The notes under the pieces are model-generated. The model had not been told where the DNA came from. It did not search any database and saw nothing but the letters and a program-made list of their open reading frames with translations. Positions 1 through 64,000 of a stretch of DNA of 64,000 nucleotides are shown here, one piece after another. Source of the stretch: a bacterium (lineage in GTDB: Bacteria > UBP15 > UBA6099 > JAJRTR01); the NCBI GenBank assembly GCA_024278215.1, contig JAJRTR010000204.1, positions 1-64,000 of the forward strand, read 5' to 3'. Position 1 is the first letter of the stretch. Each line of letters starts with the position of its first letter. The position numbers were made by a program, and so were the translations under genes.

Positions 1-1597
1 AAGTATCTATACAATTGCCGGTATTACAGACAAAATCATCAGCGTATATTGTTCCATCAGTACTTCCGACGCAGGCGTTGCCGTCGTTGTCTATACATAA
101 GAATCCATCGTAGTTGAGAATGTCGTAGTTGCCTTCCACGTAGATGTCGCCACTGAAATTCGCCGTGCTGGTGCTGTAGGCCCAGTGGAGGACTTCGGTA
201 TCCACGCCCGCGTCGCGTCTGTATATGGAAATATCGCCCACGGACATGCCGGACGCGGGCGTGCCGTCGCCGTCGTAGATCATGCCGCCGCCGTAAGTCG
301 CGCTCTGCCCGAGAAACAACCTGCCGGTTCCCAGCGAGGAGCCGTAGGCGGTTATGGACGCTTCGTCGGTGTCTATGTCGTAGGCGTGTATGTCGCCCTG
401 GCCTGTGTCGAGGTTTCCGCCGCCGTCGCCGGTTACGTATAATTCTTCGCCCACTGTCACATAGCCCGTGTTGTTGTCATATATCGCGCCGTCGACGTTC
501 AGGTCGCCGGTCACTTCGAGCGTGTCGCTCACGGTGACCCAGCCGGCCGTGTTCTGTATCATCCCGCCCGTGTTGTTGAAGAGAATGTCGGCGCCGCCAC
601 TCATAGTGAGGTTGCCGGTCATCGTGTCGCCCGCCTCGTCGACCCATATATCCGTGACACTCTGGAGATAGCGCCCGTCGGCGTAGCCCAGGTTGAGCGC
701 GTCGTCGTTGCTGTTCGGATTCGCGACGCCTTCTATCCTGTTTGTGCCCATATTCAGTATGCCGCTCATCGTGTCGCCCGCGGTGAGCACATAAATATCC
801 TCGATTTCCGTAGCGTTGAGGCAGTCGGTGCAGCCGTCGTTGACATATCTGGCGTCCGCATAGTCGCGGTCCATAGCATGTGTGCCGGCTGTGGGGTCAG
901 CTACGTTGTCGATGGTGTTTCCGTTCATGTTGAGCGTGCCGCTCATCGTGTCGCCCGCATCGAGCACATACTGCGGGTGGTCGTCGTCGAGCAGTCCGGA
1001 GAGAGAGCCGTGGTCGATACCGCCCGCCGAGGCTGTAATAGTAATCGTATTCGCACCGTCATTCGGTGTTATCGTGATACCACTGCCCGCCACCAGGTCG
1101 ATGTTGCCGCCGTCGTTTGTCACACCGTCCACGCTGCTCACTACATTCACCAGCAGGTCCGCCGCCGTCAGCGTGTTGTCGGTGACCTTGGCCGAGTTGA
1201 CCGTGTTGTCCGCGATACTTATCGCATACATCGCGTAAGCGACGCCCGTAAGCTGCTGCCTCGGCGAGTAGGTCGTGCCGTCCACAGTAACTTCGAGCCA
1301 CAGGTCCAGCGTCCAGTCCGCGTCCGAAAGCGGATCGGCGACAGAGCCAAGCACAACGCTGAACAGACCGTCCGTTACCGACACGGTCACACCCGTCTGG
1401 TCCCATTCGAGGGTCCCGCCGGTTGCGGCATCGTAAATCTTGAAATCCATCGTCTTATTGCCGTCGCTCAGCGGCACGCCGTTACTGTCCGTGAGCCGGC
1501 CCTGATAGTTCAGCTTCGGAGTGACCGCAGCCGCGAATGCAATGTTTGAAGCAAGAACAAACATAACAATCATCAGAATCCCTATTTTGTTTTTCAT
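1..1597 (-). CDS. Secreted tail-fibre/adhesin-like protein (runs off the left window edge; missed by the ORF track)
   Basis: Manual translation from ATG 1597 (GGGAG RBS): MKNKIGILMIVMFVLASNIAFAAAVTPKLNYQGRLTDSNGVPL..., open to base 1. Has a signal peptide, three GDTM(S/T)G repeats, DDDHPQY and neck-like DALNLGYAD motifs. Confidence 0.8.
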   Translation of the reverse strand, partial: MKNKIGILMIVMFVLASNIAFAAAVTPKLNYQGRLTDSNGVPLSDGNKTMDFKIYDAATGGTLEWDQTGVTVSVTDGLFSVVLGSVADPLSDADWTLDLWLEVTVDGTTYSPRQQLTGVAYAMYAISIADNTVNSAKVTDNTLTAADLLVNVVSSVDGVTNDGGNIDLVAGSGITITPNDGANTITITASAGGIDHGSLSGLLDDDHPQYVLDAGDTMSGTLNMNGNTIDNVADPTAGTHAMDRDYADARYVNDGCTDCLNATEIEDIYVLTAGDTMSGILNMGTNRIEGVANPNSNDDALNLGYADGRYLQSVTDIWVDEAGDTMTGNLTMSGGADILFNNTGGMIQNTAGWVTVSDTLEVTGDLNVDGAIYDNNTGYVTVGEELYVTGDGGGNLDTGQGDIHAYDIDTDEASITAYGSSLGTGRLFLGQSATYGGGMIYDGDGTPASGMSVGDISIYRRDAGVDTEVLHWAYSTSTANFSGDIYVEGNYDILNYDGFLCIDNDGNACVGSTDGTIYADDFVCNTGNCIDT

Positions 1598-1903
1598 ATT
1601 ATTTGCGCTCCCGCTTTAGTCCTACAATTTAATTTTAGTACTACATGAAAATATTAATCACCTAATTACATTATACCGCAAAATAGAGGCCACTTGAATA
1701 AAACACCGCAAACGTATTTTTTCGGGTTTTTCTGTAGAAAATTATAGCTATAGTGTAGCGTTTTAGTAAAAGGCTAAGAAAAATGACGATGAAATCATGA
1801 TTTATAGTGTTGTATACATTTTATAAACAAAGATGGTTGAAAAAATTTACATGCACATTGCAATTATTTTCATGGAAAAATCATTGAAATAATTTCTTTT
1901 CCA

Positions 1904-1929
1904 GATTTCTTTGTGAGAAATCCGGGTTA
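1904..1929. repeat. 26-bp dispersed repeat (family 3); exact inverted copy at 51239-51264, partial copy at about 40017-40036
   Basis: GATTTCTTTGTGAGAAATCCGGGTTA here; TAACCCGGATTTCTCACAAAGAAATC at 51239. Confidence 0.75.
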
Positions 1930-2517
1930 TTTATATTGCAGTTTCTCTCGCAAAGAGAGCGATGCGAATACAATTCCAAAAGCGATGACACCACCTAGAA
2001 AACCGAAAAGAATATGAGTCCCAAGAGCGTTCCATTTACCGAAAATGAGTGCCCATGAAAAAGTTCCCGTCCATGTTTTTACCATCGCATGAACAATAAA
2101 TCTCAGTGCGTTGGCGGCGGCTCCGATTCCTCCCCAGGATACACCGGTCAACCATGTGCTTTCATATTTTCTGTAAATGAGATCCACTATGAACCCGGCG
2201 ATAAAGTATTTCCCTACAAGCCCTATGCCTGCTCCGAATCCTATGGCACTGGAAAAGAACAACCATGTGGTTGATCCGGCCACGAGCCCCATGACAGTTC
2301 CCGCCCCCTTGCCCATGCCATAGTGGCGGTTGAGCAACAACAGCGCCATCCAGTATATTCCGGAACTACCTGGAATCCGTAAACCATGAGACGCCAGAGC
2401 CTGTCTCGTCATGACAAGCCCTATGGAAAAAAGAAAAGTAATTATTATCCCGCGCAACACTGAAGGGGATACCGATTCATCTGTTATATTTCTTACGCTT
2501 GCTGATGATAACTTCAT
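1927..2517 (-). CDS. ECF-transporter S-component-like membrane protein
   Basis: About 196 aa with 5-6 hydrophobic helices. Motifs IPGSSGIYWMALL, GAGTVMGLVAG and KYFIAGFIVDL. GAGGAG RBS before ATG 2517 (start uncertain). Confidence 0.65.
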   Translation of the reverse strand: MKLSSASVRNITDESVSPSVLRGIIITFLFSIGLVMTRQALASHGLRIPGSSGIYWMALLLLNRHYGMGKGAGTVMGLVAGSTTWLFFSSAIGFGAGIGLVGKYFIAGFIVDLIYRKYESTWLTGVSWGGIGAAANALRFIVHAMVKTWTGTFSWALIFGKWNALGTHILFGFLGGVIAFGIVFASLSLREKLQYK

Positions 2518-3199
2518 AGCTTCCAACTCCTCTGCCGTTATTTTTTGCAACTTTTAATATAATCAGCCCGTTTTTCAGCTCGGGCCGGACCCATCCCATC
2601 GTGTTGACTTTCGTTTCCGGGGCAAGCGTCTGCCCGTCGGAACAGACAACCTCATCTATCCCCTGTTCCAACAGGTCCGCTACTGTTACCGTTTCTCCCA
2701 GTTTCCGGGCATCATTCAAGTCAATGAATCGTCCGTCATCGCCGGACGCGCGCAGAGCGCACGATGAGAGTGCCCCGATGATTCCCTGTCCATTACCTCC
2801 GTGCTGAGTGAGGCTGATACCGGCAGTCGCTGCGAGTTCGATTGCTGTTTCCATCTCGAGAACTATATTCTGTGCATCCCTTGCATATCGCAGTACATCG
2901 GCGCCAAGCTGCGCCTCCCCGGCAATACACAGTCCCGGGTCGCTTCCCGAAGCGCTCTCGGATTCCAAAAAATCGACTGCCGTATCTTTGACTTCCGATA
3001 TGTTTTCTTCAGGCACATCAAGCACCATACATGCGCCACTGTTGTGGGAAGTGAACGGGATATCGGGATGTATGAGAAACTGATGGCGTGTCACCCCGAG
3101 GCAGGGGTAAGCCAGACGGCGGGCAAGGCGTCTTGCCATGTTTCCAGTGCCTCGGCTTTCCTCGTTGTCGGTATCGTCTATGCCAATAAAATATTTCAT
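2477..3199 (-). CDS. TiaS-catalytic-domain-like protein (GIDDTD family), lacking tRNA-binding domains
   Basis: GIDDTDNEESRGTG, HPDIPFTSHNSG, SDPGL and GQGIIGAL motifs parallel the N-terminal half of archaeal TiaS. 240 aa; GAGGAG RBS. Confidence 0.75.
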   Translation of the reverse strand: MKYFIGIDDTDNEESRGTGNMARRLARRLAYPCLGVTRHQFLIHPDIPFTSHNSGACMVLDVPEENISEVKDTAVDFLESESASGSDPGLCIAGEAQLGADVLRYARDAQNIVLEMETAIELAATAGISLTQHGGNGQGIIGALSSCALRASGDDGRFIDLNDARKLGETVTVADLLEQGIDEVVCSDGQTLAPETKVNTMGWVRPELKNGLIILKVAKNNGRGVGSYEVIISKRKKYNR

Positions 3200-3220
3200 T
3201 GGAACACTCCTCATTCACGA

Positions 3221-5197
3221 TCAGTTGAAGTTGTAGCTGAATCCTGTTCTCCAGGTGAATCCGGGAGCCGGGAATCCATCGCTTTTTTCATAGTTTTTGT
3301 CCAGAATGTTTTTCAGTGTAACGAACGCTTCGGAGTTGTTATGGATTTTCTTCTTGATGTTCATGTTGATAACAGTGATGGGTGGAATAGACTGAATGTT
3401 GTTGTTATCGTCGTAATAAACCTGGGTGGATAGATACTGTCCTGAAAGATTCAGTTGCCATTCGTGAGGCAGATCGAAATACATTCTCAAGTTGAGCGTG
3501 TTCTTCGGTCTGTACTGCAATGCGCTGATAGTCGTCGCCGGAGACTCGTCTTCGGCATCCAGGTAAGTATAGCCTATCGAGCATTTTGGGCCGTCGAAAC
3601 ACACACCGGCATAAACTATCTCACTACCGGTTATTTTCGTCGAAACGATGTTCGCATAAGCCGCTTTCCTGCTCGGCTTCTGTATCATGTCGGAAATATC
3701 ATAGCGGAAGATTGAAATATCCAGCGCGGATGATTTTCCAGTAGCGAGATTCCAGTTGAACTGAAGGTTGTCGGATTTCTGAGCGCTGAGAGAAACATTG
3801 CCGGCGTTGGAATCATACAGGTCACGCAGATTGGGGAAGCGCCGTTTTTTTGCGAAAGATACATTTAGTGTTGATCGGGTGCCGGCGATGTAGGAAATAC
3901 CGATCTGCGGGTCGAAGCCGTCAAGCCGCCTGCCTGTCGTCAGGCCGTCCGCAAAGTACGGATTGAAAACGTGAAAAGCCGCTCCGGGTGTTACCGACAG
4001 TCTGTTGCCGGCAGCTATCTCCGCCTCCGCCGCCAGGCTCATAGTCGAGGTTTTCACCAGAGTTGCCGAGGCCGTACTTTTTGCTATAGAGCGCATTTTG
4101 TCGCGTTTTATGTCCAGCCCCCACTTTACAATGTCCCCGCGGGCCGACACATGTGTACCGTGAAGAACAACCCCCAGGGAATCAATATCCCGAATTTCCT
4201 CGTCGAACTGTGAAGATTTTTTACCCGGTGTCACGAGAGTCGTGTAAGTATCATCGACATAATTCATGAGCGAGTAGTACGAATCGGCACGGTAAACTTT
4301 CGTGCGGATAGTGTTGCGTTCATTCAGGTTCCAGTCGGATGTAAAATCGATAAAATGATTATACCAGTCGTCCAGAACCTTGAATGTGGCATTCTTTGCG
4401 CCGACTTCCGGGGGAAGCGCCTTTTCGTTGTAAAAGCCCTGAAAGTTAATGGAGTAATTGGCGGCACCGTAATTATTGGAATATTTCAATGAAACCGCAT
4501 TTTTATCAAACCAGCTTCCGGTGCGCAGGTCGGATGTCTGGTTCAGAGCCGGTTCAAAATCGTCTGAAAGCGAAAAACCGTCACTTTTCCTTCGAGAAAC
4601 CGTGACCGCGAGGCTTTCGTCGTCCCATGCCAGCGCGGCTGCGCCGGAGACACGATACGTCGACTCATCTCCGGCGGCAAGTTCTAATCTGCTGTAACTG
4701 TCGTCGGGGCGCCGGGTGATGATATTGACCGTTCCGCCCATTCCGTTGGGGCCGTAGAGCGGGGAAGCCGTTCCTCTGGTAACCACTATTTTCGACACAT
4801 TGTCCAGCGGCAACTGATCCATGTCGATCTGCCCGTCCCATGGAGAATAGATTGGCATTCCATCTATAAGCACAGACACCTCCCGCTGGCGGAATCCCCT
4901 CATGCGCAGGTAAGCCTCACCCCTGCCTCCCCTGCGGGTGAACATTCCCGGCATCAAATTCAGTGCCTCGTCGACAGTCGTTGCACCTATGGCTTCAAAA
5001 TCAGCTTCGTACAGCGTCACTACATCGTATACCTTGCCGTAATCCGGTGCTGGTGAGGTAACCACAACCTCACCCAGGTCTACCGGCTCCGATTTTTCCG
5101 ATGCACCGGCCACTGTCGCCAACACCAGTATTATTACCGTCGAAACAACTGCTGTTCTGCAAATGCCGATCAAACTGTTCGGAATGAAACTTTGCAT
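3221..5197 (-). CDS. TonB-dependent outer-membrane receptor
   Basis: Signal peptide, TonB box (EVVVT), plug motifs (LIDG.P, IVVTRGTASPLYG..GMGGTVNIIT), and C-terminal NILDKNY...GFSYNFN. Start placed at ATG 5197 after GGAG. Confidence 0.95.
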   Translation of the reverse strand: MQSFIPNSLIGICRTAVVSTVIILVLATVAGASEKSEPVDLGEVVVTSPAPDYGKVYDVVTLYEADFEAIGATTVDEALNLMPGMFTRRGGRGEAYLRMRGFRQREVSVLIDGMPIYSPWDGQIDMDQLPLDNVSKIVVTRGTASPLYGPNGMGGTVNIITRRPDDSYSRLELAAGDESTYRVSGAAALAWDDESLAVTVSRRKSDGFSLSDDFEPALNQTSDLRTGSWFDKNAVSLKYSNNYGAANYSINFQGFYNEKALPPEVGAKNATFKVLDDWYNHFIDFTSDWNLNERNTIRTKVYRADSYYSLMNYVDDTYTTLVTPGKKSSQFDEEIRDIDSLGVVLHGTHVSARGDIVKWGLDIKRDKMRSIAKSTASATLVKTSTMSLAAEAEIAAGNRLSVTPGAAFHVFNPYFADGLTTGRRLDGFDPQIGISYIAGTRSTLNVSFAKKRRFPNLRDLYDSNAGNVSLSAQKSDNLQFNWNLATGKSSALDISIFRYDISDMIQKPSRKAAYANIVSTKITGSEIVYAGVCFDGPKCSIGYTYLDAEDESPATTISALQYRPKNTLNLRMYFDLPHEWQLNLSGQYLSTQVYYDDNNNIQSIPPITVINMNIKKKIHNNSEAFVTLKNILDKNYEKSDGFPAPGFTWRTGFSYNFN

Positions 5198-5290
5198 GAC
5201 AGGACACACTCCACCATAAAATATTTCTCCGTGTTGCCCGCATACGAGGTTGAGGAAACTGGCCCGGAACGTATGTAAAGAGTCCGCCTT

Positions 5291-5333
5291 TTCGTGCCCA
5301 AACAAATGCGGTTTGAGCACGGCACACAGAGTT
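5291..5333. repeat. REP-like hairpin repeat; second copy at 46729-46796
   Basis: TTCGTGCCCAAACAAATG(C/A)GGTTTGAGCACGGCAC is shared by both sites and folds as a stem-loop. Confidence 0.7.
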
Positions 5334-5342
5334 CTTATCTGC

Positions 5343-5366
5343 TTAGCGACAACATGTTGTCGCTAA
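5343..5366. promoter_or_regulatory. Perfect 24-bp palindrome (candidate operator or hairpin)
   Basis: TTAGCGACAACATGTTGTCGCTAA is self-complementary and lies in the receptor leader. Confidence 0.45.
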
Positions 5367-5391
5367 AGGCGAACAAAGGGCCTAGTCTGGT

Positions 5392-5457
5392 TCAGGGGAA
5401 ATAAAAAAACGGCTGCCGCCTGATACACGCGCAAGCCGATATGGTTTTTTGTTTCAT
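5392..5457 (-). CDS. Putative 21-aa leader peptide MKQKTISACACIRRQPFFYFP
   Basis: The ATG lies 7 nt after the GGAG that forms the riboswitch P1 3' strand, and the ORF spans a terminator hairpin. Confidence 0.5.
   Translation of the reverse strand: MKQKTISACACIRRQPFFYFP
5403..5438 (-). terminator. Intrinsic terminator/attenuator in the receptor leader
   Basis: CGGCTTGCGC-GTGTATCAG-GCGGCAGCCG followed by T7 on the minus strand. Confidence 0.65.
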
Positions 5458-5463
5458 TTACTG

Positions 5464-5560
5464 TCTCCTTTCCAAGCACGGGAGGTCGGCGGATTTCCCC
5501 GCCGGCCCTACAGCCCTGGAACCTTAGTCTTTTTCGACCTTAGGCCATCAGGGTCGGAGA
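5464..5560 (-). promoter_or_regulatory. Moco RNA motif riboswitch, P3-less (Wco/Tuco-type) variant
   Basis: Minus strand TCTCC-GA-CCCTG..CCTAAG-GTC GAAAAA GAC-TAAGG..CAGGG-CTGT-AGGGCCGGCGGG GAAA TCCGCCGACCT-CCCGTGCTTGG-AAA-GGAGA. P1, P2 with tetraloop receptor, P4 with GAAA loop, P5 and the conserved CCTCCCG..TGGAAAGG tail are all present. Confidence 0.88.
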
Positions 5561-5567
5561 TTTTCAG

Positions 5568-5596
5568 AGTGTAGTGTCATTATCTTCAAATGTCAA
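5568..5596 (-). promoter_or_regulatory. Sigma70-type promoter for the riboswitch/receptor operon
   Basis: TTGACA-N17-TACACT; the predicted start site near 5561 falls immediately before riboswitch P1. Confidence 0.8.
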
Positions 5597-5601
5597 CATA
5601 A

Positions 5602-5780
5602 GAGCCAATTGCAAAATTATGTTCGAAGCGAGGTCGAACGAAATTATTCTGAAGCAAGGCAGAGGTGTAAAATCCTTGCAGGCGTACTTGCAGAGTACGT
5701 CGAGGACGATTTTGCGCCGACAACGCAGCTATGGACAATAGCAGCCGACCGCAGCCGAATCAGAATTTTACAATTGGCTC
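5602..5780 (+). mobile_element. MITE family 1, copy A (179 bp)
   Basis: Terminal inverted repeats GAGCCAATTGCAAAATT / AATTTTACAATTGGCTC; flanked by TAA; near-identical to three other copies. Confidence 0.9.
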
Positions 5781-5809
5781 ATAAGAAAAAAAGTTTGTCG
5801 CCGGGCGCG

Positions 5810-7168
5810 TCATTTGCCCGAAAAATATTTTATCTGCAACCATTCTTTCAGATTGTCGCGTGCGTCCTCGACACCGATGAGTGAGTACTCCGCCTGCCAG
5901 TTGCTCTTCTCGGCAAACAGCATGATATATTCTTTCCCGATAATGTCTTCGTCTCCGAAAAACGCCGGGAGAGCGCCGGACTTGACATATATGTCCTTGC
6001 TCAGGATCTTGCCCTCATACACTTTATCAATGTGTACGTCGAGAATCCATTTTCTTATTTTGTACTCGCCCGGCTTCGAGTCTTCCACCTTTTTGCTCTT
6101 TATTTCGCCGAGAATTATGTATCCGGCGCGGCGCAGTTTTTTCGACAGCTTCGGACCGAATGGGGATATCTCGATCCGCACGTCAGACGCCAGTTCACGT
6201 GTCGTCTCATACAGCAACTTCTCGCGTGTACGGATGATGCCGAGGAGTTTGGAGCGGAGCCTCGACTCGTCACCTGTGTCGATATGCGCGAAAAGTTTTG
6301 TGTTCAGGTAGGGAAACGGCCTCTCGTACATAACGAGTGTGCGTGGCTGGAAGTCGGGTTTCTCGAAATATATTTTTATTTCTCTTAATTTCGGTCTCAT
6401 CACACGGAATTGTATCCTGCCGACGCCGCCGTTTTCGCCTGTACCGTTTTCGAATGCGTCATTGTTGTATGCCGCGATCGAAGGATACTCGGAAACGATT
6501 CCCATGATATCTTTATGTATAGCTTTTATAACTTTATCCGCGGCGGCACTGATTTTATTCTCATCGAGAATCCGTTTCGCGTTGAATGTCAGCCTGTTGG
6601 ACTCCGACAGCCCGGACCACCAGTTTCTCGGTTGCGGTTCGACAACCCGGTAGTCCGCGCCATACTCGACACGCAGGGCGTGTTCGCCTTCGAGCACAGT
6701 AAGTACTGTCAGCGTCATGATCTTTTCCTTCTCGCCCGGGTCCAGCCTCATCGCGTCCGCTGTCTCGGCGGATTCCGGTGGGTGGCTTTCCTTTTTTACG
6801 ATACCCGTTCCTGTTGTCGCCTTGTCGTCGGTGAATATCTGGAAATAAACGCCTTCTTTCTTATTTGTCGTCCATATCCTCTTGAAGTAACGTGTGTCTT
6901 TGCCGTTGTTTTGCAGGTAGACATCAATCACAGGTGTTTCTCCGGGCTCGTAGACTGCTTTTTTGCTGGTCAGATATATTTTCAAAGTCGGGTCGTACTG
7001 TTTTTCCTGCGGTTTCTTGTTTTTTTGCTTGCCGTACCCCTCCTGTTTTCTCTTCATCACGTTGCCGGGGTCCTCTGCGTGTGAAAGAGTCGAGCACATC
7101 AATGCAAGCGTAGCTGTAAACAATATGACAAAACAAGCAATTCTCATCGCGCTGTTCTTCGAGCCCAT
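5810..7168 (-). CDS. Exported hypothetical protein
   Basis: Long ORF with signal peptide (..TLSHA/ED) and a GGAGG RBS before ATG 7168; no family recognised. Confidence 0.75.
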   Translation of the reverse strand: MGSKNSAMRIACFVILFTATLALMCSTLSHAEDPGNVMKRKQEGYGKQKNKKPQEKQYDPTLKIYLTSKKAVYEPGETPVIDVYLQNNGKDTRYFKRIWTTNKKEGVYFQIFTDDKATTGTGIVKKESHPPESAETADAMRLDPGEKEKIMTLTVLTVLEGEHALRVEYGADYRVVEPQPRNWWSGLSESNRLTFNAKRILDENKISAAADKVIKAIHKDIMGIVSEYPSIAAYNNDAFENGTGENGGVGRIQFRVMRPKLREIKIYFEKPDFQPRTLVMYERPFPYLNTKLFAHIDTGDESRLRSKLLGIIRTREKLLYETTRELASDVRIEISPFGPKLSKKLRRAGYIILGEIKSKKVEDSKPGEYKIRKWILDVHIDKVYEGKILSKDIYVKSGALPAFFGDEDIIGKEYIMLFAEKSNWQAEYSLIGVEDARDNLKEWLQIKYFSGK

Positions 7169-7224
7169 AATCTTTTCCTCCACCATCTAATGATACCACA
7201 ACGACAATGATTACACATTTAAAC

Positions 7225-9531
7225 TTAACCGTTTCGAGTGCGCAGGAGCCGTGCGACCGGTCCGAGAAAGGCGGCGAACACTGTCAGACAGGCCGGCAAC
7301 AGCAGTCTGAATGAACCGGCCACGCCGAGCAGCGGGAAAAGGATCGTACCCATAAGCAACGCTCCCGTACAGGCCCCGAACAAATCTGCGGCGTACAGGA
7401 AACCCGCCGCGCCGCTTTCCGTCATTCCTTTCCGCACGTTCCACAACGATACGGCACACGGATAAATAAATCCTGGTGCCGCACCCCCCGCAAAGATGAG
7501 AAATGTGATCGCGGCGGCATCGAATATCGTCGATCCGCTGCTCAGGTATGTATATGCGTAACCTGCGGCGGCGACCACCGCCAGGCCACAGGCCGCCGCG
7601 GGCAGGCTCCATGCCGCGCCGACACCGCGCCCCCGCGCGACACGCGCCCCGGCCGCCCCGCCGACCGCCGCGCCGCCCAGAAATGCCGCCGTCAGCAGTC
7701 CCAGGTATTGATATACAATTCCGAAAACCGTCTGGAAGTGAAAAATCAGCACAAGTTCCACAAGTATTCCCGTGAAGCCGACAATGAAGACTCCGCCGGA
7801 CATCGCGACATGGCTTCCGGGTCCGCCGGAAAAACCAGCCGCGAAAAGAATGGCGGCGGCAAGCAGGAAGTAAATCGTGATGTTTCCCGTTACAATACGC
7901 CTCGCCGAGCCGATAATCCTGTATGCCGGAGACCTGAAATATGTGGAAGTAAAAACGGAATGCAGAAAAACACTAACAGGCCGTTTGTCGGAATCCGGCC
8001 GCACATCGTCCCGGCTTGTAAGCCATTGGAAAGCGGCCCCCATTTTATCGTCCGTCATTGAATATTCCATTATGTCGTCGCTGAACTGCGACAGCGCGAA
8101 CCCGATCCGGCCGGCGTCGAAATAATACGCCGCCGAATCCGCGCTGAAATGTGCGGACTTTATTCCTCTGGCATTGAAACGCGCGGCGGCCTTTTCCGCG
8201 GAGATTTCGAGTTGTCTTCCGGGCGACCACAGAAGGAATGTCTTCGGCCCCGGAATGAGCAGTGGCATGGCGGCATCGAGTTGTTTGTATGTCGCGATTA
8301 TGCTCCCGAGCAGCGCGACTTCGGCGCTCCCCATATAGTTTTCAGTAAAGGGTACACTGGTTGCGGCGAGCCCCGATTCCGACAACCTGGCGCGCAGCAG
8401 CGAGAGGAACTCGACTGTAAAATAACGGTTTTGCTGAAGAGTGCGCGGCGCATCGGCTTCAATGATTATTACATCATATTTACGATCCGTTTTCGCCAGG
8501 AAGCGACGCGGGTCCCGCACGATTATGTCGACGCGCGGGTCGTCGTAAATCCACTTCAGATTATCGGGACACAGCCGCCTTCTCACAGCCTGCATCCGTG
8601 GATCGAGTTCCACCACGTCGATTTTTTCGATGCCGTGCTTGAGCGCTTCGCTGACGGTTGTCGCGCTTGCGCCGATTGTCATTACCCGGCGCGGGGCGGG
8701 ATGCGCCAGCAGGGGTATATGCGCGGAATACTCACCGAATACACTGTCTGGCACAGCGCCCGTGAATTGGCCGTTCGAGAAGATGCTGTACTGCTCGTCA
8801 TCTTTCAGCACTGTTATGTTGCCGTAGCCGGATTCCATGCTGAATTCGATGTTCCTGCCCCAGGCCGTTTCACGCGTGTGTTTTTCGACCCGGGCTATCC
8901 AGAACGGCGAAGAAATAAGCAGTACGGCAGCTACCGCGAGAACAACATTCCGGGTCGCGCCGCTTAAATTGAATGTTCCGGCGATAATGACGGCGAGTCC
9001 CGCAAGTGCGGCACACGAGGTCGGCGACAGCAGTTGCACGAGCAACAGGCTGAAAGTGACGCCCCCGACGACAGAGCCTGCCGTGTCGAGAGAATAAACG
9101 ATGCCCGCGCCGCCCCGCCCGCCTTCATCTTCGGCAGACCTGCATAAAACGGAGAATAGAATGCCTGTGAATACACTCACCGGCCCGAGCGCGATAAGCG
9201 CGGCGAGCAGCGTCGTTCCTACCGGTATCATTTCACCCTGGTGAAAACCCAGAAGCTGCCCCTGGCAACGCGCCCAGAAAATGGAAAAAGGTATCAGGAG
9301 CCCATACACGATAAGGAGCCACGCGATCGCAGAGGGCGGGGGTTTGAAAAACTTCACCGCAAGCCCCCCGGCCGTGCTCCCGACACCCACCCACAGCAGC
9401 CACGCGAAAAACACCAGCGCTATCGACAGTTCGTCGCCGCTGCTCGCGACCATCAACTCGCGAGCGAGCAACAACTGCGCTACCATCGCCCCCGCTCCGA
9501 CTGTAGCTATGGTCAGTGCTCGTTTATTCAA
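7225..9531 (-). CDS. Fused membrane/spermidine synthase-like protein
   Basis: Transmembrane blocks flank a soluble domain with AHIPLLAHPAPRRV, VVELDP and YDVIIIE; also YAADLFGA motif. Confidence 0.85.
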   Translation of the reverse strand: MNKRALTIATVGAGAMVAQLLLARELMVASSGDELSIALVFFAWLLWVGVGSTAGGLAVKFFKPPPSAIAWLLIVYGLLIPFSIFWARCQGQLLGFHQGEMIPVGTTLLAALIALGPVSVFTGILFSVLCRSAEDEGGRGGAGIVYSLDTAGSVVGGVTFSLLLVQLLSPTSCAALAGLAVIIAGTFNLSGATRNVVLAVAAVLLISSPFWIARVEKHTRETAWGRNIEFSMESGYGNITVLKDDEQYSIFSNGQFTGAVPDSVFGEYSAHIPLLAHPAPRRVMTIGASATTVSEALKHGIEKIDVVELDPRMQAVRRRLCPDNLKWIYDDPRVDIIVRDPRRFLAKTDRKYDVIIIEADAPRTLQQNRYFTVEFLSLLRARLSESGLAATSVPFTENYMGSAEVALLGSIIATYKQLDAAMPLLIPGPKTFLLWSPGRQLEISAEKAAARFNARGIKSAHFSADSAAYYFDAGRIGFALSQFSDDIMEYSMTDDKMGAAFQWLTSRDDVRPDSDKRPVSVFLHSVFTSTYFRSPAYRIIGSARRIVTGNITIYFLLAAAILFAAGFSGGPGSHVAMSGGVFIVGFTGILVELVLIFHFQTVFGIVYQYLGLLTAAFLGGAAVGGAAGARVARGRGVGAAWSLPAAACGLAVVAAAGYAYTYLSSGSTIFDAAAITFLIFAGGAAPGFIYPCAVSLWNVRKGMTESGAAGFLYAADLFGACTGALLMGTILFPLLGVAGSFRLLLPACLTVFAAFLGPVARLLRTRNG

Positions 9532-9576
9532 TGTGCAATCGGCTCAACTATCTTCGATTTGAAATATTGCTCCGCC

Positions 9577-10731
9577 TCAATCGGACAGCCAGTCGGGCAT
9601 CTCCAGCGGGAAAAGTATCCGCACATGTGTCAGGTCCTTGAGCGCGTCGTCTTTCCTGCCGACAAGACCCGGCATCGGTTGCCAGTCTCCACCATTCAAC
9701 CTGACATCGACGATGAACATATCCAGCAACTGTTCGGTCGTCTTTCCGCTCACCGATTGCTTGTAGTAGACCGGCCTTAGGAAATAGCGGAACAGCGGCG
9801 CTACGCCTTCGGTCGACGGATCGGTCACCGACGGCGGCCCGACAACCATCCACTGTGTCAGCAGTCTTGCATAGATCATTTCCGGGCTCATGCCGTGGTT
9901 GTCGGGTAGTATCTGGAATCCGCCGATACTGCCCACCGGCGATGTCGAGATGCAGATCACGCCCGTATGGTTCGCCCTGATGCGGCCGACGCCCGTGTAG
10001 AGCGATCCGCCGAAGCGGCCCGTGCCGAAAATGGGTTTTAAAACCTGCCCTATGATTTTGCTGTCACCGTCGGGATACGTTACTGTAATGAAGCCGCCGA
10101 ACCTGTTTTCGAATACTATTTCCGCCGGATAGCGCACAGGCCGCTCGACAACTATTGTCAGCCTGTCGCCGTTTTCCGGGTAGTACATCTCCGGCAGCGG
10201 TTTCGGCGCGCCGCCGTCCCTCTCGAGCAGTACCCGGTTGCCGACGAACGGGCTTTCCGCGCCGCCGAAAAATCGCTCGCCCGCAGGGATGTCGGTTATC
10301 ATCGACGCGCTTTTGGCATAATAAGAATGGTAGTTCTCCGGTTGCTCCATGAAGTCGGCGGGCAATATACTGAGCATCACACCGCGGTCCGCGTTCTGTC
10401 GCACTTTGATATGCACCGCGTTCACCGCCGTCGCGGCAACACGCCCGCGCGGCGCCCAGCCGCTCGCCGTATATCCTTTCTTATTAAGCAGCACGATGGG
10501 AACCTGCACCCTGCCGTATTCCGTCCAGTTTTCACCGCTGTCGCGGCTGATCCCGATCTCTCCATCGAAAGTGTTTTCGAATCGAATACGGAAAAGCTCC
10601 TCGAGCGCCGGATCGTTTTCACCGGCGACAACTTCCGTCGGACCGCGCTGGTCCTCGATCACGCCGCGCGCAGTCTGCGCCGCCGCGCACATCAACAATA
10701 CACACATCAAACCCGGTAAAAATATTTTCAT
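9577..10731 (-). CDS. Exported conserved hypothetical protein with an internal duplication
   Basis: Signal peptide; repeated FEN.F.G.I...G....G.V..P module. Confidence 0.75.
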   Translation of the reverse strand: MKIFLPGLMCVLLMCAAAQTARGVIEDQRGPTEVVAGENDPALEELFRIRFENTFDGEIGISRDSGENWTEYGRVQVPIVLLNKKGYTASGWAPRGRVAATAVNAVHIKVRQNADRGVMLSILPADFMEQPENYHSYYAKSASMITDIPAGERFFGGAESPFVGNRVLLERDGGAPKPLPEMYYPENGDRLTIVVERPVRYPAEIVFENRFGGFITVTYPDGDSKIIGQVLKPIFGTGRFGGSLYTGVGRIRANHTGVICISTSPVGSIGGFQILPDNHGMSPEMIYARLLTQWMVVGPPSVTDPSTEGVAPLFRYFLRPVYYKQSVSGKTTEQLLDMFIVDVRLNGGDWQPMPGLVGRKDDALKDLTHVRILFPLEMPDWLSD

Positions 10732-11225
10732 TACCTTATTGCTCCCAGTTCGATTATTTCCGCTTTCCTTTTTTCCATGTCAACAATGCCGACTGTGCAT
10801 TTCCCTGTCAGGTATCCGCAGCACTCGCCGGGGTTTATCACGATAGGTTTGCCCTCACGCGCGACGACATCGTGCGTGTGACCGAAAGCCACGAGGTCCA
10901 CCGGAAGCGCCGCCATCACATCGTCGGGCATCGGCTCGTGCAGCAAGGCGATCCTGTAACCGCCCACCTCGAAAAACGCGGGCGGTTTCAGCAGTTCGCC
11001 CACAGGCTCGAACATCTGTTTCAGGAAGAGCCACTCACCATCGTTGTTGCCGAAAACAGCCACGCACTTCTCGAAACAATCATCATTAAAGAGCGGCACG
11101 ACAAACGGAGATATGATATCACCGCAGTGCAGTATACATTTCACCGCGCGCCTCCTGAACACATCTACCGCCGCTTTCGTGCGGTCGAGGTTGTCGTGCG
11201 TGTCCGAAATCATTCCTATCAGCAT
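10731..11225 (-). CDS. YfcE/MJ0936-family metallophosphoesterase
   Basis: SDTHD, HCGD, GNND, FGHTH and NPG motifs. Confidence 0.92.
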   Translation of the reverse strand: MLIGMISDTHDNLDRTKAAVDVFRRRAVKCILHCGDIISPFVVPLFNDDCFEKCVAVFGNNDGEWLFLKQMFEPVGELLKPPAFFEVGGYRIALLHEPMPDDVMAALPVDLVAFGHTHDVVAREGKPIVINPGECCGYLTGKCTVGIVDMEKRKAEIIELGAIR

Positions 11226-11413
11226 GTTTGATCACCTTCCCGGCGGGACTGTCATTTCATGATACTCGAATTCTGTGCCGTATGGAACAAATCACCGCAA
11301 AATGTAGCCTGAAATCTTTAGAGCGTTTCAGCCGCGGCCATCCCTTTGAAACCCTGCATCGGTGTGTTATAATTCGGAATCGTTAGACCTCGACGATCTC
11401 GGAGAAAATAAAA

Positions 11414-12715
11414 ATGAATCTGGCAGTTATTGGAATAGGCTATGTAGGACTCGTCACAGGCGCAGTGTTCGCGGACCTGGGCAACATGGTGATCTGTGTC
11501 GACAACATGGAAGAAAAAGTCAGGATGCTCGAGAACCATGAGATGCCGTTCTATGAACCCGGCCTCGAGGAAATAGTGGCAATCAACCACGAGGACGGGC
11601 GGTTGTCTTTCTCGACCGATCTCGCAGATGCGGTCCGGCGCTCCGAGATAATCTTTATCGCCGTAGGCACTCCGCCCATGGACGACGGTCAGACAGACCT
11701 CTCCTATGTCGAAGCGGTGGCGGCGGAGATCGGGAGAAACATCAACGACTACAAAATAATCGTCAATAAGAGCACAGTGCCCGTCGGTACCGGCGAAATG
11801 GTCAAGGATATCATCAACCGATTCAAACCGTCGAACATAGATGTCGATGTCGTGTCCAACCCGGAGTTTCTTTCCGAGGGAACAGCCATATCCGATGCCA
11901 TGTCGCCCGACAGGATTGTAATCGGCGCGCCCAACAAGCGGGTGGCGATGAAACTGATCGAACTCTACTCGACGATGGAAAAACCGATGGTGATCACATC
12001 GGTGCGGAGCGCGGAAATGATCAAATATGCCAGCAACGCGTTTCTTGCGACAAAAATATCATTTATAAACTCCATCGCAAACCTGTGCGACAGGGTCGGC
12101 GCCGACATAGAAGAAGTCACCCGCGGCGTGGGACTCGACAGCAGAATAGGCAATAAGTTTCTGCGCGCCGGGATAGGATTCGGCGGCTCGTGTTTTCCCA
12201 AAGATACGGAATCTCTGCTATATGTGTCCAGGAAATACGGCGCGGAAATCGAGATTATCGACGCAAGCATCAGGGTGAACCGAAAACAGCCTGATATCCT
12301 TATGAAAAAAGCGGCAGACGCACTCGGCGGACTCGAGGGGAAAACCATCGGCGCACTGGGGCTCTCCTTCAAACCCGGAACGGATGATCTGAGAGAATCG
12401 AACGCTCTGGCGATAGTATCCGCATTGCTGACGGCGGGTGCCACGGTCAGGGTCTACGATCCGATGGCAATGGAAAAGTGTAAACCGATGTGTCCGGACG
12501 CAACATATTGCGAGGAACTCTACAAGGTGGCCGAAGGCGCGGACGCTGTGATGCTGCTTACGGAATGGAATAAGTTCAAACACCTGAACTTCAACAGGCT
12601 GCGGGAACTGATGAGTGGCGACATGTTTTTCGACGGTCGGAACATATACGACCCGCAGGTGGTCAGAAGAGCGGGCCTGAGATATTACGGCATCGGCAGG
12701 GGTGCGGACGGCTGA
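11414..12715 (+). CDS. ugd: UDP-glucose 6-dehydrogenase
   Basis: GIGYVGL, KSTVPVGT, SNPEFL, GFGGSCFPKD and FKPGTDDLRES motifs. Confidence 0.95.
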   Translation: MNLAVIGIGYVGLVTGAVFADLGNMVICVDNMEEKVRMLENHEMPFYEPGLEEIVAINHEDGRLSFSTDLADAVRRSEIIFIAVGTPPMDDGQTDLSYVEAVAAEIGRNINDYKIIVNKSTVPVGTGEMVKDIINRFKPSNIDVDVVSNPEFLSEGTAISDAMSPDRIVIGAPNKRVAMKLIELYSTMEKPMVITSVRSAEMIKYASNAFLATKISFINSIANLCDRVGADIEEVTRGVGLDSRIGNKFLRAGIGFGGSCFPKDTESLLYVSRKYGAEIEIIDASIRVNRKQPDILMKKAADALGGLEGKTIGALGLSFKPGTDDLRESNALAIVSALLTAGATVRVYDPMAMEKCKPMCPDATYCEELYKVAEGADAVMLLTEWNKFKHLNFNRLRELMSGDMFFDGRNIYDPQVVRRAGLRYYGIGRGADG

Positions 12716-12770
12716 TACAGTCGGTGAAGGTTTTGAGAACTACAAAAGAAAAAAGAACGAGGTGTCGGTT

Positions 12771-13787
12771 TTGACAGGAAACGCGGATTATTCAAGAGAG
12801 ATCACACTTGAGCTGGTAAGGGTGACGGAAGCTGCGGCGCTGAGAGCCAGCAGATGGATGGGAAAAGGCGACAAGATAGCGGCGGACCAGGCGGCGGTCG
12901 ACGCCATGAGGGGCATGCTGGACCTCGTCGACATCCGGGGCACAGTCGCAATAGGGGAAGGCGAGAAGGACCAGGCGCCCATGCTGTATATCGGCGAAAA
13001 AGTAGGCGGCGGCGGCGTGCACAGCCCGGAAGTCGATATCGCTGTCGATCCGCTCGACGGTACGAACCTGACCGCCAAAGGCCTCCCCAACGCTATTGCC
13101 GTCATGGCTGTCGGCGACGCCGGAACCCTCAAATCGTTCCCGGGTTTCTATGTCGACAAGATCGCTGTCGGGCCGCGCGCCCGGGGCTGCATCGACATCA
13201 ACGACACTGTTCGCGGCAACTTGAAACGTATCGCGAAAGCATACGACTGCCGGATGCCCGACCTGACGGTTATGCTGTTAGAAAGATCAAGACACGAAAA
13301 ATTAATAAACGATATTCGCAAGACCGGCGCACGTATAAGAATGATAACGGACGGCGACGTCGCGGGTGCCATCGCAACGGCTATCCCGAGTTCCGGCGTC
13401 AATGTGCTGATGGGCATCGGCGGCGCCCCGGAAGCCGTGCTGGCCGCCGCCGCGCTCAAGTGTCTGGGCGGCGAGATACAGGTGAAAGTGTGGCCGCGCG
13501 ACGACGACGAAAAAAACAAACTGATAGACCTCGGCTATAAAAAAGGCGATTTCGACGCGATATATACTACCGACGATCTCTGCCGCGGCGACAGCGTCAT
13601 GTTCTCCGCTACCGGTGTCACCGGCGGCGACTTCCTTCAGGGTGTCCTCTTCGAAGGCAACACCGCCACCACTCACACTGTTGTTATGAGGGCAAAAACC
13701 AAAACTGTGCGCTACATAAAAGCAGTGCATAACCTTTCGACGAAAACTGTGCCCTCACGCAGCGAAAGCAAGGAAGTCCAGATATAA
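12771..13787 (+). CDS. glpX: Class II fructose-1,6-bisphosphatase
   Basis: RVTEAAAL, IGEGEKDQAPMLYIGE, DPLDGT and DGDVAGAI motifs; TTG start after GAGG chosen. Confidence 0.95.
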   Translation: MTGNADYSREITLELVRVTEAAALRASRWMGKGDKIAADQAAVDAMRGMLDLVDIRGTVAIGEGEKDQAPMLYIGEKVGGGGVHSPEVDIAVDPLDGTNLTAKGLPNAIAVMAVGDAGTLKSFPGFYVDKIAVGPRARGCIDINDTVRGNLKRIAKAYDCRMPDLTVMLLERSRHEKLINDIRKTGARIRMITDGDVAGAIATAIPSSGVNVLMGIGGAPEAVLAAAALKCLGGEIQVKVWPRDDDEKNKLIDLGYKKGDFDAIYTTDDLCRGDSVMFSATGVTGGDFLQGVLFEGNTATTHTVVMRAKTKTVRYIKAVHNLSTKTVPSRSESKEVQI

Positions 13788-13839
13788 CCGCTGTCATTCC
13801 ACGGAGTGAAAACTCCGGCGCAGATGTCAACATAATAAT

Positions 13840-13878
13840 GAGCCGATTGCAGCAGAATCAGAATTCTGCAATCGGCTC
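13840..13878. mobile_element. MITE family 1, internally deleted 39-bp copy
   Basis: GAGCCGATTGCAG..CTGCAATCGGCTC with TAA flanks. Confidence 0.65.
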
Positions 13879-13926
13879 TAATAACGGATGCTTTCGACTT
13901 CATAAATAAAGGGATCGTATACTACT

Positions 13927-14195
13927 GAATGTCGTGTCAACTTTGTGTAGACGTATGATGTCAATGCAAAGTGTTATGGCTCCAATCTCTGAAAATATGC
14001 TCTGATAGTATCATGTCAACAAAGAAAAGACGTAAGAAGGGCAATCGTAAAAACGAGAAAAGAGACAAGGGCAGGTCACCGTACCCCGCCTCAACTTGTG
14101 CCTGTATAAACCGTTTTCGCGAGAAATATGATCAGGCGCGGGTCGGTGACCGCGCACTATACATCTTGCGCATTTACAAGTGTGACACGACACCA
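13927..14195 (+). mobile_element. MITE family 2 copy
   Basis: Ends TGTCGTGTCA / TGACACGACAC; the segment at about 14064-14195 is strongly similar to 29573-29709. Confidence 0.7.
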
Positions 14196-14373
14196 GTCGC
14201 TTTTTGCATTTCTGCCGTTATCCGCCCCCACAGATTCCACGAAGGAAACAATAACTTGATATTTCAGGATATTATTTTTTAATTGTAAACAGAACGATGG
14301 GAAAGCATGTTAGGGAACCTCTGATAGAGGGTATAAAGTAAGCAGGGCAATATGCTGGTGAGGGTTTTGTGCC

Positions 14374-15288
14374 ATGATGGAGACGCAACAGGACATACTG
14401 GATTTTATCGGAGACAGCTTTGCCGATTCAAAAACAAAGGTCTCGCTGATATTGAGCGGGGGAGCGGACCTTGCGGTTTTTTTCCAACTCGGCGCTATAA
14501 ACATCCTCCAGGATCACATGGGGATGAAACCCGAAGACCTGCACCTGATCGCGGGCGGGTCCGGCGGCGCAATATCCGGACTTCTGACAGCCGGCGGTGT
14601 GAATTCGGACAAAACCAGTCTTGTACCGTCTCTCGAGCAGGTGCTGCAGGAAGAAAAACGCGGCAAGAAACGCTTCGAGAAATTAGGTTTCTACTCACAG
14701 GACGGCGTAGTCAAACATATAGAAAACATGCTCGGAGACAGGTGCAGGCATTTCAAAGACCTGCCGGTCGACCTGCGCATCGCGTCCACCATGGTGTTCC
14801 CGCGTTTGAAGAAAGTTATTTTCAGCCGTGACCACTGCCACTATCACGGGCGGGAGATCACGACTTATGAAGCAATGAAATGTTCCATTACGGTTCCACT
14901 GCTTTATACGCCTGTCGAGATAGCTAACGGCAGGTTCCCGCGAAGCTACCACCTCGACGGCGAAATCTTCAAGCCCATCCCTATCGAGGAAGGCCGCGAC
15001 TCGGATGTCATGATCATCATTTCCGTGTATGGTCCGTACAGGGGGAGCATCCCCTTCAGCAAACTGCCCCAGTTGATAGAGAACAGGTTCAACCATTGGC
15101 GGCAACGTGAAATGGACGATCGAATGAAAAAAATCAGATCGTATAACCCCGATATAACCATTCTTAAGATCGAAAACGCCCCGGACGATTACGAAACTGC
15201 GACATTCGAGAAGTTCTCGATGAAAAATGTCGAAACCCTGAAAGCGGCCGGTCGCCGCGCCGCATGGAAAGTCAAACAGATAGCATAA
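14374..15288 (+). CDS. Patatin-like phospholipase family protein (divergent)
   Basis: LILSGGA, GGSGG nucleophile elbow, S.TVPLLYTP and LDGE motifs. Confidence 0.75.
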   Translation: MMETQQDILDFIGDSFADSKTKVSLILSGGADLAVFFQLGAINILQDHMGMKPEDLHLIAGGSGGAISGLLTAGGVNSDKTSLVPSLEQVLQEEKRGKKRFEKLGFYSQDGVVKHIENMLGDRCRHFKDLPVDLRIASTMVFPRLKKVIFSRDHCHYHGREITTYEAMKCSITVPLLYTPVEIANGRFPRSYHLDGEIFKPIPIEEGRDSDVMIIISVYGPYRGSIPFSKLPQLIENRFNHWRQREMDDRMKKIRSYNPDITILKIENAPDDYETATFEKFSMKNVETLKAAGRRAAWKVKQIA

Positions 15289-15526
15289 ACCGGTTCCGGC
15301 GCAAAATGTCCTGACCCGGATTGGTGAAATATGCGGGGTAAAGCTCGAAAAGCTGCCGCGTATACCAAGAAAACACGCACTGCCACTAACCGCTCTCCAC
15401 GAAAACATATTTTTATACGGTAAACCACCAGATGTTGCGTACACTATCGCAATAAGTTAACATTCCTGTACATAATATATTTGCTTTTTATTATGTGCCA
15501 TGCAGATGAAAGTCGAGTTGGGTGCA

Positions 15527-17542
15527 ATGAACATTTCCGAAGTAATAAATAATACGGTTGCCGCGTTAACCTTTCTCATGATCATAATTACGTCGGGTTG
15601 CGGCGGTGGTGCTGTCGGCCCCGTCGGAGGCACGGGAACCGGAGCCGGCGGACTCGCGCCTTCGACCGATACATATTCGCTTTCAAGATATTTCAACCTT
15701 GCCGATACTGCTGTATACGACTACGACGACGGTGCGAAAATAGTATTCGGACAGGGCCCGCTGAATCTTTACCCGTTTCTGGGCAACAGCTACGGCGACG
15801 TATTCCGGTTTCAATTCAAGGAAGACGACCCGGACGTTATCGACACTTCATTTTTTGCCTTCTCCAGCGACACCGCTCTTCTCTACTATGGCCGCTATGA
15901 AAAGACTTCGGGGATCGGAAAATGTGTTGTATTCAGTAAGCCGGTCGAGGTGGCGCCCGGCACAGTTACATCCGGCACGACATATACGGATCAGGCGGAT
16001 TTTGTTGTGTATAATCAATGCGGTCCGGACGGTGCCACACAGGATGTCACCGGTTCCATATCGTTTTCTTTCACTGTGGAAGGCGAGGAAACGATCGACA
16101 CGACTGTCGGCAGTTTCAGTGTCGTCAAGTTCTCCCTTGTTGAATCGTGGAGCGGGACAGACAGCAGTTCGCAGAGTGTGTCGGGCACGAGGACTGTCGC
16201 CTTCTGGATGGCGCTCGACACAGGCCCTGTAAGGTACGAGAACTCGGATACCGGACAGGCGTACCACTCCGTGAATACGGCGATTGCAGGCGACACGGTA
16301 TACACATCACTCGGCAGTGTTTGCGGAAACGGGACAAAGGAAATGGGAGAGGAATGTGACGACGGCAATACAACGTCAGGAGACGGATGCTCGTCTGTTT
16401 GCCTTGATGAAAACCTCTGGATCAAAACGTATGGCGGAACATACGACGACGGAGCGACGGCACTCGAACAGACTTCCGATGGCGGGTTCATTGCCGCGGG
16501 ATACTACATACCCGATGGTTCCGCCGCAACCGACCTGTGGCTGCTGAAACTCGATGAGGCAGGCGGGCAGGAGTGGTCGAAGACATTCGGCGGCGCGTCG
16601 GCGGACGACAGGGCGAATTCAGTACGCCAGACGACGGACGGCGGCTATATCGCGGCGGGCTGCACATCTTCGTCGGGTGCGGGCGGTGAAGATTTCTGGT
16701 TGCTGAAAGTCGACAGCGCCGGCGACCTGTCGTGGGCGCAGGCTTACGGCGGCTCGTCCGACGATTGCGCGCAGTCCGTGCGTCAGACGACGGACGGCGG
16801 CTATATCGCCGCCGGTTACACGTCTTCGTCGGGCGCGGGCAGCGGCGACGCATGGTTGCTGAAAGTCGACAGCGCGGGCGGCCTGTCATGGTCGCAGACT
16901 TACGGCGGTTCGTCCGCGGACTATGCCTATTCGGTGCGTCAGACGGCGGACGGCGGCTATGTCGTAGCGGGCAATACTTCTTCGTCGGGCGCGGGCGGCA
17001 GTGATGTGTGGGTGCTTAAACTCGATGCCTCAGGCAACGAGACATGGTCCAAAACCTACGGCGCTTCGGGCGATGACTACGCATACTCGATACAGGAAAT
17101 TACCGGCACCGGATATATTGTCGCAGGCTCGACCGAATCTTACGGCGCGGGCGGCAGCGATGTGTGGGTGCTTCTTCTCAATGAACTCGGCAACCAGGTA
17201 TGGACAGGCACATTCGGAGACACGGGAGACGAAGCAGGATATTCAATTATCGCTGAATCCGGCGGCAACTACATTGTGGCAGGCGAAAAGGAATCATCGA
17301 ACGATAATAATATATGGTTGCTGAGTATTACGGATGCCGGGGTCGACGCGTGGACGCAGACTTACGGTGGTTCTTACGACGATACGGGCCGGGCTGTCGT
17401 TCAGACAACAGATGGCGGATTCGCGGTGGTGGGAGAGACCAGGTCGACAATGGACGGCGGTTCGGACGCCTGGATAATGAGAACCGACTCCTCCGGCGAG
17501 TGCGCCGAACGCCTCGACTCTATGGTCCTGCTCAGGCAATGA
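15527..17542 (+). CDS. Lipoprotein with a Cys-rich (DUF4215-like) module and a beta-propeller repeat domain
   Basis: Lipobox ITSG-C; CGNG...EECDDGN...GDGCSSVC; about seven W.KTYGG..DD.A.S..QT.DGG repeats. Confidence 0.85.
   Translation: MNISEVINNTVAALTFLMIIITSGCGGGAVGPVGGTGTGAGGLAPSTDTYSLSRYFNLADTAVYDYDDGAKIVFGQGPLNLYPFLGNSYGDVFRFQFKEDDPDVIDTSFFAFSSDTALLYYGRYEKTSGIGKCVVFSKPVEVAPGTVTSGTTYTDQADFVVYNQCGPDGATQDVTGSISFSFTVEGEETIDTTVGSFSVVKFSLVESWSGTDSSSQSVSGTRTVAFWMALDTGPVRYENSDTGQAYHSVNTAIAGDTVYTSLGSVCGNGTKEMGEECDDGNTTSGDGCSSVCLDENLWIKTYGGTYDDGATALEQTSDGGFIAAGYYIPDGSAATDLWLLKLDEAGGQEWSKTFGGASADDRANSVRQTTDGGYIAAGCTSSSGAGGEDFWLLKVDSAGDLSWAQAYGGSSDDCAQSVRQTTDGGYIAAGYTSSSGAGSGDAWLLKVDSAGGLSWSQTYGGSSADYAYSVRQTADGGYVVAGNTSSSGAGGSDVWVLKLDASGNETWSKTYGASGDDYAYSIQEITGTGYIVAGSTESYGAGGSDVWVLLLNELGNQVWTGTFGDTGDEAGYSIIAESGGNYIVAGEKESSNDNNIWLLSITDAGVDAWTQTYGGSYDDTGRAVVQTTDGGFAVVGETRSTMDGGSDAWIMRTDSSGECAERLDSMVLLRQ
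16625..17050 (+). repeat. Intragenic 156-bp tandem repeats (52 aa)
   Basis: CGYCAGACG(A/G)CGGACGGCGGCTAT recurs at 16625, 16781 and 16937. Confidence 0.85.
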
Positions 17543-17619
17543 CTCTTCTCGTAGCTGACGATAGCTTTCCGCGCAACTTTCTTTATCTTCATAACTCCTG
17601 AGTCGCTTGTAAAAGTCTG

Positions 17620-18627
17620 TTATTTCTTGTGCCTCAGCACTATGTGTTCACCCCATGCTGGAACCACATAAGGTCGTTTTATTGTGCGGAGCACATTATA
17701 GACATATTCATAACTGCGGCGGCCGTTGGGCGGGTGCCCGAGTTCGTTCTCGTGGCTCGACATGACAAGGTCGGGGTTCACGTATTTCAGAAGCGATGCC
17801 AGGTCCGTACTCCATATATTGGGGATCAGCAGATCGATGTGCAGAGGTTTTTTGAATCTGCGGAACCACTCGTGCCCGACATTGTAAATATTGTTGTTGT
17901 CGCCCAGATGCATTATCCTGTTCCCGTTGTCCGGCATAATCATATACACGTTGTTGGCAGTTTTTTTCTGGACACTCGGGAAGACATATACTTTTGCACC
18001 CGGATAATTCAGTTTTCCGTTGCGCAGCACGGTCAGTTCGTCGTTCCGCGGGTAGTCGGGCCAGAAGAGTTCGGGAACGACAACCGGCTTGTTGCGGTCG
18101 AGAAACATATCGGCGACACGTTTGTCCGCATGGTCTCCATGCACGTGCGTAATCAGCAGAACATCGAGATTATCGACAAGTTTTCCAAGTGTGCCGTCGT
18201 CGATTTCCACCTGGTCGAAACCCTTGATAAGGTCGATGACGATTTTGATCTTGTTAGTCTGAATAATTTCAGAATGGTTGTAGAGCTTCCAGACGATTGT
18301 GTCCTCACCGGGTTCGAGTGCGAGAAAATCTTTCATAAAGTCGGACATTCTGCTCCTGAAGTAATAGCCGACGCAGGGAAATTGCGGGGCTTCCTTTATG
18401 TATAGCGGCTCGTCGATTGTCTTGAGTATTCTCTCGCGCTCCGCCTGCGACTTTCCGGGTTCAGGAGCCTGCCGGAGCCAGAGATCGAGCGATCTGAAAC
18501 GATCTTCGTATTTTACGGAAAGTTCCTTAACACGAGCACTCGTTTCGCTTTTTAGAACAGCGGCAACGGCATTTGTAAATAGTAAAAATGAAAAAAATAA
18601 TGTGATTAATATTACACCCTGATTCAA
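17620..18627 (-). CDS. MBL-fold metallo-hydrolase (exported)
   Basis: THVHGDH, HLGD and SSHENE motifs. Start uncertain; TTG 18627 chosen to avoid overlap with the divergent gene. Confidence 0.8.
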   Translation of the reverse strand: MNQGVILITLFFSFLLFTNAVAAVLKSETSARVKELSVKYEDRFRSLDLWLRQAPEPGKSQAERERILKTIDEPLYIKEAPQFPCVGYYFRSRMSDFMKDFLALEPGEDTIVWKLYNHSEIIQTNKIKIVIDLIKGFDQVEIDDGTLGKLVDNLDVLLITHVHGDHADKRVADMFLDRNKPVVVPELFWPDYPRNDELTVLRNGKLNYPGAKVYVFPSVQKKTANNVYMIMPDNGNRIMHLGDNNNIYNVGHEWFRRFKKPLHIDLLIPNIWSTDLASLLKYVNPDLVMSSHENELGHPPNGRRSYEYVYNVLRTIKRPYVVPAWGEHIVLRHKK

Positions 18628-18664
18628 ACGCCATTGTGTCGTAATCCTGCTATAATTGAATTTG

Positions 18665-19582
18665 ATGAATAATACGGTCTTTTTCATTTCCTCACTTATT
18701 ATCCTTTTCACAGGTTTTTTCAGGGTATCCGCAATTGAAGCGGCAACACCCGACAGATGCACTATAATCATGGGTGCCCTGACTGATATGATTATCACCG
18801 ATATGGGTAAATTCTACAACAGCCACTTCGAACCGTACAAGAAAGTAATAGAATCAACCGGTTGCGAAACGGAATTAAGATTCTTTGGAACCTGCGACGA
18901 GTTGATTGAAGCGGGTAATGATGGAGATATAGATGTAGCCGCAACACGCAGCGCATGTTATCTGAGAGCGAGACAAATGCTAGGCGTCGAATCGTTTGCC
19001 GCATTCGGATCAAATAAAACTTTGATGCACAGAGCGACTATCCTTGTGAAGAACAACAGTCCTTTCGATAAATTCGAAGACCTGAGGGGAGCCGTTTTCA
19101 GCACGATCAAAAGCAGTTCTTTCGAATACAATATTTATCCAAGATACCTGTTGAAGAAGCGAATCGGTGAGAAGTCCGGGGAGTTTTTCAGTGAGGTTAT
19201 GAAATGCCCGTCTATCTTCTCCGCAATCTATTCCGTGGTTTACAGCGAAGCCGACGCGGTTGTCGTTGATGAGGAATATCTGAACATCAAACTTGTGAGC
19301 GACAATCTACGGCCCATCGAATACTCTTTCGATGTTCCGTATCCTGTTATTTACGTATTCCCCGGCCATGATAAGTCAATTGTAGATGATACATCGAACT
19401 TCCTCAGAAGTATTCTGAAATTGCCGAAAGAGTCAAAATATATTGGTAACTTTTTCAGATTAAACGCCAGTGTGTTATGGGTGACGGATTCGGACTTCGA
19501 CGCATTTCGTGAAGACATGCAAGATAAAGGGCTGCTCGAATTGGTTATGGAAAAATCCGGGGCTGCCGCGTCGGGCGAATAA
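18665..19582 (+). CDS. PhnD/phosphate-phosphonate-type substrate-binding protein
   Basis: Signal peptide; ILVKNNSPF..FEDLRG and AIYSVVYSEADAVVVD motifs. Confidence 0.7.
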   Translation: MNNTVFFISSLIILFTGFFRVSAIEAATPDRCTIIMGALTDMIITDMGKFYNSHFEPYKKVIESTGCETELRFFGTCDELIEAGNDGDIDVAATRSACYLRARQMLGVESFAAFGSNKTLMHRATILVKNNSPFDKFEDLRGAVFSTIKSSSFEYNIYPRYLLKKRIGEKSGEFFSEVMKCPSIFSAIYSVVYSEADAVVVDEEYLNIKLVSDNLRPIEYSFDVPYPVIYVFPGHDKSIVDDTSNFLRSILKLPKESKYIGNFFRLNASVLWVTDSDFDAFREDMQDKGLLELVMEKSGAAASGE

Positions 19583-19661
19583 ATCTCCGCTTGAACCAGT
19601 GAAGTAAGCCTCTACGCTACCGCTCCCCAGCTATTGTCTGAAATGCGATAAACTCACCTTA

Positions 19662-19839
19662 GAGCCAATTGCAAAATTCTGATTTTGCTGCGGTCGGCTG
19701 CTATTGTCCTTAGCTGCGTTGTCGGCAAAAAATCGTCCTCGACGTACTCTACAAGTACGCCTGCGAGGATTTTACACCTCCGCCTTGCTCTGCACAATTT
19801 CGCTCGACCTCGCTATGAACATAATTTTGCAATTGGCTC
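19662..19839 (-). mobile_element. MITE family 1, copy B (178 bp, inverted)
   Basis: Same terminal inverted repeats and internal sequence as copy A, reverse orientation; TTA flanks. Confidence 0.9.
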
Positions 19840-19900
19840 CTTATAGTACGATGAACACAGGCTATTACGAGCATTATTGCTTGAGCGACCGGTATTGGGC

Positions 19901-20533
19901 TTACATATATTTCAGTGCGACATTCACCAGCTTGTGTGCGAGCAACTCCGCTGTCACAACGAGGTCTTCAATATGGAACAGCCTGTCGGCAGTGGAATCG
20001 AAAAGCATATTGGCTTCCGCCGGGAGCCCCGGCTCGGCTTCATACACGACGGCCAGCACCGGCATCTTCGGGAAAGGCCAAAACCTGCCGCCCGCGTCGC
20101 CCATATCGACTTTCTCGCCTTTCAGCTCTTCGACGGTTTTAATAAGTAACGCGGACCGGTCGCCGAATCGCCTGATGAGGATGTTGTCGCTGCGCCGCCG
20201 GATTACCTGTTCGTACATCTCGAGCCCGCGAAAAGCCTTAAGCGGCATAATATCACCTGTCGGCTCGACATCCTTCGCCTGCCACAGCAGGTGCAGCGTG
20301 AGGATGCGGAACTGAAGCGGCATATCGCGGCCTGTCAACATGTTTTTTATATCCCACGTATCGCAGTCGACGCTGAATCGCGTCCCGAGCGAATCGAACT
20401 CGAGTGCCGCGCCGTCTCCCGTCCCCGCCACATAATCAAATCCGCACACAAGCGCACGTTCCCGTGCATCAACTCCGGCGAGTTCGCCTTTCGCCTCTTC
20501 GAGTACTTTCATGTAATGTTTTCGTGAATACAT
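19901..20533 (-). CDS. DUF3786-like protein
   Basis: ILTLHLL, PFPKMPV..V.YE.E..LPAEANMLFD and EDLVV motifs. Confidence 0.7.
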   Translation of the reverse strand: MYSRKHYMKVLEEAKGELAGVDARERALVCGFDYVAGTGDGAALEFDSLGTRFSVDCDTWDIKNMLTGRDMPLQFRILTLHLLWQAKDVEPTGDIMPLKAFRGLEMYEQVIRRRSDNILIRRFGDRSALLIKTVEELKGEKVDMGDAGGRFWPFPKMPVLAVVYEAEPGLPAEANMLFDSTADRLFHIEDLVVTAELLAHKLVNVALKYM

Positions 20534-20547
20534 GTTTTTGTCCTGTT

Positions 20548-21900
20548 CTATTTATCTGTCGTAATACGCGGCTTTCTCGATGGTATGAACCATACAAACA
20601 AAATAATAATCAACGGAAAGATGAAATTAAAGAAGCCGATGTCGATGCCCCGACTGCCAAGAAACGCGCCGGCGAGGTTGTTCATTCCGGGTCTGTATTG
20701 CGCACCCATGAACTCGCGCAGAAATCGGTCCGCGCCGCCGAAATTGATAATCAGCGAAAAACCGCTCAGAAAACAGAAAGCATTTCTCAGCCACCTGTTG
20801 CTGAAATCAATAAAGGTAAGTGGCAGCATGAGGAAGGGAAGAAGCGGCATGAAAAAACGCGCGCTGTAGGCGTCGAGCCAGCTCTCGCAACTGTTGAAAT
20901 ACAAATATCCGAGCGCCATGAAAAGCACCATGGCCGCCTGGCGACGAAACAGCATAAAACGCCGGAATCCTGCAATCGAGAAGACAACGACAATATTCGT
21001 AAAAAAGAATCCCCAGCCTGAAAACAGCACACGTATCAGGCGGGTGGCGTTCCCCGCGGAAGGCAGCGAAATGCCGTAGAATCCCGTCGAGTGCAGTTGA
21101 TCGTATAGATAAGAATATGAGTAGGAAAGCGGCCACGGCGCGCCGAATGCCCATGTATTGTAAAGCAACAAAAGCGAAACCGCCACCGCGAAACCCAGAA
21201 GTGTCTGAGCGATATACCTGCGGCCCGCTACTGCATAACCCAGAAGACAGACGGCGGTTATCGCTGCGTAATAATCGCTGAGTACGGCCGCGCCCGCGAG
21301 CAGTCCGCCTGCCGCGGCGAGGCCTGCCGCGCCGCGACCCGCCTGCACGCGAGCCAGGCAATAAAACGATGCTAAACCGCAACAGGCGGTTATCGCCGAC
21401 GAGAAAAACACCGTGCCGTAGAACAGCGCCATCGTGCCGAGACCGTATACAAGGGCGATTGTGACCGCCCGGCGCTCGTCGTCCACCAACATCTGCACGA
21501 TTTCATATATAAGAACCGCAGTGAGCGCGGTGCATACTCCCGTGGTGAAGAGTGATACGAAAAACACAATCCAGTTAAGTGGAAGGCCCGCCCTCGAAGC
21601 GATGAAATAGACAGGTACAGCGAGGAAAGAACCAAGCGGCGCTTTGTCTGAAAATATGCGGTCGCCGGAACGTGCGAAGTCCCTGATCTTCCAGCCGGGA
21701 GAAATCACCCGCGGCAGCACATTCGTGATCTCGGGGCCGCCCGTGTCGACAATCGCCGCTGTCAGACTGAACCGCGAAGCGTCATTTGTCGTGAGGTAAT
21801 CGTTGGTGAAAAACGCGTACACAATCAGGCATGAAAAAAATATGCGAAGCGCGTTTCCGGCGGTTGAAGTGTTGTTGTTTTCGCTGTCGTTAAAAGACAT
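20548..21900 (-). CDS. Polytopic membrane protein, GT-C glycosyltransferase-like
   Basis: About 11 TM helices; first loop NDASRF..SDKAP; RFFMPLLPFL. Confidence 0.6.
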   Translation of the reverse strand: MSFNDSENNNTSTAGNALRIFFSCLIVYAFFTNDYLTTNDASRFSLTAAIVDTGGPEITNVLPRVISPGWKIRDFARSGDRIFSDKAPLGSFLAVPVYFIASRAGLPLNWIVFFVSLFTTGVCTALTAVLIYEIVQMLVDDERRAVTIALVYGLGTMALFYGTVFFSSAITACCGLASFYCLARVQAGRGAAGLAAAGGLLAGAAVLSDYYAAITAVCLLGYAVAGRRYIAQTLLGFAVAVSLLLLYNTWAFGAPWPLSYSYSYLYDQLHSTGFYGISLPSAGNATRLIRVLFSGWGFFFTNIVVVFSIAGFRRFMLFRRQAAMVLFMALGYLYFNSCESWLDAYSARFFMPLLPFLMLPLTFIDFSNRWLRNAFCFLSGFSLIINFGGADRFLREFMGAQYRPGMNNLAGAFLGSRGIDIGFFNFIFPLIIILFVWFIPSRKPRITTDK

Positions 21901-21905
21901 TCATG

Positions 21906-22961
21906 TCACGCGTTGCTGTCCTTTATAAGCAATTCGAGTTTGCGGAGTGCCGCGCCGCTGTCTATGCTCTCTTCAGCACGCGCCACGCCTTCTTTGAAGC
22001 CACCGACTTTACTTGCGGAAACCAGTGCGGCGGCGGCATTGAGAAGCACGACATTTCGCGCCGCATTCTTCGCGCCATTGAGAACCTTCATCGCTATATC
22101 CGCGTTCCTGGCAGCGTCTCCGCCGCGTATGGCCCTCACATTCACGCTCTTCATGCCGAAGTCTTCAGGCGCGATCCTGAAAGTTTTAAGTCGACCGGAT
22201 TTGAGCTGCGTAATTTTTGTGGGTCCTGTGATAGTGATCTCGTCGAAACAGCCGTCGCCGTGCACAACCATCGCTGCCCTGACGCCGAGGTTCTTCAATA
22301 CCCGCGCCATCACTTCCGTCAACTCCGGTTTGTACACGCCCAGCACTTGCACATTTGCCGATGCGGGGTTGGTAAGCGGGCCGAGAATATTGAAGATCGT
22401 CCGTATGCCGATCTCGCGGCGTGGGCCGATGGCGTGTTTCATCGCACTGTGAAAAAGAGGCGCGAAAAGGAACCCGATGCCGATGCGCTCGATGCAGGCT
22501 TTAACTTTTTTCGGCGGGATGTCGATGTTCACGCCGAGCTGGCGCACGACATCCGCACTGCCGCACTTGCTCGAAACGGACCTGTTGCCGTGTTTCGCGA
22601 CAGTCACGCCCGCGCCCGCCACGACGAAAGCGACAGTGGTCGAGATATTGAACGTGTTGGTGCCGTCGCCGCCGGTACCGCATGTGTCCAGTATTGTTTC
22701 CTCGTCGATGTTGATATCCTCGCGGTCGATGTTCACGACATCATTGCGCTTTATGAGCAGCGCCACCGCCTTCTCGCGCATCGCCTGCGCGCTTCCGGTG
22801 ATCTCGTCTACCGTCTCGCCCTTGAGCCGCAGAGCGGTAATGTAGCAGGCTATCTGCGCGGGTGTCGCGTCGCCGCTCATGATTATTCCCATCGCCGCGC
22901 GCGCTTCCGCGCTGCTGAGATTATTACCCTCGATAACTTTCCTGATATACGGTTTGATCAT
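21906..22961 (-). CDS. trpD: Anthranilate phosphoribosyltransferase
   Basis: DTCGTGGDG..TFNIST, KHGNRSVSSKCGSAD and RTIFNILGPLTNP motifs. Confidence 0.97.
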   Translation of the reverse strand: MIKPYIRKVIEGNNLSSAEARAAMGIIMSGDATPAQIACYITALRLKGETVDEITGSAQAMREKAVALLIKRNDVVNIDREDINIDEETILDTCGTGGDGTNTFNISTTVAFVVAGAGVTVAKHGNRSVSSKCGSADVVRQLGVNIDIPPKKVKACIERIGIGFLFAPLFHSAMKHAIGPRREIGIRTIFNILGPLTNPASANVQVLGVYKPELTEVMARVLKNLGVRAAMVVHGDGCFDEITITGPTKITQLKSGRLKTFRIAPEDFGMKSVNVRAIRGGDAARNADIAMKVLNGAKNAARNVVLLNAAAALVSASKVGGFKEGVARAEESIDSGAALRKLELLIKDSNA

Positions 22962-23146
22962 CCTGAACCTCGTTTCCCCGATGTTTTTATTTTCACGTGT
23001 AAGGCATAGCGTATAGTATTCTAATAAAAACAAACCCTGCCGCGCAACTTGAACTTTGCGCCGCGCCGATGTAATCTCAATTATGTATCCGAATAGAGTC
23101 GTTATTCATATATGTAAAAGCAAATACACATGAGGGCGAACAAATC

Positions 23147-24817
23147 ATGAAAAGTGATGCGATAAAAAAAGGACACGCGAAGGCACCTCACAGGTCGCTT
23201 ATGAAAGCGCTTGGGCTGACGGATGAAGAGATGCGGCGGCCGCTGATAGGTGTCATCAATTCGAAAAATGAGATAGTGCCGGGACACTTACACCTCGACA
23301 CACTGACCGACGCGGTCAAGGCGGGCATAAGGATGGCGGGCGGCACACCCATCGAGTTCCCGGTGATAGGTGTATGCGACGGAATCGCGATGAACCATAT
23401 CGGGATGAAGTACTCGCTGGCAAGCCGTGAGATTATCGCCGATTCGATAGAGGTAATGGCGACGGCACATGCCTTTGACGCGCTGGTGGGCGTGACGGCC
23501 TGCGATAAGATAACACCGGGCATGCTGCTGGCGTTCGCGAGGCTGGACCTGCCGGCGATAATCGTGGGCGGCGGCCCGATGCTGCCCGGGCGGCTGCGCG
23601 GTCGTAGCCTTGATCTCATTGACGTATTCGAAGGTGTCGGACAGCTTAAGACAGGCAGGATCAGCGCGTGTGAATTGAAAGATATCGAAGACGCGGCGTG
23701 TCCGAGCTGCGGCTCGTGCGCGGGGATGTTCACCGCAAATTCGATGAGCTGCCTCTGCGAGGCGATCGGCATTGCTCTGCCGGGCAACGGCTCGGTCCCC
23801 GCCGTCTATTCCGAGCGTGTGCGCATGGCCAAAGAGTCGGGGATGCGTATCATGGAATTGCTCGAAAGGGACATACGACCTTCGGACATCATCACTAAAA
23901 AGTCGATAGAAAACGCGTTCGCTATGGACATGGCGCTTGGATGTTCGACGAACACGGTGCTGCATGTGCTCGCGCTCGCGACGGAAGCAGGCATCGACGT
24001 CGGACTCGAGGACATCGACAGGATAAGCAAAAAAACGCCCAACCTGTGCAGGCTCAGGCCCGGCGGCGATCACTATCTTGTGGACCTCTACGAGGCTGGC
24101 GGCGTGCCGGCGGTGATGAAAGAACTTGCGAAAAAGAAACTTGTCCATACTGACGTTATCACAGCGACGGGAAAGAAACTCTCGGAAAACTTGAAGAAGG
24201 CGGAGAACATCGACAAAACCGTTATCAGGCCGATAAATAAGCCGTATACGAAAACCGGCGGCCTGACTGTTCTGTGGGGAAACCTCGCGCCCGACGGCGC
24301 GGTCGTCAAAAGCAGCGCCGTCGCGGAAAGTATGCAGTCGCACAGCGGCCCGGCACGTGTTTTCAACTCGGAAGAGAGCGCGTACAAAGCGATACTCGGC
24401 GGAAAGATAAAGGCCGGCGACGTGGTTGTCATTCGCTATGAAGGACCGCGCGGCGGTCCCGGCATGAGGGAAATGCTGTCGCCCACTTCGGCGGTTATCG
24501 GCATGGGACTTGGCGAAACGGTATCGCTTATCACGGACGGTCGCTTCTCGGGCGGCACGCGCGGCGCGGCCATCGGTCACGTATCGCCGGAGGCAATGGC
24601 GGGCGGCCCCATCGCGCTTGTTAAAGAAGGCGATGTCATTTCTTTCGATATGAAGAAACGCCGTATTTCCGTAGCCCTCAGCGACGAAGAGCTTGAGACG
24701 CGACGCGCGAAACTGAAACTTCCGAAACCGAAAATCACTGCCGGTTATCTGGGCCGCTACGCGCAGATGGTCCGGTCCGCCAACCTCGGCGCCGTGCTGA
24801 AAACGATAGACGATTGA
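23147..24817 (+). CDS. ilvD: Dihydroxy-acid dehydratase
   Basis: [31 protein letters not shown] and TDGRFSG motifs. Confidence 0.97.
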
Positions 24818-24862
24818 ACCTGGTGCTCGACCGGAAATAACTTCGGGGAACCCGGGGAGGTA

Positions 24863-26209
24863 ATGAAAATGGATCGTGATAGAATGGAATTTTTAAGGGA
24901 ACTGCAATTTGACAGGCGGTCGTTCCTGCGTGCGATGGGCGCAGCGGCGGCAGCGGTGGGCGTGGCAGGGATTTCGCCTGTAAAGACCGCCGCGAAGGTG
25001 ACGGCGGGTAACCACGTGTCGAAACCGACCCTTATTTCACCAAACACTTTCGGCCCTGCAACGGCTATGAAAGGAAGTCCGATCAGCGCGCGGTTGCTGC
25101 TGCCCGAGGGTGCGTCTCTAAGGAAAGCGAAACTGATAAATGAAGCTGCACCTTCCAAAACTGTTAACCTCAAGATCGATATGTCCGCTGTGCAGGGCGG
25201 AGTTGCGGAACCGGTTTTTACTCCTGAAAAAACGAGTGGCGACGGACCGCACACGCTCGAGCTGACATTCGAGACTGACACCGGCAATACGACGATTACA
25301 CGTCCACATGCCGTATGGTATAGGGCCGGCTTCCCTGAAAAGTTCACATTTGGGATACTCGCCGATTACCATGTGGGCGATAACCGGGGCAAGAGAATAG
25401 CTCCGCATATTAATCTTACGAAACTGCGCGGCAGGGTGTTGAAAAGCCTCGCGGCGGCGCAGCCGGAGTTTGTGCTTGTGGCGGGCGACATAGTCTTCCA
25501 GCCGGGAATGTATGCAAAAGACTACAGGACGTTATTCGACGAATTGTCAGGCAATTTGAATGCGCCGGTCTATGTCGTGCCGGGCAACCACGACCTGATG
25601 AAATTGCAAATGGGCAATCTGTGGCGGATCGAGGGCTACGATTTCTGGCGGGATTACATCGGACCGCCGAAACAGGCGTTCTCTTTCGGCAGGCACAGGT
25701 TCATCGGCATCAACAGCCACGACCGTCCCGAAGCCGACCGCGACGTAACGAAGATATTCTCAGAACTCGACAACAAGAAGGTCATCTGGACGTTGGCTTC
25801 CGGCGCTTTGCAGGCGGCACAATACGAATGGATAAAAGCTGAGTTGAAAAAAGCAAACGGAGAGGACATGATAATATCCGTGTTCGGGCACCACACGCCA
25901 CTTGGCGATATGGTCGACAAATCACTTCTGTCCGACACGCCGCTGATACCGCCCGGAGAATTCCTCGAAGAGATGGAAAGCACCGGCGTGAAGAACTACT
26001 TCTATGGCCACAAGCACGCGAATGTTTACGACGAACGCGACGGCCTGGCGCTGACATGCACCGGCACGTCCGGCAGTGACCTGGGCGACAACAGCGGCTG
26101 GGGGTACAGGCTGGTCGATGTCGATGGAGACAGATTCGCTTCACATTATGTCGAGGTCGAACCGCATCCACGGAGCAGGAAAAAGAAAGCTGAAACACTA
26201 CATCGTTAA
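24863..26209 (+). CDS. Tat-exported calcineurin-like metallophosphoesterase
   Basis: DRRSFL Tat motif; DYH, GD, GNHD, HH and GHKH motifs. Confidence 0.88.
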   Translation: MKMDRDRMEFLRELQFDRRSFLRAMGAAAAAVGVAGISPVKTAAKVTAGNHVSKPTLISPNTFGPATAMKGSPISARLLLPEGASLRKAKLINEAAPSKTVNLKIDMSAVQGGVAEPVFTPEKTSGDGPHTLELTFETDTGNTTITRPHAVWYRAGFPEKFTFGILADYHVGDNRGKRIAPHINLTKLRGRVLKSLAAAQPEFVLVAGDIVFQPGMYAKDYRTLFDELSGNLNAPVYVVPGNHDLMKLQMGNLWRIEGYDFWRDYIGPPKQAFSFGRHRFIGINSHDRPEADRDVTKIFSELDNKKVIWTLASGALQAAQYEWIKAELKKANGEDMIISVFGHHTPLGDMVDKSLLSDTPLIPPGEFLEEMESTGVKNYFYGHKHANVYDERDGLALTCTGTSGSDLGDNSGWGYRLVDVDGDRFASHYVEVEPHPRSRKKKAETLHR

Positions 26210-26382
26210 CTTCGGGGATTTTTAAACCCGCATTTGTGAAATATGCGGTTAAATGGTGAATGTATCACTCTACGACAAACCCGGTGTGTGGAACCGGCAT
26301 AAGTATCAAAAAACAGGCAGGCTCCGGATAATATATTTATAATGTTAAAAGAGGCACTTAGAAAAACACAGGCAGTGTACGT

Positions 26383-27855
26383 ATGAAAGTCCTTCTGATA
26401 GACCCGATGCGGATCAACCTCGAGACGTATCTTATAATCCCGAATCTGGGTGTCGGGTACCTCGCAACGGCATTGCGACGGGCGGGCCACGAGGTAACGA
26501 TCTGCAACGCCGCGCGTGATTCGCTCACTCCCGAGCAGGTAGCTCAGGATGTCGCCGTCAACCGCTATCACGCTGTCGGCATAACGATTTTCACACCCTA
26601 TTTCACATCGACCGAAAAGTATGCCGGGGCGATCCGGAAGCGGTTCCCCGAAGTGTTGCTGCTCGCGGGTGGCCCGCACGCGATTTTCGAGCCGGAGGAA
26701 GTTTTCGACTTCATCCCGGAGTTCGACTATGCCTGCACCGGCGAGGGCGAAGAAACAGTGCCGATGCTGCTTGCCGAACTCGAAAAAAACGATAATCCAC
26801 CGGTCGAAACGCTCGAGAAAATTCCAAACCTGTGTTTCCGCGAAGGCGACGGATACCGACGCACCGAACGGAAGTTGATAAAAGACATAAGGCCGCTGGA
26901 CCTGCCCGCATGGGACCTGATCGAGCCCCACAAGTTCGCCCTCTATCCCAACGGCATCTTCACGAAACGAAAACATGTCGCGCCGATGGTGACGTCGCGC
27001 GGATGTCCTTTCCCGTGCAGGTTCTGCGGTGCGGGCCGGGCGATGGGCAAAAAGGTCAGGCACCGCGAACCGGAGAGCCTGATCGAGGAGATAGAACTAC
27101 TGCGCGACAAGTACAACATCCACGAAATCCAGTTCATGGACGACAACTTCTCTGTGGACCGCAATTTCGTGCTGCGTGTGTGCGAACTGATGATCGAGAA
27201 GAACCTGGGTGTCGACTGGGGCTGCCCGCCGGGTGTGCGGCTCGACTGCATAGACGACGAAACTGTCGGCATGATGCGGCGCGCGGGGTGCTACTCGACA
27301 TCGGTCGGCATCGAGTCGGGCTGGCAACGTGTGCTGGACCTGATGAAAAAGAAGATCAAACTCGAAAACGTCGAGCCGAATATAGCGATCCTGCGAAAAC
27401 ACGGCATCCGCATCACCGGCCTTTTTATTCTCGGCTTCCCCGGCGAGACTGTCGAGGAAATGCGCGAAACCGTGAAACTCGCGCTCAAGCTGGATATCAA
27501 TCGCGTGAACCTGTTTCCGTTCACACCCTTCCCCGGCAGCGAGATGTACGACAAGCTGAAATCCGAAGGCAAACTCCAGGGCCTCAGCTACGACGAAACG
27601 TATATCCACAACCTCAGTTACTGCGACGAATCCATATCTATTAAGGACCTGATAAAAGTCCAGCGTATGGCGCACTTCAGGTTCTACCTGAGGCCGAGAA
27701 TCATCTGGGGTATCCTCAAGGAGATACATTCAGTTACACAGTTGAAGATTGTGCTTCAGAGAGCGATGAAAATAATCTTTCCGGGGCGTGTCGGACAGCA
27801 TTACCGGGATAATGAAATATCGCGCGCCGCCAACAGTGGACCGAACAATCACTGA
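26383..27855 (+). CDS. Cobalamin-binding radical SAM protein
   Basis: N-terminal B12-binding domain (GGPHA, GEGE); SRGCPFPCRFC; GIESG. Confidence 0.93.
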   Translation: MKVLLIDPMRINLETYLIIPNLGVGYLATALRRAGHEVTICNAARDSLTPEQVAQDVAVNRYHAVGITIFTPYFTSTEKYAGAIRKRFPEVLLLAGGPHAIFEPEEVFDFIPEFDYACTGEGEETVPMLLAELEKNDNPPVETLEKIPNLCFREGDGYRRTERKLIKDIRPLDLPAWDLIEPHKFALYPNGIFTKRKHVAPMVTSRGCPFPCRFCGAGRAMGKKVRHREPESLIEEIELLRDKYNIHEIQFMDDNFSVDRNFVLRVCELMIEKNLGVDWGCPPGVRLDCIDDETVGMMRRAGCYSTSVGIESGWQRVLDLMKKKIKLENVEPNIAILRKHGIRITGLFILGFPGETVEEMRETVKLALKLDINRVNLFPFTPFPGSEMYDKLKSEGKLQGLSYDETYIHNLSYCDESISIKDLIKVQRMAHFRFYLRPRIIWGILKEIHSVTQLKIVLQRAMKIIFPGRVGQHYRDNEISRAANSGPNNH

Positions 27856-27896
27856 AAAAACGGCGCAGCATACCTGTGGTTTATCTCGACCTGCAA

Positions 27897-29477
27897 TCAA
27901 ATCTCCACTCTGAATAATCCTGTGGTTCCAGCTACATAAAGGGCTTTTTCATGCGTCGAGTACAGGAAATAACGCGGGAACGGCAGGTAAAAAGTATCGA
28001 GCAGTTTCAACGTGTCAAGGTCGAGAACATCCACACGACCGGAAATCTGGCAGCCGACAAACAGCCGCCGCTTCACGGGGTCGACCGCCAGCGCGCGCGC
28101 TCCCAGTCCAGACCTGACAACATTCTCAACCTTCAGAGTTTTCTCGTCAATTACTGCCACTATCGACCTTAACGGTACACTTTGGAACAGGCGCCGAGTG
28201 TCCGGGTCGCGAATTGTCTCCCACACGAGATAGCCTGTAAACCTGTATCTGATCGGCAACCCGCAACACGGCTGCAGCTCTGTAATAAATGGTCCCATCA
28301 GGCAGCCGGAGACAAACATCCGGGCATGATCATTGTCGATGTCGATCCTGACGACGCCCTTGCCCGCGGGGCCGGGCGGCACCGGAGCGGCGGGCACTTC
28401 GAGCGATGTGCGGTCTATAACGAAAAGATCACCTGTGTCGTCGCAACCGGCATATATCAGATTGCGCCGTGTGTCCACAGCCACAGCGTTCAATTGCGTG
28501 CATCTCTCCGGCGGTATGTCCAGCGCGTCGATCACCTCGAACGGCGATTCCGAAATTATCTGCAATTGCTTTTCAGTGACAGAGTGAATGGCGATGTAAA
28601 ATCTGCCGGGTGCCCTGTCGTAAGCAAGCTGTCTGGGGTATCCGGGCATAGCGAGACTCTTAACACGCTTCAGGGTTTTGCGGTCGACGAGGTCTACGGA
28701 CGTGTTGGACTTGTTGAGATAAACTATATGCCTGCCGTCCGACATAAACTCGATGCCCGCGCCACCGCCTATAGCGCTGTTTGCAGATATTTTCAGGTCG
28801 CCGCGTCCATCGTTTATGTTCGGGAACCATGTGAAATACATTATTATGATTGCGCCGCCGTAAAACACGTATGCAAATTTGTTGCGCGCGATATTTCTCC
28901 ATAATGTTTTTTCGCCGAATTTGAAATTTAGAAGCGGGTATATCCTTATGGCGATAAGAAGCGTGACGAATAATACGAGCGTTGTCAGGGAAACAAGTAT
29001 ACCGGTTATGAGCAAAAGAACGACCGCGAATAATAATGTCGGCGATACGTAGGAAACGATGATATTGGCTACAACACCTTTGTTTACGATCGTCATCTTT
29101 TCACTGGCGACTATCGAAATAGAAGCGAAAACAAGCACACATGCGGAGAGCCGCAGGTCGAGACACAGAGCGACTGTGAATCCTGCGAGACAATATAAGA
29201 TGAATAAAATATCCAGCCCCGATATTGCCGTGTGCCACTGTCTGCGCGCCCATAGGCCGATGCTTGAGACGCCGCCGAGCTTCATTAATACTGACAGAAT
29301 AATAACCGCGAAAAGCAGTACAACAAATAGTATCACGCTGCCGAATATGCCGTTAAAAACAAATGCGAATATATAATCGACGAAAGGCCACGGCGCACTA
29401 AGCACCACGAGCGCAATGAAACAGAGCATCAGTACAAGCAATGTGTTTATAATGATTTTCGTTACTGCCGTTTTCAT
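27897..29477 (-). CDS. Membrane protein with C-terminal YncE-like beta-propeller
   Basis: About seven N-terminal TM helices followed by AVD...RLFV / VID..TL.V blades. Confidence 0.7.
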   Translation of the reverse strand: MKTAVTKIIINTLLVLMLCFIALVVLSAPWPFVDYIFAFVFNGIFGSVILFVVLLFAVIILSVLMKLGGVSSIGLWARRQWHTAISGLDILFILYCLAGFTVALCLDLRLSACVLVFASISIVASEKMTIVNKGVVANIIVSYVSPTLLFAVVLLLITGILVSLTTLVLFVTLLIAIRIYPLLNFKFGEKTLWRNIARNKFAYVFYGGAIIIMYFTWFPNINDGRGDLKISANSAIGGGAGIEFMSDGRHIVYLNKSNTSVDLVDRKTLKRVKSLAMPGYPRQLAYDRAPGRFYIAIHSVTEKQLQIISESPFEVIDALDIPPERCTQLNAVAVDTRRNLIYAGCDDTGDLFVIDRTSLEVPAAPVPPGPAGKGVVRIDIDNDHARMFVSGCLMGPFITELQPCCGLPIRYRFTGYLVWETIRDPDTRRLFQSVPLRSIVAVIDEKTLKVENVVRSGLGARALAVDPVKRRLFVGCQISGRVDVLDLDTLKLLDTFYLPFPRYFLYSTHEKALYVAGTTGLFRVEI

Positions 29478-29519
29478 TGCGTGTCCGTTTCTATGTAACA
29501 ATCGGTGCCCGGCTCAACA

Positions 29520-29709
29520 TAGTGTCGCGTCAAGAAGAAAAGCCGTAAGGAAGGTCACCGTAAAAACGATAAACAAGGGCGGGGTCACCGTACCCCGCCT
29601 CAACTTGTGCCTGCAAAAACCGTGTTCGCGAGAAATATGATCAGGCGGAGTACGATGCCACCGCTCTTGTCTACATATCTTGCGCATTTAGAAGTGTGAC
29701 ACAACACTA
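29520..29709 (+). mobile_element. MITE family 2 copy
   Basis: Ends TAGTGTCGCGTCA / TGACACAACACTA; the right end overlaps the TAG of the adjacent gene. Confidence 0.75.
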
Positions 29710-31125
29710 GTTCCATTTCGCGCTCAGAAAAGACAACGCGTCTTTTATCAGGCCGCCCGTCCTGAGCGAATGAAAAAACCGTTTTATAATGTATTTCGGC
29801 CTGAGATACACACGCCTGAAGGCGAGTTTATACAGTTCCTCGATCTCGTCCCAGCCGAGATTCGGATGATCGTACAGCGGCACGTCCGTCCGGTGAAAGA
29901 TGTACCTGCTCCAGTCTTTCGTCCTGACGAGCCCCCGTGAATCCAGTTGCTCGAACATTACTGTGCCGGGCAGAGGAACGGCGATATCGAACTTGCTGAT
30001 TGTCATATCGAGTTCGATGGCGAAATCAATCGTGTCCATGATCGTAGCGCGCGTGTCCTCGGGAAGCGCGACAATAAAGAAGCCGAATGTTTCGAGACCG
30101 TGTTTTTTGCATAGCGACACGGCACGCCGAATGTCGTCCTTGTTCAGGCCCTTGGAAACACTGTCGAGCACAGCGTCGTTTCCCGATTCGACGCCTAAAG
30201 CGACCTGGTAGCAGCCGGCGCGCCTGAAAAGGACGCACATTTCATCGTCGACACGGTCGGCGCGTATGCCGTTGAACAGGTTGAAAGGAATCGTCACATT
30301 GCGGTCGATCATCAGGCGGCATATCTCTTTCGCGCGCGCGAGATTTGTCGTGAAGCCGTCGTCCACGATATGAATCTCCCTGAAACCGTGCCGCCGTATC
30401 ATGTACTCTATTTCGTCGACCACGCGCTCCGCCGACTTCGCGCGGAACCGCCGACCGAATATCGTTTTGTCGCAATATATACAACCGAACGGACACCCCC
30501 TGCTCGTTTCTATATAACCGCCCGGTCGGCGGCGTTCTGTAAGGTGCGACATGTGGTATCGCCCGAGATCGAACATTTCCCACGCCGGCATCGGCAGCGA
30601 GTCGAGATCATCTATCAGCGCTCGACGCTCCGCCGACACTTCGCCGTCTGCGCCACGAGATGCAACGCCAGGCACAGCAGCCGGAGCGTCGCTATCGAGC
30701 AGATCGCAAAGTGTGAAGTCCGACTCGCCCAGCGCGACATAATCCACACAGTCTGTCGCGAGTGTTTCCTCCGGGAACCGTGTCGCGTGCACTCCTCCGC
30801 ATATAACAGTTGTCTCGGGAGAAATCGCTTTTACTGCGGCCGCGATGTCCATTGCGCCGCGCCATGTGGGTGTTATAGATGTAATACCCGCCGCATCGGG
30901 CTCAAACTCGAGAATTGTTTTCCTCAGCAACGCGCCGGTGTGTTCTCCAGCGATATCCGCGACATCGAGGTCCAGCACGCGCGGACTGTGGCCGCACGCG
31001 GCGAGTGCTCCGCCAAGGGCGGCAAGCCCGAGCGACGGGAGGACCGGCGCGCCGACTTTAACATTGGTTTCAAGGTATACCCGGCGTGTGCCAGGCGGAT
31101 TTATAAGGAGGATTCTTTTCTTCAT
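29707..31125 (-). CDS. Cobalamin-binding radical SAM protein
   Basis: GGVHAT, GESD; SRGCPFGCIYC; GVESG. Confidence 0.93.
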   Translation of the reverse strand: MKKRILLINPPGTRRVYLETNVKVGAPVLPSLGLAALGGALAACGHSPRVLDLDVADIAGEHTGALLRKTILEFEPDAAGITSITPTWRGAMDIAAAVKAISPETTVICGGVHATRFPEETLATDCVDYVALGESDFTLCDLLDSDAPAAVPGVASRGADGEVSAERRALIDDLDSLPMPAWEMFDLGRYHMSHLTERRRPGGYIETSRGCPFGCIYCDKTIFGRRFRAKSAERVVDEIEYMIRRHGFREIHIVDDGFTTNLARAKEICRLMIDRNVTIPFNLFNGIRADRVDDEMCVLFRRAGCYQVALGVESGNDAVLDSVSKGLNKDDIRRAVSLCKKHGLETFGFFIVALPEDTRATIMDTIDFAIELDMTISKFDIAVPLPGTVMFEQLDSRGLVRTKDWSRYIFHRTDVPLYDHPNLGWDEIEELYKLAFRRVYLRPKYIIKRFFHSLRTGGLIKDALSFLSAKWN

Positions 31126-31146
31126 TTTATTTGTTTCGCGAACACA

Positions 31147-33138
31147 TTACTTGCTGTTTGTCTCCGTCGGTCTGTAATCGCCCCCTGCATCGAGCACCCC
31201 GGTGATCCCTCCCTCCGACTTCAACTTATAACTGTTATAGACATTGAAATACGCGGCAGGTTGCTTTATCGCAATAAAGCCTATCGGATCATTATCGGAA
31301 TCGGCAATCGAAGTTCTGCCGCCGCTGCCGAGCACGAGCGGAGCGAACCCGTGGTATTTCAGCACAGCGCGTCCGGCGGCGGAAGCGCTCACTCGATAAC
31401 ATCGAATGCCGGACCGGTCCGCAACGACAAAGCCGTCACCTTCAATAAACGGGTTCATGTTGAAATCCGCGTACTTGTAGACCTCGAATCGTCCGATAAC
31501 ATTTTGTTTAACAAATCGTCTGCCGATGTCGCCGCCGGTATTGCCAGTACCGCCGAATGTATTCTTACAGGCATCGCTCCAGCAAACGATCCAACGAATG
31601 TAATATCTGTCGAGGGCGGCCGCAAGTTCACTTTCCGAATAGCTGCCTATATCTTTCCCGAGAAATACGCCATCGTGGAAATCGGCGTGATGATGCTTGA
31701 GAAAAAGATATGGATAGGGACCGCCGATGAACTCGCGTCCTGTGATGTCGGACAGCAGTGAGGGGAACTGGCTCTCGCTGTATTTGGGTGGCCTGCCGTC
31801 GCGGTCGTTCCAGCCGGAGTCCTCGAGCATGACGCGCCCGTTGGGTGTAGTCGCGTCGCGGAGATATTGCGCGAGTTGCCGTGTGTCGTCGTCCAGCCGC
31901 TTATCCGTCAGGCGGGTGAAGATAAGATAGGGCATCACGGAAACGGCAAGCAATACTGCAATTGCAACGGTCGCGGCGACAGTCTTCCGCGCCGCGCTGA
32001 TCCTGCCTGCCGCCATCTCACTGAGTGCGGCGACACCGGTCATAGCGGGGATTACGAGAAACCAGTCCATATACGCAATGTATCTCGTGGGATAGAACAA
32101 CGCGGTAAACCACCAGAATGAACCGAAGTATACCTCGCCCATGAATACGGCAACAACAAAGAAAAAGAATGAGGCGAGCGCTCGCTTTCCTGTCTGCCAC
32201 ATCCGGTATAAACCGAACATTCCAAACCAGAGAAGGAAGTTGCGAAGTATGGTATTCGGGACGGTAAGCACCAGTGATTCCGGGCCGGAAATCACCTTGT
32301 GCCCCATGATTTTAGAGAGAGTGAAGTAGTCCTTGAAAATGCGCAGTGGGTCATAACAAAGGCCGTGCGGCGCTTCGGCGAGTGCGACCCGGAACTTCAC
32401 GAGATCGAGAAATGGAATCAGCCAGAACGAATTCACCGCGAGTGTCAGCGCGGCTATAAGTATAAGGTGTACAAGGTATCTTATTTTCAACTTGCGCAGT
32501 TGACACAAGATGATTAAAAGGAACGGCACGCCCAGTATGACAAAAGCTGTTTTATGTGCAAGAAAACAAAGTGGAACCAGCACGTAAAGCTGCGGCAGCA
32601 CACGCCTGTCGTCGGCATCGAAGAGGCGGTAGAAAAGAGAAACGGCGTAGAACGACAGGTGAAAAACGATCAGACCTGCGGGCATCCCCAGCAGCATGAA
32701 TGTCACTGGAAGTCCGGTCCACCAATAGGCTGTAAGAACAATCATCGCAAGGTATCTTTTTGCGCCGACGACACCGAAATTCTTCAACCCGAAAAAGAAC
32801 ATGAACGGTGCCATCGCAACTGAGAACACTGTTGTCGCCAGCAGCACGATGTACTCGGGGACCGGTTGCAGCAGCACAGAAAGAAACTGGAGTATAACAT
32901 TGCTGTTCCATGTAAAATTGAGTGGATAGCCCGCCGAATAGCCCGTATCATATCCCCACATGTTATGGAACGCGGAAAAGAACTCGACCGCCCTGTGCTG
33001 CTGGTAGATCATCAGCGCGTAATCATTGTGCAGCAACGGCCCGGAAGCCGTCGCGCCAAGGTACAGGATCACCCCGAGGTGAACGGCCACAAAAAGGATT
33101 GCGAATCCCTTCAATATGTTTCCGAGTGTTTTATTCAT
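31147..33138 (-). CDS. Polytopic membrane protein (GT-C/YfhO-like)
   Basis: WGYD..YSAGYP loop, about 12 TM helices, and a C-terminal soluble domain (GRVMLED, REFIGGPYP). Confidence 0.6.
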   Translation of the reverse strand: MNKTLGNILKGFAILFVAVHLGVILYLGATASGPLLHNDYALMIYQQHRAVEFFSAFHNMWGYDTGYSAGYPLNFTWNSNVILQFLSVLLQPVPEYIVLLATTVFSVAMAPFMFFFGLKNFGVVGAKRYLAMIVLTAYWWTGLPVTFMLLGMPAGLIVFHLSFYAVSLFYRLFDADDRRVLPQLYVLVPLCFLAHKTAFVILGVPFLLIILCQLRKLKIRYLVHLILIAALTLAVNSFWLIPFLDLVKFRVALAEAPHGLCYDPLRIFKDYFTLSKIMGHKVISGPESLVLTVPNTILRNFLLWFGMFGLYRMWQTGKRALASFFFFVVAVFMGEVYFGSFWWFTALFYPTRYIAYMDWFLVIPAMTGVAALSEMAAGRISAARKTVAATVAIAVLLAVSVMPYLIFTRLTDKRLDDDTRQLAQYLRDATTPNGRVMLEDSGWNDRDGRPPKYSESQFPSLLSDITGREFIGGPYPYLFLKHHHADFHDGVFLGKDIGSYSESELAAALDRYYIRWIVCWSDACKNTFGGTGNTGGDIGRRFVKQNVIGRFEVYKYADFNMNPFIEGDGFVVADRSGIRCYRVSASAAGRAVLKYHGFAPLVLGSGGRTSIADSDNDPIGFIAIKQPAAYFNVYNSYKLKSEGGITGVLDAGGDYRPTETNSK

Positions 33139-34843
33139 TATCTCCGGACAGTTCCTGCGACATGCTTTGTATATATGTCACGCACGAGTCGTCTCCGTCG
33201 CACCCCTTTATCAGCGCGTCGATTATTCCCGCCTCTTTATCCCGGTCGTATCCGCTCAATGCGATTTGCGCAGTTCCGGTTGCGAAGTCATCAGACATAA
33301 TAAGTTTTGCAGCCTTTTCGTAGTCGAAATAACTGTTGACGAACAGATCGAAAAGAAGGGCATCCTTATAACCTGCGTCTTTCAGGCGGTATGCTCTCGC
33401 GTTCACACCGCCCGCGGATGATGCCGCGTCCACCATTCGCGCATGTGCCGCCAGCCATGCCGATATTCTTTCGAGCATCGCCTTTTTACCCGTGTCCTTT
33501 ATTCTTCCCTTCAGCAGTTCCGGTTCACAGTCACGCGGCTCCCTCATGCTGCAATTGTTGAAAACCCACACTCTTTTGCCCATCAGGAACGCTTCTTTCA
33601 GGTTGAACAATTCGTCCTTCACGGCAGCTGCTTCGTTCAACCCCCTGAAATGCGGTCCAAGATCGAGCAGAAGGGCATCGCTCTTCCCGCCGGGGACTCG
33701 CTTTACCGATTTGTTTATACCGGCGTCGTGAAGATAATGTTCAATAAGTGACGTGTCCGCATTCAATGCCGCATCCATGAAAACATAAGAATCCGATTGT
33801 TTGAATTTCGTGGAAGTTTCCGCCGCAAAAACCGATGCAACCGCATCGTTGCTCTCCCGTCGGAGCGATATTGCCGCGACCTGAAAAGTCGTCAGAGCGC
33901 CGAGAACTACCGTCGCGAAAACAAACAGCACCACACCGGCCACAATACGTCCGCCGCCACGGCCCGGCCGGAGCAGCATAACAACTCCTGAAATCAGCGC
34001 GAGTCCTATGAACATCTCAACCGCAACGGCCGTTTGTATCGAGCCGATCGCGGCTTCCGGTTCGGGCAGCAATATGCCCGGCGACAACCCCGCGCCGACG
34101 CCTGTAAAAGCCTTCAGCCATATAAGCAGTCCGGGAATAAAATAGAGAAAAACTTTCAGGAACGCTTTGAGCCCCGCCGCGGATACTTTCCCTCGCCGCC
34201 TGTATTTCAATATGAAAAGAATCGACGCCTGCGACAGATAAAGCGGCAATGCGAAACGGACCGTATAGAGCGCGAGAATTGTAAAGATGAAATACAGTTT
34301 GGAATACTTTTCCGCGCCGAAAGCGAAAACGAATAAAAAAAACAGCATCGAAAAAGCCGCGAGACACAAACCCAGCGGTGCCGGATCGGCGGAAAGTACA
34401 TAAGCCTTCGCCGCCGGTAGAAATATTATTATCAGAAGAGCCGCAGAAACGCCCCGGATAATCCAGGATGATTTCGAATAACTCTTTTCATTTTCAGCGT
34501 CGGCAGTAAACAACCCGACGATTTTCAGACACGCGAAAAACGCGGCGCTCAGAAGAAGCGGCGAAATCAATTGCAATATGTGAAGGTCCGAAGCCTTTCC
34601 GGTGAATACCAGAAAGTGCGCTGGAAGATAATAAAGAGGCATTCTGCCTTCGATTGCAGAGAGCAGGAACGTGATGGAGAAATAATTATTCGCGAAAATA
34701 AATGTCTGTGCTCCGGCTGGTGTAACCGCGTGGCTTTCGGGATAAAGAAGGAAAATCGACACGCAGAATAAAGCGGACATAACTATACAGGACCATAATC
34801 CGCCCCGTTTCCATATAGTTGTTTCAGTGCTTCGCTCGTCCAC
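33131..34843 (-). CDS. Polytopic membrane protein of unknown function
   Basis: About nine TM helices plus a C-terminal soluble region; translationally coupled to its neighbours. Confidence 0.7.
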   Translation of the reverse strand: MDERSTETTIWKRGGLWSCIVMSALFCVSIFLLYPESHAVTPAGAQTFIFANNYFSITFLLSAIEGRMPLYYLPAHFLVFTGKASDLHILQLISPLLLSAAFFACLKIVGLFTADAENEKSYSKSSWIIRGVSAALLIIIFLPAAKAYVLSADPAPLGLCLAAFSMLFFLFVFAFGAEKYSKLYFIFTILALYTVRFALPLYLSQASILFILKYRRRGKVSAAGLKAFLKVFLYFIPGLLIWLKAFTGVGAGLSPGILLPEPEAAIGSIQTAVAVEMFIGLALISGVVMLLRPGRGGGRIVAGVVLFVFATVVLGALTTFQVAAISLRRESNDAVASVFAAETSTKFKQSDSYVFMDAALNADTSLIEHYLHDAGINKSVKRVPGGKSDALLLDLGPHFRGLNEAAAVKDELFNLKEAFLMGKRVWVFNNCSMREPRDCEPELLKGRIKDTGKKAMLERISAWLAAHARMVDAASSAGGVNARAYRLKDAGYKDALLFDLFVNSYFDYEKAAKLIMSDDFATGTAQIALSGYDRDKEAGIIDALIKGCDGDDSCVTYIQSMSQELSGDNE

Positions 34844-34844
34844 T

Positions 34845-36071
34845 TTACTTTTTTCTCAGTGCATATACTCTGCCGTCGAGACTACCGATAACGACAATGC
34901 CGGCGCCGACCGCGGGTGAAGATTCGTCGATGTCCCAGCCGGTGAGAAAACGCCATTGCTCTTCACCGGTCTGTAAATCAATCGAATGGAGGAAACCGTA
35001 GTGGCACCCGACGTAAACAGTGCCGTCCACAATAGCAGGCGACGACTCGAACGGTCCGCCGCCGCCATAGACCCATCTTGTTTTGCCGTCGACGGCGGAC
35101 AGTCCGAAAAGGCGGCCCGACATCGTGCCGATAACAATCGTTTTCCCGGTGCCCGCCGCCGAAGACTGGATGCTGCCGCCAAGGTTTTTCTCCCACAACT
35201 TGTGTCCGAACCCTGCGTCCAGCGCAACGAAAATGCCTTCCTTGCCACCTGCATACACCGCGCCGTCAAGCACCAGCGGCATGCCCTCTATCCCGCCGCC
35301 GACTTCGTAGCTCCACGCGAGTTTGCCGGTTTCGACATCCACAGAATAGAGTGTGCCGCTGTTGCAGCCGAAATATACCCTGCCCGAAGCGAACGCCGGT
35401 GAAGACTCGACCGGTCCGTTCGTGGCGAATGCCCATAGTTGCTTTCCGCTCGACGCACCCACCGCCAGAAATTGTGAGTTGTCGGCCCCTATATAGATAA
35501 CGCCCGACGCCATAACAGGAGAAGACTCCGCCCATCGTATGTTGAGAAACCATTTCTGCTCGCCGTCCTCCGTGCTCAGCGCGTGAAGTCCGTCATGCGA
35601 GGCCACATAAACGACATCACCCGTCACCAGCGGCTTTGTCTCCACATCTCCGCCGACCCCCACACTCCACAGCACTTCGCCGGTTCCGGCGTCGAGTTTG
35701 TAAAGCATGTCCGCGTTGTTGCCGATATATACAGAGCCGGACGCTATCGCAGGCGTGCCGATCACAGGCGCTCCCGTATCGTATATCCATGCGACGTCGC
35801 TTTTCAGCATCTTACCGGTGGTTCGAAACGCCTCGACAAGCGCCTTCTTCCCCATTTTTCCGCGATGGATATAGAAATCCGGTTCGAGCGACACCACCGC
35901 GCCGAGCATCGACACCGCGCCGGACGTGTCACCGCCCAGCAACAGCTCATAAGCCCTGCGGTGCAATGTGCGATCTGCAAGATGCAAGCCGCCCCACAGA
36001 AGCAACACTACAGCGGGCCACACGAGTTTCCTCAATAATCTCAACGTGGTTGCCGTCCTTTCGTCCGTCAT
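34845..36071 (-). CDS. PQQ-like (BamB-type) beta-propeller protein, membrane anchored
   Basis: About eight ESSP...G.VY.G...G.LYA.D..TG...W repeats; start uncertain. Confidence 0.88.
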   Translation of the reverse strand: MTDERTATTLRLLRKLVWPAVVLLLWGGLHLADRTLHRRAYELLLGGDTSGAVSMLGAVVSLEPDFYIHRGKMGKKALVEAFRTTGKMLKSDVAWIYDTGAPVIGTPAIASGSVYIGNNADMLYKLDAGTGEVLWSVGVGGDVETKPLVTGDVVYVASHDGLHALSTEDGEQKWFLNIRWAESSPVMASGVIYIGADNSQFLAVGASSGKQLWAFATNGPVESSPAFASGRVYFGCNSGTLYSVDVETGKLAWSYEVGGGIEGMPLVLDGAVYAGGKEGIFVALDAGFGHKLWEKNLGGSIQSSAAGTGKTIVIGTMSGRLFGLSAVDGKTRWVYGGGGPFESSPAIVDGTVYVGCHYGFLHSIDLQTGEEQWRFLTGWDIDESSPAVGAGIVVIGSLDGRVYALRKK

Positions 36072-36286
36072 GCCGGCGCATATGGTAATATCCTGAACCG
36101 GCAATTCTTGAACTGCTATATGGCCTGTGATAGACTTTAATATATTATTCCAGAAGCAGCGTGGTTTTTCCATGTCCGGCTGTTTGAAATGAAGACCGTA
36201 ATAAAAAATGTGAGGCGGCAAAGCACCGAAAGAGCAAATCCGCCGGATAAATGTGGCCGACGACTATAAGGGCCGCGAGGTAGAAA

Positions 36287-39013
36287 GTGCCTGAACAGTT
36301 TCCATTTATTTACATAATTCATCTTATTATCAGGATCATTTCCGCGCTGCCCGGCGCGGCGGACACGGCATTCGACCACATCGGCACATATTTTTTCCTT
36401 GCGTTTTTTGTACCGTCCTTTGTCATCATTGTAACCCTTGTCATATATTTTATAGTCTATTTTCTCATTGTCGTATTCGTCGCGTGGCTTATGAGCGCTA
36501 CCTCGGCACTCGCGGGAATACCGGTGTATCTGAAAATCCCGGCCGGTGTTATCATTGCCGCGATCACGTTTATTGCAGTCCGATGGTTGAAGCGGCGCAG
36601 ACCGTCGGGCGATGTTGCAGTCCTGCACAAGCTCGACGCCTCGAACAGCGAAAAGTTCGGCGAAAAAGCAGCCTCGCTCGGCAGACTGGCGGCATCCGGT
36701 TTACAGGTGCCGTTCGGCTACGCGCTTTCCGGAGCTTTTTTCGCGCGCTATATGAAAAAGAACGATGTAGAAGCACCGCCCGGCAACCTTTCGGGCGATG
36801 AACTTGAAGAGGCGCTCGTCAGGAACGCGCGCAGGATCATGAACGGCAAGTTCGGAGTCGTCGACAGTGTAAGATTGCGGCTGGTGTACACGGCGCTCAC
36901 TATTCGCTGGGGACTGGACGCGGCGTTCATTGTCAGATCGTCGTTCAGCGGTGAAGATGTCGCCGGCAAACTTTCACCGGGCCAGTATAAATCCTATGGC
37001 TCGCGCAATTCTTTCCGCTCTTTCCAGCAGGCTGTCCGCGACTGCTGGCGCTCATTCTACAACATAACAGCACATGAATATCGAACACGGATGAAGATAG
37101 CGCACGAACCTTTCCTGCCGGTGGTCGCGCAGGGCCAGTTGAAGTCCGAATTGCTCGGCACAGCGGCGGCAGCGGACCCAGCCCGCGGGTTCAGAGAAAA
37201 AGTCGTCGTGGATTTCGCCGCACCGCCTGAAGAAGATTCCTACCTGGTGACGGAGCAGGGTGACGCGGAAACGATTGTCGCGGATATGGCGCTGTCGTAT
37301 CCCGAACCGCCTGCCGACGAGCGCCTTCCCTTCCTGCCGCGACTCGCCGCCGATATGCGCACTCTGTCGAACGCAATGGAAACAACGCCGGTCGTCGAAT
37401 GGGCGTGGGCGAAGGGCCGTCTGTACTATCTTCAGGCCCGGCCACTCGCGGGACTGCCGGTTGTGAAAACTTATATCGCCGCGGGCATGGTAGACGTCAC
37501 TCCCGAACCGCTCACTCCGATGACAATCTCGCTTATTGAAAAGGTACGCACACTGGACTCCTTTATCACTGGACCTGTCGGAGAATACATGAAGATTTCC
37601 GGTCATAAAGACATCCTGCAGGTGATAAACAGCCGCATTTACGCGGATTTCGACGCGCTCGAAGAACTCGCCGGAGAAATGACTATCGATCCGCGCGATT
37701 TCAAAAAACTGTTCGACTTCTGTACCCGCAAAGCGGATAAGATCAATAAATATCTTGAAACACTGGACGGGATTCTCGGGGAGTTCGACAAATTCGATAT
37801 AAAAGCAGCCGGAATTGCGCAACTGCATAACTGGATAATTGAACTCAACGAGGAGATACAGGGACGGGGAGCGGGTTTCCAGGCATCCGCCGCGCACCTC
37901 ACGCAACTTTTCTCAACTTTTTTCGAACAAACTGTGAAACGCGCCGGGGTCCCTGCGAGCCGGATACACTCGCTGCCGGTATATGAAGAAGGATGTGTCG
38001 CCGCGAAACGAATGTCCGCCCTGCACGAGCTCGAGGCGGCGGTGGCGGAGGAAGCGGGTCTGTACGACATCGACAGGATACCCGTCGAGGGAGGCCGGGC
38101 GGCGGCGCTGCTCGCGGACTATGTCCGCGAATTCGGCTATCTCGGGCCCGGCGATGAGATAGACATCGCTGTGCCGAGGATCGAAGAGGAACAAACGGAA
38201 TTCATACACAGACTCGCCGCAGGCGGCGGCACGGGACCGGCGGGCGACGCACCGACAGAATCGGGCGGCGGAAAAGTCAATGCTTTTGCCATCTGGAAAC
38301 TCCTGCGAACATCCGGCGGCCAGAATTTCATCCCATGGGACGTGCCGGTTGTCGGCTTCCTGCACAAGTGGTTCAGGACATACGCGACGATCCGAGAAGA
38401 AACGAGATACAGGCTGCTGCGGGGTTGGAGCCTGCTCAGGCTCATGTTGCTCGAACTCGCCTCGCGCGAACCGCTCGCATCCGTTCTGCCCGAACCGGGT
38501 GACATCTTTTTCCTGACCGAAAGCGAACTCGCCGACGCGATAAACGGAGATGTCGACGCTGAAACTCTTAACAGGCGCAAACAGAAATTTTCGTCGGACA
38601 AAGAAAAATATCGAAGTCCTGTCATTCATGTCGGCGAATCGGGTGAAATAATAATCGAAGAAGAGATCGACACAAAAGACATAAAAGGGCGTGTGTTCCG
38701 GGGCAGAGCCGCGAGTTCGGGAACAGCTACGGGGACAGCCAGGTGGATAAGCCATCCCGATGACGCGCAGAAAGTCAAGGAAGGCGACATCGCGGTAGTC
38801 GACGTGTGCAGCCCTTGGATGTCGGTGCTGCTTGCCAGGGCTTCGGGAGTCGCGGCTTGCAGTGGAGGCGTGGTGTCGCACCTGGCGCTGGCCGCACGCG
38901 AATACGGCAGGCCGATGGTGGTGTCGGTGTTCGAACTCGCCGACATCAGCGTCGACGGCGTCACGATGGAAATAAATGCCGAAACGGGCACTGTGAAGAT
39001 TCTGGAAGGATAG
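36287..39013 (+). CDS. PEP-utiliser family dikinase (ATP-grasp + central domain + His swivel) with N-terminal TM helices
   Basis: GEKAASL, VRSS..GED, QARP; C-terminal GGVVSHLALAAREYGRP. Confidence 0.85.
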   Translation: MPEQFPFIYIIHLIIRIISALPGAADTAFDHIGTYFFLAFFVPSFVIIVTLVIYFIVYFLIVVFVAWLMSATSALAGIPVYLKIPAGVIIAAITFIAVRWLKRRRPSGDVAVLHKLDASNSEKFGEKAASLGRLAASGLQVPFGYALSGAFFARYMKKNDVEAPPGNLSGDELEEALVRNARRIMNGKFGVVDSVRLRLVYTALTIRWGLDAAFIVRSSFSGEDVAGKLSPGQYKSYGSRNSFRSFQQAVRDCWRSFYNITAHEYRTRMKIAHEPFLPVVAQGQLKSELLGTAAAADPARGFREKVVVDFAAPPEEDSYLVTEQGDAETIVADMALSYPEPPADERLPFLPRLAADMRTLSNAMETTPVVEWAWAKGRLYYLQARPLAGLPVVKTYIAAGMVDVTPEPLTPMTISLIEKVRTLDSFITGPVGEYMKISGHKDILQVINSRIYADFDALEELAGEMTIDPRDFKKLFDFCTRKADKINKYLETLDGILGEFDKFDIKAAGIAQLHNWIIELNEEIQGRGAGFQASAAHLTQLFSTFFEQTVKRAGVPASRIHSLPVYEEGCVAAKRMSALHELEAAVAEEAGLYDIDRIPVEGGRAAALLADYVREFGYLGPGDEIDIAVPRIEEEQTEFIHRLAAGGGTGPAGDAPTESGGGKVNAFAIWKLLRTSGGQNFIPWDVPVVGFLHKWFRTYATIREETRYRLLRGWSLLRLMLLELASREPLASVLPEPGDIFFLTESELADAINGDVDAETLNRRKQKFSSDKEKYRSPVIHVGESGEIIIEEEIDTKDIKGRVFRGRAASSGTATGTARWISHPDDAQKVKEGDIAVVDVCSPWMSVLLARASGVAACSGGVVSHLALAAREYGRPMVVSVFELADISVDGVTMEINAETGTVKILEG

Positions 39014-39015
39014 TT

Positions 39016-39978
39016 TTGACTCAACTCATACTGCACATTATGAGATTCTGTTTCGAGGCCGTTGTGATCTTCGGCTTCAATTATGTCATGATCGCCGGGA
39101 TCAGAGACATACTATATTTTCTGCTGCCCATCGGCCCTCCGGGTAAAAAGAAATATCCTTCGATATCGTGGGCGGAGTTCCTCAAGCCAACCGTCATCTA
39201 TCGAATAGTTTTCTGGGGCCTGTTTGTGCTTGCGATGCTGCTCCTGTTCAGATTCTTCGTTCATTTCGTAATATTCGTACTCGTTTCATATTTCCTCTTT
39301 ACCGCCGCGGAGCGCAGGCGGCTTGCACCCGGCCCGCTCGTTCTGCTCACTTCGCTCCTGATAATGGCGATCACATTATTCCTGATCAACAGCCAGCCGG
39401 TGCTTCTGATGATCGAAAACCATCTTTCCGTCGACCTGTGGGTATACAATGCGGGCAACTCGCTGATCGACTCGATGATCTCAGCCGGTCTCAAGCTGGG
39501 AATCGACACATCGGGCATCGAACGTCTGGCCGCTGTTGTGCCTGTGGTACAGAAGCACCTCGTCGGTATACTTTATATCTCGATATATCTCCTGTCTCTC
39601 GTTGTCACGGGAAGCCTCGTGAAGGTCATTCTTCCGTGGTCGAAATTCAAGCTGCCGGAATTCCACGAGATACCACCGGTGAAAATGTTTCCGCTCGTTA
39701 CCGCCGCCTGCCTGATTACTGCTCATTATATGAAAGCCCCGGAACTGGTCTTTGTCGCACTCGCCATATATTATTTCTGGGGAATCAACTTCCTGTTCCA
39801 CCTCATCGGCGGCGCGCACTGGCTGCTGTTCCTGATAGCAGTCGCCGCAGGCAGCCTGAACGCAGTCGTCATCCCGGTTTTTATCATCATCGGCATACTC
39901 GACAACCTCTTCGACTTCCGCAGGATTCTCCGCATGATCGGTGTCGGCAAAGCCGTCAACACGACATTTACCGATTGA
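39016..39978 (+). CDS. DUF2232/YybS-like membrane protein
   Basis: Very hydrophobic; C-terminal IIGILDNLFDFRR; start uncertain. Confidence 0.6.
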   Translation: MTQLILHIMRFCFEAVVIFGFNYVMIAGIRDILYFLLPIGPPGKKKYPSISWAEFLKPTVIYRIVFWGLFVLAMLLLFRFFVHFVIFVLVSYFLFTAAERRRLAPGPLVLLTSLLIMAITLFLINSQPVLLMIENHLSVDLWVYNAGNSLIDSMISAGLKLGIDTSGIERLAAVVPVVQKHLVGILYISIYLLSLVVTGSLVKVILPWSKFKLPEFHEIPPVKMFPLVTAACLITAHYMKAPELVFVALAIYYFWGINFLFHLIGGAHWLLFLIAVAAGSLNAVVIPVFIIIGILDNLFDFRRILRMIGVGKAVNTTFTD

Positions 39979-40110
39979 CACATCACCAGCGTAAAACGGC
40001 ATATGTTCCGGATTGTTTTGTGAGAAATCCGGGATAATATACGGACATATACACTTATTTCCGATTGCAATAACAACAATGACCGAATGGGAGATGAGGT
40101 TGCTTGTTTG

Positions 40111-40872
40111 TTATTCCTTAAAGTAAATAACAACTTTACGATTGTTACCGTTGCCTTCACTGGAAGTTCTTATGTTTTTGAAATTAGACAGGGCGAGATG
40201 GACAATCCGGCGGTCCTGTGGTGTCATGGGAGCGAGCGACTCGCTCTTTTTTGATTTCACGACTTTGCGGGCGACGTTGCGCGAGAGTTGCTTGATGCTT
40301 TTTTCGCGGCGGCTGCGGTAGTCGCCGACATTGATAATGATTTTCTTTTTATTGCCGAGCTTTTTACCCATGATGACATTTGTGATGTACTGGATGCTGT
40401 CGAGAGTCTGGCCGAATTTGCCGATTACAACGCCCGAGTCTTTGCCGCTGATGTCGACATAGATATCGCGCTCGCCTTCATTGACTTCGATATCGCATTT
40501 GACTTTAAGGTGTAGAAAAAGTTGCCGGAGGAATCCCTCGATCTGGTCTTCAGGCGGATCGTCCATGTTGAAATGATGGCTGGTAGGGAGCGGCAATTCA
40601 TCGTCTTGCGATGTTTCCTTCCTGTAATTGCCGGTTTCTTCAGTCTTATCATCTTCTATCTGAGCAGGTGAAGGTTCCTTGTCTGATTCCGGCGGTTCTT
40701 TGAGAGTGACCCGCAGTTTGCAATTCCGCGAGCCGAGCAGTCCGCCGAGAAATCCCTCACGGCCTTCGTCGATCACTTCGACTTCGACTTCATCTTCCTT
40801 CGCTTCAAGTTTATCGAGCGCTGCTGCCAGCGCATCTTCTTTTGTCTTGCCTTCCTGAATAACTTCGTTCAT
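40111..40872 (-). CDS. jag: RNA-binding protein Jag/EloR/KhpB
   Basis: Jag_N (GKTKEDAL), KH domain (IGKFGQTLDSIQY) and R3H domain (RRIVH). Confidence 0.95.
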   Translation of the reverse strand: MNEVIQEGKTKEDALAAALDKLEAKEDEVEVEVIDEGREGFLGGLLGSRNCKLRVTLKEPPESDKEPSPAQIEDDKTEETGNYRKETSQDDELPLPTSHHFNMDDPPEDQIEGFLRQLFLHLKVKCDIEVNEGERDIYVDISGKDSGVVIGKFGQTLDSIQYITNVIMGKKLGNKKKIIINVGDYRSRREKSIKQLSRNVARKVVKSKKSESLAPMTPQDRRIVHLALSNFKNIRTSSEGNGNNRKVVIYFKE

Positions 40873-41098
40873 AATCAGCCACCTGGTTCATGTCGTATTT
40901 CACCGCATTCCCGCTGTTTATTCCCCAAAAGAAAATCAGCAACCTATAATTATGGCCGCGCCGCCAGCGATTGCCGTTTTACAACAGGAATGTCCTGAGT
41001 ATATCATTTTAACTTCTATATACAAGCCGAAATGCGGCGATATGTCTCTGTGAAATCCGGTGCGGCGCCTGTCCGGGTTCTGCCGGCGCGGTGCCTGT

Positions 41099-42016
41099 CT
41101 ATCTCTTTCTCTTTTTTCTTCTCTTACCTTTTTTCTTAGAACCGGTATTCGTTTTCTTATTGCCTTTTACTTTATTATCCGATTGTGTATCCTGTTTGTT
41201 TCCGTTTTTTGTTTCTTTGCCAGATTTCGGGCTGGCCGATTTCCCGTTTTTTGCCGCTGCCGCTTTTTTCAGGATTTTGCTCTTGAATTTATCATTGTCC
41301 GGCAATTTCGTGGCAGCCTGCTGCGCGAACTGGAGCACGTTCGACACACCCCAGTAGAGCAGCACTCCCGCAGGCATAACAAATGAAATGTAGACAATGA
41401 AAATGTTCATGAACCACATTGTGCTTTTCTGCTGCGGGTCGACAGTCATCATTTTCTGCTGGATCACTGTGGTCACCGTCATGAGAGCGACAACAACGAG
41501 CACCGGCGTGTACAGGTAAGCGTTCTGGAAAAAACTGATGCCGAACTTGCTCAGGTCGATCATGCCGGGCATGATAAGCGCGAGGTCCTTGAGAAAAACC
41601 GGCGAAAGTTTTGTGAATGCCGCGGACGACAGGTTCATTCCGTAGAAGTCCGTGTTGACGAGTATGAAGCCGTTTAGTTCGGGCAACTGGAGCACGCGGT
41701 AGAGGGCGATGAACACAGGCAACTGGAGCACCATGGGCAGGCAACTGCTGAGCGGGTTCACGCCAAGCTCTTTGTAGAGCGCCATCATCTCTTTGCTCTG
41801 CCGCTCTTTGTCGTCCTTATATTTTTCCTGGAGCGCTTTGATCAGAGGCTGCGCGGCCTGCATCGCTTTCATACTCTTGAGACCGGAGAATGTCAGCGGC
41901 AACAGAACTATCCGCATTACCGCCGTAAGGATGATGATGTCCCATCCGTAGTTTCCTGTGTACTGATGAAGGTATTGTATTACGTCGAGTATGAGCTTGA
42001 AGAACCAATCGAACAT
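41099..42016 (-). CDS. yidC: Membrane protein insertase (short form)
   Basis: GNYGWDIIILT, NPLSSCLPMVLQLPVFIALY and PAGVLLYW motifs. Confidence 0.95.
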   Translation of the reverse strand: MFDWFFKLILDVIQYLHQYTGNYGWDIIILTAVMRIVLLPLTFSGLKSMKAMQAAQPLIKALQEKYKDDKERQSKEMMALYKELGVNPLSSCLPMVLQLPVFIALYRVLQLPELNGFILVNTDFYGMNLSSAAFTKLSPVFLKDLALIMPGMIDLSKFGISFFQNAYLYTPVLVVVALMTVTTVIQQKMMTVDPQQKSTMWFMNIFIVYISFVMPAGVLLYWGVSNVLQFAQQAATKLPDNDKFKSKILKKAAAAKNGKSASPKSGKETKNGNKQDTQSDNKVKGNKKTNTGSKKKGKRRKKRKR

Positions 42017-42134
42017 TATTCAATTATCTCTTTTCATATTCAGTGATTATTCCATCGTCTGTAATCGTTGACGGCACTATGCAGGGCCAATCATAAATAT
42101 AAAGTCCGGTATACTCCGCGTTCGCGCCGCGAAT

Positions 42135-42386
42135 TCACTGCGGTTGAGTAATTTCATCATTCTTATCATGCCGGGGCGGCACCGGGTCGACACCACCCTT
42201 CGAGAACGGATTGCAACGCAAGACCCGCCATACGGCGAGTGCTGTGCCGCGGATAAAACCGTGGGTGTGGAGCGCCTGCACTGCATAGGTCGAGCACGTG
42301 GGATGATATTTACACGTTGCAGGGAAAAGCGGCGATATCAGAGCCTGGTAACACTTAATGATGAAAATCGCTGCTTTAGCGAACAT
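42135..42386 (-). CDS. yidD: Membrane protein insertion efficiency factor
   Basis: YQALISP, CKYHPTCS and RCNPFSKGGVDPVP motifs. Confidence 0.95.
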   Translation of the reverse strand: MFAKAAIFIIKCYQALISPLFPATCKYHPTCSTYAVQALHTHGFIRGTALAVWRVLRCNPFSKGGVDPVPPRHDKNDEITQPQ

Positions 42387-42392
42387 ATAGAT

Positions 42393-42767
42393 TCATACTC
42401 CGGGCATCCTGTCCAGCATTTCCCGGAGTTCCTTTTTCGCTCCTTCAAGATATTTCTCTGTGACGGGCTTCCTGCACAGAACGATAATGTCTTTGCCGAT
42501 CATCGCAGGATGCGCAGCCTGCCTGAGGTTCTCGCGAAGAACTCTTCGCGCCCTGTTCCTGAGAACGGCGTTGCCGAGCCGCTTCGGGACAAACACGGCA
42601 CATCTGGCGCGGTTGTCCGACCGTCGCATGTAGAGAATGTTGATGTTCCTGCCTCTTATGCGTTTACCCCGCCGGAAAATCGAGTCTATGTCGTTCCTGC
42701 CGTGAAGCCGCTCGATGTGTCCCGCCTCATACGCTGAGGCGTTTGCGTCCTTTTCTTCTGCGGGCAT
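42393..42767 (-). CDS. rnpA: Ribonuclease P protein component
   Basis: [18 protein letters not shown] (RNR motif); synteny. Confidence 0.92.
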
Positions 42768-42861
42768 TGATCACTCTGCGTCCGGCTTTGGTTTTCATCC
42801 GCGCCCGGAATCCGTGTTTTCTTTTCCTTCGCCTGTTGTGAGGTCTGTACGTCGGCTGCAT
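42727..42861 (-). CDS. rpmH: 50S ribosomal protein L34 (not in the ORF track)
   Basis: [53 protein letters not shown]. Confidence 0.97.
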
Positions 42862-43180
42862 CTTATCCTGCTCCTTCTTTAATATTTTCTGTTTATCTGC
42901 ATAATGTTTTCATGTTACTAATGAAAGGATTCTGTGCATGCTTCGAACTTATTTTACAGAATCACAATACCGCATAAACCGCACCGCAAACACGCCGTCA
43001 CGCGGCATTACGGAATCAGGGTAGAAATATACCACAAGCCCGGCTCATTTTCAAACCCCGGCCGTATATAACTGAAATGCTACTGAACGGGAACTTGTTT
43101 TTTCGATGTATAATGTCCATATATTACCCCAATATTATGATTTGTTACCGAATCTGCGGATTCTGCGATGAGAACCACGA

Positions 43181-43210
43181 AAAAAGCCCCCTGCTGTGAG
43201 GGGGCTTTTT
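43181..43210. terminator. Intrinsic terminator (bidirectional form) downstream of the porin gene
   Basis: AAAAAGCCCCCT-GCTGTG-AGGGGGCTTTTT. Confidence 0.85.
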
Positions 43211-43233
43211 GTTGTTATTGCTGAACAGCCGGT

Positions 43234-44469
43234 TCAGTATACGATCATGAATTCTACGAATGTCAGGTCGTTGTCTGTAAAGCTGCTGAAGTCTGTGCCG
43301 GCGATTGCCGGTTCGTCTTCCATATTGAATTCCTGCTCGAACTGGAGCCATGCCCTGGGGGCGAGTTTGTGCTTGTAGGAGATGATTACCTGCTGTTTGT
43401 CCCATACATCCGTGAGTGCGGCCACGCCGCTTGCGGCGGTTGCGCCGGAGGCGTCGAGGCTGTAGTTCAGGTCATAGTTGAGCTGGCCATATTCGACATA
43501 GAGTGAGTTCGCCGCATCGAAGTTGTAGCCGATGAGAGTCTGGAAGCCGTCGAAGTCGAGGCTGGCGATCTGGCCGTCTGTGTATTCACCCTGGAACATC
43601 CATGTGCCGTTGTTGTACTGGAAGTCGACACCGAGCATATCATGCGTGCGGGTCGAGTCGGTTTTGCCTGAAAGTGTCGCGAGAGCGGCAGCGTCTGTGG
43701 CAATCACCTTGCTGGTGTAGTAACTGGCACCGATCTTGAGTGAAGGAATAACTTTACCGGCGAGTCGAATGGAGACCGCACGGTTATTGTTGTTTTCATA
43801 TCCGGAGTCTTTGTTGGCGAGCAGACCATAGGAGTCTGTTGTGGCCTTCTGTTTTGAACCTGTGTAAGAAGCGACACCGACTGTGCGGGCAGATGAAGAT
43901 GTGCCGGTTGTAGAGCCGATGAGATAACCGTTAAGGATACCGATATTGAGGTCGATCTTGCCGTTGTCCAGTTTGTTGAGAGACTGGAGACCTGTTACGC
44001 GAGCCTGGTTGATGGCGGCGTTGTAGAGGCTGTAGTTCGACGTTTTGCGGTTTTTGCCGTGGGGAGTAATGCCGTAGCACCAGCTGCGGTTCTTACCGAG
44101 TATCAGCTTGCTGCCTTCGCCGATTCCCACGTCATCGAGAATCATCATGCCGGATTCCATGTAGGTGTAGCCAACAGAGGGCCAGAACCATATATGTGCT
44201 TCGCCATGGACCTTGCTCGAAGCGTCCCAGCGGGGCTGGAAGGCGACTTCTGTGGATTCCCATGTGCTGCCGTCCGCCTCGGATGACGAGAGCCGGCCCC
44301 TGAAGTACCCGTGGAAAGTAAGACCCGCGGGCAGTGGGGACTTGTTCATGTCCGCAACCTGCTGCTTGAGTGCTGCGAATTCCGCTTCGTCTACCGAAGC
44401 TGTCGCTGTGTACGCGATACCTGCAATCGCCAGACAGCAACCCAATACAAACATCATAACCTTTTTAAT
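43234..44469 (-). CDS. Outer-membrane porin-like beta-barrel protein
   Basis: Signal peptide, short coiled coil (ALKQQVADM), amphipathic strands and terminal aromatic residue (FMIVY). Start probably ATT 44469, alternatively ATG 44457. Confidence 0.75.
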   Translation of the reverse strand: MKKVMMFVLGCCLAIAGIAYTATASVDEAEFAALKQQVADMNKSPLPAGLTFHGYFRGRLSSSEADGSTWESTEVAFQPRWDASSKVHGEAHIWFWPSVGYTYMESGMMILDDVGIGEGSKLILGKNRSWCYGITPHGKNRKTSNYSLYNAAINQARVTGLQSLNKLDNGKIDLNIGILNGYLIGSTTGTSSSARTVGVASYTGSKQKATTDSYGLLANKDSGYENNNNRAVSIRLAGKVIPSLKIGASYYTSKVIATDAAALATLSGKTDSTRTHDMLGVDFQYNNGTWMFQGEYTDGQIASLDFDGFQTLIGYNFDAANSLYVEYGQLNYDLNYSLDASGATAASGVAALTDVWDKQQVIISYKHKLAPRAWLQFEQEFNMEDEPAIAGTDFSSFTDNDLTFVEFMIVY

Positions 44470-44659
44470 TTGAAACCTCCCTGGACCTTTAACTTCTTTT
44501 TCTATTTTTATAATAATCCGGGCAGTCTTTTCGACATACCCCGGTAATGAAAAGAAATTTGTGTTAAAACACAGTACTACGGATACTTCAAGTTACTATA
44601 GTAGCATATATACCAATCGAGTTGTCAACCTTCTTTGCTAAAATATAATCCAAACGAAC

Positions 44660-45967
44660 CTATACTTTTTGCCTGTTATCTACAACTCTTTGAGATTTTC
44701 CTTCGCTGCGTTCGATAGTTTTCGGCTCGACGAGCTTGATTTTCGCCGACAGGCCGAGTGCGCTCGCCATCTCGTGTTCGATGCGGTTTTTGAGTGCGTG
44801 CATGGCTTTCATCTCGTCTTTGAAGATTTCGTCCGAAACCTAGACCCACACTTCGAGCCGGTCTTTCGCGCCTTCGCGAGTCACATAGATCATGTAGTGT
44901 GGCTTTGTGCCTTCGATGTTCAGGAGCACGTGTTCTATCTGTTGCGGATATACATTTACGCCGCGTATGATGAGCATGTCGTCCGAGCGGCGGGCAATGC
45001 GTTCGATCCGGGCAAGTGTGCGACCGCAGCCGCATTTTTCATAGTGGAGCCGTGTGATGTCTCGCGTTCTATACCTTATTAATGGTAATCCTTCTTTGGT
45101 AAGCGTAGTAATGACGAGTTCGCCTTCTTCGCCCGGCGGAAGCTGCGCACCGGTTTCCGGGTCGATGATCTCGGGCAGGAAGTGGTCTTCGGCGATGTGG
45201 TGACCGCACCGCTCGGGGCATTCACCTGCGACGCCCGGTCCGATCACCTCGCTGAGTCCGTAGTTGTCGGTGGCTTTGATGTACAACTTCGATTCGATCT
45301 CTTCGCGCATCTTTTCCGTCCAGGGCTCGGAGCCGAACAGCCCCAGGCGAAGATCGGTTGTTTTGGGGTCGACACCCTGTTCTTCCATCGCCTCGACGAT
45401 TGTCATGGCGTAGCTCGGAGTGCAGACAAGGGCAGTAGACTTGTAGTCGCGCATAATGAGTATCTGCCTGCGCGTGTTGCCCACGGAAGTGGGGATGACG
45501 GAAGCGCCGATGAGTTCCGCGCCCTGGTGGAGTCCGAACGCGCCTGTGAAGAGTCCGTAGCCGAAAGCGATCTGTATGACGTCGTCGCGGCCGACGCCGA
45601 CCATGGTCATCATGCGCGCGCACAGTTCGCTCCAGTGCAGCAGGTCGTTACGCGTGTAGCCGACAACCGTGGGGTGGCCGGTGGTGCCGGACGACGAGTG
45701 TATCCTGACAATCTCGCGCAGCGGAACCGCGAACATATCATAGGGATAAGAGTCCCTGAGATTGTCTTTTACGGTGAAAGGCAGTTTTCGCAGGTCATCG
45801 AGTGAGTTCACATCTTCGGGGAGCAGGCCCATTTCGTCGAACTTCTTTTTATAGAACGCCACGTTCCTGTAGCATCTGTGGACGATAGTCTGGAGACGTT
45901 CGAGTTGCAGTTGTTCAAGTTCCTCCCTGTCCATCAACTCATATTCGGGTTTCCATACGCTGGTCAT
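44660..45967 (-). pseudogene. paaK: Phenylacetate-CoA ligase with an in-frame TAG at 44840-44842
   Basis: [13 protein letters not shown] and [15 protein letters not shown] motifs. After LEVWV* the frame continues VSDEIF...IERSEGKSQRVVDNRQKV* to 44660. Confidence 0.85.
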
Positions 45968-46698
45968 TATTCCCATACCTCCTTGTACCCCTTGCCGAGG
46001 TACGCTCGTTTGACTTCGCTGTTCTCCTTCAGGTCTTCGACAGGGCCCTGGACGACGATCCGGCCGGTTTCCAGAACGTAGGCGCGCGAGGCGAGATTGA
46101 AAGCCTGCCTGACGTTTTGTTCGACGACAAGCAGAGTGAGTCCCTCCGCGCGGAGCCTGCGCAGAACGCTGTAAATCTCTTCTACAATGGTGGGCGCCAG
46201 GCCCATCGAGGGTTCGTCGAGCAGCAGGAGTTTCGGCTTGGACATCAGGGCGCGGCCGATAGCCACCATCTGCTGTTCACCGCCGCTGAGAGTGCCCGCA
46301 TACTGTTTTTTCCGCTCGGCGAGCCGCGGCAGCATTTCATATATTTTTTCAAGGTCGTCGTCGATCTCGGACTTATCGGCTGAAAACCGGTGGTATGCGC
46401 CCAGCATGAGATTATCGAGCACAGTGAGAGCGGCGAAAAGTTTGCGGCCTTCGGGCACCAGCGCGATGCCTTTGCGGACGATCCTGTTCGCGCTCGTCCC
46501 GGCGATGTTTTTGTCCATGAACAGGAGTTTGCCCCTGCGCGGCGGCAGCAGACCGGTGATGGACTTCATGAGTGTGGTCTTTCCCGCGCCGTTCGCTCCT
46601 ATGAGGGCTACCGCTTCGCCTTCGCGCACATGCAGGGACACCCCGCTGAGGACGCGCAGATTGTCGTAATATGTCGATATGCTTTGTATCTTCAGCAT
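45967..46698 (-). CDS. livF: Branched-chain amino acid ABC transporter ATP-binding protein
   Basis: [29 protein letters not shown] and VEQN motifs. Confidence 0.93.
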
Positions 46699-46825
46699 TT
46701 ACAGAACCCTTTGTTATCGAAGTCGGCATTCGTGCCCAAACAAATGAGGTTTGAGCACGGCACGCAATCTATAGTTCGAGCACGGCATACAGAGTTTCAT
46801 CGTTCCTGCCGTCCCTTTCATCAAC

Positions 46826-46940
46826 CAGTGTCGTGTCAGGCGGCAAGTGTCGACAGAGGCATGGTTACCGCATCCCGTCTTCTTTCTTTTTCGCACTATC
46901 CATCCTTCATACACGTCATTATACCTTTGACGCGGCACTA
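46826..46940. mobile_element. Short MITE family 2-related element
   Basis: Ends CAGTGTCGTGTCA / TGACGCGGCACTA. Confidence 0.55.
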
Positions 46941-46970
46941 AGGCGAAAACATTTTCTCATTCACAGCGCG

Positions 46971-48569
46971 TTAAGGACCGGCTATCCTCTTCACTCCGAA
47001 CGAAACGATGTGGCGGCGGAAGTGTTTTTCAAGTGCCGCATAATGTTCTTCCTCGAATTCATCCAGCACATCCATAATCCTGTCGTAAAAAACAAAATTG
47101 CCCGCGTCGTCTTTATGTGTCAGAACAGAGCCGTAAGTAATGTGAATGAGTTGTCTCGCGTTGTTTTCGTCCATAAGCGGTTCGAGTTCGTTGTCCGAAA
47201 GTGTGCCGACAACAGGAATCTTTGCAAGGTCGGTCGTTACGTGATATGTCGCCCTGTCATGTTCGAAACGGGAAAGTGCAAACTTGTGTATCTCCCTGTA
47301 AAGGGCGGGAGCATGCCGCGCAACTATCCGTATCGCTTCAATATAGCTCGTGCCTGCGGTTTTTTCGTGGAACAGCCCGCGTGTCAATTCTCCGATCACA
47401 GGGAAAACACTGAACTTGTCGCTGCCTGAATGGATACTGAGTTTGTATGGTCCCATGCACCGGGCGATCAGCGCGTGAAGCAGCAGTGAGTCGCGCAGCA
47501 TATCAATGTCGCCGATGTAATCTATGCCTTTCTGGAACTCGCCGATATAGCGCGGTGCAAGGCTCTGTGCGCTGATCGCATTCGCTTTAAGTTCGGCTGC
47601 GACAAAAAGGTGTTCTTCGGGCGTAGTCGGCTGGGAAGTCTCATCGACCGACATCTCGAAATCGAAATTCCCGGCACTGCCGAGCAGTTCCACAAGCAGC
47701 GCGTGAAGCTTAATTGTGTGTTTTACGGCGGGATAGTACTTAACTGCAATTCTCGCCAGTTTTATTTCATCGAAGATGAATGTCGCCGTGAATCCTGTGT
47801 CCGGGTCAGTAAGGGAAATGTCATTTTCCGTGTACCTTTTGACCATAGCAGCCTTTTCGGCATCATCATTGAACAGAGCATCGAATGCCTGCACCAGTCG
47901 GCTGCCGCTCATGTCGTCTGCGTCATGATTGAGTTGTGCGGAAGGATCGATCGTGTAGAAGGTGAAACCCGCTCCGGCGGTGCGGCGCACATCGTCTTCA
48001 GTTTTCAGGTGGTCGGCATCTGCGCCGAACGGTTCCCTGTATCCCTCCTGAAAAACACTCCAGCAGGCATCGTCCATCACCTGTTGCGGTGTGCGGCTCG
48101 TGCGTTCCATTTCCCTTATGGATTGTTGTGGAAATATCGGGCGTATGTCGTAACCCGCGGCGGCCCTGATGTGGCCGGGAGTTGCTATGCCGAGCCGGTC
48201 ACCCATGCCGATAGATGCTTCGAGCCCGAGTATGGAGGGCGCTGTAAAAGGAAGCGTTTTGCGGAGTGCGCCGGCGTTTTGCGCAGACGCGGCACATTCC
48301 TTTATGAACACGTCCCTGCCGCCTGCGGTTATCTTCATCACGCTTCCCGCGAACTCTTTCCCCGGGTCGTCATCGCCGGGCTTGATTATCATGAGTTTGC
48401 GCGCGCGCGGCGCTTTTCGCAGGCAGAACACTTCTCCTTTGTATGTGCATGCGGATGTGGCGTACATAGCTGAATCCGCAACTGCGATTTTCTCTTTAAT
48501 CGTATCAGAAAGTGGGCCTGTTTGATCGAAACAGTTATTGCTGATAAGAATTTCAACTATATTGTTCAT
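46971..48569 (-). CDS. uxaE: Tagaturonate/fructuronate epimerase
   Basis: GMGDRLG, QQSIREM, GADADHLK, EMSVDET, SIHSGSDKF and KTAGTSY motifs. Confidence 0.92.
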   Translation of the reverse strand: MNNIVEILISNNCFDQTGPLSDTIKEKIAVADSAMYATSACTYKGEVFCLRKAPRARKLMIIKPGDDDPGKEFAGSVMKITAGGRDVFIKECAASAQNAGALRKTLPFTAPSILGLEASIGMGDRLGIATPGHIRAAAGYDIRPIFPQQSIREMERTSRTPQQVMDDACWSVFQEGYREPFGADADHLKTEDDVRRTAGAGFTFYTIDPSAQLNHDADDMSGSRLVQAFDALFNDDAEKAAMVKRYTENDISLTDPDTGFTATFIFDEIKLARIAVKYYPAVKHTIKLHALLVELLGSAGNFDFEMSVDETSQPTTPEEHLFVAAELKANAISAQSLAPRYIGEFQKGIDYIGDIDMLRDSLLLHALIARCMGPYKLSIHSGSDKFSVFPVIGELTRGLFHEKTAGTSYIEAIRIVARHAPALYREIHKFALSRFEHDRATYHVTTDLAKIPVVGTLSDNELEPLMDENNARQLIHITYGSVLTHKDDAGNFVFYDRIMDVLDEFEEEHYAALEKHFRRHIVSFGVKRIAGP

Positions 48570-48639
48570 GTTTCATCTCCACGATTCTGCAATCGCTCTG
48601 CGTGTATCAGATAGATATTTTATTACCTCCGGCAGCGAA

Positions 48640-48753
48640 ATGTGAAGAAATTGGAGCAGAATGTGCATTTGTGTCGAAACACCTTTCCATTCTGAAGGGC
48701 GCGGGAATTGTTGCAGACGATAAACACGGCACGCAGGTTTATTATACACTAAG
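48640..48753 (+). pseudogene. ArsR/SmtB HTH remnant
   Basis: VSKHLSILKGAGIVADDKHGTQVYYTL, with no intact N-terminus; ends at the MITE. Confidence 0.6.
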
Positions 48754-48931
48754 GAGCCAATTGCAAAATTATGTTCGTAGCGAGGTCGAGCGAAATTGTT
48801 CAGTGCAAGGCGGAGGTGTAAAATCCTCGCAGGCGTACTTGTAGAGTACGTAGAGGATGATTTTGCACCGACAACGTAGCTGAGGACAATAGCAGCCGAC
48901 CGCAGCCGAATCAGAATTTTGCAATTGGCTC
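48754..48931 (+). mobile_element. MITE family 1, copy C (178 bp)
   Basis: Same terminal inverted repeats; TAA flanks; its last base is part of the TAG stop of the neighbouring gene. Confidence 0.9.
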
Positions 48932-49551
48932 TAAATAAAGATGCCTTTTGTAGTGCCTTTGCCTTCGCGGACGATGAGCACATCATCGCCTTCGCTGAAG
49001 TCGATGACGGTGGATGGTTCGCGAGGGATGATGCCGCCGTCGAGAATGTAGTCGACAGCATGGCCAAGCTTGTCGCTGATGTCGTCGGGATCGTCGTAAT
49101 AGGAGCGGTCGGAGGCCATGGCGGTGGTGCTGATGATGGGGTTGCCGAGTTCTTCGATGAGCGCCTGGCAGATATTGTTGTCGGGCACCCTGATGCCGAC
49201 GGTTTTTCGCTTTGTCATGACGAGTTTGGGCACTTCCTTTGTGGCGTTGAGGATGAAGGTGTAGGGGCCGGGGAGCAATTCTTTCATCACACGGTAAGCT
49301 GCGTTTGAGACTTGTGCGTAGCGGCTGATGTCTTTGAGGTCGGCGCAAATAAAAGAAAGCGCTCTTTTCTTTTTGTGTGGTTTCAGTCGGTATATCCTGT
49401 CGATGCCCTTCTTATTGAAGAGATCGGCGCCCATGCCGTAAGTTGTGTCGGTGGGATAGATGATAACCCCGGATTTTCGCAGCGAATCGACGGCACGGCC
49501 TATCTGGCGTTTCTGTGGATACGTAGGATTTACTTTCAGAAGAACTGACAC
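48931..49551 (-). CDS. Sua5/YrdC/YciO family protein (threonylcarbamoyl-AMP synthase-like)
   Basis: YPTDTTYG, LPGPYTFIL, VGIRVPD, PSTVID and REGKG motifs. Confidence 0.92.
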   Translation of the reverse strand: MSVLLKVNPTYPQKRQIGRAVDSLRKSGVIIYPTDTTYGMGADLFNKKGIDRIYRLKPHKKKRALSFICADLKDISRYAQVSNAAYRVMKELLPGPYTFILNATKEVPKLVMTKRKTVGIRVPDNNICQALIEELGNPIISTTAMASDRSYYDDPDDISDKLGHAVDYILDGGIIPREPSTVIDFSEGDDVLIVREGKGTTKGIFI

Positions 49552-49600
49552 GTAAAAAAACTCCCTTGAAGGTTTAGTGCATCAAAGACAAACTGTTTGT

Positions 49601-49936
49601 TCAGGATTCGCTGGTATCGCTTTTTGCGGCGGTGGCGGCGGCCTGTTCAATGAGTTCGGCGACTCTGTTTTTCAGCAGGTCGCGTTCCTCCTCGGCGGAG
49701 CGCAGTTGTTTTTGCAGTACTTTTGCGTTTTTCCATGATTTCACCTGTCGTCCCAGATCGAACAGCCCCATCAGGACAACACCTGCCGTAAAACTTATAA
49801 GTATCAGGATTGCGACTGATGTACGCCATGTCTGAAATCCAGGGAAATTCACTGGGACATTCGTATTGTTGGCAAGCGCGAAAATCGCTACTACCAGAAG
49901 GAGCGCGAGTGATAAAACAACATATAATTTCTGCAT
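49601..49936 (-). CDS. LapA-family membrane protein
   Basis: IFALAN...V.VNF, two TM helices and a C-terminal coiled coil. Confidence 0.75.
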   Translation of the reverse strand: MQKLYVVLSLALLLVVAIFALANNTNVPVNFPGFQTWRTSVAILILISFTAGVVLMGLFDLGRQVKSWKNAKVLQKQLRSAEEERDLLKNRVAELIEQAAATAAKSDTSES

Positions 49937-50019
49937 ATACAACACCTCCCGCTAAAACCTGGCGCCGAATGTAAAAACAACAAATGTCTTTATCCCACAC
50001 CGGCAAAATATGCGGTCGG

Positions 50020-50985
50020 CTACTCATCCTCCGGACCGAGATAGAGGTAGCGCTCGAGCAGCCTGTCGTAACCTGTCCATCGCGAGTTTTGAACGTGGGT
50101 TGAAGAGTTCTCGATTATCTGTATGAAGCGTTTTGTCTGCGCGTCGAGATTTTCCAGGAAATGCAGAGCGCAGGCTTCGGCTGTTTTCGGTCTTTTGGGC
50201 GAGCCGGTAGCGCCTTCGCCGTGGTGGCTGACGACCATGTGGAGCAGTTCGTTAGCAAGTTCTTCAGGGAAATCGCTGATCGAGTTTATTTTTTCGAGTA
50301 CCATCTGCTGGCCCAGAACGATGTGGCCGAGCAGGCGCCCTTTGTCTGTGTAGTCGACTTTCCGGTCGAAACTCATCTCCACTGTCTTGCCGATGTCGTG
50401 AATGATAACGCCGGTGACAAGCATATCCCGGTCGAGTTGCGGATAGAGTTCGCAGAGAGTGAGCGCTATTTTCATGCAGTTTCGTGTGTGCTCGAGCAGG
50501 CCGCCGAGATAGGAGTGATGGACGGACTTGGCGGCGGGGCTTCGTTTGAATCCTTCGGCGAATTCTTCATCGAGAAAAAAACCTTCCAGAATCTTCCTGA
50601 GAAATGGATTCTGAATAGTCGGAATGGTGTCGAGGATGTCCTTGAAAAGCGCTTCGATATCGAGGTCGCTGACGGGGATGAAGTCCGACGGGTCATATTC
50701 GTTTTCGGTCTTGGTCCTGAGTTTTTCCACATTGATCTGGAGTTGCCCGTTGAAGACAACGACTCTGCCGTCGACATGTACTATGTCTCCGTCGGCCGCT
50801 TCCCGCCTGTACCGCTCGCCTTTGTCCCAGCACACACCTTTTATTTGTCCGGTTTTGTCCAGGAAAGTGAATATCGCATACATTCCCGGCTTGCTCTTGA
50901 ACTTGAAAAGATTGCCCTCCTCGATCTGAAGAAAACTCGACACATAGTCTCCCTCATGGAGGTCTTTGATCATTTGTTTTGCCAA
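50020..50985 (-). CDS. yhaM: OB-fold + HD-domain 3'-5' exoribonuclease (YhaM/Cbf1 family)
   Basis: DKTGQI; PAAKSVHHSYLGGLLEHT, HDIGK, GHI and SHHG motifs. Confidence 0.9.
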   Translation of the reverse strand: MAKQMIKDLHEGDYVSSFLQIEEGNLFKFKSKPGMYAIFTFLDKTGQIKGVCWDKGERYRREAADGDIVHVDGRVVVFNGQLQINVEKLRTKTENEYDPSDFIPVSDLDIEALFKDILDTIPTIQNPFLRKILEGFFLDEEFAEGFKRSPAAKSVHHSYLGGLLEHTRNCMKIALTLCELYPQLDRDMLVTGVIIHDIGKTVEMSFDRKVDYTDKGRLLGHIVLGQQMVLEKINSISDFPEELANELLHMVVSHHGEGATGSPKRPKTAEACALHFLENLDAQTKRFIQIIENSSTHVQNSRWTGYDRLLERYLYLGPEDE

Positions 50986-51078
50986 TTGAAAATATCCTTT
51001 CCGGGATCCAGCAAAGTTTGCGGCATTTCGACCGCGTTATTTTTATCTTCACAGGGATTATATATCAAAACTCGTAAT

Positions 51079-51124
51079 GATCCAATTGTAAAATTATGAT
51101 TCGGCTGCGGTCGGCTGCAATTGT
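51079..51124 (-). mobile_element. Degenerate MITE family 1 end fragment
   Basis: GATCCAATTGTAAAATTATGATTCGGCTGCGGTCGGCTGCAATTGT matches the element's right end. Confidence 0.65.
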
Positions 51125-51300
51125 GTGGGTGAAACGATATTCATCGTTCCGGGGCTCTGACCCGGAACGTATGGTCTGAACGCTCTGCATCACCATAGAA
51201 AACAACTTGCTTTCCAGGACAAAAAACGAAAAGTTTTCTAACCCGGATTTCTCACAAAGAAATCATGGATTCCGGGGTTATGCGCCAGAATCGGGAAATG

Positions 51301-51329
51301 AAAAAAGCCCCACGGATTGAGGAGCTTTT
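51301..51329 (-). terminator. Terminator downstream of tRNA-Ile
   Basis: AAAAGCTCCTC..GTGGGGCTTTTTT on the minus strand. Confidence 0.7.
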
Positions 51330-51332
51330 GAG

Positions 51333-51406
51333 TGGGTGATCGCAGATTCGAACTGCGGACCTCATCCTTATCAGGGATGCGCTCTAACCGACTGAGCTAA
51401 TCACCC
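51333..51406 (-). tRNA. tRNA-Ile(GAU), CCA not encoded
   Basis: GGGTGATTAGCTCAGTCGGTTAGAGCGCATCCCTGATAAGGATGAGGTCCGCAGTTCGAATCTGCGATCACCCA: full cloverleaf, anticodon GAT. Confidence 0.97.
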
Positions 51407-51417
51407 GCAACGGAGAA

Positions 51418-51446
51418 AGTGTAACAACAGCGGGTTTGTGTGTCAA
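51418..51446 (-). promoter_or_regulatory. Sigma70-type promoter of tRNA-Ile
   Basis: TTGACA-N17-TACACT, 12 nt upstream of the mature tRNA. Confidence 0.75.
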
Positions 51447-51658
51447 GATTTACTCCCATGTTTTATGGTCGAGCGCATGTTGATACTGGTGTTGATTATT
51501 GTGTTTTGCGGCAGGGGGGGGTTATATAATCACGCGATTATTTCATAAATGTGTTGACTGTAACATGAAAAAAAGAAAAACAATTTTGACAATATATAAC
51601 AAATAAATAAAATACGTATTGCAGTAGTATTTACCTTATATGACCGGAGACTGGAAAA

Positions 51659-53176
51659 CTGCTGAAAAAAATACTGATAGTTATAGTTCTTGCGCCGCTG
51701 ATTATTGCCGGCGCGGCTTTGCGTGCAACGGCTCAGGCAGGCGGTGACAACGTGATACGGATAAACCTGGTTGTGAGCGATCAGAGGATACTCATTTATT
51801 CGGGTTCTGACCGGGGATTGCATACCGGACAGAAGTTGAAGGTGTTCAGGGGGCAACGCCAGATCGGGCTTATCGAGTTGACCGAGGTGCATTCGAGCTA
51901 TTCCGTGGCCCGGGTGGTGTCGAAGACTGAGGACTTGCAGGACATGGATGTGCTTGGCGCGCCCGCACCGGAGGCGACGGAGAAGGTTGCTGCCTCGAAG
52001 AGCGCGGCGACCGGCAAGACTGCGGTGGAGAAAAAAACTGCGGTGGCGAAAAAGGCTTCTTCGCGGAAGACTGATGCAAAAGCTGAGACTACGAAAAAAG
52101 AAACGAAAGAGAGTGCGGAAAAGAAAACAACTGAAAAGAAGAGCGGCAGGGCTTCGTCCCGGAGGTCGTCGCGCGGCAGCAGTAAGGCGGCTTCGGATGA
52201 CGACAAGAAATCGGACGCCGGGAAGAGTTCGAGTCGAAGTTCGAGAAGACGTAGCGCGAGCAAAAGCGGCAGCTCTGAGGATGCGTCAAGCGGCGACTCC
52301 GAAAAGAAAAGCACATCAAGCCGCAGCAGGGGCAGATCGAAGAGTTCTTCTTCCGCCGCCGATAAAAGTAGCGATAAGGATAAGGCAGGTGCAACCAAAA
52401 CTGAAAAGGCCGCAAAAGAGAAGTTGAAAGTGGTGAGTCCGCTGCTGTATAAGTTTCCGACCAGCATGGGCGGTACGGGACTCTGGACTGTACCGACAGC
52501 CGACATACTGGATAAGGGGCACTATGCCGCTTCTTATTACAGGGGTTGGTACAGTGCCGCCCGCAGCGGATATGTTTACGGCCCGGACACCTCGTCTTAC
52601 ATAGAGTCCATAGATTACGATGAAGATGTTTTTTCGATGACTTACGGGCTTGGCAACAGGCTTGAGGTGTATTTCGCGCTGACTAATGTGTCGATCACGA
52701 GCGTGAAGAAAACGACGAACATGACGCCCGCGTTCGATCGTTCGTCGAATTCAGACCTGGACGGAAATGCGATAGGTATCAAGTATAATCCCGGCAAGAA
52801 TTATGTTCTGAAAGAGACAACACATAAGAAGTGGGATTTCGCGCTGGGCGGAACGAGAGTGCAGATGGACAATGTGGACGGCAGTGAATTCTATGGAGTA
52901 GTTTCGCTGCCGCTCAAGAAGTTCAACATGCACGCCGGTTTATTCTACTACAATCTCGAAGGCATGAGCGGTAAGAACTTCGGGACGATGATGGGAGTTG
53001 AATTTCCGCTTCGTTCGGACCTTTCGCTGATCGGCGAAGGGAAGCTTTTCCAGTCCAACTACACATGGAACGCCGCGCTTCGTTATATCTACCAGGAGAG
53101 GGGCGCGTTGCTCCTGGGTATTTCTGATACAGACGACACGCAGGTGAAACAGGTTGGTCTGTCATATTCATATTAG
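51659..53176 (+). CDS. Outer-membrane protein: small beta domain + Ser/Lys/Arg-rich linker + YjbH-like beta-barrel
   Basis: Signal peptide from a CTG start; GSDRGLHTGQKLKV..IGLIEL..V...YSVARV; GGTGLWTVPTADIL; terminal GLSYSY. Confidence 0.75.
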   Translation: MLKKILIVIVLAPLIIAGAALRATAQAGGDNVIRINLVVSDQRILIYSGSDRGLHTGQKLKVFRGQRQIGLIELTEVHSSYSVARVVSKTEDLQDMDVLGAPAPEATEKVAASKSAATGKTAVEKKTAVAKKASSRKTDAKAETTKKETKESAEKKTTEKKSGRASSRRSSRGSSKAASDDDKKSDAGKSSSRSSRRRSASKSGSSEDASSGDSEKKSTSSRSRGRSKSSSSAADKSSDKDKAGATKTEKAAKEKLKVVSPLLYKFPTSMGGTGLWTVPTADILDKGHYAASYYRGWYSAARSGYVYGPDTSSYIESIDYDEDVFSMTYGLGNRLEVYFALTNVSITSVKKTTNMTPAFDRSSNSDLDGNAIGIKYNPGKNYVLKETTHKKWDFALGGTRVQMDNVDGSEFYGVVSLPLKKFNMHAGLFYYNLEGMSGKNFGTMMGVEFPLRSDLSLIGEGKLFQSNYTWNAALRYIYQERGALLLGISDTDDTQVKQVGLSYSY

Positions 53177-53177
53177 T

Positions 53178-53355
53178 GAGCCAATTGCAAAATTATGTTC
53201 TTAGCGAGGTCGAGCGAAATTGTTCGGAGCAAGGCGGAGATGTAAAATCCTCGCAGGCGAACTTGTAGAGTACGTCGAGGACGATTTTGTGCCGACAACG
53301 CAGCTATGGACAATAGCAGCCGACCGCAGCCGAATCAGAATTTTGCAATTGGCTC
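53178..53355 (+). mobile_element. MITE family 1, copy D (178 bp)
   Basis: Same terminal inverted repeats; TAG flanks, the left TAG being the upstream gene's stop codon. Confidence 0.9.
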
Positions 53356-53379
53356 TAGAGAAGATACTGGTGAACATTT

Positions 53380-53787
53380 ATGCCTGATAGAAAGATAAGA
53401 GTAATAATAGCGAAACCGGGTCTCGATGGTCACGACCGGGGCGCGAAAGTAGTGGCGCGTGCGTTGCGTGACGGCGGGATGGAAGTGATCTACCTGGGTC
53501 TACAGCAGACACCCGCGGATATAGTTAATGCGGCGATTCAGGAAGATGCGGATGTCATCGGGCTAAGCTCGCTCGCCGGTGCGCACATGACACATTTCAA
53601 ACGTGTCCTTCAGTTGCTTAAAGACAACGATGCTGAAGATATTCTTACGGTCGGCGGCGGGATAATACCTGAAGAAGACAAGAAGGCGCTGCTCGACATG
53701 GGTGTCGCCGCGCTTTTCGATCCCGGCGCTCACACCGACGAGATTATCAGGACAATCGAGCAGCTTGTCAAACAGCCTGTAGTTTAG
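53380..53787 (+). CDS. Methylmalonyl-CoA mutase cobalamin-binding small subunit
   Basis: AKPGLDGHDRGAKVVARALRD, GLSSLAGAH and GGGIIP motifs. Confidence 0.95.
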   Translation: MPDRKIRVIIAKPGLDGHDRGAKVVARALRDGGMEVIYLGLQQTPADIVNAAIQEDADVIGLSSLAGAHMTHFKRVLQLLKDNDAEDILTVGGGIIPEEDKKALLDMGVAALFDPGAHTDEIIRTIEQLVKQPVV

Positions 53788-53929
53788 GTTCGTCCGGAAA
53801 TATTCCGGACAAACATTGTGCAGAAAATCCTCTTTACTATAGATCGGTCCTGTTTGTTCACACTGTATACCTGCCTGAAGGAGAAAATCCAATAAGCATG
53901 ATTCAAGTTATTTGGAAGCGGGGAAAAAT

Positions 53930-54988
53930 ATGGGGAAAAAAGAAATACGAAAAAAGATAGATGCAATAGATTCGCGGATACTCGAGCTGCTCAACGAGCG
54001 TGCCGGTCTGGCACTTCAGACCAGTAAGTTCAAGAAGCATTTTTACGATCCGGTGCGCGAGCGGCAGATTTTCGAGCGTCTGTGGGAGATGAACAAGGGG
54101 CCGCTCGAAGATGACCACATTGCAAACATATACAGGGAAGTGTTGTCTGCCTGCCGCGGACTCCAGAGGCCACTCAAGGTTGCATTTCTGGGGCCGAAAG
54201 CGACGTTTTCACACGCCGCCGCAAAAAGTCGTTTCGGCGCGTCCATCGAGGAACATCCCTGTGCGGACATCGGACTGGTTTTTGATGAAGTCGAGAAGGA
54301 CCGCGCCATCTACGGCGTCGTGCCGTTCGAGAACTCGAGCGAGGGCATTATCAACTACACGCTCGACCGCTTTGCCGTCACGCCGGTGAGTATATGCGGC
54401 GAGATTTACAGCGAGATCGTTATGAACCTGATCTCGAAGCAGGAAGACATATCGAAGATAAAGAAAATATACACGCATCCCAAGGCAATCGAGCAGTGTT
54501 CCGAGTGGCTGCGTCGGAACGCTTCGGACAAAGAGGTTATCCAAGTGGCGAGCACCGGGCTTGCCGCCCAGAGGGCAGCGCGCAGCAGGTCAGCCGCCGC
54601 CATTGCCGGAAAACTCGCGGCGGAAATATACAGCTTGAAAATCATCGAATCGCACATCGAGGACAGCCGCGACAATGTCACACGTTTCATGATCATCGGC
54701 AAGCAGAAAATGCCGAAAACGGGCAATGATAAAACATCCGTGCTTTTCTCCGTCCGCCACGAACCGGGCACCCTCTACCGGGCGCTCAATTCGTTCGAGA
54801 AGTACAACATCAATCTGACAATGATGCAGGCGCGTCCTTCGCGGAAAGGGCAGTGGGAGTATATCTTCTTTGTCGATCTGATGGGGCACAAGTCGGACGA
54901 AGAGGTCAAGAGCGCGCTGGCCGAAATGAAAAAGGAAACCATCATCCTTAAAACCTGCGGTTCCTATCCCGCTTCCGATCAACAGTGA
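53930..54988 (+). CDS. pheA: Chorismate mutase/prephenate dehydratase
   Basis: RKKIDAID..LLNER; FLGPKATFSH, PFENSSEG, NVTRF and an ACT domain. Confidence 0.96.
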   Translation: MGKKEIRKKIDAIDSRILELLNERAGLALQTSKFKKHFYDPVRERQIFERLWEMNKGPLEDDHIANIYREVLSACRGLQRPLKVAFLGPKATFSHAAAKSRFGASIEEHPCADIGLVFDEVEKDRAIYGVVPFENSSEGIINYTLDRFAVTPVSICGEIYSEIVMNLISKQEDISKIKKIYTHPKAIEQCSEWLRRNASDKEVIQVASTGLAAQRAARSRSAAAIAGKLAAEIYSLKIIESHIEDSRDNVTRFMIIGKQKMPKTGNDKTSVLFSVRHEPGTLYRALNSFEKYNINLTMMQARPSRKGQWEYIFFVDLMGHKSDEEVKSALAEMKKETIILKTCGSYPASDQQ

Positions 54989-54994
54989 CGGGTT

Positions 54995-56704
54995 TTATTC
55001 AGTTGATTTCAACTTATAAATCTTTATCTCCGGGCCGGGGCGGGCCGGGGTTTCGGGTATGAGCTTGATGAGCGCGGCTTCGGCGTCGAGGTCGTCGTAG
55101 AAGCGGACTGCGGCGGGGTAGTATTCGCGTGCGGCGCAGTAGCGGTCATATATCGCACTGGATGCAACAAGGTATTCATATCCTTCTTTCCTGTACATTT
55201 CCATTTTGTAGGCCGACAGTGAGTATGTGTTGAAGACATAGTATTTCTTCTCGATTTTTTTCAGGGCCATCAAGTGAAATTTCTTTTGTGACGATGCTTC
55301 CGCTTCAGGCGTTTTGCGGTTTTTGTATGCGTAGAAGGGTACAGCTTCCTCGACATAGTATTTTTCGTAGCGCGCGGCGCGGCCTGTGTCGGTAAGCGAT
55401 GCCGCGGTGGGGTGCAGTTGCGGGCCACCCATCTCGATGGCGATGCGCGCGCCGGGCGGTATATTTTTTTCTATCCATTCGCGAGCGATCGTTCTTGTGT
55501 TGGTCTTTCTGATAAAGGCGTCGTATTTTATAGTTGCTGTTGCGGGAACAATTGTCAGGATGATTGCGACGGCGGCGACAACGGCGGCGCGGCGCGGCGC
55601 GGGTATTCTTAAGCGCTCCGGAAATTCCGCTACGATCCTGCCCGAGAGTATGCAAAGCGCCGGGATGATAATAACCATGTAGCGCTCGAATACCTGCGCG
55701 GACATGAATCCGTGGATGATGTAAAAGACGGCAATGTATGTGAGCAGCATCCAGTCCGCGCCGCGACGCTTTGCGGCGGCGAACGCTATAGCGCATAATG
55801 ACACGAGCAGCAGAGGGAGTCCGAGGCCGTCGCGAAGGTAGACCGCCGGGATTTGCCACCACATTTTCGACAGTACTTCCATACCGAGCCAGCCGTGTTC
55901 GAGCAGGCTGCGTTGTATGTTTATGTCCTGTGCGAAGGTTCTGAAATCGAGTATGGTGTACGGCGCACACAGGAAGAAGGCGGCGGCGGAGGCGAGGCTC
56001 ATGAGAATAAGATTTACATTTATATGTTTAAGAGGATTCGCCGCGTGCCTGTCGGTGAACATGTGTGACGAGTGCGAAACGATAAGCGCGGGGACGACAA
56101 CGAAGGCTGTGTATTTTGTGGCTATCGCTGCGCCTGCGGCGAGTCCGGCGAGGACGTAGTTTCTTTTTGTCGACGTGGCACCCGGTCCCGGCGCGAGAAA
56201 CATTGCCAGCATTATCCAGAAAGTAACGGGCACGTCGGTTGTAGCGAAGTGGGAATGAACGCAGTGGAGATGCGCGAACGCGAGAAGCATAGCGGCGGCG
56301 AGACCGGCGCGTTTCCCGTAATACTTTTTTCCAATCGCGTACGCAAGCCAGACAGTTGCGACGCCCATGCAGGCCGAGAGAGTGCGGGCGATGAGGTAGA
56401 GAGGTGTGGGGTCGATGAAGTACATTGTGCCGAAGGCTGCCGCGCTGTGAAAGATGCCTGTGAAGCTGCCGACTACGAAATATGCGCCGAACAGAATGAA
56501 GACGAGATACATCTGGAGTGCGGGGTAGAAAAAGAAGTGCGGGTTGAGATCGCCTTTGCCGAAACGGACTGCACGGGCAACGATGTGGACTTCGTCGATA
56601 TTGAGTTGATCGGGGAGACCGGATCCGTTGCCGTAGAGCCTGACGGCCAGGGCGGCGACAAGTATCGTTGCGAGTATCAACCTGTCTTTAGTGCTGGTGG
56701 TCAT
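54995..56704 (-). CDS. GT-C (PMT/ArnT-like, family 39/83) glycosyltransferase
   Basis: First-loop IDE, NPHFFFYP, ATTDVP, ATKY and RYMVIIIP motifs; many TM helices. Confidence 0.85.
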   Translation of the reverse strand: MTTSTKDRLILATILVAALAVRLYGNGSGLPDQLNIDEVHIVARAVRFGKGDLNPHFFFYPALQMYLVFILFGAYFVVGSFTGIFHSAAAFGTMYFIDPTPLYLIARTLSACMGVATVWLAYAIGKKYYGKRAGLAAAMLLAFAHLHCVHSHFATTDVPVTFWIMLAMFLAPGPGATSTKRNYVLAGLAAGAAIATKYTAFVVVPALIVSHSSHMFTDRHAANPLKHINVNLILMSLASAAAFFLCAPYTILDFRTFAQDINIQRSLLEHGWLGMEVLSKMWWQIPAVYLRDGLGLPLLLVSLCAIAFAAAKRRGADWMLLTYIAVFYIIHGFMSAQVFERYMVIIIPALCILSGRIVAEFPERLRIPAPRRAAVVAAVAIILTIVPATATIKYDAFIRKTNTRTIAREWIEKNIPPGARIAIEMGGPQLHPTAASLTDTGRAARYEKYYVEEAVPFYAYKNRKTPEAEASSQKKFHLMALKKIEKKYYVFNTYSLSAYKMEMYRKEGYEYLVASSAIYDRYCAAREYYPAAVRFYDDLDAEAALIKLIPETPARPGPEIKIYKLKSTE

Positions 56705-56781
56705 CAGGAAATCCGCCGCAGTTCGGTGCGATGTATTTGTTGTGAAACCGTCAGGTAACGATAGTGAATAAGGTGATATGT

Positions 56782-57399
56782 TTACCAGTGCCAGCCCAGT
56801 GAGCGGTTACGTTTCCTGAAAGTAATGTATATTGCTCCGGCGGCTGCGGCTTTCAATATTGCTCCGGGGATGAAGGGGACGAGGCCCATCATGACAACTT
56901 CGCGAATGCCTGTGCCGGTGACGAGTTTGAGGTGTAGACAGCCGAAGAAAAAGATTACGGCAAGTCCCGCGACAAGTGCTGAAGTTATTCTGAGAATGTT
57001 TTCCTTCTGAGAATCGTTGTTTCCGATTATGTAACCTATGACGGGCTGTGCGGCGAGAAAGCCGACGATGTATCCGCCTGTGGGGCCGGTGAGATGCGCT
57101 ATGCCCACGCCCATGAGCGTGAACATGGGCATGCCCGCAATACCAAGCACGATATATGCCGCCTGTGACACTGTTCCGTAGCGAGGACCAAGCAGCAGCG
57201 CGCCGAGCAGGACGAAAAACACTTGCATTGTGAAGGGCACAGGTGTGAAGGGGAGAGGAATCCTGATAAACGCGCCTATGGCTGTGAGAAATGTGAATGC
57301 CGCTATTCCAAGCATCACACTTATCTGTTTACTTATCAGAATATCCCTGTTGGGAACTGAAGTTGCAATTTGTGGTCCTTGTATTCTCATGTCTTTCAC
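56782..57399 (-). CDS. bioY: Biotin transporter S component
   Basis: PLPFTPVPFTMQ, GPTGGYIVGF and PFIPG motifs. Confidence 0.95.
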   Translation of the reverse strand: MKDMRIQGPQIATSVPNRDILISKQISVMLGIAAFTFLTAIGAFIRIPLPFTPVPFTMQVFFVLLGALLLGPRYGTVSQAAYIVLGIAGMPMFTLMGVGIAHLTGPTGGYIVGFLAAQPVIGYIIGNNDSQKENILRITSALVAGLAVIFFFGCLHLKLVTGTGIREVVMMGLVPFIPGAILKAAAAGAIYITFRKRNRSLGWHW

Positions 57400-58190
57400 C
57401 TTATCAGAGTGGTTTCTTCAAACTCGACTGATTCTGTCGATCCGTTGTCATTGTGAACGATGAGCCGCCCGCGGTTGTCGATGTCGACAGGAACAACCTT
57501 TCGCTTGTTGCCGTCCGGCGATTGCAGAATTACATTGCGCCCGAACAGCACAGCCCTTTTTCTCCATTCCGCAATGATGTTATCTAATGAACCGGATTTG
57601 AATTCAGCGATTCTATTATCTATCATAATCGTGATTATTTCAAGCATTTTTTCAATCGGCCAGTTATTGCCGGACAGTGATTTTACAGAAGTGGAATGCT
57701 CCTGTATTTCCGCAGGCAACTGCTCCGGCGAGTTGTTCACGTTGATCCCGATGCCGATTGCCACGAACGGAATACTATTTTCGACAGATGTCGCCTCGCA
57801 CAATATTCCGGCGATTTTTTTCATATCGACGAGCACGTCGTTCGGCCAGCTGAGACCAATGGAATCGGGCGGCAGTCCGAGTTCCACGAAAACCTTTTCG
57901 AGCGCGTCCGCCGCAGCAACACCTGCTGCAATGGACAGAGCGGGAAGACGCGCGATGTCTTTTGCGCCGGGTCGCACAAGCACACTCATCCACAGGCCGC
58001 CGCATGGCGAGTGCCACACGCGGCCCCGGCGGCCACGCCCCGCACGTTGCTCGGCGGCGACGGCTATGGTTCCGTCCGGCGCACCGGCAAGCCCCAGCCT
58101 TCGGATCTCGTCGTTTGTGGATTCCACCACGCCGAACCGGTGGATTCTTTTTGTTTCAGGCATATCCGGTATTCCGAATAATGGTTTCAA
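57396..58190 (-). CDS. birA: Biotin-protein ligase (no HTH)
   Basis: STND, QRAGRGRRGRVWHSP, WPNDV, KIAGILCE and GIGINV motifs. Confidence 0.95.
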   Translation of the reverse strand: MKPLFGIPDMPETKRIHRFGVVESTNDEIRRLGLAGAPDGTIAVAAEQRAGRGRRGRVWHSPCGGLWMSVLVRPGAKDIARLPALSIAAGVAAADALEKVFVELGLPPDSIGLSWPNDVLVDMKKIAGILCEATSVENSIPFVAIGIGINVNNSPEQLPAEIQEHSTSVKSLSGNNWPIEKMLEIITIMIDNRIAEFKSGSLDNIIAEWRKRAVLFGRNVILQSPDGNKRKVVPVDIDNRGRLIVHNDNGSTESVEFEETTLIR

Positions 58191-58201
58191 TTACTTGGTG
58201 C

Positions 58202-61165
58202 CTACAGTGCGATATTGCCGTGTTTGCGGCGCGGTCGGTGCTCGCGTTTCGACTGGAGCATGTCCAGCGCGGTGATGATACGCTGGCGTGTGTCGTTCGG
58301 AGCGATAACATCGTCGATGTAGCCGAATTCCGCCGTGATGTAGGGATTGGCGAATTTTTCACGGTACTCGCGTGCGAGTTCGGCGCGTTTGGCTTCGGGG
58401 TCGGCAGCCTCGCTGATCTGTTTTCGCGCAATTATGTTGATCGCGCCGTCGGGGCCCATCACGGCAAGTTCGGCGGTGGGCCATGCGAGGTTGATGTCGC
58501 CGCCCGAGTGTTTCGAGCACATGACGTCGTATGCGCCGCCGTAAGCTTTTCGTGTGATGATCGTGATCTTCGGCACAGTCGCTTCGCAGAAGGCATAGAG
58601 GAGTTTCGATCCGTGGCTGATGATGCCGCCATGTTCCTGGTCTGTGCCGGGCAGGAAGCCGGGCACATCAACGAATGTGACGAGCGGGATATTGAAAGAG
58701 TCGCAGAACCGAACGAAGCGGGCTGATTTGCGCGACGCGCTGATGTTGAGGCAGCCTGCGAGGTAGTTGGGCTGGTTGGCGACGATACCCACGGGGAAGC
58801 CGTTATAGCGGGCGAAGCCGACGACGATGTTCTGCGCGTAGTACTGGGCGACTTCGAGGAATTCGCCGGCGTCGACGGTTTTAGCGATGACATTTTTTAT
58901 ATCGTAAGGGTGGTTCGGATCGTCGGGGAGGATGTCGACGAGGTTTTCGCCGGGTTCGAGAATCGCGTCGCGCGGCTCGGCAAGCGGGGGGTCTTCCATG
59001 TTGTTGGAGGGCATGTATTCGAGCATATAGCGAACGAGGTCGAGACAGTCTTTCTCGGTTGGTGTGACGAACTGAACGACGCCGCTTGTGGAGTTGTGGG
59101 CCATGGCGCCGCCGAGTTCCTCGAAGGAAACTTCCTCGCCTGTCGCGGCCTTGATGACCTGCGGGCCGGTGATGAACATGTGGCTGGTTTTGTCTACCAT
59201 GGCGATGAAGTCGGTCATAGCGGGCGAATAGACCGCGCCGCCGGCGCACGGGCCGAGGATCGCGGATATCTGAGGCACGACGCCTGAGCTGAGCACGTTG
59301 CGGAAGAAGATGTCGCCGTAGCCGGCGAGGCTCGCGACGCCTTCCTGAATGCGAGCGCCGCCGCAGTCGTTAAGCCCGATCACAGGCGCTCCGGCCTTCA
59401 TCGCAAGGTCCATGAGCTTGCATACTTTCTGCGCGTAGCGTTCACCGAGCGCACCGCCGAAGACAGTGAAATCCTGCGAGAAGACGAACACCAGGCGACC
59501 GTTTATGTTGCCGTATCCGCAGGCGACGCCGTCTCCGATCGGCCTTTTCTTGTCGAGCCCGAAATCGCGGCACCTGTGGCGCACAAACCTGTCGATCTCG
59601 ACGAAAGTGCCCTCGTCGAGCAGGTAATCGATTCTTTCGTAGGCGGTCATCTTGCCGCGTTCGTGCTGTTTGTCGATGGCCTTGAGACCGCCGCCGAGTT
59701 TCGCTTCTTCGGACATCGTTTCATAAAGCTTCATTTTTCGCTGGTTGTCCGTGAGAGATTCGTCTTCCTCCTTCTCGGGGAGAGTGATCTCCGGCGCGGG
59801 CCGTTCCGGTTCTTTCTGTTTTTCGAGACGCTTCTTGAAGAAGTCGACGGCGACCTGCGGGAACAGCACATAAGTGAGGACGTCTTCTTCCGACTGTTTC
59901 CACTCTTTGACGGCTTTGCGGGCGGCGGGCAACTCGGGTTTGATGGTCGCGCCGGGCCTGTCGGTGATGGGTTCGATGTCGCCGATTGCTTTTTTGAGCA
60001 GTTTTTTATTTATCTTGCCGGGCGCGCGGCCGTAGAGTCCCTTAAGATAAAGTTTCACTTCCTCGGTGATGATTTTATAGCGCTCGCCGGTCATTACGTT
60101 TATCGTAGCCTGTACGCCGACGATCTGGCTCGAGGGCGTAACGAGTGGCGGGTAGCCGAGGTCTTTGCGCACGCGCGGCACTTCGTCGAGCACTTCGTCT
60201 ATCTTGTCCAGCATATCCTGTTCCTTGAGCTGGTTGACCAGGTTGGAGAACATGCCGCCGGGGATCATGTGCACGAGGATGCCGGTGGAAACGCGCTCGG
60301 ACAGTGGGTTCAGCAGGTCCGCGTAATTCTCACGGACATGTTTGAAGCGGTCGGAAATCTCGACAAGTTTCGCGAGATCGAGGCCGGTGTCGTGTTCCGT
60401 GCCACGGAGCGCGGCGACAGTGGTTTCGGTGGGAGGTTGCGACGTGCCGCCGGAAAGGGGCGAAAGCGCCGTGTCGAGAATATCCACGCCCGCGTCGCAC
60501 GCGGCCATATACGCCATCGGCGCCATGCCGCTTGTGCAGTGGCTGTGCAGATGCACGATGGTGTTGAGCTTTTTCTTTAGCGCTTTTGTCAGTTCATATA
60601 CAGCCTGTGGCGTGATGACACCCGCCATATCTTTTATACATATCGAGTCCGCGCCCAGCTCGTGGAGTTCGGTGGCCGTCTCGACAAACTTCTTTATCGT
60701 ATGCACGGGGCTGACCGTGTATGAGATGGTGCCCTCGCAGTGTGCGCCGACTTTCTTCACTTCGCGCATCGCCACTTCCATGTTGCGCACGTCGTTAAGG
60801 GCGTCAAACACACGGAACACATCCACGCCGTTCTTGTGCGCGAGCTGCACGAATTTTTTCACAACATCGTCCGCGTAGTGTTTGTAGCCGACGACATTCT
60901 GCCCGCGCAGCAGCATCTGCATCGGTGTGTTGGGGCATGCCTTCTTGAATCGGCGTATACGTTCCCAGGGGTCTTCGCCGAGGAACCTGATGCAGGAGTC
61001 GAATGTCGCGCCGCCCCAGGTCTCGAGCGAGAAGAACCCGATTTTATCCATGTCCGAGGCGATGGGCATCATGTCGTCGATCTTCATACGCGTTGCAATC
61101 AGCGACTGGTGCGCGTCGCGGAATATCGTGTCTGTAAGCTGAACTTTTTTGTTTTTCCTTGCCAT
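58202..61165 (-). CDS. Fused pyruvate/oxaloacetate carboxyltransferase (5S/OadA-like) + acyl-CoA carboxyltransferase (12S/PccB-like)
   Basis: N-half has RDAHQSL, WGGATFD, IKDMAG, HSHCTSG and [11 protein letters not shown]-half has [41 protein letters not shown] and KHGNI. Confidence 0.93.
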
Positions 61166-61226
61166 TTATGTAATCCTCTTTTCTGCTATTATCACAGCAT
61201 CATTGTATCCGCGCATATATTTCGAT

Positions 61227-61631
61227 CTACTCGCAGATTTCTACAAGTATGCCGCCCGTCGCTTTTGGGTGGATGAAAGCGATTTTCTTATTGTGGGCAC
61301 CGATGCGCGGCTTCTCGTCGATCATCCTCACGCCTGAAGCCATAAGATTTTCGATGACCGATTCGATATTCTCGACAGCGATGGCAATGTGGTGGAGGCC
61401 GTCGCCTTTCTTGTCGAGGAATTTCGAGATGGGGCTGTCGTCGGTCGTCGGCTCGATCAGTTCGATTTTCGCGTCGCCCGTGTCGAGTATCGCGGCCTTC
61501 ACCTTCTGCTCAGCGATCTCCTCGATGCCCTCGAATTCGAGTCCGATTAGGTCTTTATACAATCTGAGCTGCGCGTCGATGCTTTTGACGGCTATGCCTA
61601 TGTGGTCGAGACCGTTTATTTTGTTTGCCAT
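61227..61631 (-). CDS. mce: Methylmalonyl-CoA epimerase
   Basis: DHIGIAV, IELIEP, GLHHIA and FIHPKATGGILVE motifs. Confidence 0.95.
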   Translation of the reverse strand: MANKINGLDHIGIAVKSIDAQLRLYKDLIGLEFEGIEEIAEQKVKAAILDTGDAKIELIEPTTDDSPISKFLDKKGDGLHHIAIAVENIESVIENLMASGVRMIDEKPRIGAHNKKIAFIHPKATGGILVEICE

Positions 61632-61817
61632 GATTATTTCCCCCATTTGATTTTATGTGTAGCTCGTCGAAAAAAAACGGTAGTGGAAGCCGGTGCCGGC
61701 GGTTTCCGGTGTTCCCGGGGGCCGGTCGGGTAACACACAGACTGAACGCTCCCGCGTTCACAACCTTTTCTTTTCGCTACAAACGATTGGTGATTGCCGG
61801 TCCGGTGTCGATTCAAG

Positions 61818-62513
61818 TTACAGATCATTCAATTTAAGTTTCAGTCTTGCGATAGCGTTTGTAATGTCGATGTCCTTGGGACACGCCTCGTTGCAGTTGA
61901 AAATTGTGTGGCACTTCCACGGCCCCTTGCTCGTGTTTATCAGGGCGAGCCGTTCCTTCTGTGCCTGGTCGCGCGTGTCGAATATGAACCTGTAGGCTTT
62001 GAGCAGAGCGGACGGGCCGATATAATCGTCGTCTGCCCAGAACGAGGGGCACGAAGACGTGCATGAAGCACACAGGATGCAGGATGCGGCTTCGTCGATA
62101 AGCTCCTGGTCTTCCGGCCACTGTATCCGCTCGGTGTCCGGTGGCGGCGAATTGTTCACGAAATATGGCATGATCGAGTAGAATCTTTCATAGAAGCGGT
62201 CCAGGTTAACGATGAGGTCTTTCTCGAGCGGGAACGAGCGAAGCGGTTCGACGATGATGTTTTTTCCGACATTCTTTACAAGGGTCTGGCAGGCCAGTCG
62301 GTTCTGTCCGTTTATCGTCATGGCACAGGAACCGCAGATCGCGTGGCCGCAGGAGCGGCGGAAAGCGAGTGTGCCGTCCTGGTGCCATTTTATCTCGTGC
62401 AGGCAGTCGAGCACCGGTGTTTCCGGCTCGGCCTCGACCGTGAAATCCTCGAAGTGAGGCCGCCTGTCCTTTGCAGGGTTGAACCTCTTTATCCTGAAGC
62501 GGATCTTCTGCAT
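61818..62513 (-). CDS. sdhB: Succinate dehydrogenase/fumarate reductase Fe-S subunit
   Basis: SCGHAICGSC, CILCASCTSSCP and CHTIFNCNEACP motifs. Confidence 0.96.
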   Translation of the reverse strand: MQKIRFRIKRFNPAKDRRPHFEDFTVEAEPETPVLDCLHEIKWHQDGTLAFRRSCGHAICGSCAMTINGQNRLACQTLVKNVGKNIIVEPLRSFPLEKDLIVNLDRFYERFYSIMPYFVNNSPPPDTERIQWPEDQELIDEAASCILCASCTSSCPSFWADDDYIGPSALLKAYRFIFDTRDQAQKERLALINTSKGPWKCHTIFNCNEACPKDIDITNAIARLKLKLNDL

Positions 62514-64000
62514 CAGTACTTCCTTTCCTTCGGCTGGTAGCGTGTTATCACCACATCGCGCCAGGCTGTATGTGGTTCTTTGTCTGTTTTAAACAGGAGT
62601 GTATGCTTGAGGAAATTCGCATCGTCGCGTTCGGTGAAATCCACACGCGAGTGAGCGCCTCGACTCTCCTTGCGCTGCATGGCCGAGTAAGCGACCGCGG
62701 CAGCGAAATCGAGCATATTTTTCAGTTCCAGCGCTTCCTGGAGTTCGGTGTTGAACTGTTGCGTTTTGTCGTCAAGCGCGATTTTGTCGTAGTCGGCGGC
62801 GAGTTCGCGGACCTCATCATAAGCCTTCTGCATCCGTTTTTCTTCGCGGTACGCGCCGCAGTTTTCCATCATTGTGCCCTGCATCTTTTCGCGAAGTTCG
62901 GAAATCCTTATGCCGTCCGTTTTCGACAGCAGTTTCTTTATCAGTGCTTCGGTTTTCTTTTCGGGTCCGGCGGGCAGTGCCGGGCGTTGCGCTTCAGCAA
63001 GGTACTCACGCATATCTTTTCCTGTGCGGCGACCGAACACAACAGTGTCCACCAGTGAATTACAGCCGAGCCGGTTCGCGCCATGGACCGATTCGCAGGC
63101 GGCTTCTCCGGCGGCGTAGAGGCCCGGAACCGGCGTGTTGTTTTCGTCGGCGATCACACGTCCCATAGTGTCGGTGGGAACGCCGCCCATCATGTAGTGG
63201 CCTGTGGGCATCACAGGTATCGGGTCCTTCGTGCAGTCGACGCCGACGTAAGTCATGCAGAACTTATAAATTTCAGGCAATTTTTTAAGGATGGCTTCGC
63301 GCCCGATGTGGTGTATCCGGAGATAGACATATTCTTTGCCGTTTATGCCGCGGCCCGCGGCGATTTCGTCATAGATAGCGCGTGAAATAATGTCGCGCGG
63401 GGCGAGGTCTTTCATGTCCGGCGCGTACCTTTCCATGAAGGGCTCGCCTTCGGAATTTATAAGTATGCCGCCCTCGCCGCGCACGCCCTCGGTGATGAGT
63501 ATGCCGAGCGGATAGAGTCCGGTGGGGTGGAACTGCGCGAACTCCATATCCTGGAGCGGTATGCCCGCGTTGAATGCCATCGCGTAGCCGTCGCCAGTGC
63601 CTACATGCGCGTTCGACGTGATCCTGTAGATGCGGCCGCCGCCGCCCGTGGCAATCATTATCGCTGTGCAGTGGAATATGTGCAGTTCGCCCGTTTTCAT
63701 GTCTGCCGCCACCGCGCCGCAGACCGTGCCGCCGTTCAACAGTAGTTCGGTGACGAAGAATTCGCTGTAGTAGTTGACTTTCGCGCGTACGCTCTGCTCG
63801 AACAGCGAGTGCAGGATAACATGGCCGGTGCGGTCGGCGGCGTAGCACGCGCGTGGGTGCGAGTGGCCGCCGAACGGTCGCTGCGCGATCCGGCCTTCGG
63901 GCGTTCGGCTGAACGGAACGCCTATATGTTCGAGTTCATACACGGTCGGTATCGCGTTGTTGCAGAGAATCTCGATCTGGTTCTGGTCGCCGAGATAGTC
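62513..64000 (-). CDS. sdhA: Succinate dehydrogenase/fumarate reductase flavoprotein (5' part outside the window)
   Basis: QRPFGG, QFHPTG, TEGVRGEGG, HYMMGG, HGANRLG, ESRGAH and C-terminal ERKY. Confidence 0.96.
   Translation of the reverse strand, partial: DYLGDQNQIEILCNNAIPTVYELEHIGVPFSRTPEGRIAQRPFGGHSHPRACYAADRTGHVILHSLFEQSVRAKVNYYSEFFVTELLLNGGTVCGAVAADMKTGELHIFHCTAIMIATGGGGRIYRITSNAHVGTGDGYAMAFNAGIPLQDMEFAQFHPTGLYPLGILITEGVRGEGGILINSEGEPFMERYAPDMKDLAPRDIISRAIYDEIAAGRGINGKEYVYLRIHHIGREAILKKLPEIYKFCMTYVGVDCTKDPIPVMPTGHYMMGGVPTDTMGRVIADENNTPVPGLYAAGEAACESVHGANRLGCNSLVDTVVFGRRTGKDMREYLAEAQRPALPAGPEKKTEALIKKLLSKTDGIRISELREKMQGTMMENCGAYREEKRMQKAYDEVRELAADYDKIALDDKTQQFNTELQEALELKNMLDFAAAVAYSAMQRKESRGAHSRVDFTERDDANFLKHTLLFKTDKEPHTAWRDVVITRYQPKERKY

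Follow-up and report, generated by a model that had tools for sequence, protein, structure and literature searches.

TiaS enzymes of Archaea, the tRNA(Ile2) 2-agmatinylcytidine synthetases (PDB codes: 3AMT, 3AMU, 3AU7, 4RVZ, and 5XOB; 3U02 is an N-terminal fragment), have chains of 402-440 aa, in which the TCKD is joined by FLD, OB, and zinc-ribbon domains for the binding of tRNA and agmatine. Asp8, Asp9, Asp11, and Thr18 have roles in TiaS, and the threonine is autophosphorylated. The protein described here, referred to as the TCKD-like protein, is encoded in a bacterial window, i.e. the whole stretch of 64,000 nucleotides that was analysed. It has the TCKD fold of TiaS in its N-terminal ~155 residues, together with the GxDDTD, Thr18, Arg41, (T/S)(N/D)PG, and GxGxIGAL positions, whereas its 240 aa leave out the FLD, OB, and zinc-ribbon domains. 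Against the TiaS model NF040849 it scores only 40.8 bits, compared with a cut-off of 600 bits, and the match is confined to positions 1-150 of the 422 in the model. It differs from archaeal TiaS also in that it is bacterial, lies in a Mo/W transport context, occurs beside TilS, and has its own invariant residues and C-terminal domain. Methanogenesis marker 11 (TIGR03280) is another TCKD protein without tRNA-binding domains; its model positions 134-283 match residues 7-155 of the TCKD-like protein as well as TiaS does (E value of 6.4e-11). However, marker 11 carries an extra N-terminal region of ~130 residues, and the TCKD-like protein reaches 41.9 bits compared with its cut-off of 255.8.

The surrounding genes resemble known uptake systems. 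In vitamin B12 uptake, a cobalamin riboswitch, a TonB-dependent receptor, and a solitary S-component occur together. The layout of the BtuB-BtuM system recurs in this locus as a cofactor riboswitch, a BtuB-like receptor, and a small membrane protein with a putative S-component fold, but here the riboswitch is of the Moco/Tuco class, and the gene of a kinase-fold enzyme lies between the receptor and S-component-like (S-like) genes. Solitary S-components, BioY and BtuM, are documented in PMC11109136. The Group I ECF transporters CbiMNQO and NikMNQO are similar in that homologues of the S-like gene accompany EcfA/A' and a CbiQ-family T gene in 13 loci, and in their trace-metal-related regulon. 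In contrast to these importers, about six helices are present in the S-like protein, which has no match to the CbiM/NikM family (4M58 is a weak structural match, prob 0.60); a CbiN-like partner is absent, and the additional partner is a soluble kinase-fold protein. The ModABC, TupABC, and WtpABC importers belong to the same regulon as the TCKD-like gene, often to the same operon, with the same types of regulators; however, the proteins are unrelated and those importers use periplasmic binding proteins. To our knowledge, no kinase-type partner has been described for them.

In the textbook view of W/Mo cofactor supply, ABC-type oxyanion uptake is followed by the Moa, Moe, and Mog steps. The comparisons below suggest that the TCKD-like family probably marks an undescribed step in the bacterial acquisition of W/Mo or of their cofactor. 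In the literature searched, no publication on this family was found, nor any paper joining a Moco riboswitch and an ECF transporter.

The operon in the window

The operon lies on one strand in the order P3-less Moco/Tuco riboswitch, TonB-dependent receptor, TCKD-like gene, and gene of a 196-aa membrane protein, with the following features:

5568..5596, minus strand: promoter-like TTGACA-17-TACACT, ending at the first base of the aptamer (consensus scan, 10/12 matches)
5449..5571, minus strand: Moco/Tuco riboswitch aptamer RF01055 with the P3 hairpin absent (covariance-model match)
5407..5421, minus strand: GC hairpin and T-run resembling a terminator, 28 nt 3' of the aptamer (pattern scan and sequence)
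3221..5320, minus strand: TonB-dependent outer-membrane receptor, longest ORF 699 aa (Pfam)
2477..3199, minus strand: stand-alone TiaS-type TCKD protein, 240 aa (start site, motifs, profile and structure comparison)
1927..2517, minus strand: membrane protein of 196 aa with approximately six transmembrane helices, model nearest to ECF S-components (AF2 and Foldseek)

The aptamer matches RF01055 over the full model length with 72.3 bits (gathering score of 36; E value of 1.7e-15), and it is the sole match in the 4.55-Mb assembly. The P3 element is deleted in its alignment to the model. As stated in Regulski et al. 2008 (PMC2408646), the P3-less class of Moco riboswitches is linked to tungsten-cofactor metabolism. 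The site at 5568..5596 is only suggestive as the promoter of the operon, with 11 promoter-like sites found in the region compared with 5.6 expected. Similarly, the hairpin at 5407..5421 is a possible transcription-attenuation platform; 5 terminator-like sites were found where 4.7 are expected by chance, and only its position supports this one.

The receptor is matched by the Pfam families Plug (E value of 4.6e-21) and TonB_dep_Rec_b-barrel (E value of 1.9e-22), and its best NCBIfam models are BtuB-like, all far under their cut-offs. A signal-peptide-like stretch follows Met42, which makes the ATG at 5197 the probable start. The genome also encodes four AOR-like proteins, TupA, TupB, MoaA, MoaC, MoaE, and several MoeA; two EcfT genes are located away from the operon.

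Fold and conserved residues of the TCKD-like protein

The enclosing ORF (2477..3214, minus strand) has 245 aa. The 240-aa form (2477-3199) is the likely product because GAGGAG, a strong ribosome-binding site, is present 7 nt 5' of the ATG at 3199, and an identical 240-aa protein (P0001) occurs in the protein collection. A sequence-only reading of this DNA had described the product as a stand-alone TiaS-like catalytic domain with DDTD, P.IP..S.N, DPG, and G.G.IGAL motifs. All four are present, at positions 13-16, 50-58 (PDIPFTSHN), 92-94, and 142-149 (GQGIIGAL) of the 245-aa ORF, and they amount to more than chance, as seen from the match of NF040849 to residues 6-152 (E value of 1e-10), the match of TIGR03280, and the structure. 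The AF2 model (pLDDT of 91.9) aligns with TiaS (PDB code: 3AMT) with a Z score of 21.6 and an rmsd of 1.8 Å over 150 residues at 21% identity, the next unrelated folds having Z scores of 7.7 or less; Foldseek gives an E value of 1e-9 to TiaS. With the catalytic motifs intact, this alignment bears out the description.

A profile built from 28 members of the family also retrieves TiaS chains from the PDB (E values of 7e-13 to 1.5e-11). The Pfam model TiaS_TCKD (PF22641) gives the TCKD-like protein 20.1 bits, below the gathering score of 27, and matches 27 of the 28 members at E<=1 with a best E value of 8.6e-6. By these scores the family is a divergent branch which PF22641 barely reaches. When A. 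fulgidus TiaS is aligned by HMMER, its DDTD, Thr18, Arg41, (T/S)(N/D)PG, and GxGxIGAL positions fall on invariant columns of the family. Cys62, Cys96, His44, Gln45, His57, Asn58, and Arg28 are invariant and specific to the family; in the numbering of the 240-aa form, the two cysteines are Cys57 and Cys91. Given the TCKD fold and the catalytic positions shared with TiaS, the TCKD-like protein is very probably an ATP-binding kinase of the unusual TiaS type.

The TCKD occupies approximately residues 1-155 and is followed by a beta-rich, arginine-rich C-terminal domain of ~85 residues, which carries Gly161, Arg162, Arg170, Thr205, Arg210, and Pro211. This domain belongs to no recognised family, a Mop/TOBE-like barrel that binds oxyanions being one candidate fold, and searches with the whole model are dominated by the N-terminal domain. 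The absence of the OB and zinc-ribbon tRNA domains, also claimed earlier, is borne out: the chain has 240 aa, and no CxxC pairs are present in this sequence. TiaS_FLD was found in only one of the 28 members, with an E value of 0.18. Among proteins of 430-2000 aa no fused form of the family was detected, only one weak match of TiaS type, and the extensions of the longer members from the representative search (P0126, P0178, P0244, P0246, and P0256) are unrelated or of low complexity. A six-frame scan gave six apparent fusions of the TCKD with the S-like protein; these were rejected, as the ORFs lie in a frame other than that of the TCKD gene.

Membrane partner, family spread, and gene neighbourhoods

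The S-like gene starts at the ATG at 2517, with GAGGAG 9 nt 5', and overlaps the 3' end of the TCKD gene by 41 nt. The best Foldseek matches of its AF2 model (pLDDT of 87.9) are S-components (PDB codes: 5EDL, 5KBW, 4TKR, 3RLB, and 3P5N) with TMq of 0.43-0.55, prob of 0.80-1.0, and weak E values of 0.07-0.9. The top match is 5EDL (TMq 0.55, prob 1.0, E value of 0.07), and TmRibU, ThiT, and RibU are among the others. PF09819 is detected in 4 of 30 S-like members (best E value of 1.4e-5), and none of the Pfam S-component families is above threshold for the S-like protein of the window. The assignment as a putative S-component is based on these weak Foldseek E values and on the gene context. A predicted complex of the TCKD-like and S-like proteins scored 0.01 compared with a mark of 0.32, in a run without controls, and is not counted on either side of the question of binding.

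The TCKD-like family comprises 433 clusters (50% identity, E<=1e-30) and occurs in at least 591 species genomes, among others those of Planctomycetota, Chloroflexota, Desulfobacterota, Bacteroidales, Gammaproteobacteria, Firmicutes, and Thermotogae. With a single-protein query, no copy of the gene was detected in 30 other genomes, of which one belongs to the same family and eleven to the same order. Eighty homologous loci were compared, their genes being called by crude ORF picking. The S-like HMM matches 69 of them: in 59 the S-like gene is adjacent, in 6 it overlaps the TCKD gene in another frame, and in 4 it follows ECF genes. A CbiQ-family T gene (EcfT) and EcfA genes are in the operon of the TCKD/S-like pair in 13 of the 80 loci. 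However, EcfT is wholly absent from 16 of 50 host genomes, one of which is a closed 3.13-Mb chromosome. Therefore, the link of the S-like protein to EcfA/A'/T is not obligatory.

At least one Mo/W marker gene is present within ~6 kb in 47 of the 80 loci. With these loci and the Moco-family riboswitch ahead of the window copy, the sequence-only reading is not refuted by its own check, a lack of Moco/W association among homologues. Regulators of Mo/W type, either HTH+PBP_like proteins (E value of 6.6e-65 to a MoeA fusion model, at its oxyanion-binding end) or proteins with a ModE N-domain (E value of 3.7e-22), occur in 31 loci and TupA in 13. Where the S-like gene is missing, the TCKD-like gene lies beside tupABC, modA, or a MOT1-type molybdate carrier, as in the orders regulator-TCKD-TupA-TupB-TupC (L074), TunR-like-TupABC-ModA-like-TCKD (L028), and TupA-TCKD (L070), and in L061 with the MOT1-type carrier. 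Anaerolineae loci have TupABC and the S-like gene in one operon.

In a Firmicute locus (L043/L041), two Moco riboswitches are found inside a TCKD-EcfAA'T-S operon. These two near-identical loci are the only ones with the riboswitch among 31 scanned; 12 of the 50 hosts have a Moco riboswitch anywhere in the genome and 38 have none, which rules out that the family is generally under riboswitch control. Of the 50 hosts, 46 have MoaC, and therefore most of them are pterin prototrophs. The four hosts without MoaC are represented by metagenome assemblies; one has a size of only 1.0 Mb, and another has a near-identical sister genome with MoaC. Among the 50 hosts, the auxotroph pattern expected for a vitamin-type salvage kinase was not seen. 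TupA, ModA, or WtpA is present in 42 of the 50 hosts, and therefore the TCKD/S-like system is not needed as the sole metal importer; the counts do not support such a role of the pair for Mo/W. All three are missing, at the thresholds used, in 8 hosts, about twice the number without MoaC, which serves as a rough gauge of assembly gaps. AOR-family tungsten enzymes are missing in 15 of the 50 hosts, so that a strictly tungsten-specific role is unsupported.

A proposed role in Mo/W acquisition and its rivals

In one possible scheme, to which we give slightly less than an even chance, the TCKD-like protein carries out the ATP-using step in the cytoplasm on a route for the acquisition of Mo/W, probably tungsten. 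At low levels of the W/Mo cofactor, the P3-less Moco-family riboswitch would permit transcription of the operon. The receptor may then move a scarce W/Mo species across the outer membrane, and the S-like protein may move it across the inner membrane, either alone or docked on one of the ECF modules of the genome. The TCKD-like enzyme would use ATP at its Asp8/Asp9/Asp11-Thr18 site (the numbering of the 240-aa form equals that of A. fulgidus TiaS) and, by analogy with TiaS, might phosphorylate an oxo group, while Cys62, Cys96, His44, and His57 (245-aa numbering) as well as the arginine-rich C-terminal domain may hold the substrate. The imported species would in this way be trapped or activated and could then be passed on to cofactor assembly (MoeA).

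The Mo/W reading is supported by the fold and active site, the operon, the S-like partner, the Mo/W importer neighbours, the regulators, and the 47 of 80 loci with a marker gene. The scheme is least certain as to the substrate; tungstate, molybdate, or another metal species derived from them is favoured over a pterin. Known S-components carry organic vitamins or Ni/Co cations, and we know of none that carries an oxyanion. The occurrence of TupABC and the S-like protein in one Anaerolineae operon also counts against an oxyanion, since the two look redundant if both carry the same one. Further points against the scheme are the canonical importers of 42 hosts, the weak Foldseek E values of the S-like protein, the rarity of the riboswitch, and the 15 hosts without AOR-family enzymes.

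The same operon can be turned into an argument for salvage of a cofactor or pterin, since the metal there has its own importer (TupABC), as it does in the 42 hosts with a canonical Mo/W ABC importer. In this rather unlikely alternative, the receptor and the S-like protein would take up a compound of the molybdopterin type that other cells have released (cPMP, MPT, Moco/Wco, or one that has been dephosphorylated or oxidised), and the TCKD-like enzyme would spend ATP to re-phosphorylate or re-activate it, much as vitamins are trapped by kinases after import. Nearly all known S-component substrates are organic micronutrients; the layout, in which a riboswitch and a TonB-dependent receptor are joined by an S-like protein but by no ECF module, parallels the B12 system with BtuM; 16 of 50 hosts have no EcfT at all; and the TCKD of TiaS acts on a pyrimidinone ring, which resembles the pyrimidinone of pterin. 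Matches to the HPPK (pterin pyrophosphokinase) fold are a weak lead only, as their Z scores of 5.9-6.8 are also reached by common ferredoxin-like arrangements. The sequence-only reading had proposed an enzyme acting on a small molecule, with an imported pterin as its example. Its description of a stand-alone TCKD with intact catalytic motifs and without tRNA-binding domains is supported. Three results lean away from the pterin: MoaC is present in nearly all hosts (with MoaA, MoaE, and several MoeA beside it in the genome of the window), the TCKD-like gene lacks an S-like partner in L028, L061, L070, and L074, where it is found within tup/mod operons or close to a MOT1-type carrier, and the protein regulators are of oxyanion-sensing types.

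It is also conceivable, if improbable, that the TCKD-like protein leaves the cargo unchanged and is an energiser, gate, or signalling partner, whose ATP use or autophosphorylation at the Thr18 equivalent drives or regulates the S-like protein, for instance where the ECF module is absent. The threonine that is autophosphorylated in TiaS is invariant in the family, and the two genes are tightly coupled, by the 41-nt overlap and by their co-location in 69 of 80 loci; EcfT is absent in 16 of 50 hosts. S-component folds occur in receptors too, according to PMC11109136. However, such a partner would be redundant in the 13 loci where a full ECF module accompanies the TCKD gene, the TCKD-like gene also occurs without an S-like partner, and no fused TCKD-S protein was found. 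Modification of a cytidine in tRNA or another RNA, as by TiaS, would fit the only characterised relatives, the tRNA(Ile2) agmatidine synthetases, yet it has a very slight chance of being correct. The FLD, OB, and zinc-ribbon domains are missing, most loci have a transport and Mo/W gene context, and the gene was not found in 12 relatives from the same family or order, unlike a translation factor. A tRNA role is unlikely also because the genome has the bacterial enzyme TilS (N-domain with 178.6 bits, cut-off of 93.6) and would not depend on a TiaS for AUA decoding.

To the textbook view of Mo/W cofactor supply, the family would add a conserved ATP-using enzyme whose fold is known elsewhere only in an archaeal tRNA enzyme, paired with an undescribed membrane protein of S-component type under Mo/W-type regulators or a cofactor riboswitch. 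If the metal is handled, a new trace-metal trafficking step for the tungsten enzymes of anaerobes would be at hand; if a pterin is handled, this would be the first route by which bacteria take up a cofactor of the molybdopterin type. A bolder and doubtful form of the proposal is that no enzyme before the TCKD-like protein has been known to spend ATP directly on tungstate or molybdate, or else on the metal-free pterin when the metal is handed over (a 'tungstate kinase' or nucleotide-driven W/Mo chaperone), that its membrane partner is the first importer of S-component type for the W/Mo cofactor or a W/Mo species, and that the pair forms a missing, widespread step from uptake to cofactor assembly in anaerobes. 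Should the ATP-on-metal or hand-over reading be true, a function would be suggested for methanogenesis marker 11 as well.

The riboswitch-led operon

A Moco-family riboswitch precedes three genes on the same strand, which encode a TonB-dependent receptor, a TCKD-like protein (a TiaS-type kinase domain with a C-terminal domain) and an S-like membrane protein.

5449-5571, minus strand: Moco-family riboswitch (Rfam, 72.3 bits)
3221-5320, minus strand: TonB-dependent receptor gene
2477-3214, minus strand: TCKD-like ORF, 245 aa
1927-2517, minus strand: S-like membrane protein gene, 196 aa
56782-57399, minus strand: BioY-family S-component gene (Pfam E 3.6e-38)

No other Moco riboswitch was found in the assembly (4.55 Mb, 95% complete). 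By pattern match only, the last base of a promoter-like site meets the first base of the aptamer, and a hairpin with a T-run lies 28 nt beyond the aptamer. The aptamer lacks the P3 hairpin. Regulski et al. 2008 (PMC2408646) report no P3 in 58 of 176 Moco RNAs and tungsten-cofactor genes in 17 of 19 organisms with such RNAs, and they propose that the P3-less class senses the tungsten cofactor.

The ATG at 3199 is preceded, 7 nt upstream, by GAGGAG, and a 240-aa protein in the protein collection (P0001) is identical to the TCKD-like protein. Therefore, the likely gene is 2477-3199, as the sequence-only reading had placed it, and the four motifs named in that reading (DDTD, P.IP..S.N, DPG and G.G.IGAL) were all found in the product. 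The receptor has the Plug and barrel domains of the TonB-dependent type (Pfam, NCBIfam). The S-like gene overlaps the TCKD-like gene by 41 nt and has a GAGGAG site of its own. No Pfam family matched its product at threshold, and PF09819 matches 4 of 30 relatives; the top structural matches of its model (pLDDT 87.9) are ECF S-components (5EDL, TmRibU, ThiT and RibU; Foldseek TMq 0.43-0.55, prob 0.80-1.0, but weak E of 0.07-0.9).

The window outside the operon contains housekeeping genes, the BioY gene and no further Mo/W (molybdenum/tungsten) genes. Since a BioY-family gene is present, the organism uses S-component transporters; its two EcfT genes are both on other contigs. Directly after the operon (2-1597, minus strand) lies the gene of a secreted protein with repeated GDTMSG-x-L-x-M motifs, which has a promoter-like site of its own (1770-1741) and runs off the edge after 532 aa. 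In a 768-aa protein (7225-9531, minus strand), a multi-helix membrane region is fused to a domain resembling spermidine synthase (Pfam E 5.1e-18), and the NCBIfam model for fused MFS/spermidine synthase scores 42.2 bits with a cut-off of 40. Two B12-binding radical SAM proteins (26383-27855, plus strand; 29707-31125, minus strand) flank large ORFs without a Pfam family (27897-29501, 31147-34843).

A TiaS-type kinase domain in a widespread family

In the 90%-identity collection, the TCKD-like family counts 1945 members (E<=1e-3), one of them labelled Thermococcus. In the 50%-identity library, E cut-offs of 1e-3, 1e-10 and 1e-30 give 1285, 888 and 433 representative clusters, respectively, and nearly all representatives are 230-260 aa long. 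The gene occurs in at least 591 species genomes (GTDB scan), and the 80 top-scoring loci belong to Planctomycetota, Anaerolineae and other Chloroflexota, Desulfobacterota, Gammaproteobacteria, Bacteroidales, Myxococcota, Spirochaetes, Thermotogae, Syntrophomonadaceae and Omnitrophota. A search of 30 other genomes, 12 of them from the same family or order, did not find it; therefore, its function is accessory in the window's lineage. No publication on the family was found in the literature searched.

Sequence models assign the first ~150 residues to the TiaS kinase-domain family. The NCBIfam models for TiaS (E 1e-10) and methanogenesis marker 11 (E 6.4e-11) match far under their whole-protein cut-offs, and Pfam TiaS_TCKD gives 20.1 bits, below its threshold of 27 bits. 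A profile of A1, an alignment of 28 family members, matched TiaS chains in the PDB (E 7e-13 to 1.5e-11). The AlphaFold model built from A1 (pLDDT 91.9, pTM 0.90) superimposes on TiaS 3AMT with Z 21.6 and rmsd 1.8 Å over 150 residues, which bears out the kinase domain read earlier from sequence; the best unrelated fold in the PDB comparison has Z <= 7.7, and Foldseek agrees (TiaS, E 1e-9).

In the HMMER alignment with A. fulgidus TiaS, the family-invariant D-D-T-D corresponds to D8-D9-T10-D11, and the invariant Thr and Arg to Thr18 and Arg41. Numbered from ATG 3199, D8, D9, T10, D11 and T18 of the window's protein have the same numbers. The family (S)DPG aligns with TNPG, and GxGxIGAL with GRGLIGAL. 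The TiaS residues at these positions are catalytic, and Thr18 is autophosphorylated. The protein has 240 aa, whereas TiaS chains have 402-440 aa; TiaS_FLD matched only one of the 28 members (E 0.18), and there are no CxxC pairs in the sequence. The tRNA-binding parts of TiaS are absent, as was first supposed. No fused form of the family was found among proteins of 430-2000 aa.

A small beta-rich domain spans residues ~160-240, with Gly161, Arg162, Arg170, Thr205, Arg210 and Pro211 invariant in A1. Pterin pyrophosphokinases (HPPK; 1CBK, 7MPY, 3MCM, 2BMB) match the model (m3b277f6a2ba7) with Z 5.9-6.8, in the range of chance arrangement, over 106-117 aligned residues, somewhat above other ferredoxin-like matches. 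Cleavage of ATP to AMP is common to HPPK and TiaS.

Neighbouring genes and host genomes

Locus genes were obtained by crude ORF calling of our own and BLASTP clustering, with cluster representatives annotated by Pfam and NCBIfam; the counts rest on these ORF calls in metagenome-assembled genomes of unknown completeness. Locus L052 (genome G035), flagged unpublished, is one unit in each 80-locus and 50-genome count and one row of alignment A2; dropping it shifts any count by at most one.

The S-like protein HMM matched in 69 of the 80 loci (59 flagged adjacent, six overlapping the TCKD gene in another frame and four behind ECF genes). Among the 11 loci with no match, the sequence stops no more than 28 nt from the TCKD gene in two (L037, L045), and the next position holds a divergent small gene (cluster C32) in two others (L002, L010). 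In three, the TCKD gene lies inside tup or mod operons:

L074: regulator-TCKD-TupA-TupB-TupC
L028: regulator-TupABC-ModA-like-TCKD
L070: TupA-TCKD

A MOT1-type molybdate carrier is near the gene in L061, only a TonB-dependent receptor adjoins it in L015, an HTH+PBP_like regulator alone stands beside it in L055, and no Mo/W-related neighbour was seen in L023.

Dedicated ECF modules (EcfA fused or paired, with a CbiQ-family T subunit) are in the same operon in 13/80 loci, and TonB-dependent receptors are neighbours in 30/80. An HTH+PBP_like regulator, with a sensor domain that matches (E 6.6e-65) the end of a MoeA fusion model where oxyanions bind, is found in 24 loci, a ModE N-domain protein in 12, TupA in 11-13, MoaA in 10 and MoaC in 7-8; MOSC+MoCF, FdhD, AOR, a formate-dehydrogenase-like oxidoreductase and a TorD-like chaperone occur in smaller numbers. 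Overall, 31 of the 80 loci have a Mo/W-type regulator and 47 at least one Mo/W marker gene, so the homologues are associated with Mo/W loci, as the sequence-only reading required; marker-free loci are shorter on average. In Planctomycetota (L026, L035, L045, L052, L056, L064 and similar), C9, a DUF1559/N-terminal-methylation pseudopilin-like protein, and C11 (295 aa, no known family) precede the pair and replace the TonB-dependent receptor, and in Bacteroidales the S-like gene is separated from the receptor by C8 (310 aa, no known family). C8, C9 and C11 may be lineage-specific capture proteins.

Among 31 loci scanned, only Syntrophomonadaceae L043 and its near-identical twin L041 have Moco riboswitches, two each, one ahead of the TCKD gene and the other between EcfT and the S-like gene:

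L043:8523-8642, plus strand: Moco riboswitch (same in L041)
L043:5020-5140, plus strand: Moco riboswitch (same in L041)

Downstream genes encode surface proteins that carry Big_5 and Shr-like heme-receptor domains. This operon may be of the same kind as the S. wolfei seven-gene operon of unknown-function genes, for which a passage of Regulski et al. 2008 (PMC2408646) describes a triple P3-less arrangement. Only 12 of 50 host genomes have a Moco riboswitch anywhere, and frequent riboswitch control of the family is not borne out in this sample. In a comparative-genomics study of riboswitch regulons (PMC3766115), cofactor uptake is not among the categories given for Moco in the portion concerned.

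The hosts mostly make their own pterin, since MoaC is present in 46/50. Two MoaA-like genes, MoaC, MoaE and several MoeA are present in the window's genome; its only MoaE match (G000:C6:13355-13684, minus strand; locus L085) contains an in-frame TAG, which could mean two separate genes, an error in sequencing or a gene that is broken. At the thresholds used, 42/50 hosts have at least one canonical Mo/W importer (TupA, ModA or WtpA) and 8/50 have none. TupA-like proteins occur in 25/50 and ModA in 26/50; both are missing in 12/50, four of which have WtpA. AOR-family genes are found in 35/50 hosts, in up to 17 copies; the window's genome has four AOR-like genes, and TupA/TupB on a separate contig. 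EcfT is absent from 16/50 hosts, one of them a closed 3.13-Mb chromosome. In these hosts the S-like protein has to function with no ECF module, like the solitary BioY and BtuM described in PMC11109136.

Possible functions

What the loci have in common is some kind of Mo/W import machinery: the S-like protein, alone or together with an ECF module and receptor, or else Tup, Mod or a carrier of the MOT1 type. A Mo/W-type regulator or cofactor riboswitch is often present too, and the TCKD-like enzyme is the cytoplasmic member that accompanies these genes. A W/Mo species as the substrate is a serious candidate, a little short of probable. It is the more economical proposal because oxyanion importers can stand in for the S-like partner beside the TCKD gene and because the associated regulators are of oxyanion-sensing types. 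With ATP, the enzyme would trap the imported species or activate it for cofactor assembly, and an anionic, thiophilic substrate would fit the invariant Cys62, Cys96, His44 and His57 (numbered on the 245-aa ORF) and the arginine-rich C-terminal domain.

S-components usually have organic substrates, and this favours salvage of a pterin or cofactor by the TCKD-like protein and the S-like importer, as do the B12-like operon layout, the occurrence of TupABC in one operon with the pair and the canonical metal importers that most hosts already have; such salvage is considered unlikely. An energiser or regulatory role appears improbable, and what remains is left to something unforeseen. A role on RNA seems most improbable, since TilS, present in the window's genome, covers AUA decoding and the TCKD-like protein is not needed for it.

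Follow-up and report, generated by a model that had tools for sequence, protein, structure and literature searches.

In the classical transcarboxylase complex, twelve 1.3S chains attach six 5S dimers to a single 12S hexamer, and a separate biotin carrier is the normal state of a transcarboxylase. For the enzyme of Propionibacterium freudenreichii (shermanii; EC 2.1.3.1; PDB 1on3, 1rqb), the available excerpts of PMC2909200 describe separate subunit genes in one polycistronic unit, and the locus tags given there imply that the genes probably run 5S, 12S, 1.3S. In anaerobic protists—Giardia, Entamoeba, retortamonads, Mastigamoeba and Monocercomonoides (‘ACCT/PycB’)—excerpts of four further papers (PMC7985675, PMC8136499, PMC12308965, PMC3199775) describe a fused (methyl)malonyl-CoA:pyruvate transcarboxylase, a ‘fusion enzyme’ for which Jordan et al. 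2003 is cited in the excerpts of PMC3199775 and PMC7985675. Because these protist enzymes have already been described, the concept of a single-chain transcarboxylase is not new. The literature that we searched yielded no description of a bacterial 5S–12S fusion.

We analysed a 64-kb stretch of bacterial DNA (its whole length is hereafter the window), taken from a contig of 72,643 nt that extends about 8.6 kb further, one gene of which, P0001, joins two carboxyltransferases in an uninterrupted open reading frame (ORF):

58202..61165, minus strand: fused carboxyltransferase gene (P0001), 987 aa, in which a linker connects a 5S/OadA/PycB-type half to a 12S/PccB-type half
60350..61147, minus strand: HMGL-like TIM-barrel domain of P0001 (aa 7–272; Pfam 5e-18)
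59771..60280, minus strand: PYC_OADA ‘conserved carboxylase’ domain of P0001 (aa 296–465; Pfam 6e-54)
59720..59827, minus strand: linker of P0001 (aa 447–482; 36 aa), rich in Pro, Glu and Lys
58211..59671, minus strand: Carboxyl_trans domain of P0001 (aa 499–985; Pfam 1.6e-197), complete over profile positions 1–493 of 493

A Shine–Dalgarno-like AAGAGGA lies 8 nt 5′ of the ATG at 61165. That one 987-aa ORF encodes a single-chain 5S–12S fusion, as the preliminary description had proposed, is confirmed by these Pfam domains and by the same junction in six other independent sequences; the 1:1 ratio of 5S to 12S that it derived from the fusion likewise follows directly, since both sit in one chain.

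Both carboxyltransferase halves are complete, and their active-site motifs are intact. The N-terminal half aligns end to end with 5ks8_C (9e-162), 2nx9_A (4.5e-158) and the 5S subunit 1rqb_A (8e-139, aa 6–449), and the C-terminal half end to end with 1vrg_A (7e-213) and 1xnv_A (3e-210); with the whole of P0001 as query, the 12S subunit 1on3_A matched at 1.3e-174 over aa 486–985. Full-length alignments to 5ks8_C, 2nx9_A and 1rqb_A place D17, K178, H207 and H209 at the metal and carbamyl-lysine site, and these four residues are invariant across the fused sequences (7/7). We take them to be the metal ligands and the carbamylated lysine, with catalytic roles after Hall et al. 2004. In the C-terminal half, the motifs [11 protein letters not shown] and YGGAYD align with PccB G182–G183 and G419–A420–Y421–D422, and P0001 has the motifs that line up with the oxyanion holes of PccB. 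The counterpart of PccB D422 is D880; this residue is Asp in the window protein and, in an alignment inspected by eye, in 6/7 fused sequences, with Val in P0004. We presume that the D422 position is a specificity determinant at which Asp marks propionyl/methylmalonyl-CoA enzymes.

The charged Pro/Glu linker of the preliminary description was found as described, its quoted peptide ([22 protein letters not shown]) corresponding to aa 450–471 and nt 59753–59818, close to the 59760–59830 originally given. Across seven fused homologues the linker measures 36–60 aa, and mean identity among the seven sequences is 29% in the linker, 71% in the 5S half and 78% in the 12S half. In the unfused 5S genes of loci L041, L020 and L010, a tail of ~70 aa extends beyond the last conserved 5S motif; P0001 has the linker in place of this tail. 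An AlphaFold2 model computed on the seven-sequence alignment reached a mean pLDDT of 53.4 and a pTM of 0.39, too low for the domain arrangement to be read; aa 451–472 are without predicted secondary structure in this low-confidence model, which is weak evidence. A deeper alignment of 93 sequences was discarded because MAFFT had spread 5S-type rows across its whole length, and the ESM Atlas yielded no usable match for the fusion.

The gene is flanked by others that suggest a metabolic setting:

61227..61646, minus strand: methylmalonyl-CoA epimerase, upstream of the fusion across a gap of 61 nt (TIGR03081 equivalog, 163.7 vs 114.95 bits; Glyoxalase_4)
61818..62513, minus strand: succinate dehydrogenase/fumarate reductase iron–sulfur subunit (NF004616, 312 vs 228 bits)
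62513..64000, minus strand: succinate dehydrogenase/fumarate reductase flavoprotein subunit (TIGR01812, 678.8 vs 567.3 bits), N-terminus cut at the window end
57396..58190, minus strand: biotin–protein ligase, 264 aa, 11 nt past the fusion stop (TIGR00121, 156 vs 83 bits)
56782..57399, minus strand: BioY component of a biotin transporter, with a 4-nt overlap with the ligase gene (Pfam BioY 3.6e-38)
53380..53787, plus strand: stand-alone B12-binding small subunit of methylmalonyl-CoA mutase type (TIGR00640, 155.6 vs 57.45 bits)

The ligase match spans positions 2–223 of a 235-position ligase-domain model. The epimerase, the two succinate dehydrogenase/fumarate reductase subunits, the ligase and BioY all share the strand of the fusion, with no minus-strand terminator-like site in the gaps between it and its neighbours; in a promoter and terminator scan of 54500–64000, sites were no more numerous than in shuffled sequence. 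The B12-binding subunit lies outside the operon and may serve the same pathway. Neither the catalytic subunit of methylmalonyl-CoA mutase nor MeaB is encoded in the 64-kb window, and the gene context of the window is not conserved in the fused relatives L001 and L002. As to lineage, a search with IlvD returned only entries named ‘MAG: bacterium’ (73–76% identity) and Candidatus Sumerlaeota (66%).

Beyond the fused sequences, the closest relatives of both halves are unfused gene clusters (L004–L006, L010, L019, L020, L023, L029, L031, L032, L041 and L060) of uncultured Planctomycetota, Thermoplasmatota, Myxococcota and unclassified bacteria, with 52–61% identity to the 5S half and about 62–66% to the 12S half; L019 is the exception, with just 33% identity in its 5S-like gene. 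Several of these clusters adjoin genes of methylmalonyl-CoA metabolism: L041 runs MeaB, epimerase, mutase, 12S, 5S and carrier, and in L005 and L060 a mutase gene adjoins the 12S/5S pair, in L005 together with an epimerase. These neighbourhoods indicate that the wider 12S/5S family is tied to the methylmalonyl-CoA pathway.

No gene for a biotin carrier accompanies the fusion in the window. Pfam found Biotin_lipoyl in none of its 58 distinct ORFs (0/58), and a carrier-domain hidden Markov model (HMM) built from ten carriers of related loci, which recovered the L001 carrier at 6e-32 as a control, matched nothing at E≤10 with filters off among all stop-to-stop segments, 30 aa or longer, in the six frames of the window. 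A scan for biotinyl motifs returned only VMKM at 24860 and, inside the 12S half, AMKA; the surroundings of both are unlike those of a biotinyl domain. Pfam, the carrier HMM and the motif scan thus agree with the preliminary description that neither protein nor window contains a biotinyl domain. The emphasis that it laid on an enzyme ‘without a biotin carrier’ has to be softened, given that a separate carrier is normal and that in the fused relative L001 a gene for a 159-aa Biotin_lipoyl protein stands directly upstream of the fusion. The other fused locus, L002, has no carrier gene within 10 kb on either side. Among unfused loci, six have a separate carrier gene directly after the 5S gene and three (L005, L031 and L060) have the carrier fused to the 5S C-terminus. 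The carrier of P0001 is presumably a separate gene product, acting in trans and encoded outside the 64-kb window.

Could the fusion itself be an artefact of assembly or gene calling, two adjacent genes having been joined through a sequencing error? One database protein (P0008) does resemble an artefact of this kind, with reverse domain order and garbled ends. For P0001 we regard this explanation as barely credible. The architecture is very rare, with six junction-spanning clusters among 5.8 billion and two fused loci among 80 genome loci. The same junction recurs, with linkers of variable length, in seven independent sequences (the window, P0002, P0003, P0004, P0005, P0006 and L002; P0005 is judged to be L001) that share 65–100% identity, and 65–82% with the window protein. 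In the tree of the 5S half (SH-aLRT 97, 36 rows) as in that of the 12S half (SH-aLRT 99, 86 rows), the fused rows fall into a single clade with the same subgroups, namely L002 by itself, L001 plus P0006, and the window together with P0002, P0003 and P0004. Moreover, because the nearest unfused relatives are ordered 12S then 5S (12/12), opposite to the fusion, simple read-through cannot yield P0001, and for the relatives examined we reject an origin in which two neighbouring genes lost the stop codon that separated them. A further candidate for a fused form, the 1,115-aa P0173, was also rejected: in Pfam it shows a tandem pair of 5S-type units and lacks Carboxyl_trans. Taken together, the comparisons indicate that the fusion is genuine and under selection, and that it arose once and was retained in a small clade of uncultured bacteria. 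The sister group of its N-terminal half in the 5S-half tree is formed by the three 5S–linker–carrier fusions (L005, L031 and L060).

In our judgement, the joined enzyme probably acts as both carboxyltransferases of a transcarboxylase that depends on biotin and not on ATP, with methylmalonyl-CoA:pyruvate carboxyltransferase (EC 2.1.3.1) as its most likely identity; its flanking genes, like the genes for mutase, epimerase and MeaB beside its unfused relatives, point to the succinate–propionate pathway. Against this reading stand the lack of a carrier gene in the window and within 10 kb of the L002 fusion, the lack of the mutase catalytic subunit and MeaB in the window, and the different gene context of L001 and L002. 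In addition, P0001 reaches no NCBIfam equivalog cut-off, falling short of NF008984, the 5S equivalog built around Propionibacterium-type 5S subunits (571.5 vs 827 bits), and passes only the ‘pyruvate carboxylase subunit B’ domain model NF006761 (756.8 vs 402). PycB and OadA are closer relatives of its N-terminal half than the Propionibacterium 5S subunit is, and for this reason sequence alone cannot separate a transcarboxylase from a component of a decarboxylase or carboxylase. The protein might instead be a double carboxyltransferase module of ATP-dependent carboxylation, its biotin carboxylase and carrier encoded elsewhere and its activity that of a combined pyruvate/propionyl-CoA carboxylase; the best NCBIfam and PDB matches do carry carboxylase names (NF006761 and 5ks8_C; propionyl-CoA carboxylase beta for 1vrg and 1xnv), and the partner proteins are absent from the window. 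We consider this unlikely, however: no ATP-grasp biotin carboxylase was seen among the 58 window ORFs and the 94 ORFs examined in the flanks of related loci, seven relatives have an adjacent carrier that lacks a carboxylase domain and three have such a carrier fused to the 5S gene, and two carboxyltransferases on one chain make most sense if the carboxyl group is passed between them. A decidedly improbable reading, in which P0001 serves a sodium-translocating decarboxylase as its soluble alpha-type module, loading carboxybiotin from oxaloacetate and/or methylmalonyl-CoA and relying on a membrane beta subunit for decarboxylation, draws on the top NCBIfam names, which include oadA (704.5 vs 756.5 bits) and mmdA (824.5 vs 998.8 bits), and on Vibrio OadA (2nx9) as the second-best structural relative of the N-terminal half. 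Yet both scores, although just below, are under the curated cut-offs, no OAD_beta-type membrane subunit was seen among the same 58 window and 94 flanking ORFs, and the relatives’ neighbours are mutase, epimerase and MeaB. Acyl-CoA specificity, finally, is not readable with certainty from sequence, and a transcarboxylase acting on another pair, for example converting oxaloacetate and acetyl-CoA to malonyl-CoA and pyruvate, would perform the reaction assigned to the protist fusion enzymes in the excerpts of PMC8136499, PMC7985675 and PMC12308965. Against such a substrate pair, which seems to us very unlikely here, stand the adjacent methylmalonyl-CoA epimerase equivalog, the Asp at the PccB D422 position (with the meaning that we presume for it) and the methylmalonyl-CoA mutase genes that adjoin relatives.

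For a methylmalonyl-CoA:pyruvate transcarboxylase, the known mechanism of the two homologous families leads us to propose the following course, in which the substrates, the carrier in trans and the oligomeric assembly are inferred. The C-terminal 12S/PccB-type domain would transfer a carboxyl group from (S)-methylmalonyl-CoA to biotin on a separate carrier protein; the carboxybiotin arm would then swing to the N-terminal 5S/OadA-type TIM-barrel domain, where the carboxyl group would pass to pyruvate, yielding oxaloacetate and propionyl-CoA in a reversible reaction. The ~36-aa linker would serve as a covalent tether in place of the non-covalent attachment of 5S to 12S, at a ratio of 1:1, and the carrier would be biotinylated by the ligase encoded directly downstream, with biotin imported via BioY. 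Together with the epimerase and fumarate reductase/succinate dehydrogenase, the enzyme would link pyruvate/oxaloacetate to succinate and propionyl-CoA in a Wood–Werkman-type pathway, which might run in the direction of either propionate formation or propionate oxidation.

The preliminary description took the fusion to imply a different assembly, which we treat as an inference from the architecture. We also entertain, as a tentative and rather doubtful idea, that the fusion is a minimal, differently built transcarboxylase, with fewer tethered 5S domains and a free or shared carrier. If so, a hexamer of 12S domains would hold only six tethered 5S domains, which could pair as three dimers. Six such domains, or three dimers, are half the classical complement. 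With 5S and 12S covalently linked, the 1.3S N-terminus would no longer be needed as a bridge, and the carrier, free or shared and encoded elsewhere, could be the cell’s general biotin carboxyl carrier protein. On the same tentative reading, the 5S–linker–carrier fusions, as sister group of the N-terminal half, suggest that a swinging-arm linker already in existence came to end in a 12S domain instead of the carrier. The fusion leaves the known chemistry unchanged; biotin enzymes have undergone fusion and fission many times, and it supplies a bacterial instance. Simpler than the very large Propionibacterium complex with its many subunits, a natural single-chain 5S–12S enzyme might be of use in studying how carboxybiotin travels between two active sites, or in propionate or oxaloacetate pathways of engineered strains.

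Set beside known systems, P0001 contains the same two carboxyltransferase folds as the P. freudenreichii transcarboxylase, both complete, and the window resembles that system in the placement of the genes among those of a Wood–Werkman-type pathway and probably also in a separate carrier protein and the lack of a biotin carboxylase, none having been seen among its 58 ORFs. By contrast, 12S, 5S and 1.3S are separate subunits in P. freudenreichii, whereas in the window 5S and 12S form one polypeptide, at 1:1, with no carrier gene adjacent. The unfused 12S/5S/carrier clusters share with the window fusion a methylmalonyl-CoA pathway context (mutase, epimerase and MeaB in relatives), and differ from it in their separate genes and opposite order. 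PycB of two-subunit pyruvate carboxylase (5ks8_C) and OadA (2nx9_A), the best structural relatives of the N-terminal half, have the layout of P0001—a carboxyltransferase, a Pro/Ala/Glu-rich linker and another domain—but in these proteins the linker leads to a biotinyl domain, and in P0001 to a 12S-type carboxyltransferase. The protist fused transcarboxylase comprises an acyl-CoA carboxyltransferase followed by PycB with its own biotinyl domain; P0001 has 5S then 12S and no Biotin_lipoyl domain. The two are alike in carrying an acyl-CoA-type and a pyruvate-type carboxyltransferase on one chain with no biotin carboxylase. No protist protein appeared among the matches listed in our homologue searches. 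The protist enzyme is eukaryotic and assigned to malonyl-CoA supply in the excerpts of PMC7985675, PMC8136499 and PMC12308965. What is new here is the bacterial single-chain form, with its 5S-then-12S order and no carrier in the chain.

The claim that 5S- and 12S-type carboxyltransferases are joined in a single chain holds: one uninterrupted reading frame encodes both, and its junction is common to seven distinct sequences. The gene has an AAGAGGA motif 8 nt 5' of its ATG, and its protein carries three Pfam domains:

58202..61165, minus strand: fusion, 987 aa, ATG start
aa 7-272 of the fusion protein: HMGL-like (E = 5e-18)
aa 296-465 of the fusion protein: PYC_OADA (E = 6e-54)
aa 499-985 of the fusion protein: Carboxyl_trans, whole profile (E = 1.6e-197)

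Among solved structures no single chain covers both halves. The N-terminal half matches pyruvate carboxylase subunit beta (5ks8_C), oxaloacetate decarboxylase alpha (2nx9_A) and transcarboxylase 5S (1rqb_A) end to end, and the C-terminal half likewise matches propionyl-CoA carboxylase beta chains (1vrg, 1xnv) and the 12S subunit (1on3). Residues D17, K178, H207 and H209 align with the 5S metal and carbamyl-lysine site, and the C-terminal half keeps motifs aligned to PccB G182-G183 and G419-A420-Y421-D422; we take the functional roles of these residues to be those given in the literature on 1RQB and PccB.

The gene fusion is real, rare and conserved. When 5.8 billion clusters were searched with the complete protein, both domain sets occurred in 7 of the 120 matches listed (P0001, the window protein itself, to P0006, and P0008), with P0001-P0006 at 68-100% identity to the window protein; a search with the junction alone (aa 390-590) again returned P0001-P0006 as the 6 of 120 listed matches covering the full region. 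No protein with 5S and 12S together appeared among the best 150 of 1.84 billion representatives, where the lone long match, P0173, consists instead of two tandem 5S-type units. A survey of one genome per species (185,579 species; 80 loci kept) found both halves matched at 14 loci and a single ORF at only two of these, L001 and L002, so that the distribution of the architecture is that of a rarity. P0005 and the L001 ORF are both 1013 aa, on contigs of equal length, and were therefore taken as one protein, leaving seven distinct fused sequences. P0008 (931 aa) was rejected as a genuine fusion, having the reverse order 12S-5S, a cut-down 12S start and garbled ends, with an Arg-rich C terminus apparently out of frame; read-through or a frameshift in a neighbouring 12S/5S gene pair is its probable origin. 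In the unfused relative L041 (9989-13108), 12S and 5S share one frame with a single stop codon between them and the 5S start 18 nt beyond, a layout that illustrates how such products could originate. An assembly artefact is very unlikely as the source of the window fusion.

The charged peptide singled out in the preliminary description (aa 450-471, nt 59753-59818) falls in a linker at aa 447-482 that is rich in Pro, Glu, Lys and Ala and 36-60 aa long across the seven sequences; mean identity to the window protein is 29% in the linker, against 71% and 78% in the two halves. The fixed 1:1 stoichiometry proposed there is trivially true of a fusion, and for the different assembly also proposed, the predicted model (pLDDT 53) is too poor to use.

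Trees were built for the 5S half (36 rows; L006 omitted as partial) and the 12S half (86 rows, LG+G4; L014, L026, L028, L043 and L046 omitted as partial). Fused rows form one clade in each, with SH-aLRT values of 97 and 99, respectively, although as quick trees these give weaker support than a careful search. The subgroups are identical in both: L002 alone; L001 with P0006; and the window protein with P0002, P0003 and P0004. The simplest reading of these sequence relationships is a single fusion event, retained since. Gene order at all 12 separate-gene loci is 12S then 5S, the reverse of that in the fusion, so read-through in such relatives cannot yield the fused chain, whose origin requires either a rearrangement or an ancestral operon in which 5S preceded 12S. 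Locus tags reported in PMC2909200 suggest that order for P. freudenreichii.

The separate-gene loci place the biotin carrier as follows:

own gene directly 3' of 5S: L010, L020, L023, L029, L032, L041 (6)
joined to the 5S C terminus: L005, L031, L060 (3)
weak, partial carrier match: L019 (1)
contig ends, no call possible: L004, L006 (2)

The fusion's N-terminal half has as its sister group the 5S-carrier fusions, which come from Planctomycetota MAGs (L005 6277-8268, L031 11867-13744, L060 1748-3649), plus P0124, P0125 and P0144 (joint clade SH-aLRT 98). Between the last conserved 5S motif and the biotinyl domain, the 5S-carrier fusions have two linkers separated by a small strand-rich domain. 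The unfused 5S of L041, L020 and L010 has a tail of ~70 aa that is absent from the fusion. Another fusion form in the family, P0128 (687 aa), has a biotinyl domain ahead of a 12S-type carboxyltransferase.

The fusion lies fourth in a string of minus-strand genes:

first, cut at the window end: SdhA
second, between SdhA and the epimerase: SdhB
third, 61-nt gap to the fusion: methylmalonyl-CoA epimerase (equivalog above cut-off)
fourth, 11-nt gap to the ligase gene: fusion
fifth, 4-nt overlap with the BioY gene: biotin-protein ligase, 264 aa
sixth, last listed: BioY
53380-53787, plus strand, outside the string, 4.4 kb from the fusion: stand-alone B12-binding small subunit, methylmalonyl-CoA mutase type (TIGR00640 above cut-off)

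Searching with L041 proteins (tblastn) revealed neither the mutase catalytic subunit nor MeaB in the window. At L041 the order is MeaB, epimerase, mutase, 12S, 5S, carrier, and the mutase adjoins the 12S/5S pair in L005 and L060. Neither an ATP-grasp biotin carboxylase nor an OAD_beta subunit was seen among 58 window and 94 flanking ORFs. Given this gene context in the window and its relatives, and with neither of those partners seen, we read the fusion as putatively supplying the two carboxyltransferase parts of a methylmalonyl-CoA:pyruvate transcarboxylase. Against this reading, the fusion reaches no equivalog cut-off in NCBIfam, where only the PycB 'domain' model passes, and its N-terminal half is closer to PycB/OadA than to Propionibacterium 5S. 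Nor is the gene context kept at the other two fused loci, which also counts against it: L001 has a HEAT-repeat protein, carrier, fusion and Rrf2 regulator, and L002 has unrelated genes, with no carrier within 10 kb.

The reported lack of a biotinyl domain in fusion and window was borne out. Pfam Biotin_lipoyl matched 0 of 58 distinct window ORFs, and every six-frame segment of 30 aa or longer was compared, with filters off, to a profile of 10 carrier domains from related loci. No match in the window reached E <= 10, whereas for the L001 carrier that profile gives 6e-32; another ~8.6 kb of the source contig extends past the window. The fusion would likely be served by a biotinylated carrier whose gene lies elsewhere, as had been proposed, but supply in trans is ordinary for a transcarboxylase.

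Other features of the window are:

3221-5320, minus strand: TonB-dependent receptor gene (Plug and beta-barrel domains), directly 3' of the riboswitch
5449-5571, minus strand: riboswitch of the Moco (molybdenum/tungsten cofactor) type, scoring 72.3 bits (gathering score 36)
26383-27855, plus strand, and 29707-31125, minus strand: B12-binding radical SAM genes
27897-29501, 31147-34843, 34845-36221 (-): in the region of the radical SAM genes
51333-51406, minus strand: one tRNA gene, 72.7 bits
51719-53176, plus strand: 485-aa ORF

The pairing of riboswitch and receptor points to outer-membrane uptake under control of the cofactor. Large ORFs flanked by the two radical SAM genes have no family match, and a PQQ_2/BamB-like beta-propeller protein adjoins this region; the fused relative L002 likewise carries a pair of B12-binding radical SAM genes no more than 10 kb from its fused gene. 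No Pfam or NCBIfam family matches the 485-aa ORF; its long middle section is Ser/Lys/Ala-rich and of low complexity, its C-terminal part is rich in Tyr, Gly and Ser and perhaps in strands, and its product may reside in a membrane or at the cell surface. For the window's IlvD, the best named relatives are entries labelled 'MAG: bacterium' at 73-76% identity, with Candidatus Sumerlaeota next at 66%.

Classical transcarboxylase has three separate subunits, of which 1.3S also holds 5S and 12S together, whereas the fusion carries its 5S and 12S parts in one chain. Protist enzymes place the acyl-CoA carboxyltransferase first and a PycB part bearing a biotinyl domain of its own second, and share with the window fusion a transcarboxylase fused in one chain. 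Published accounts describe fused transcarboxylases in Giardia, Entamoeba, retortamonads, Mastigamoeba and Monocercomonoides (PMC7985675, PMC8136499, PMC12308965; the primary paper is Jordan et al. 2003), and full-text literature searches found no description of a bacterial 5S-12S fusion; the window protein is thus a variant of a known enzyme type, its main interest being that of a simplified natural form of transcarboxylase.
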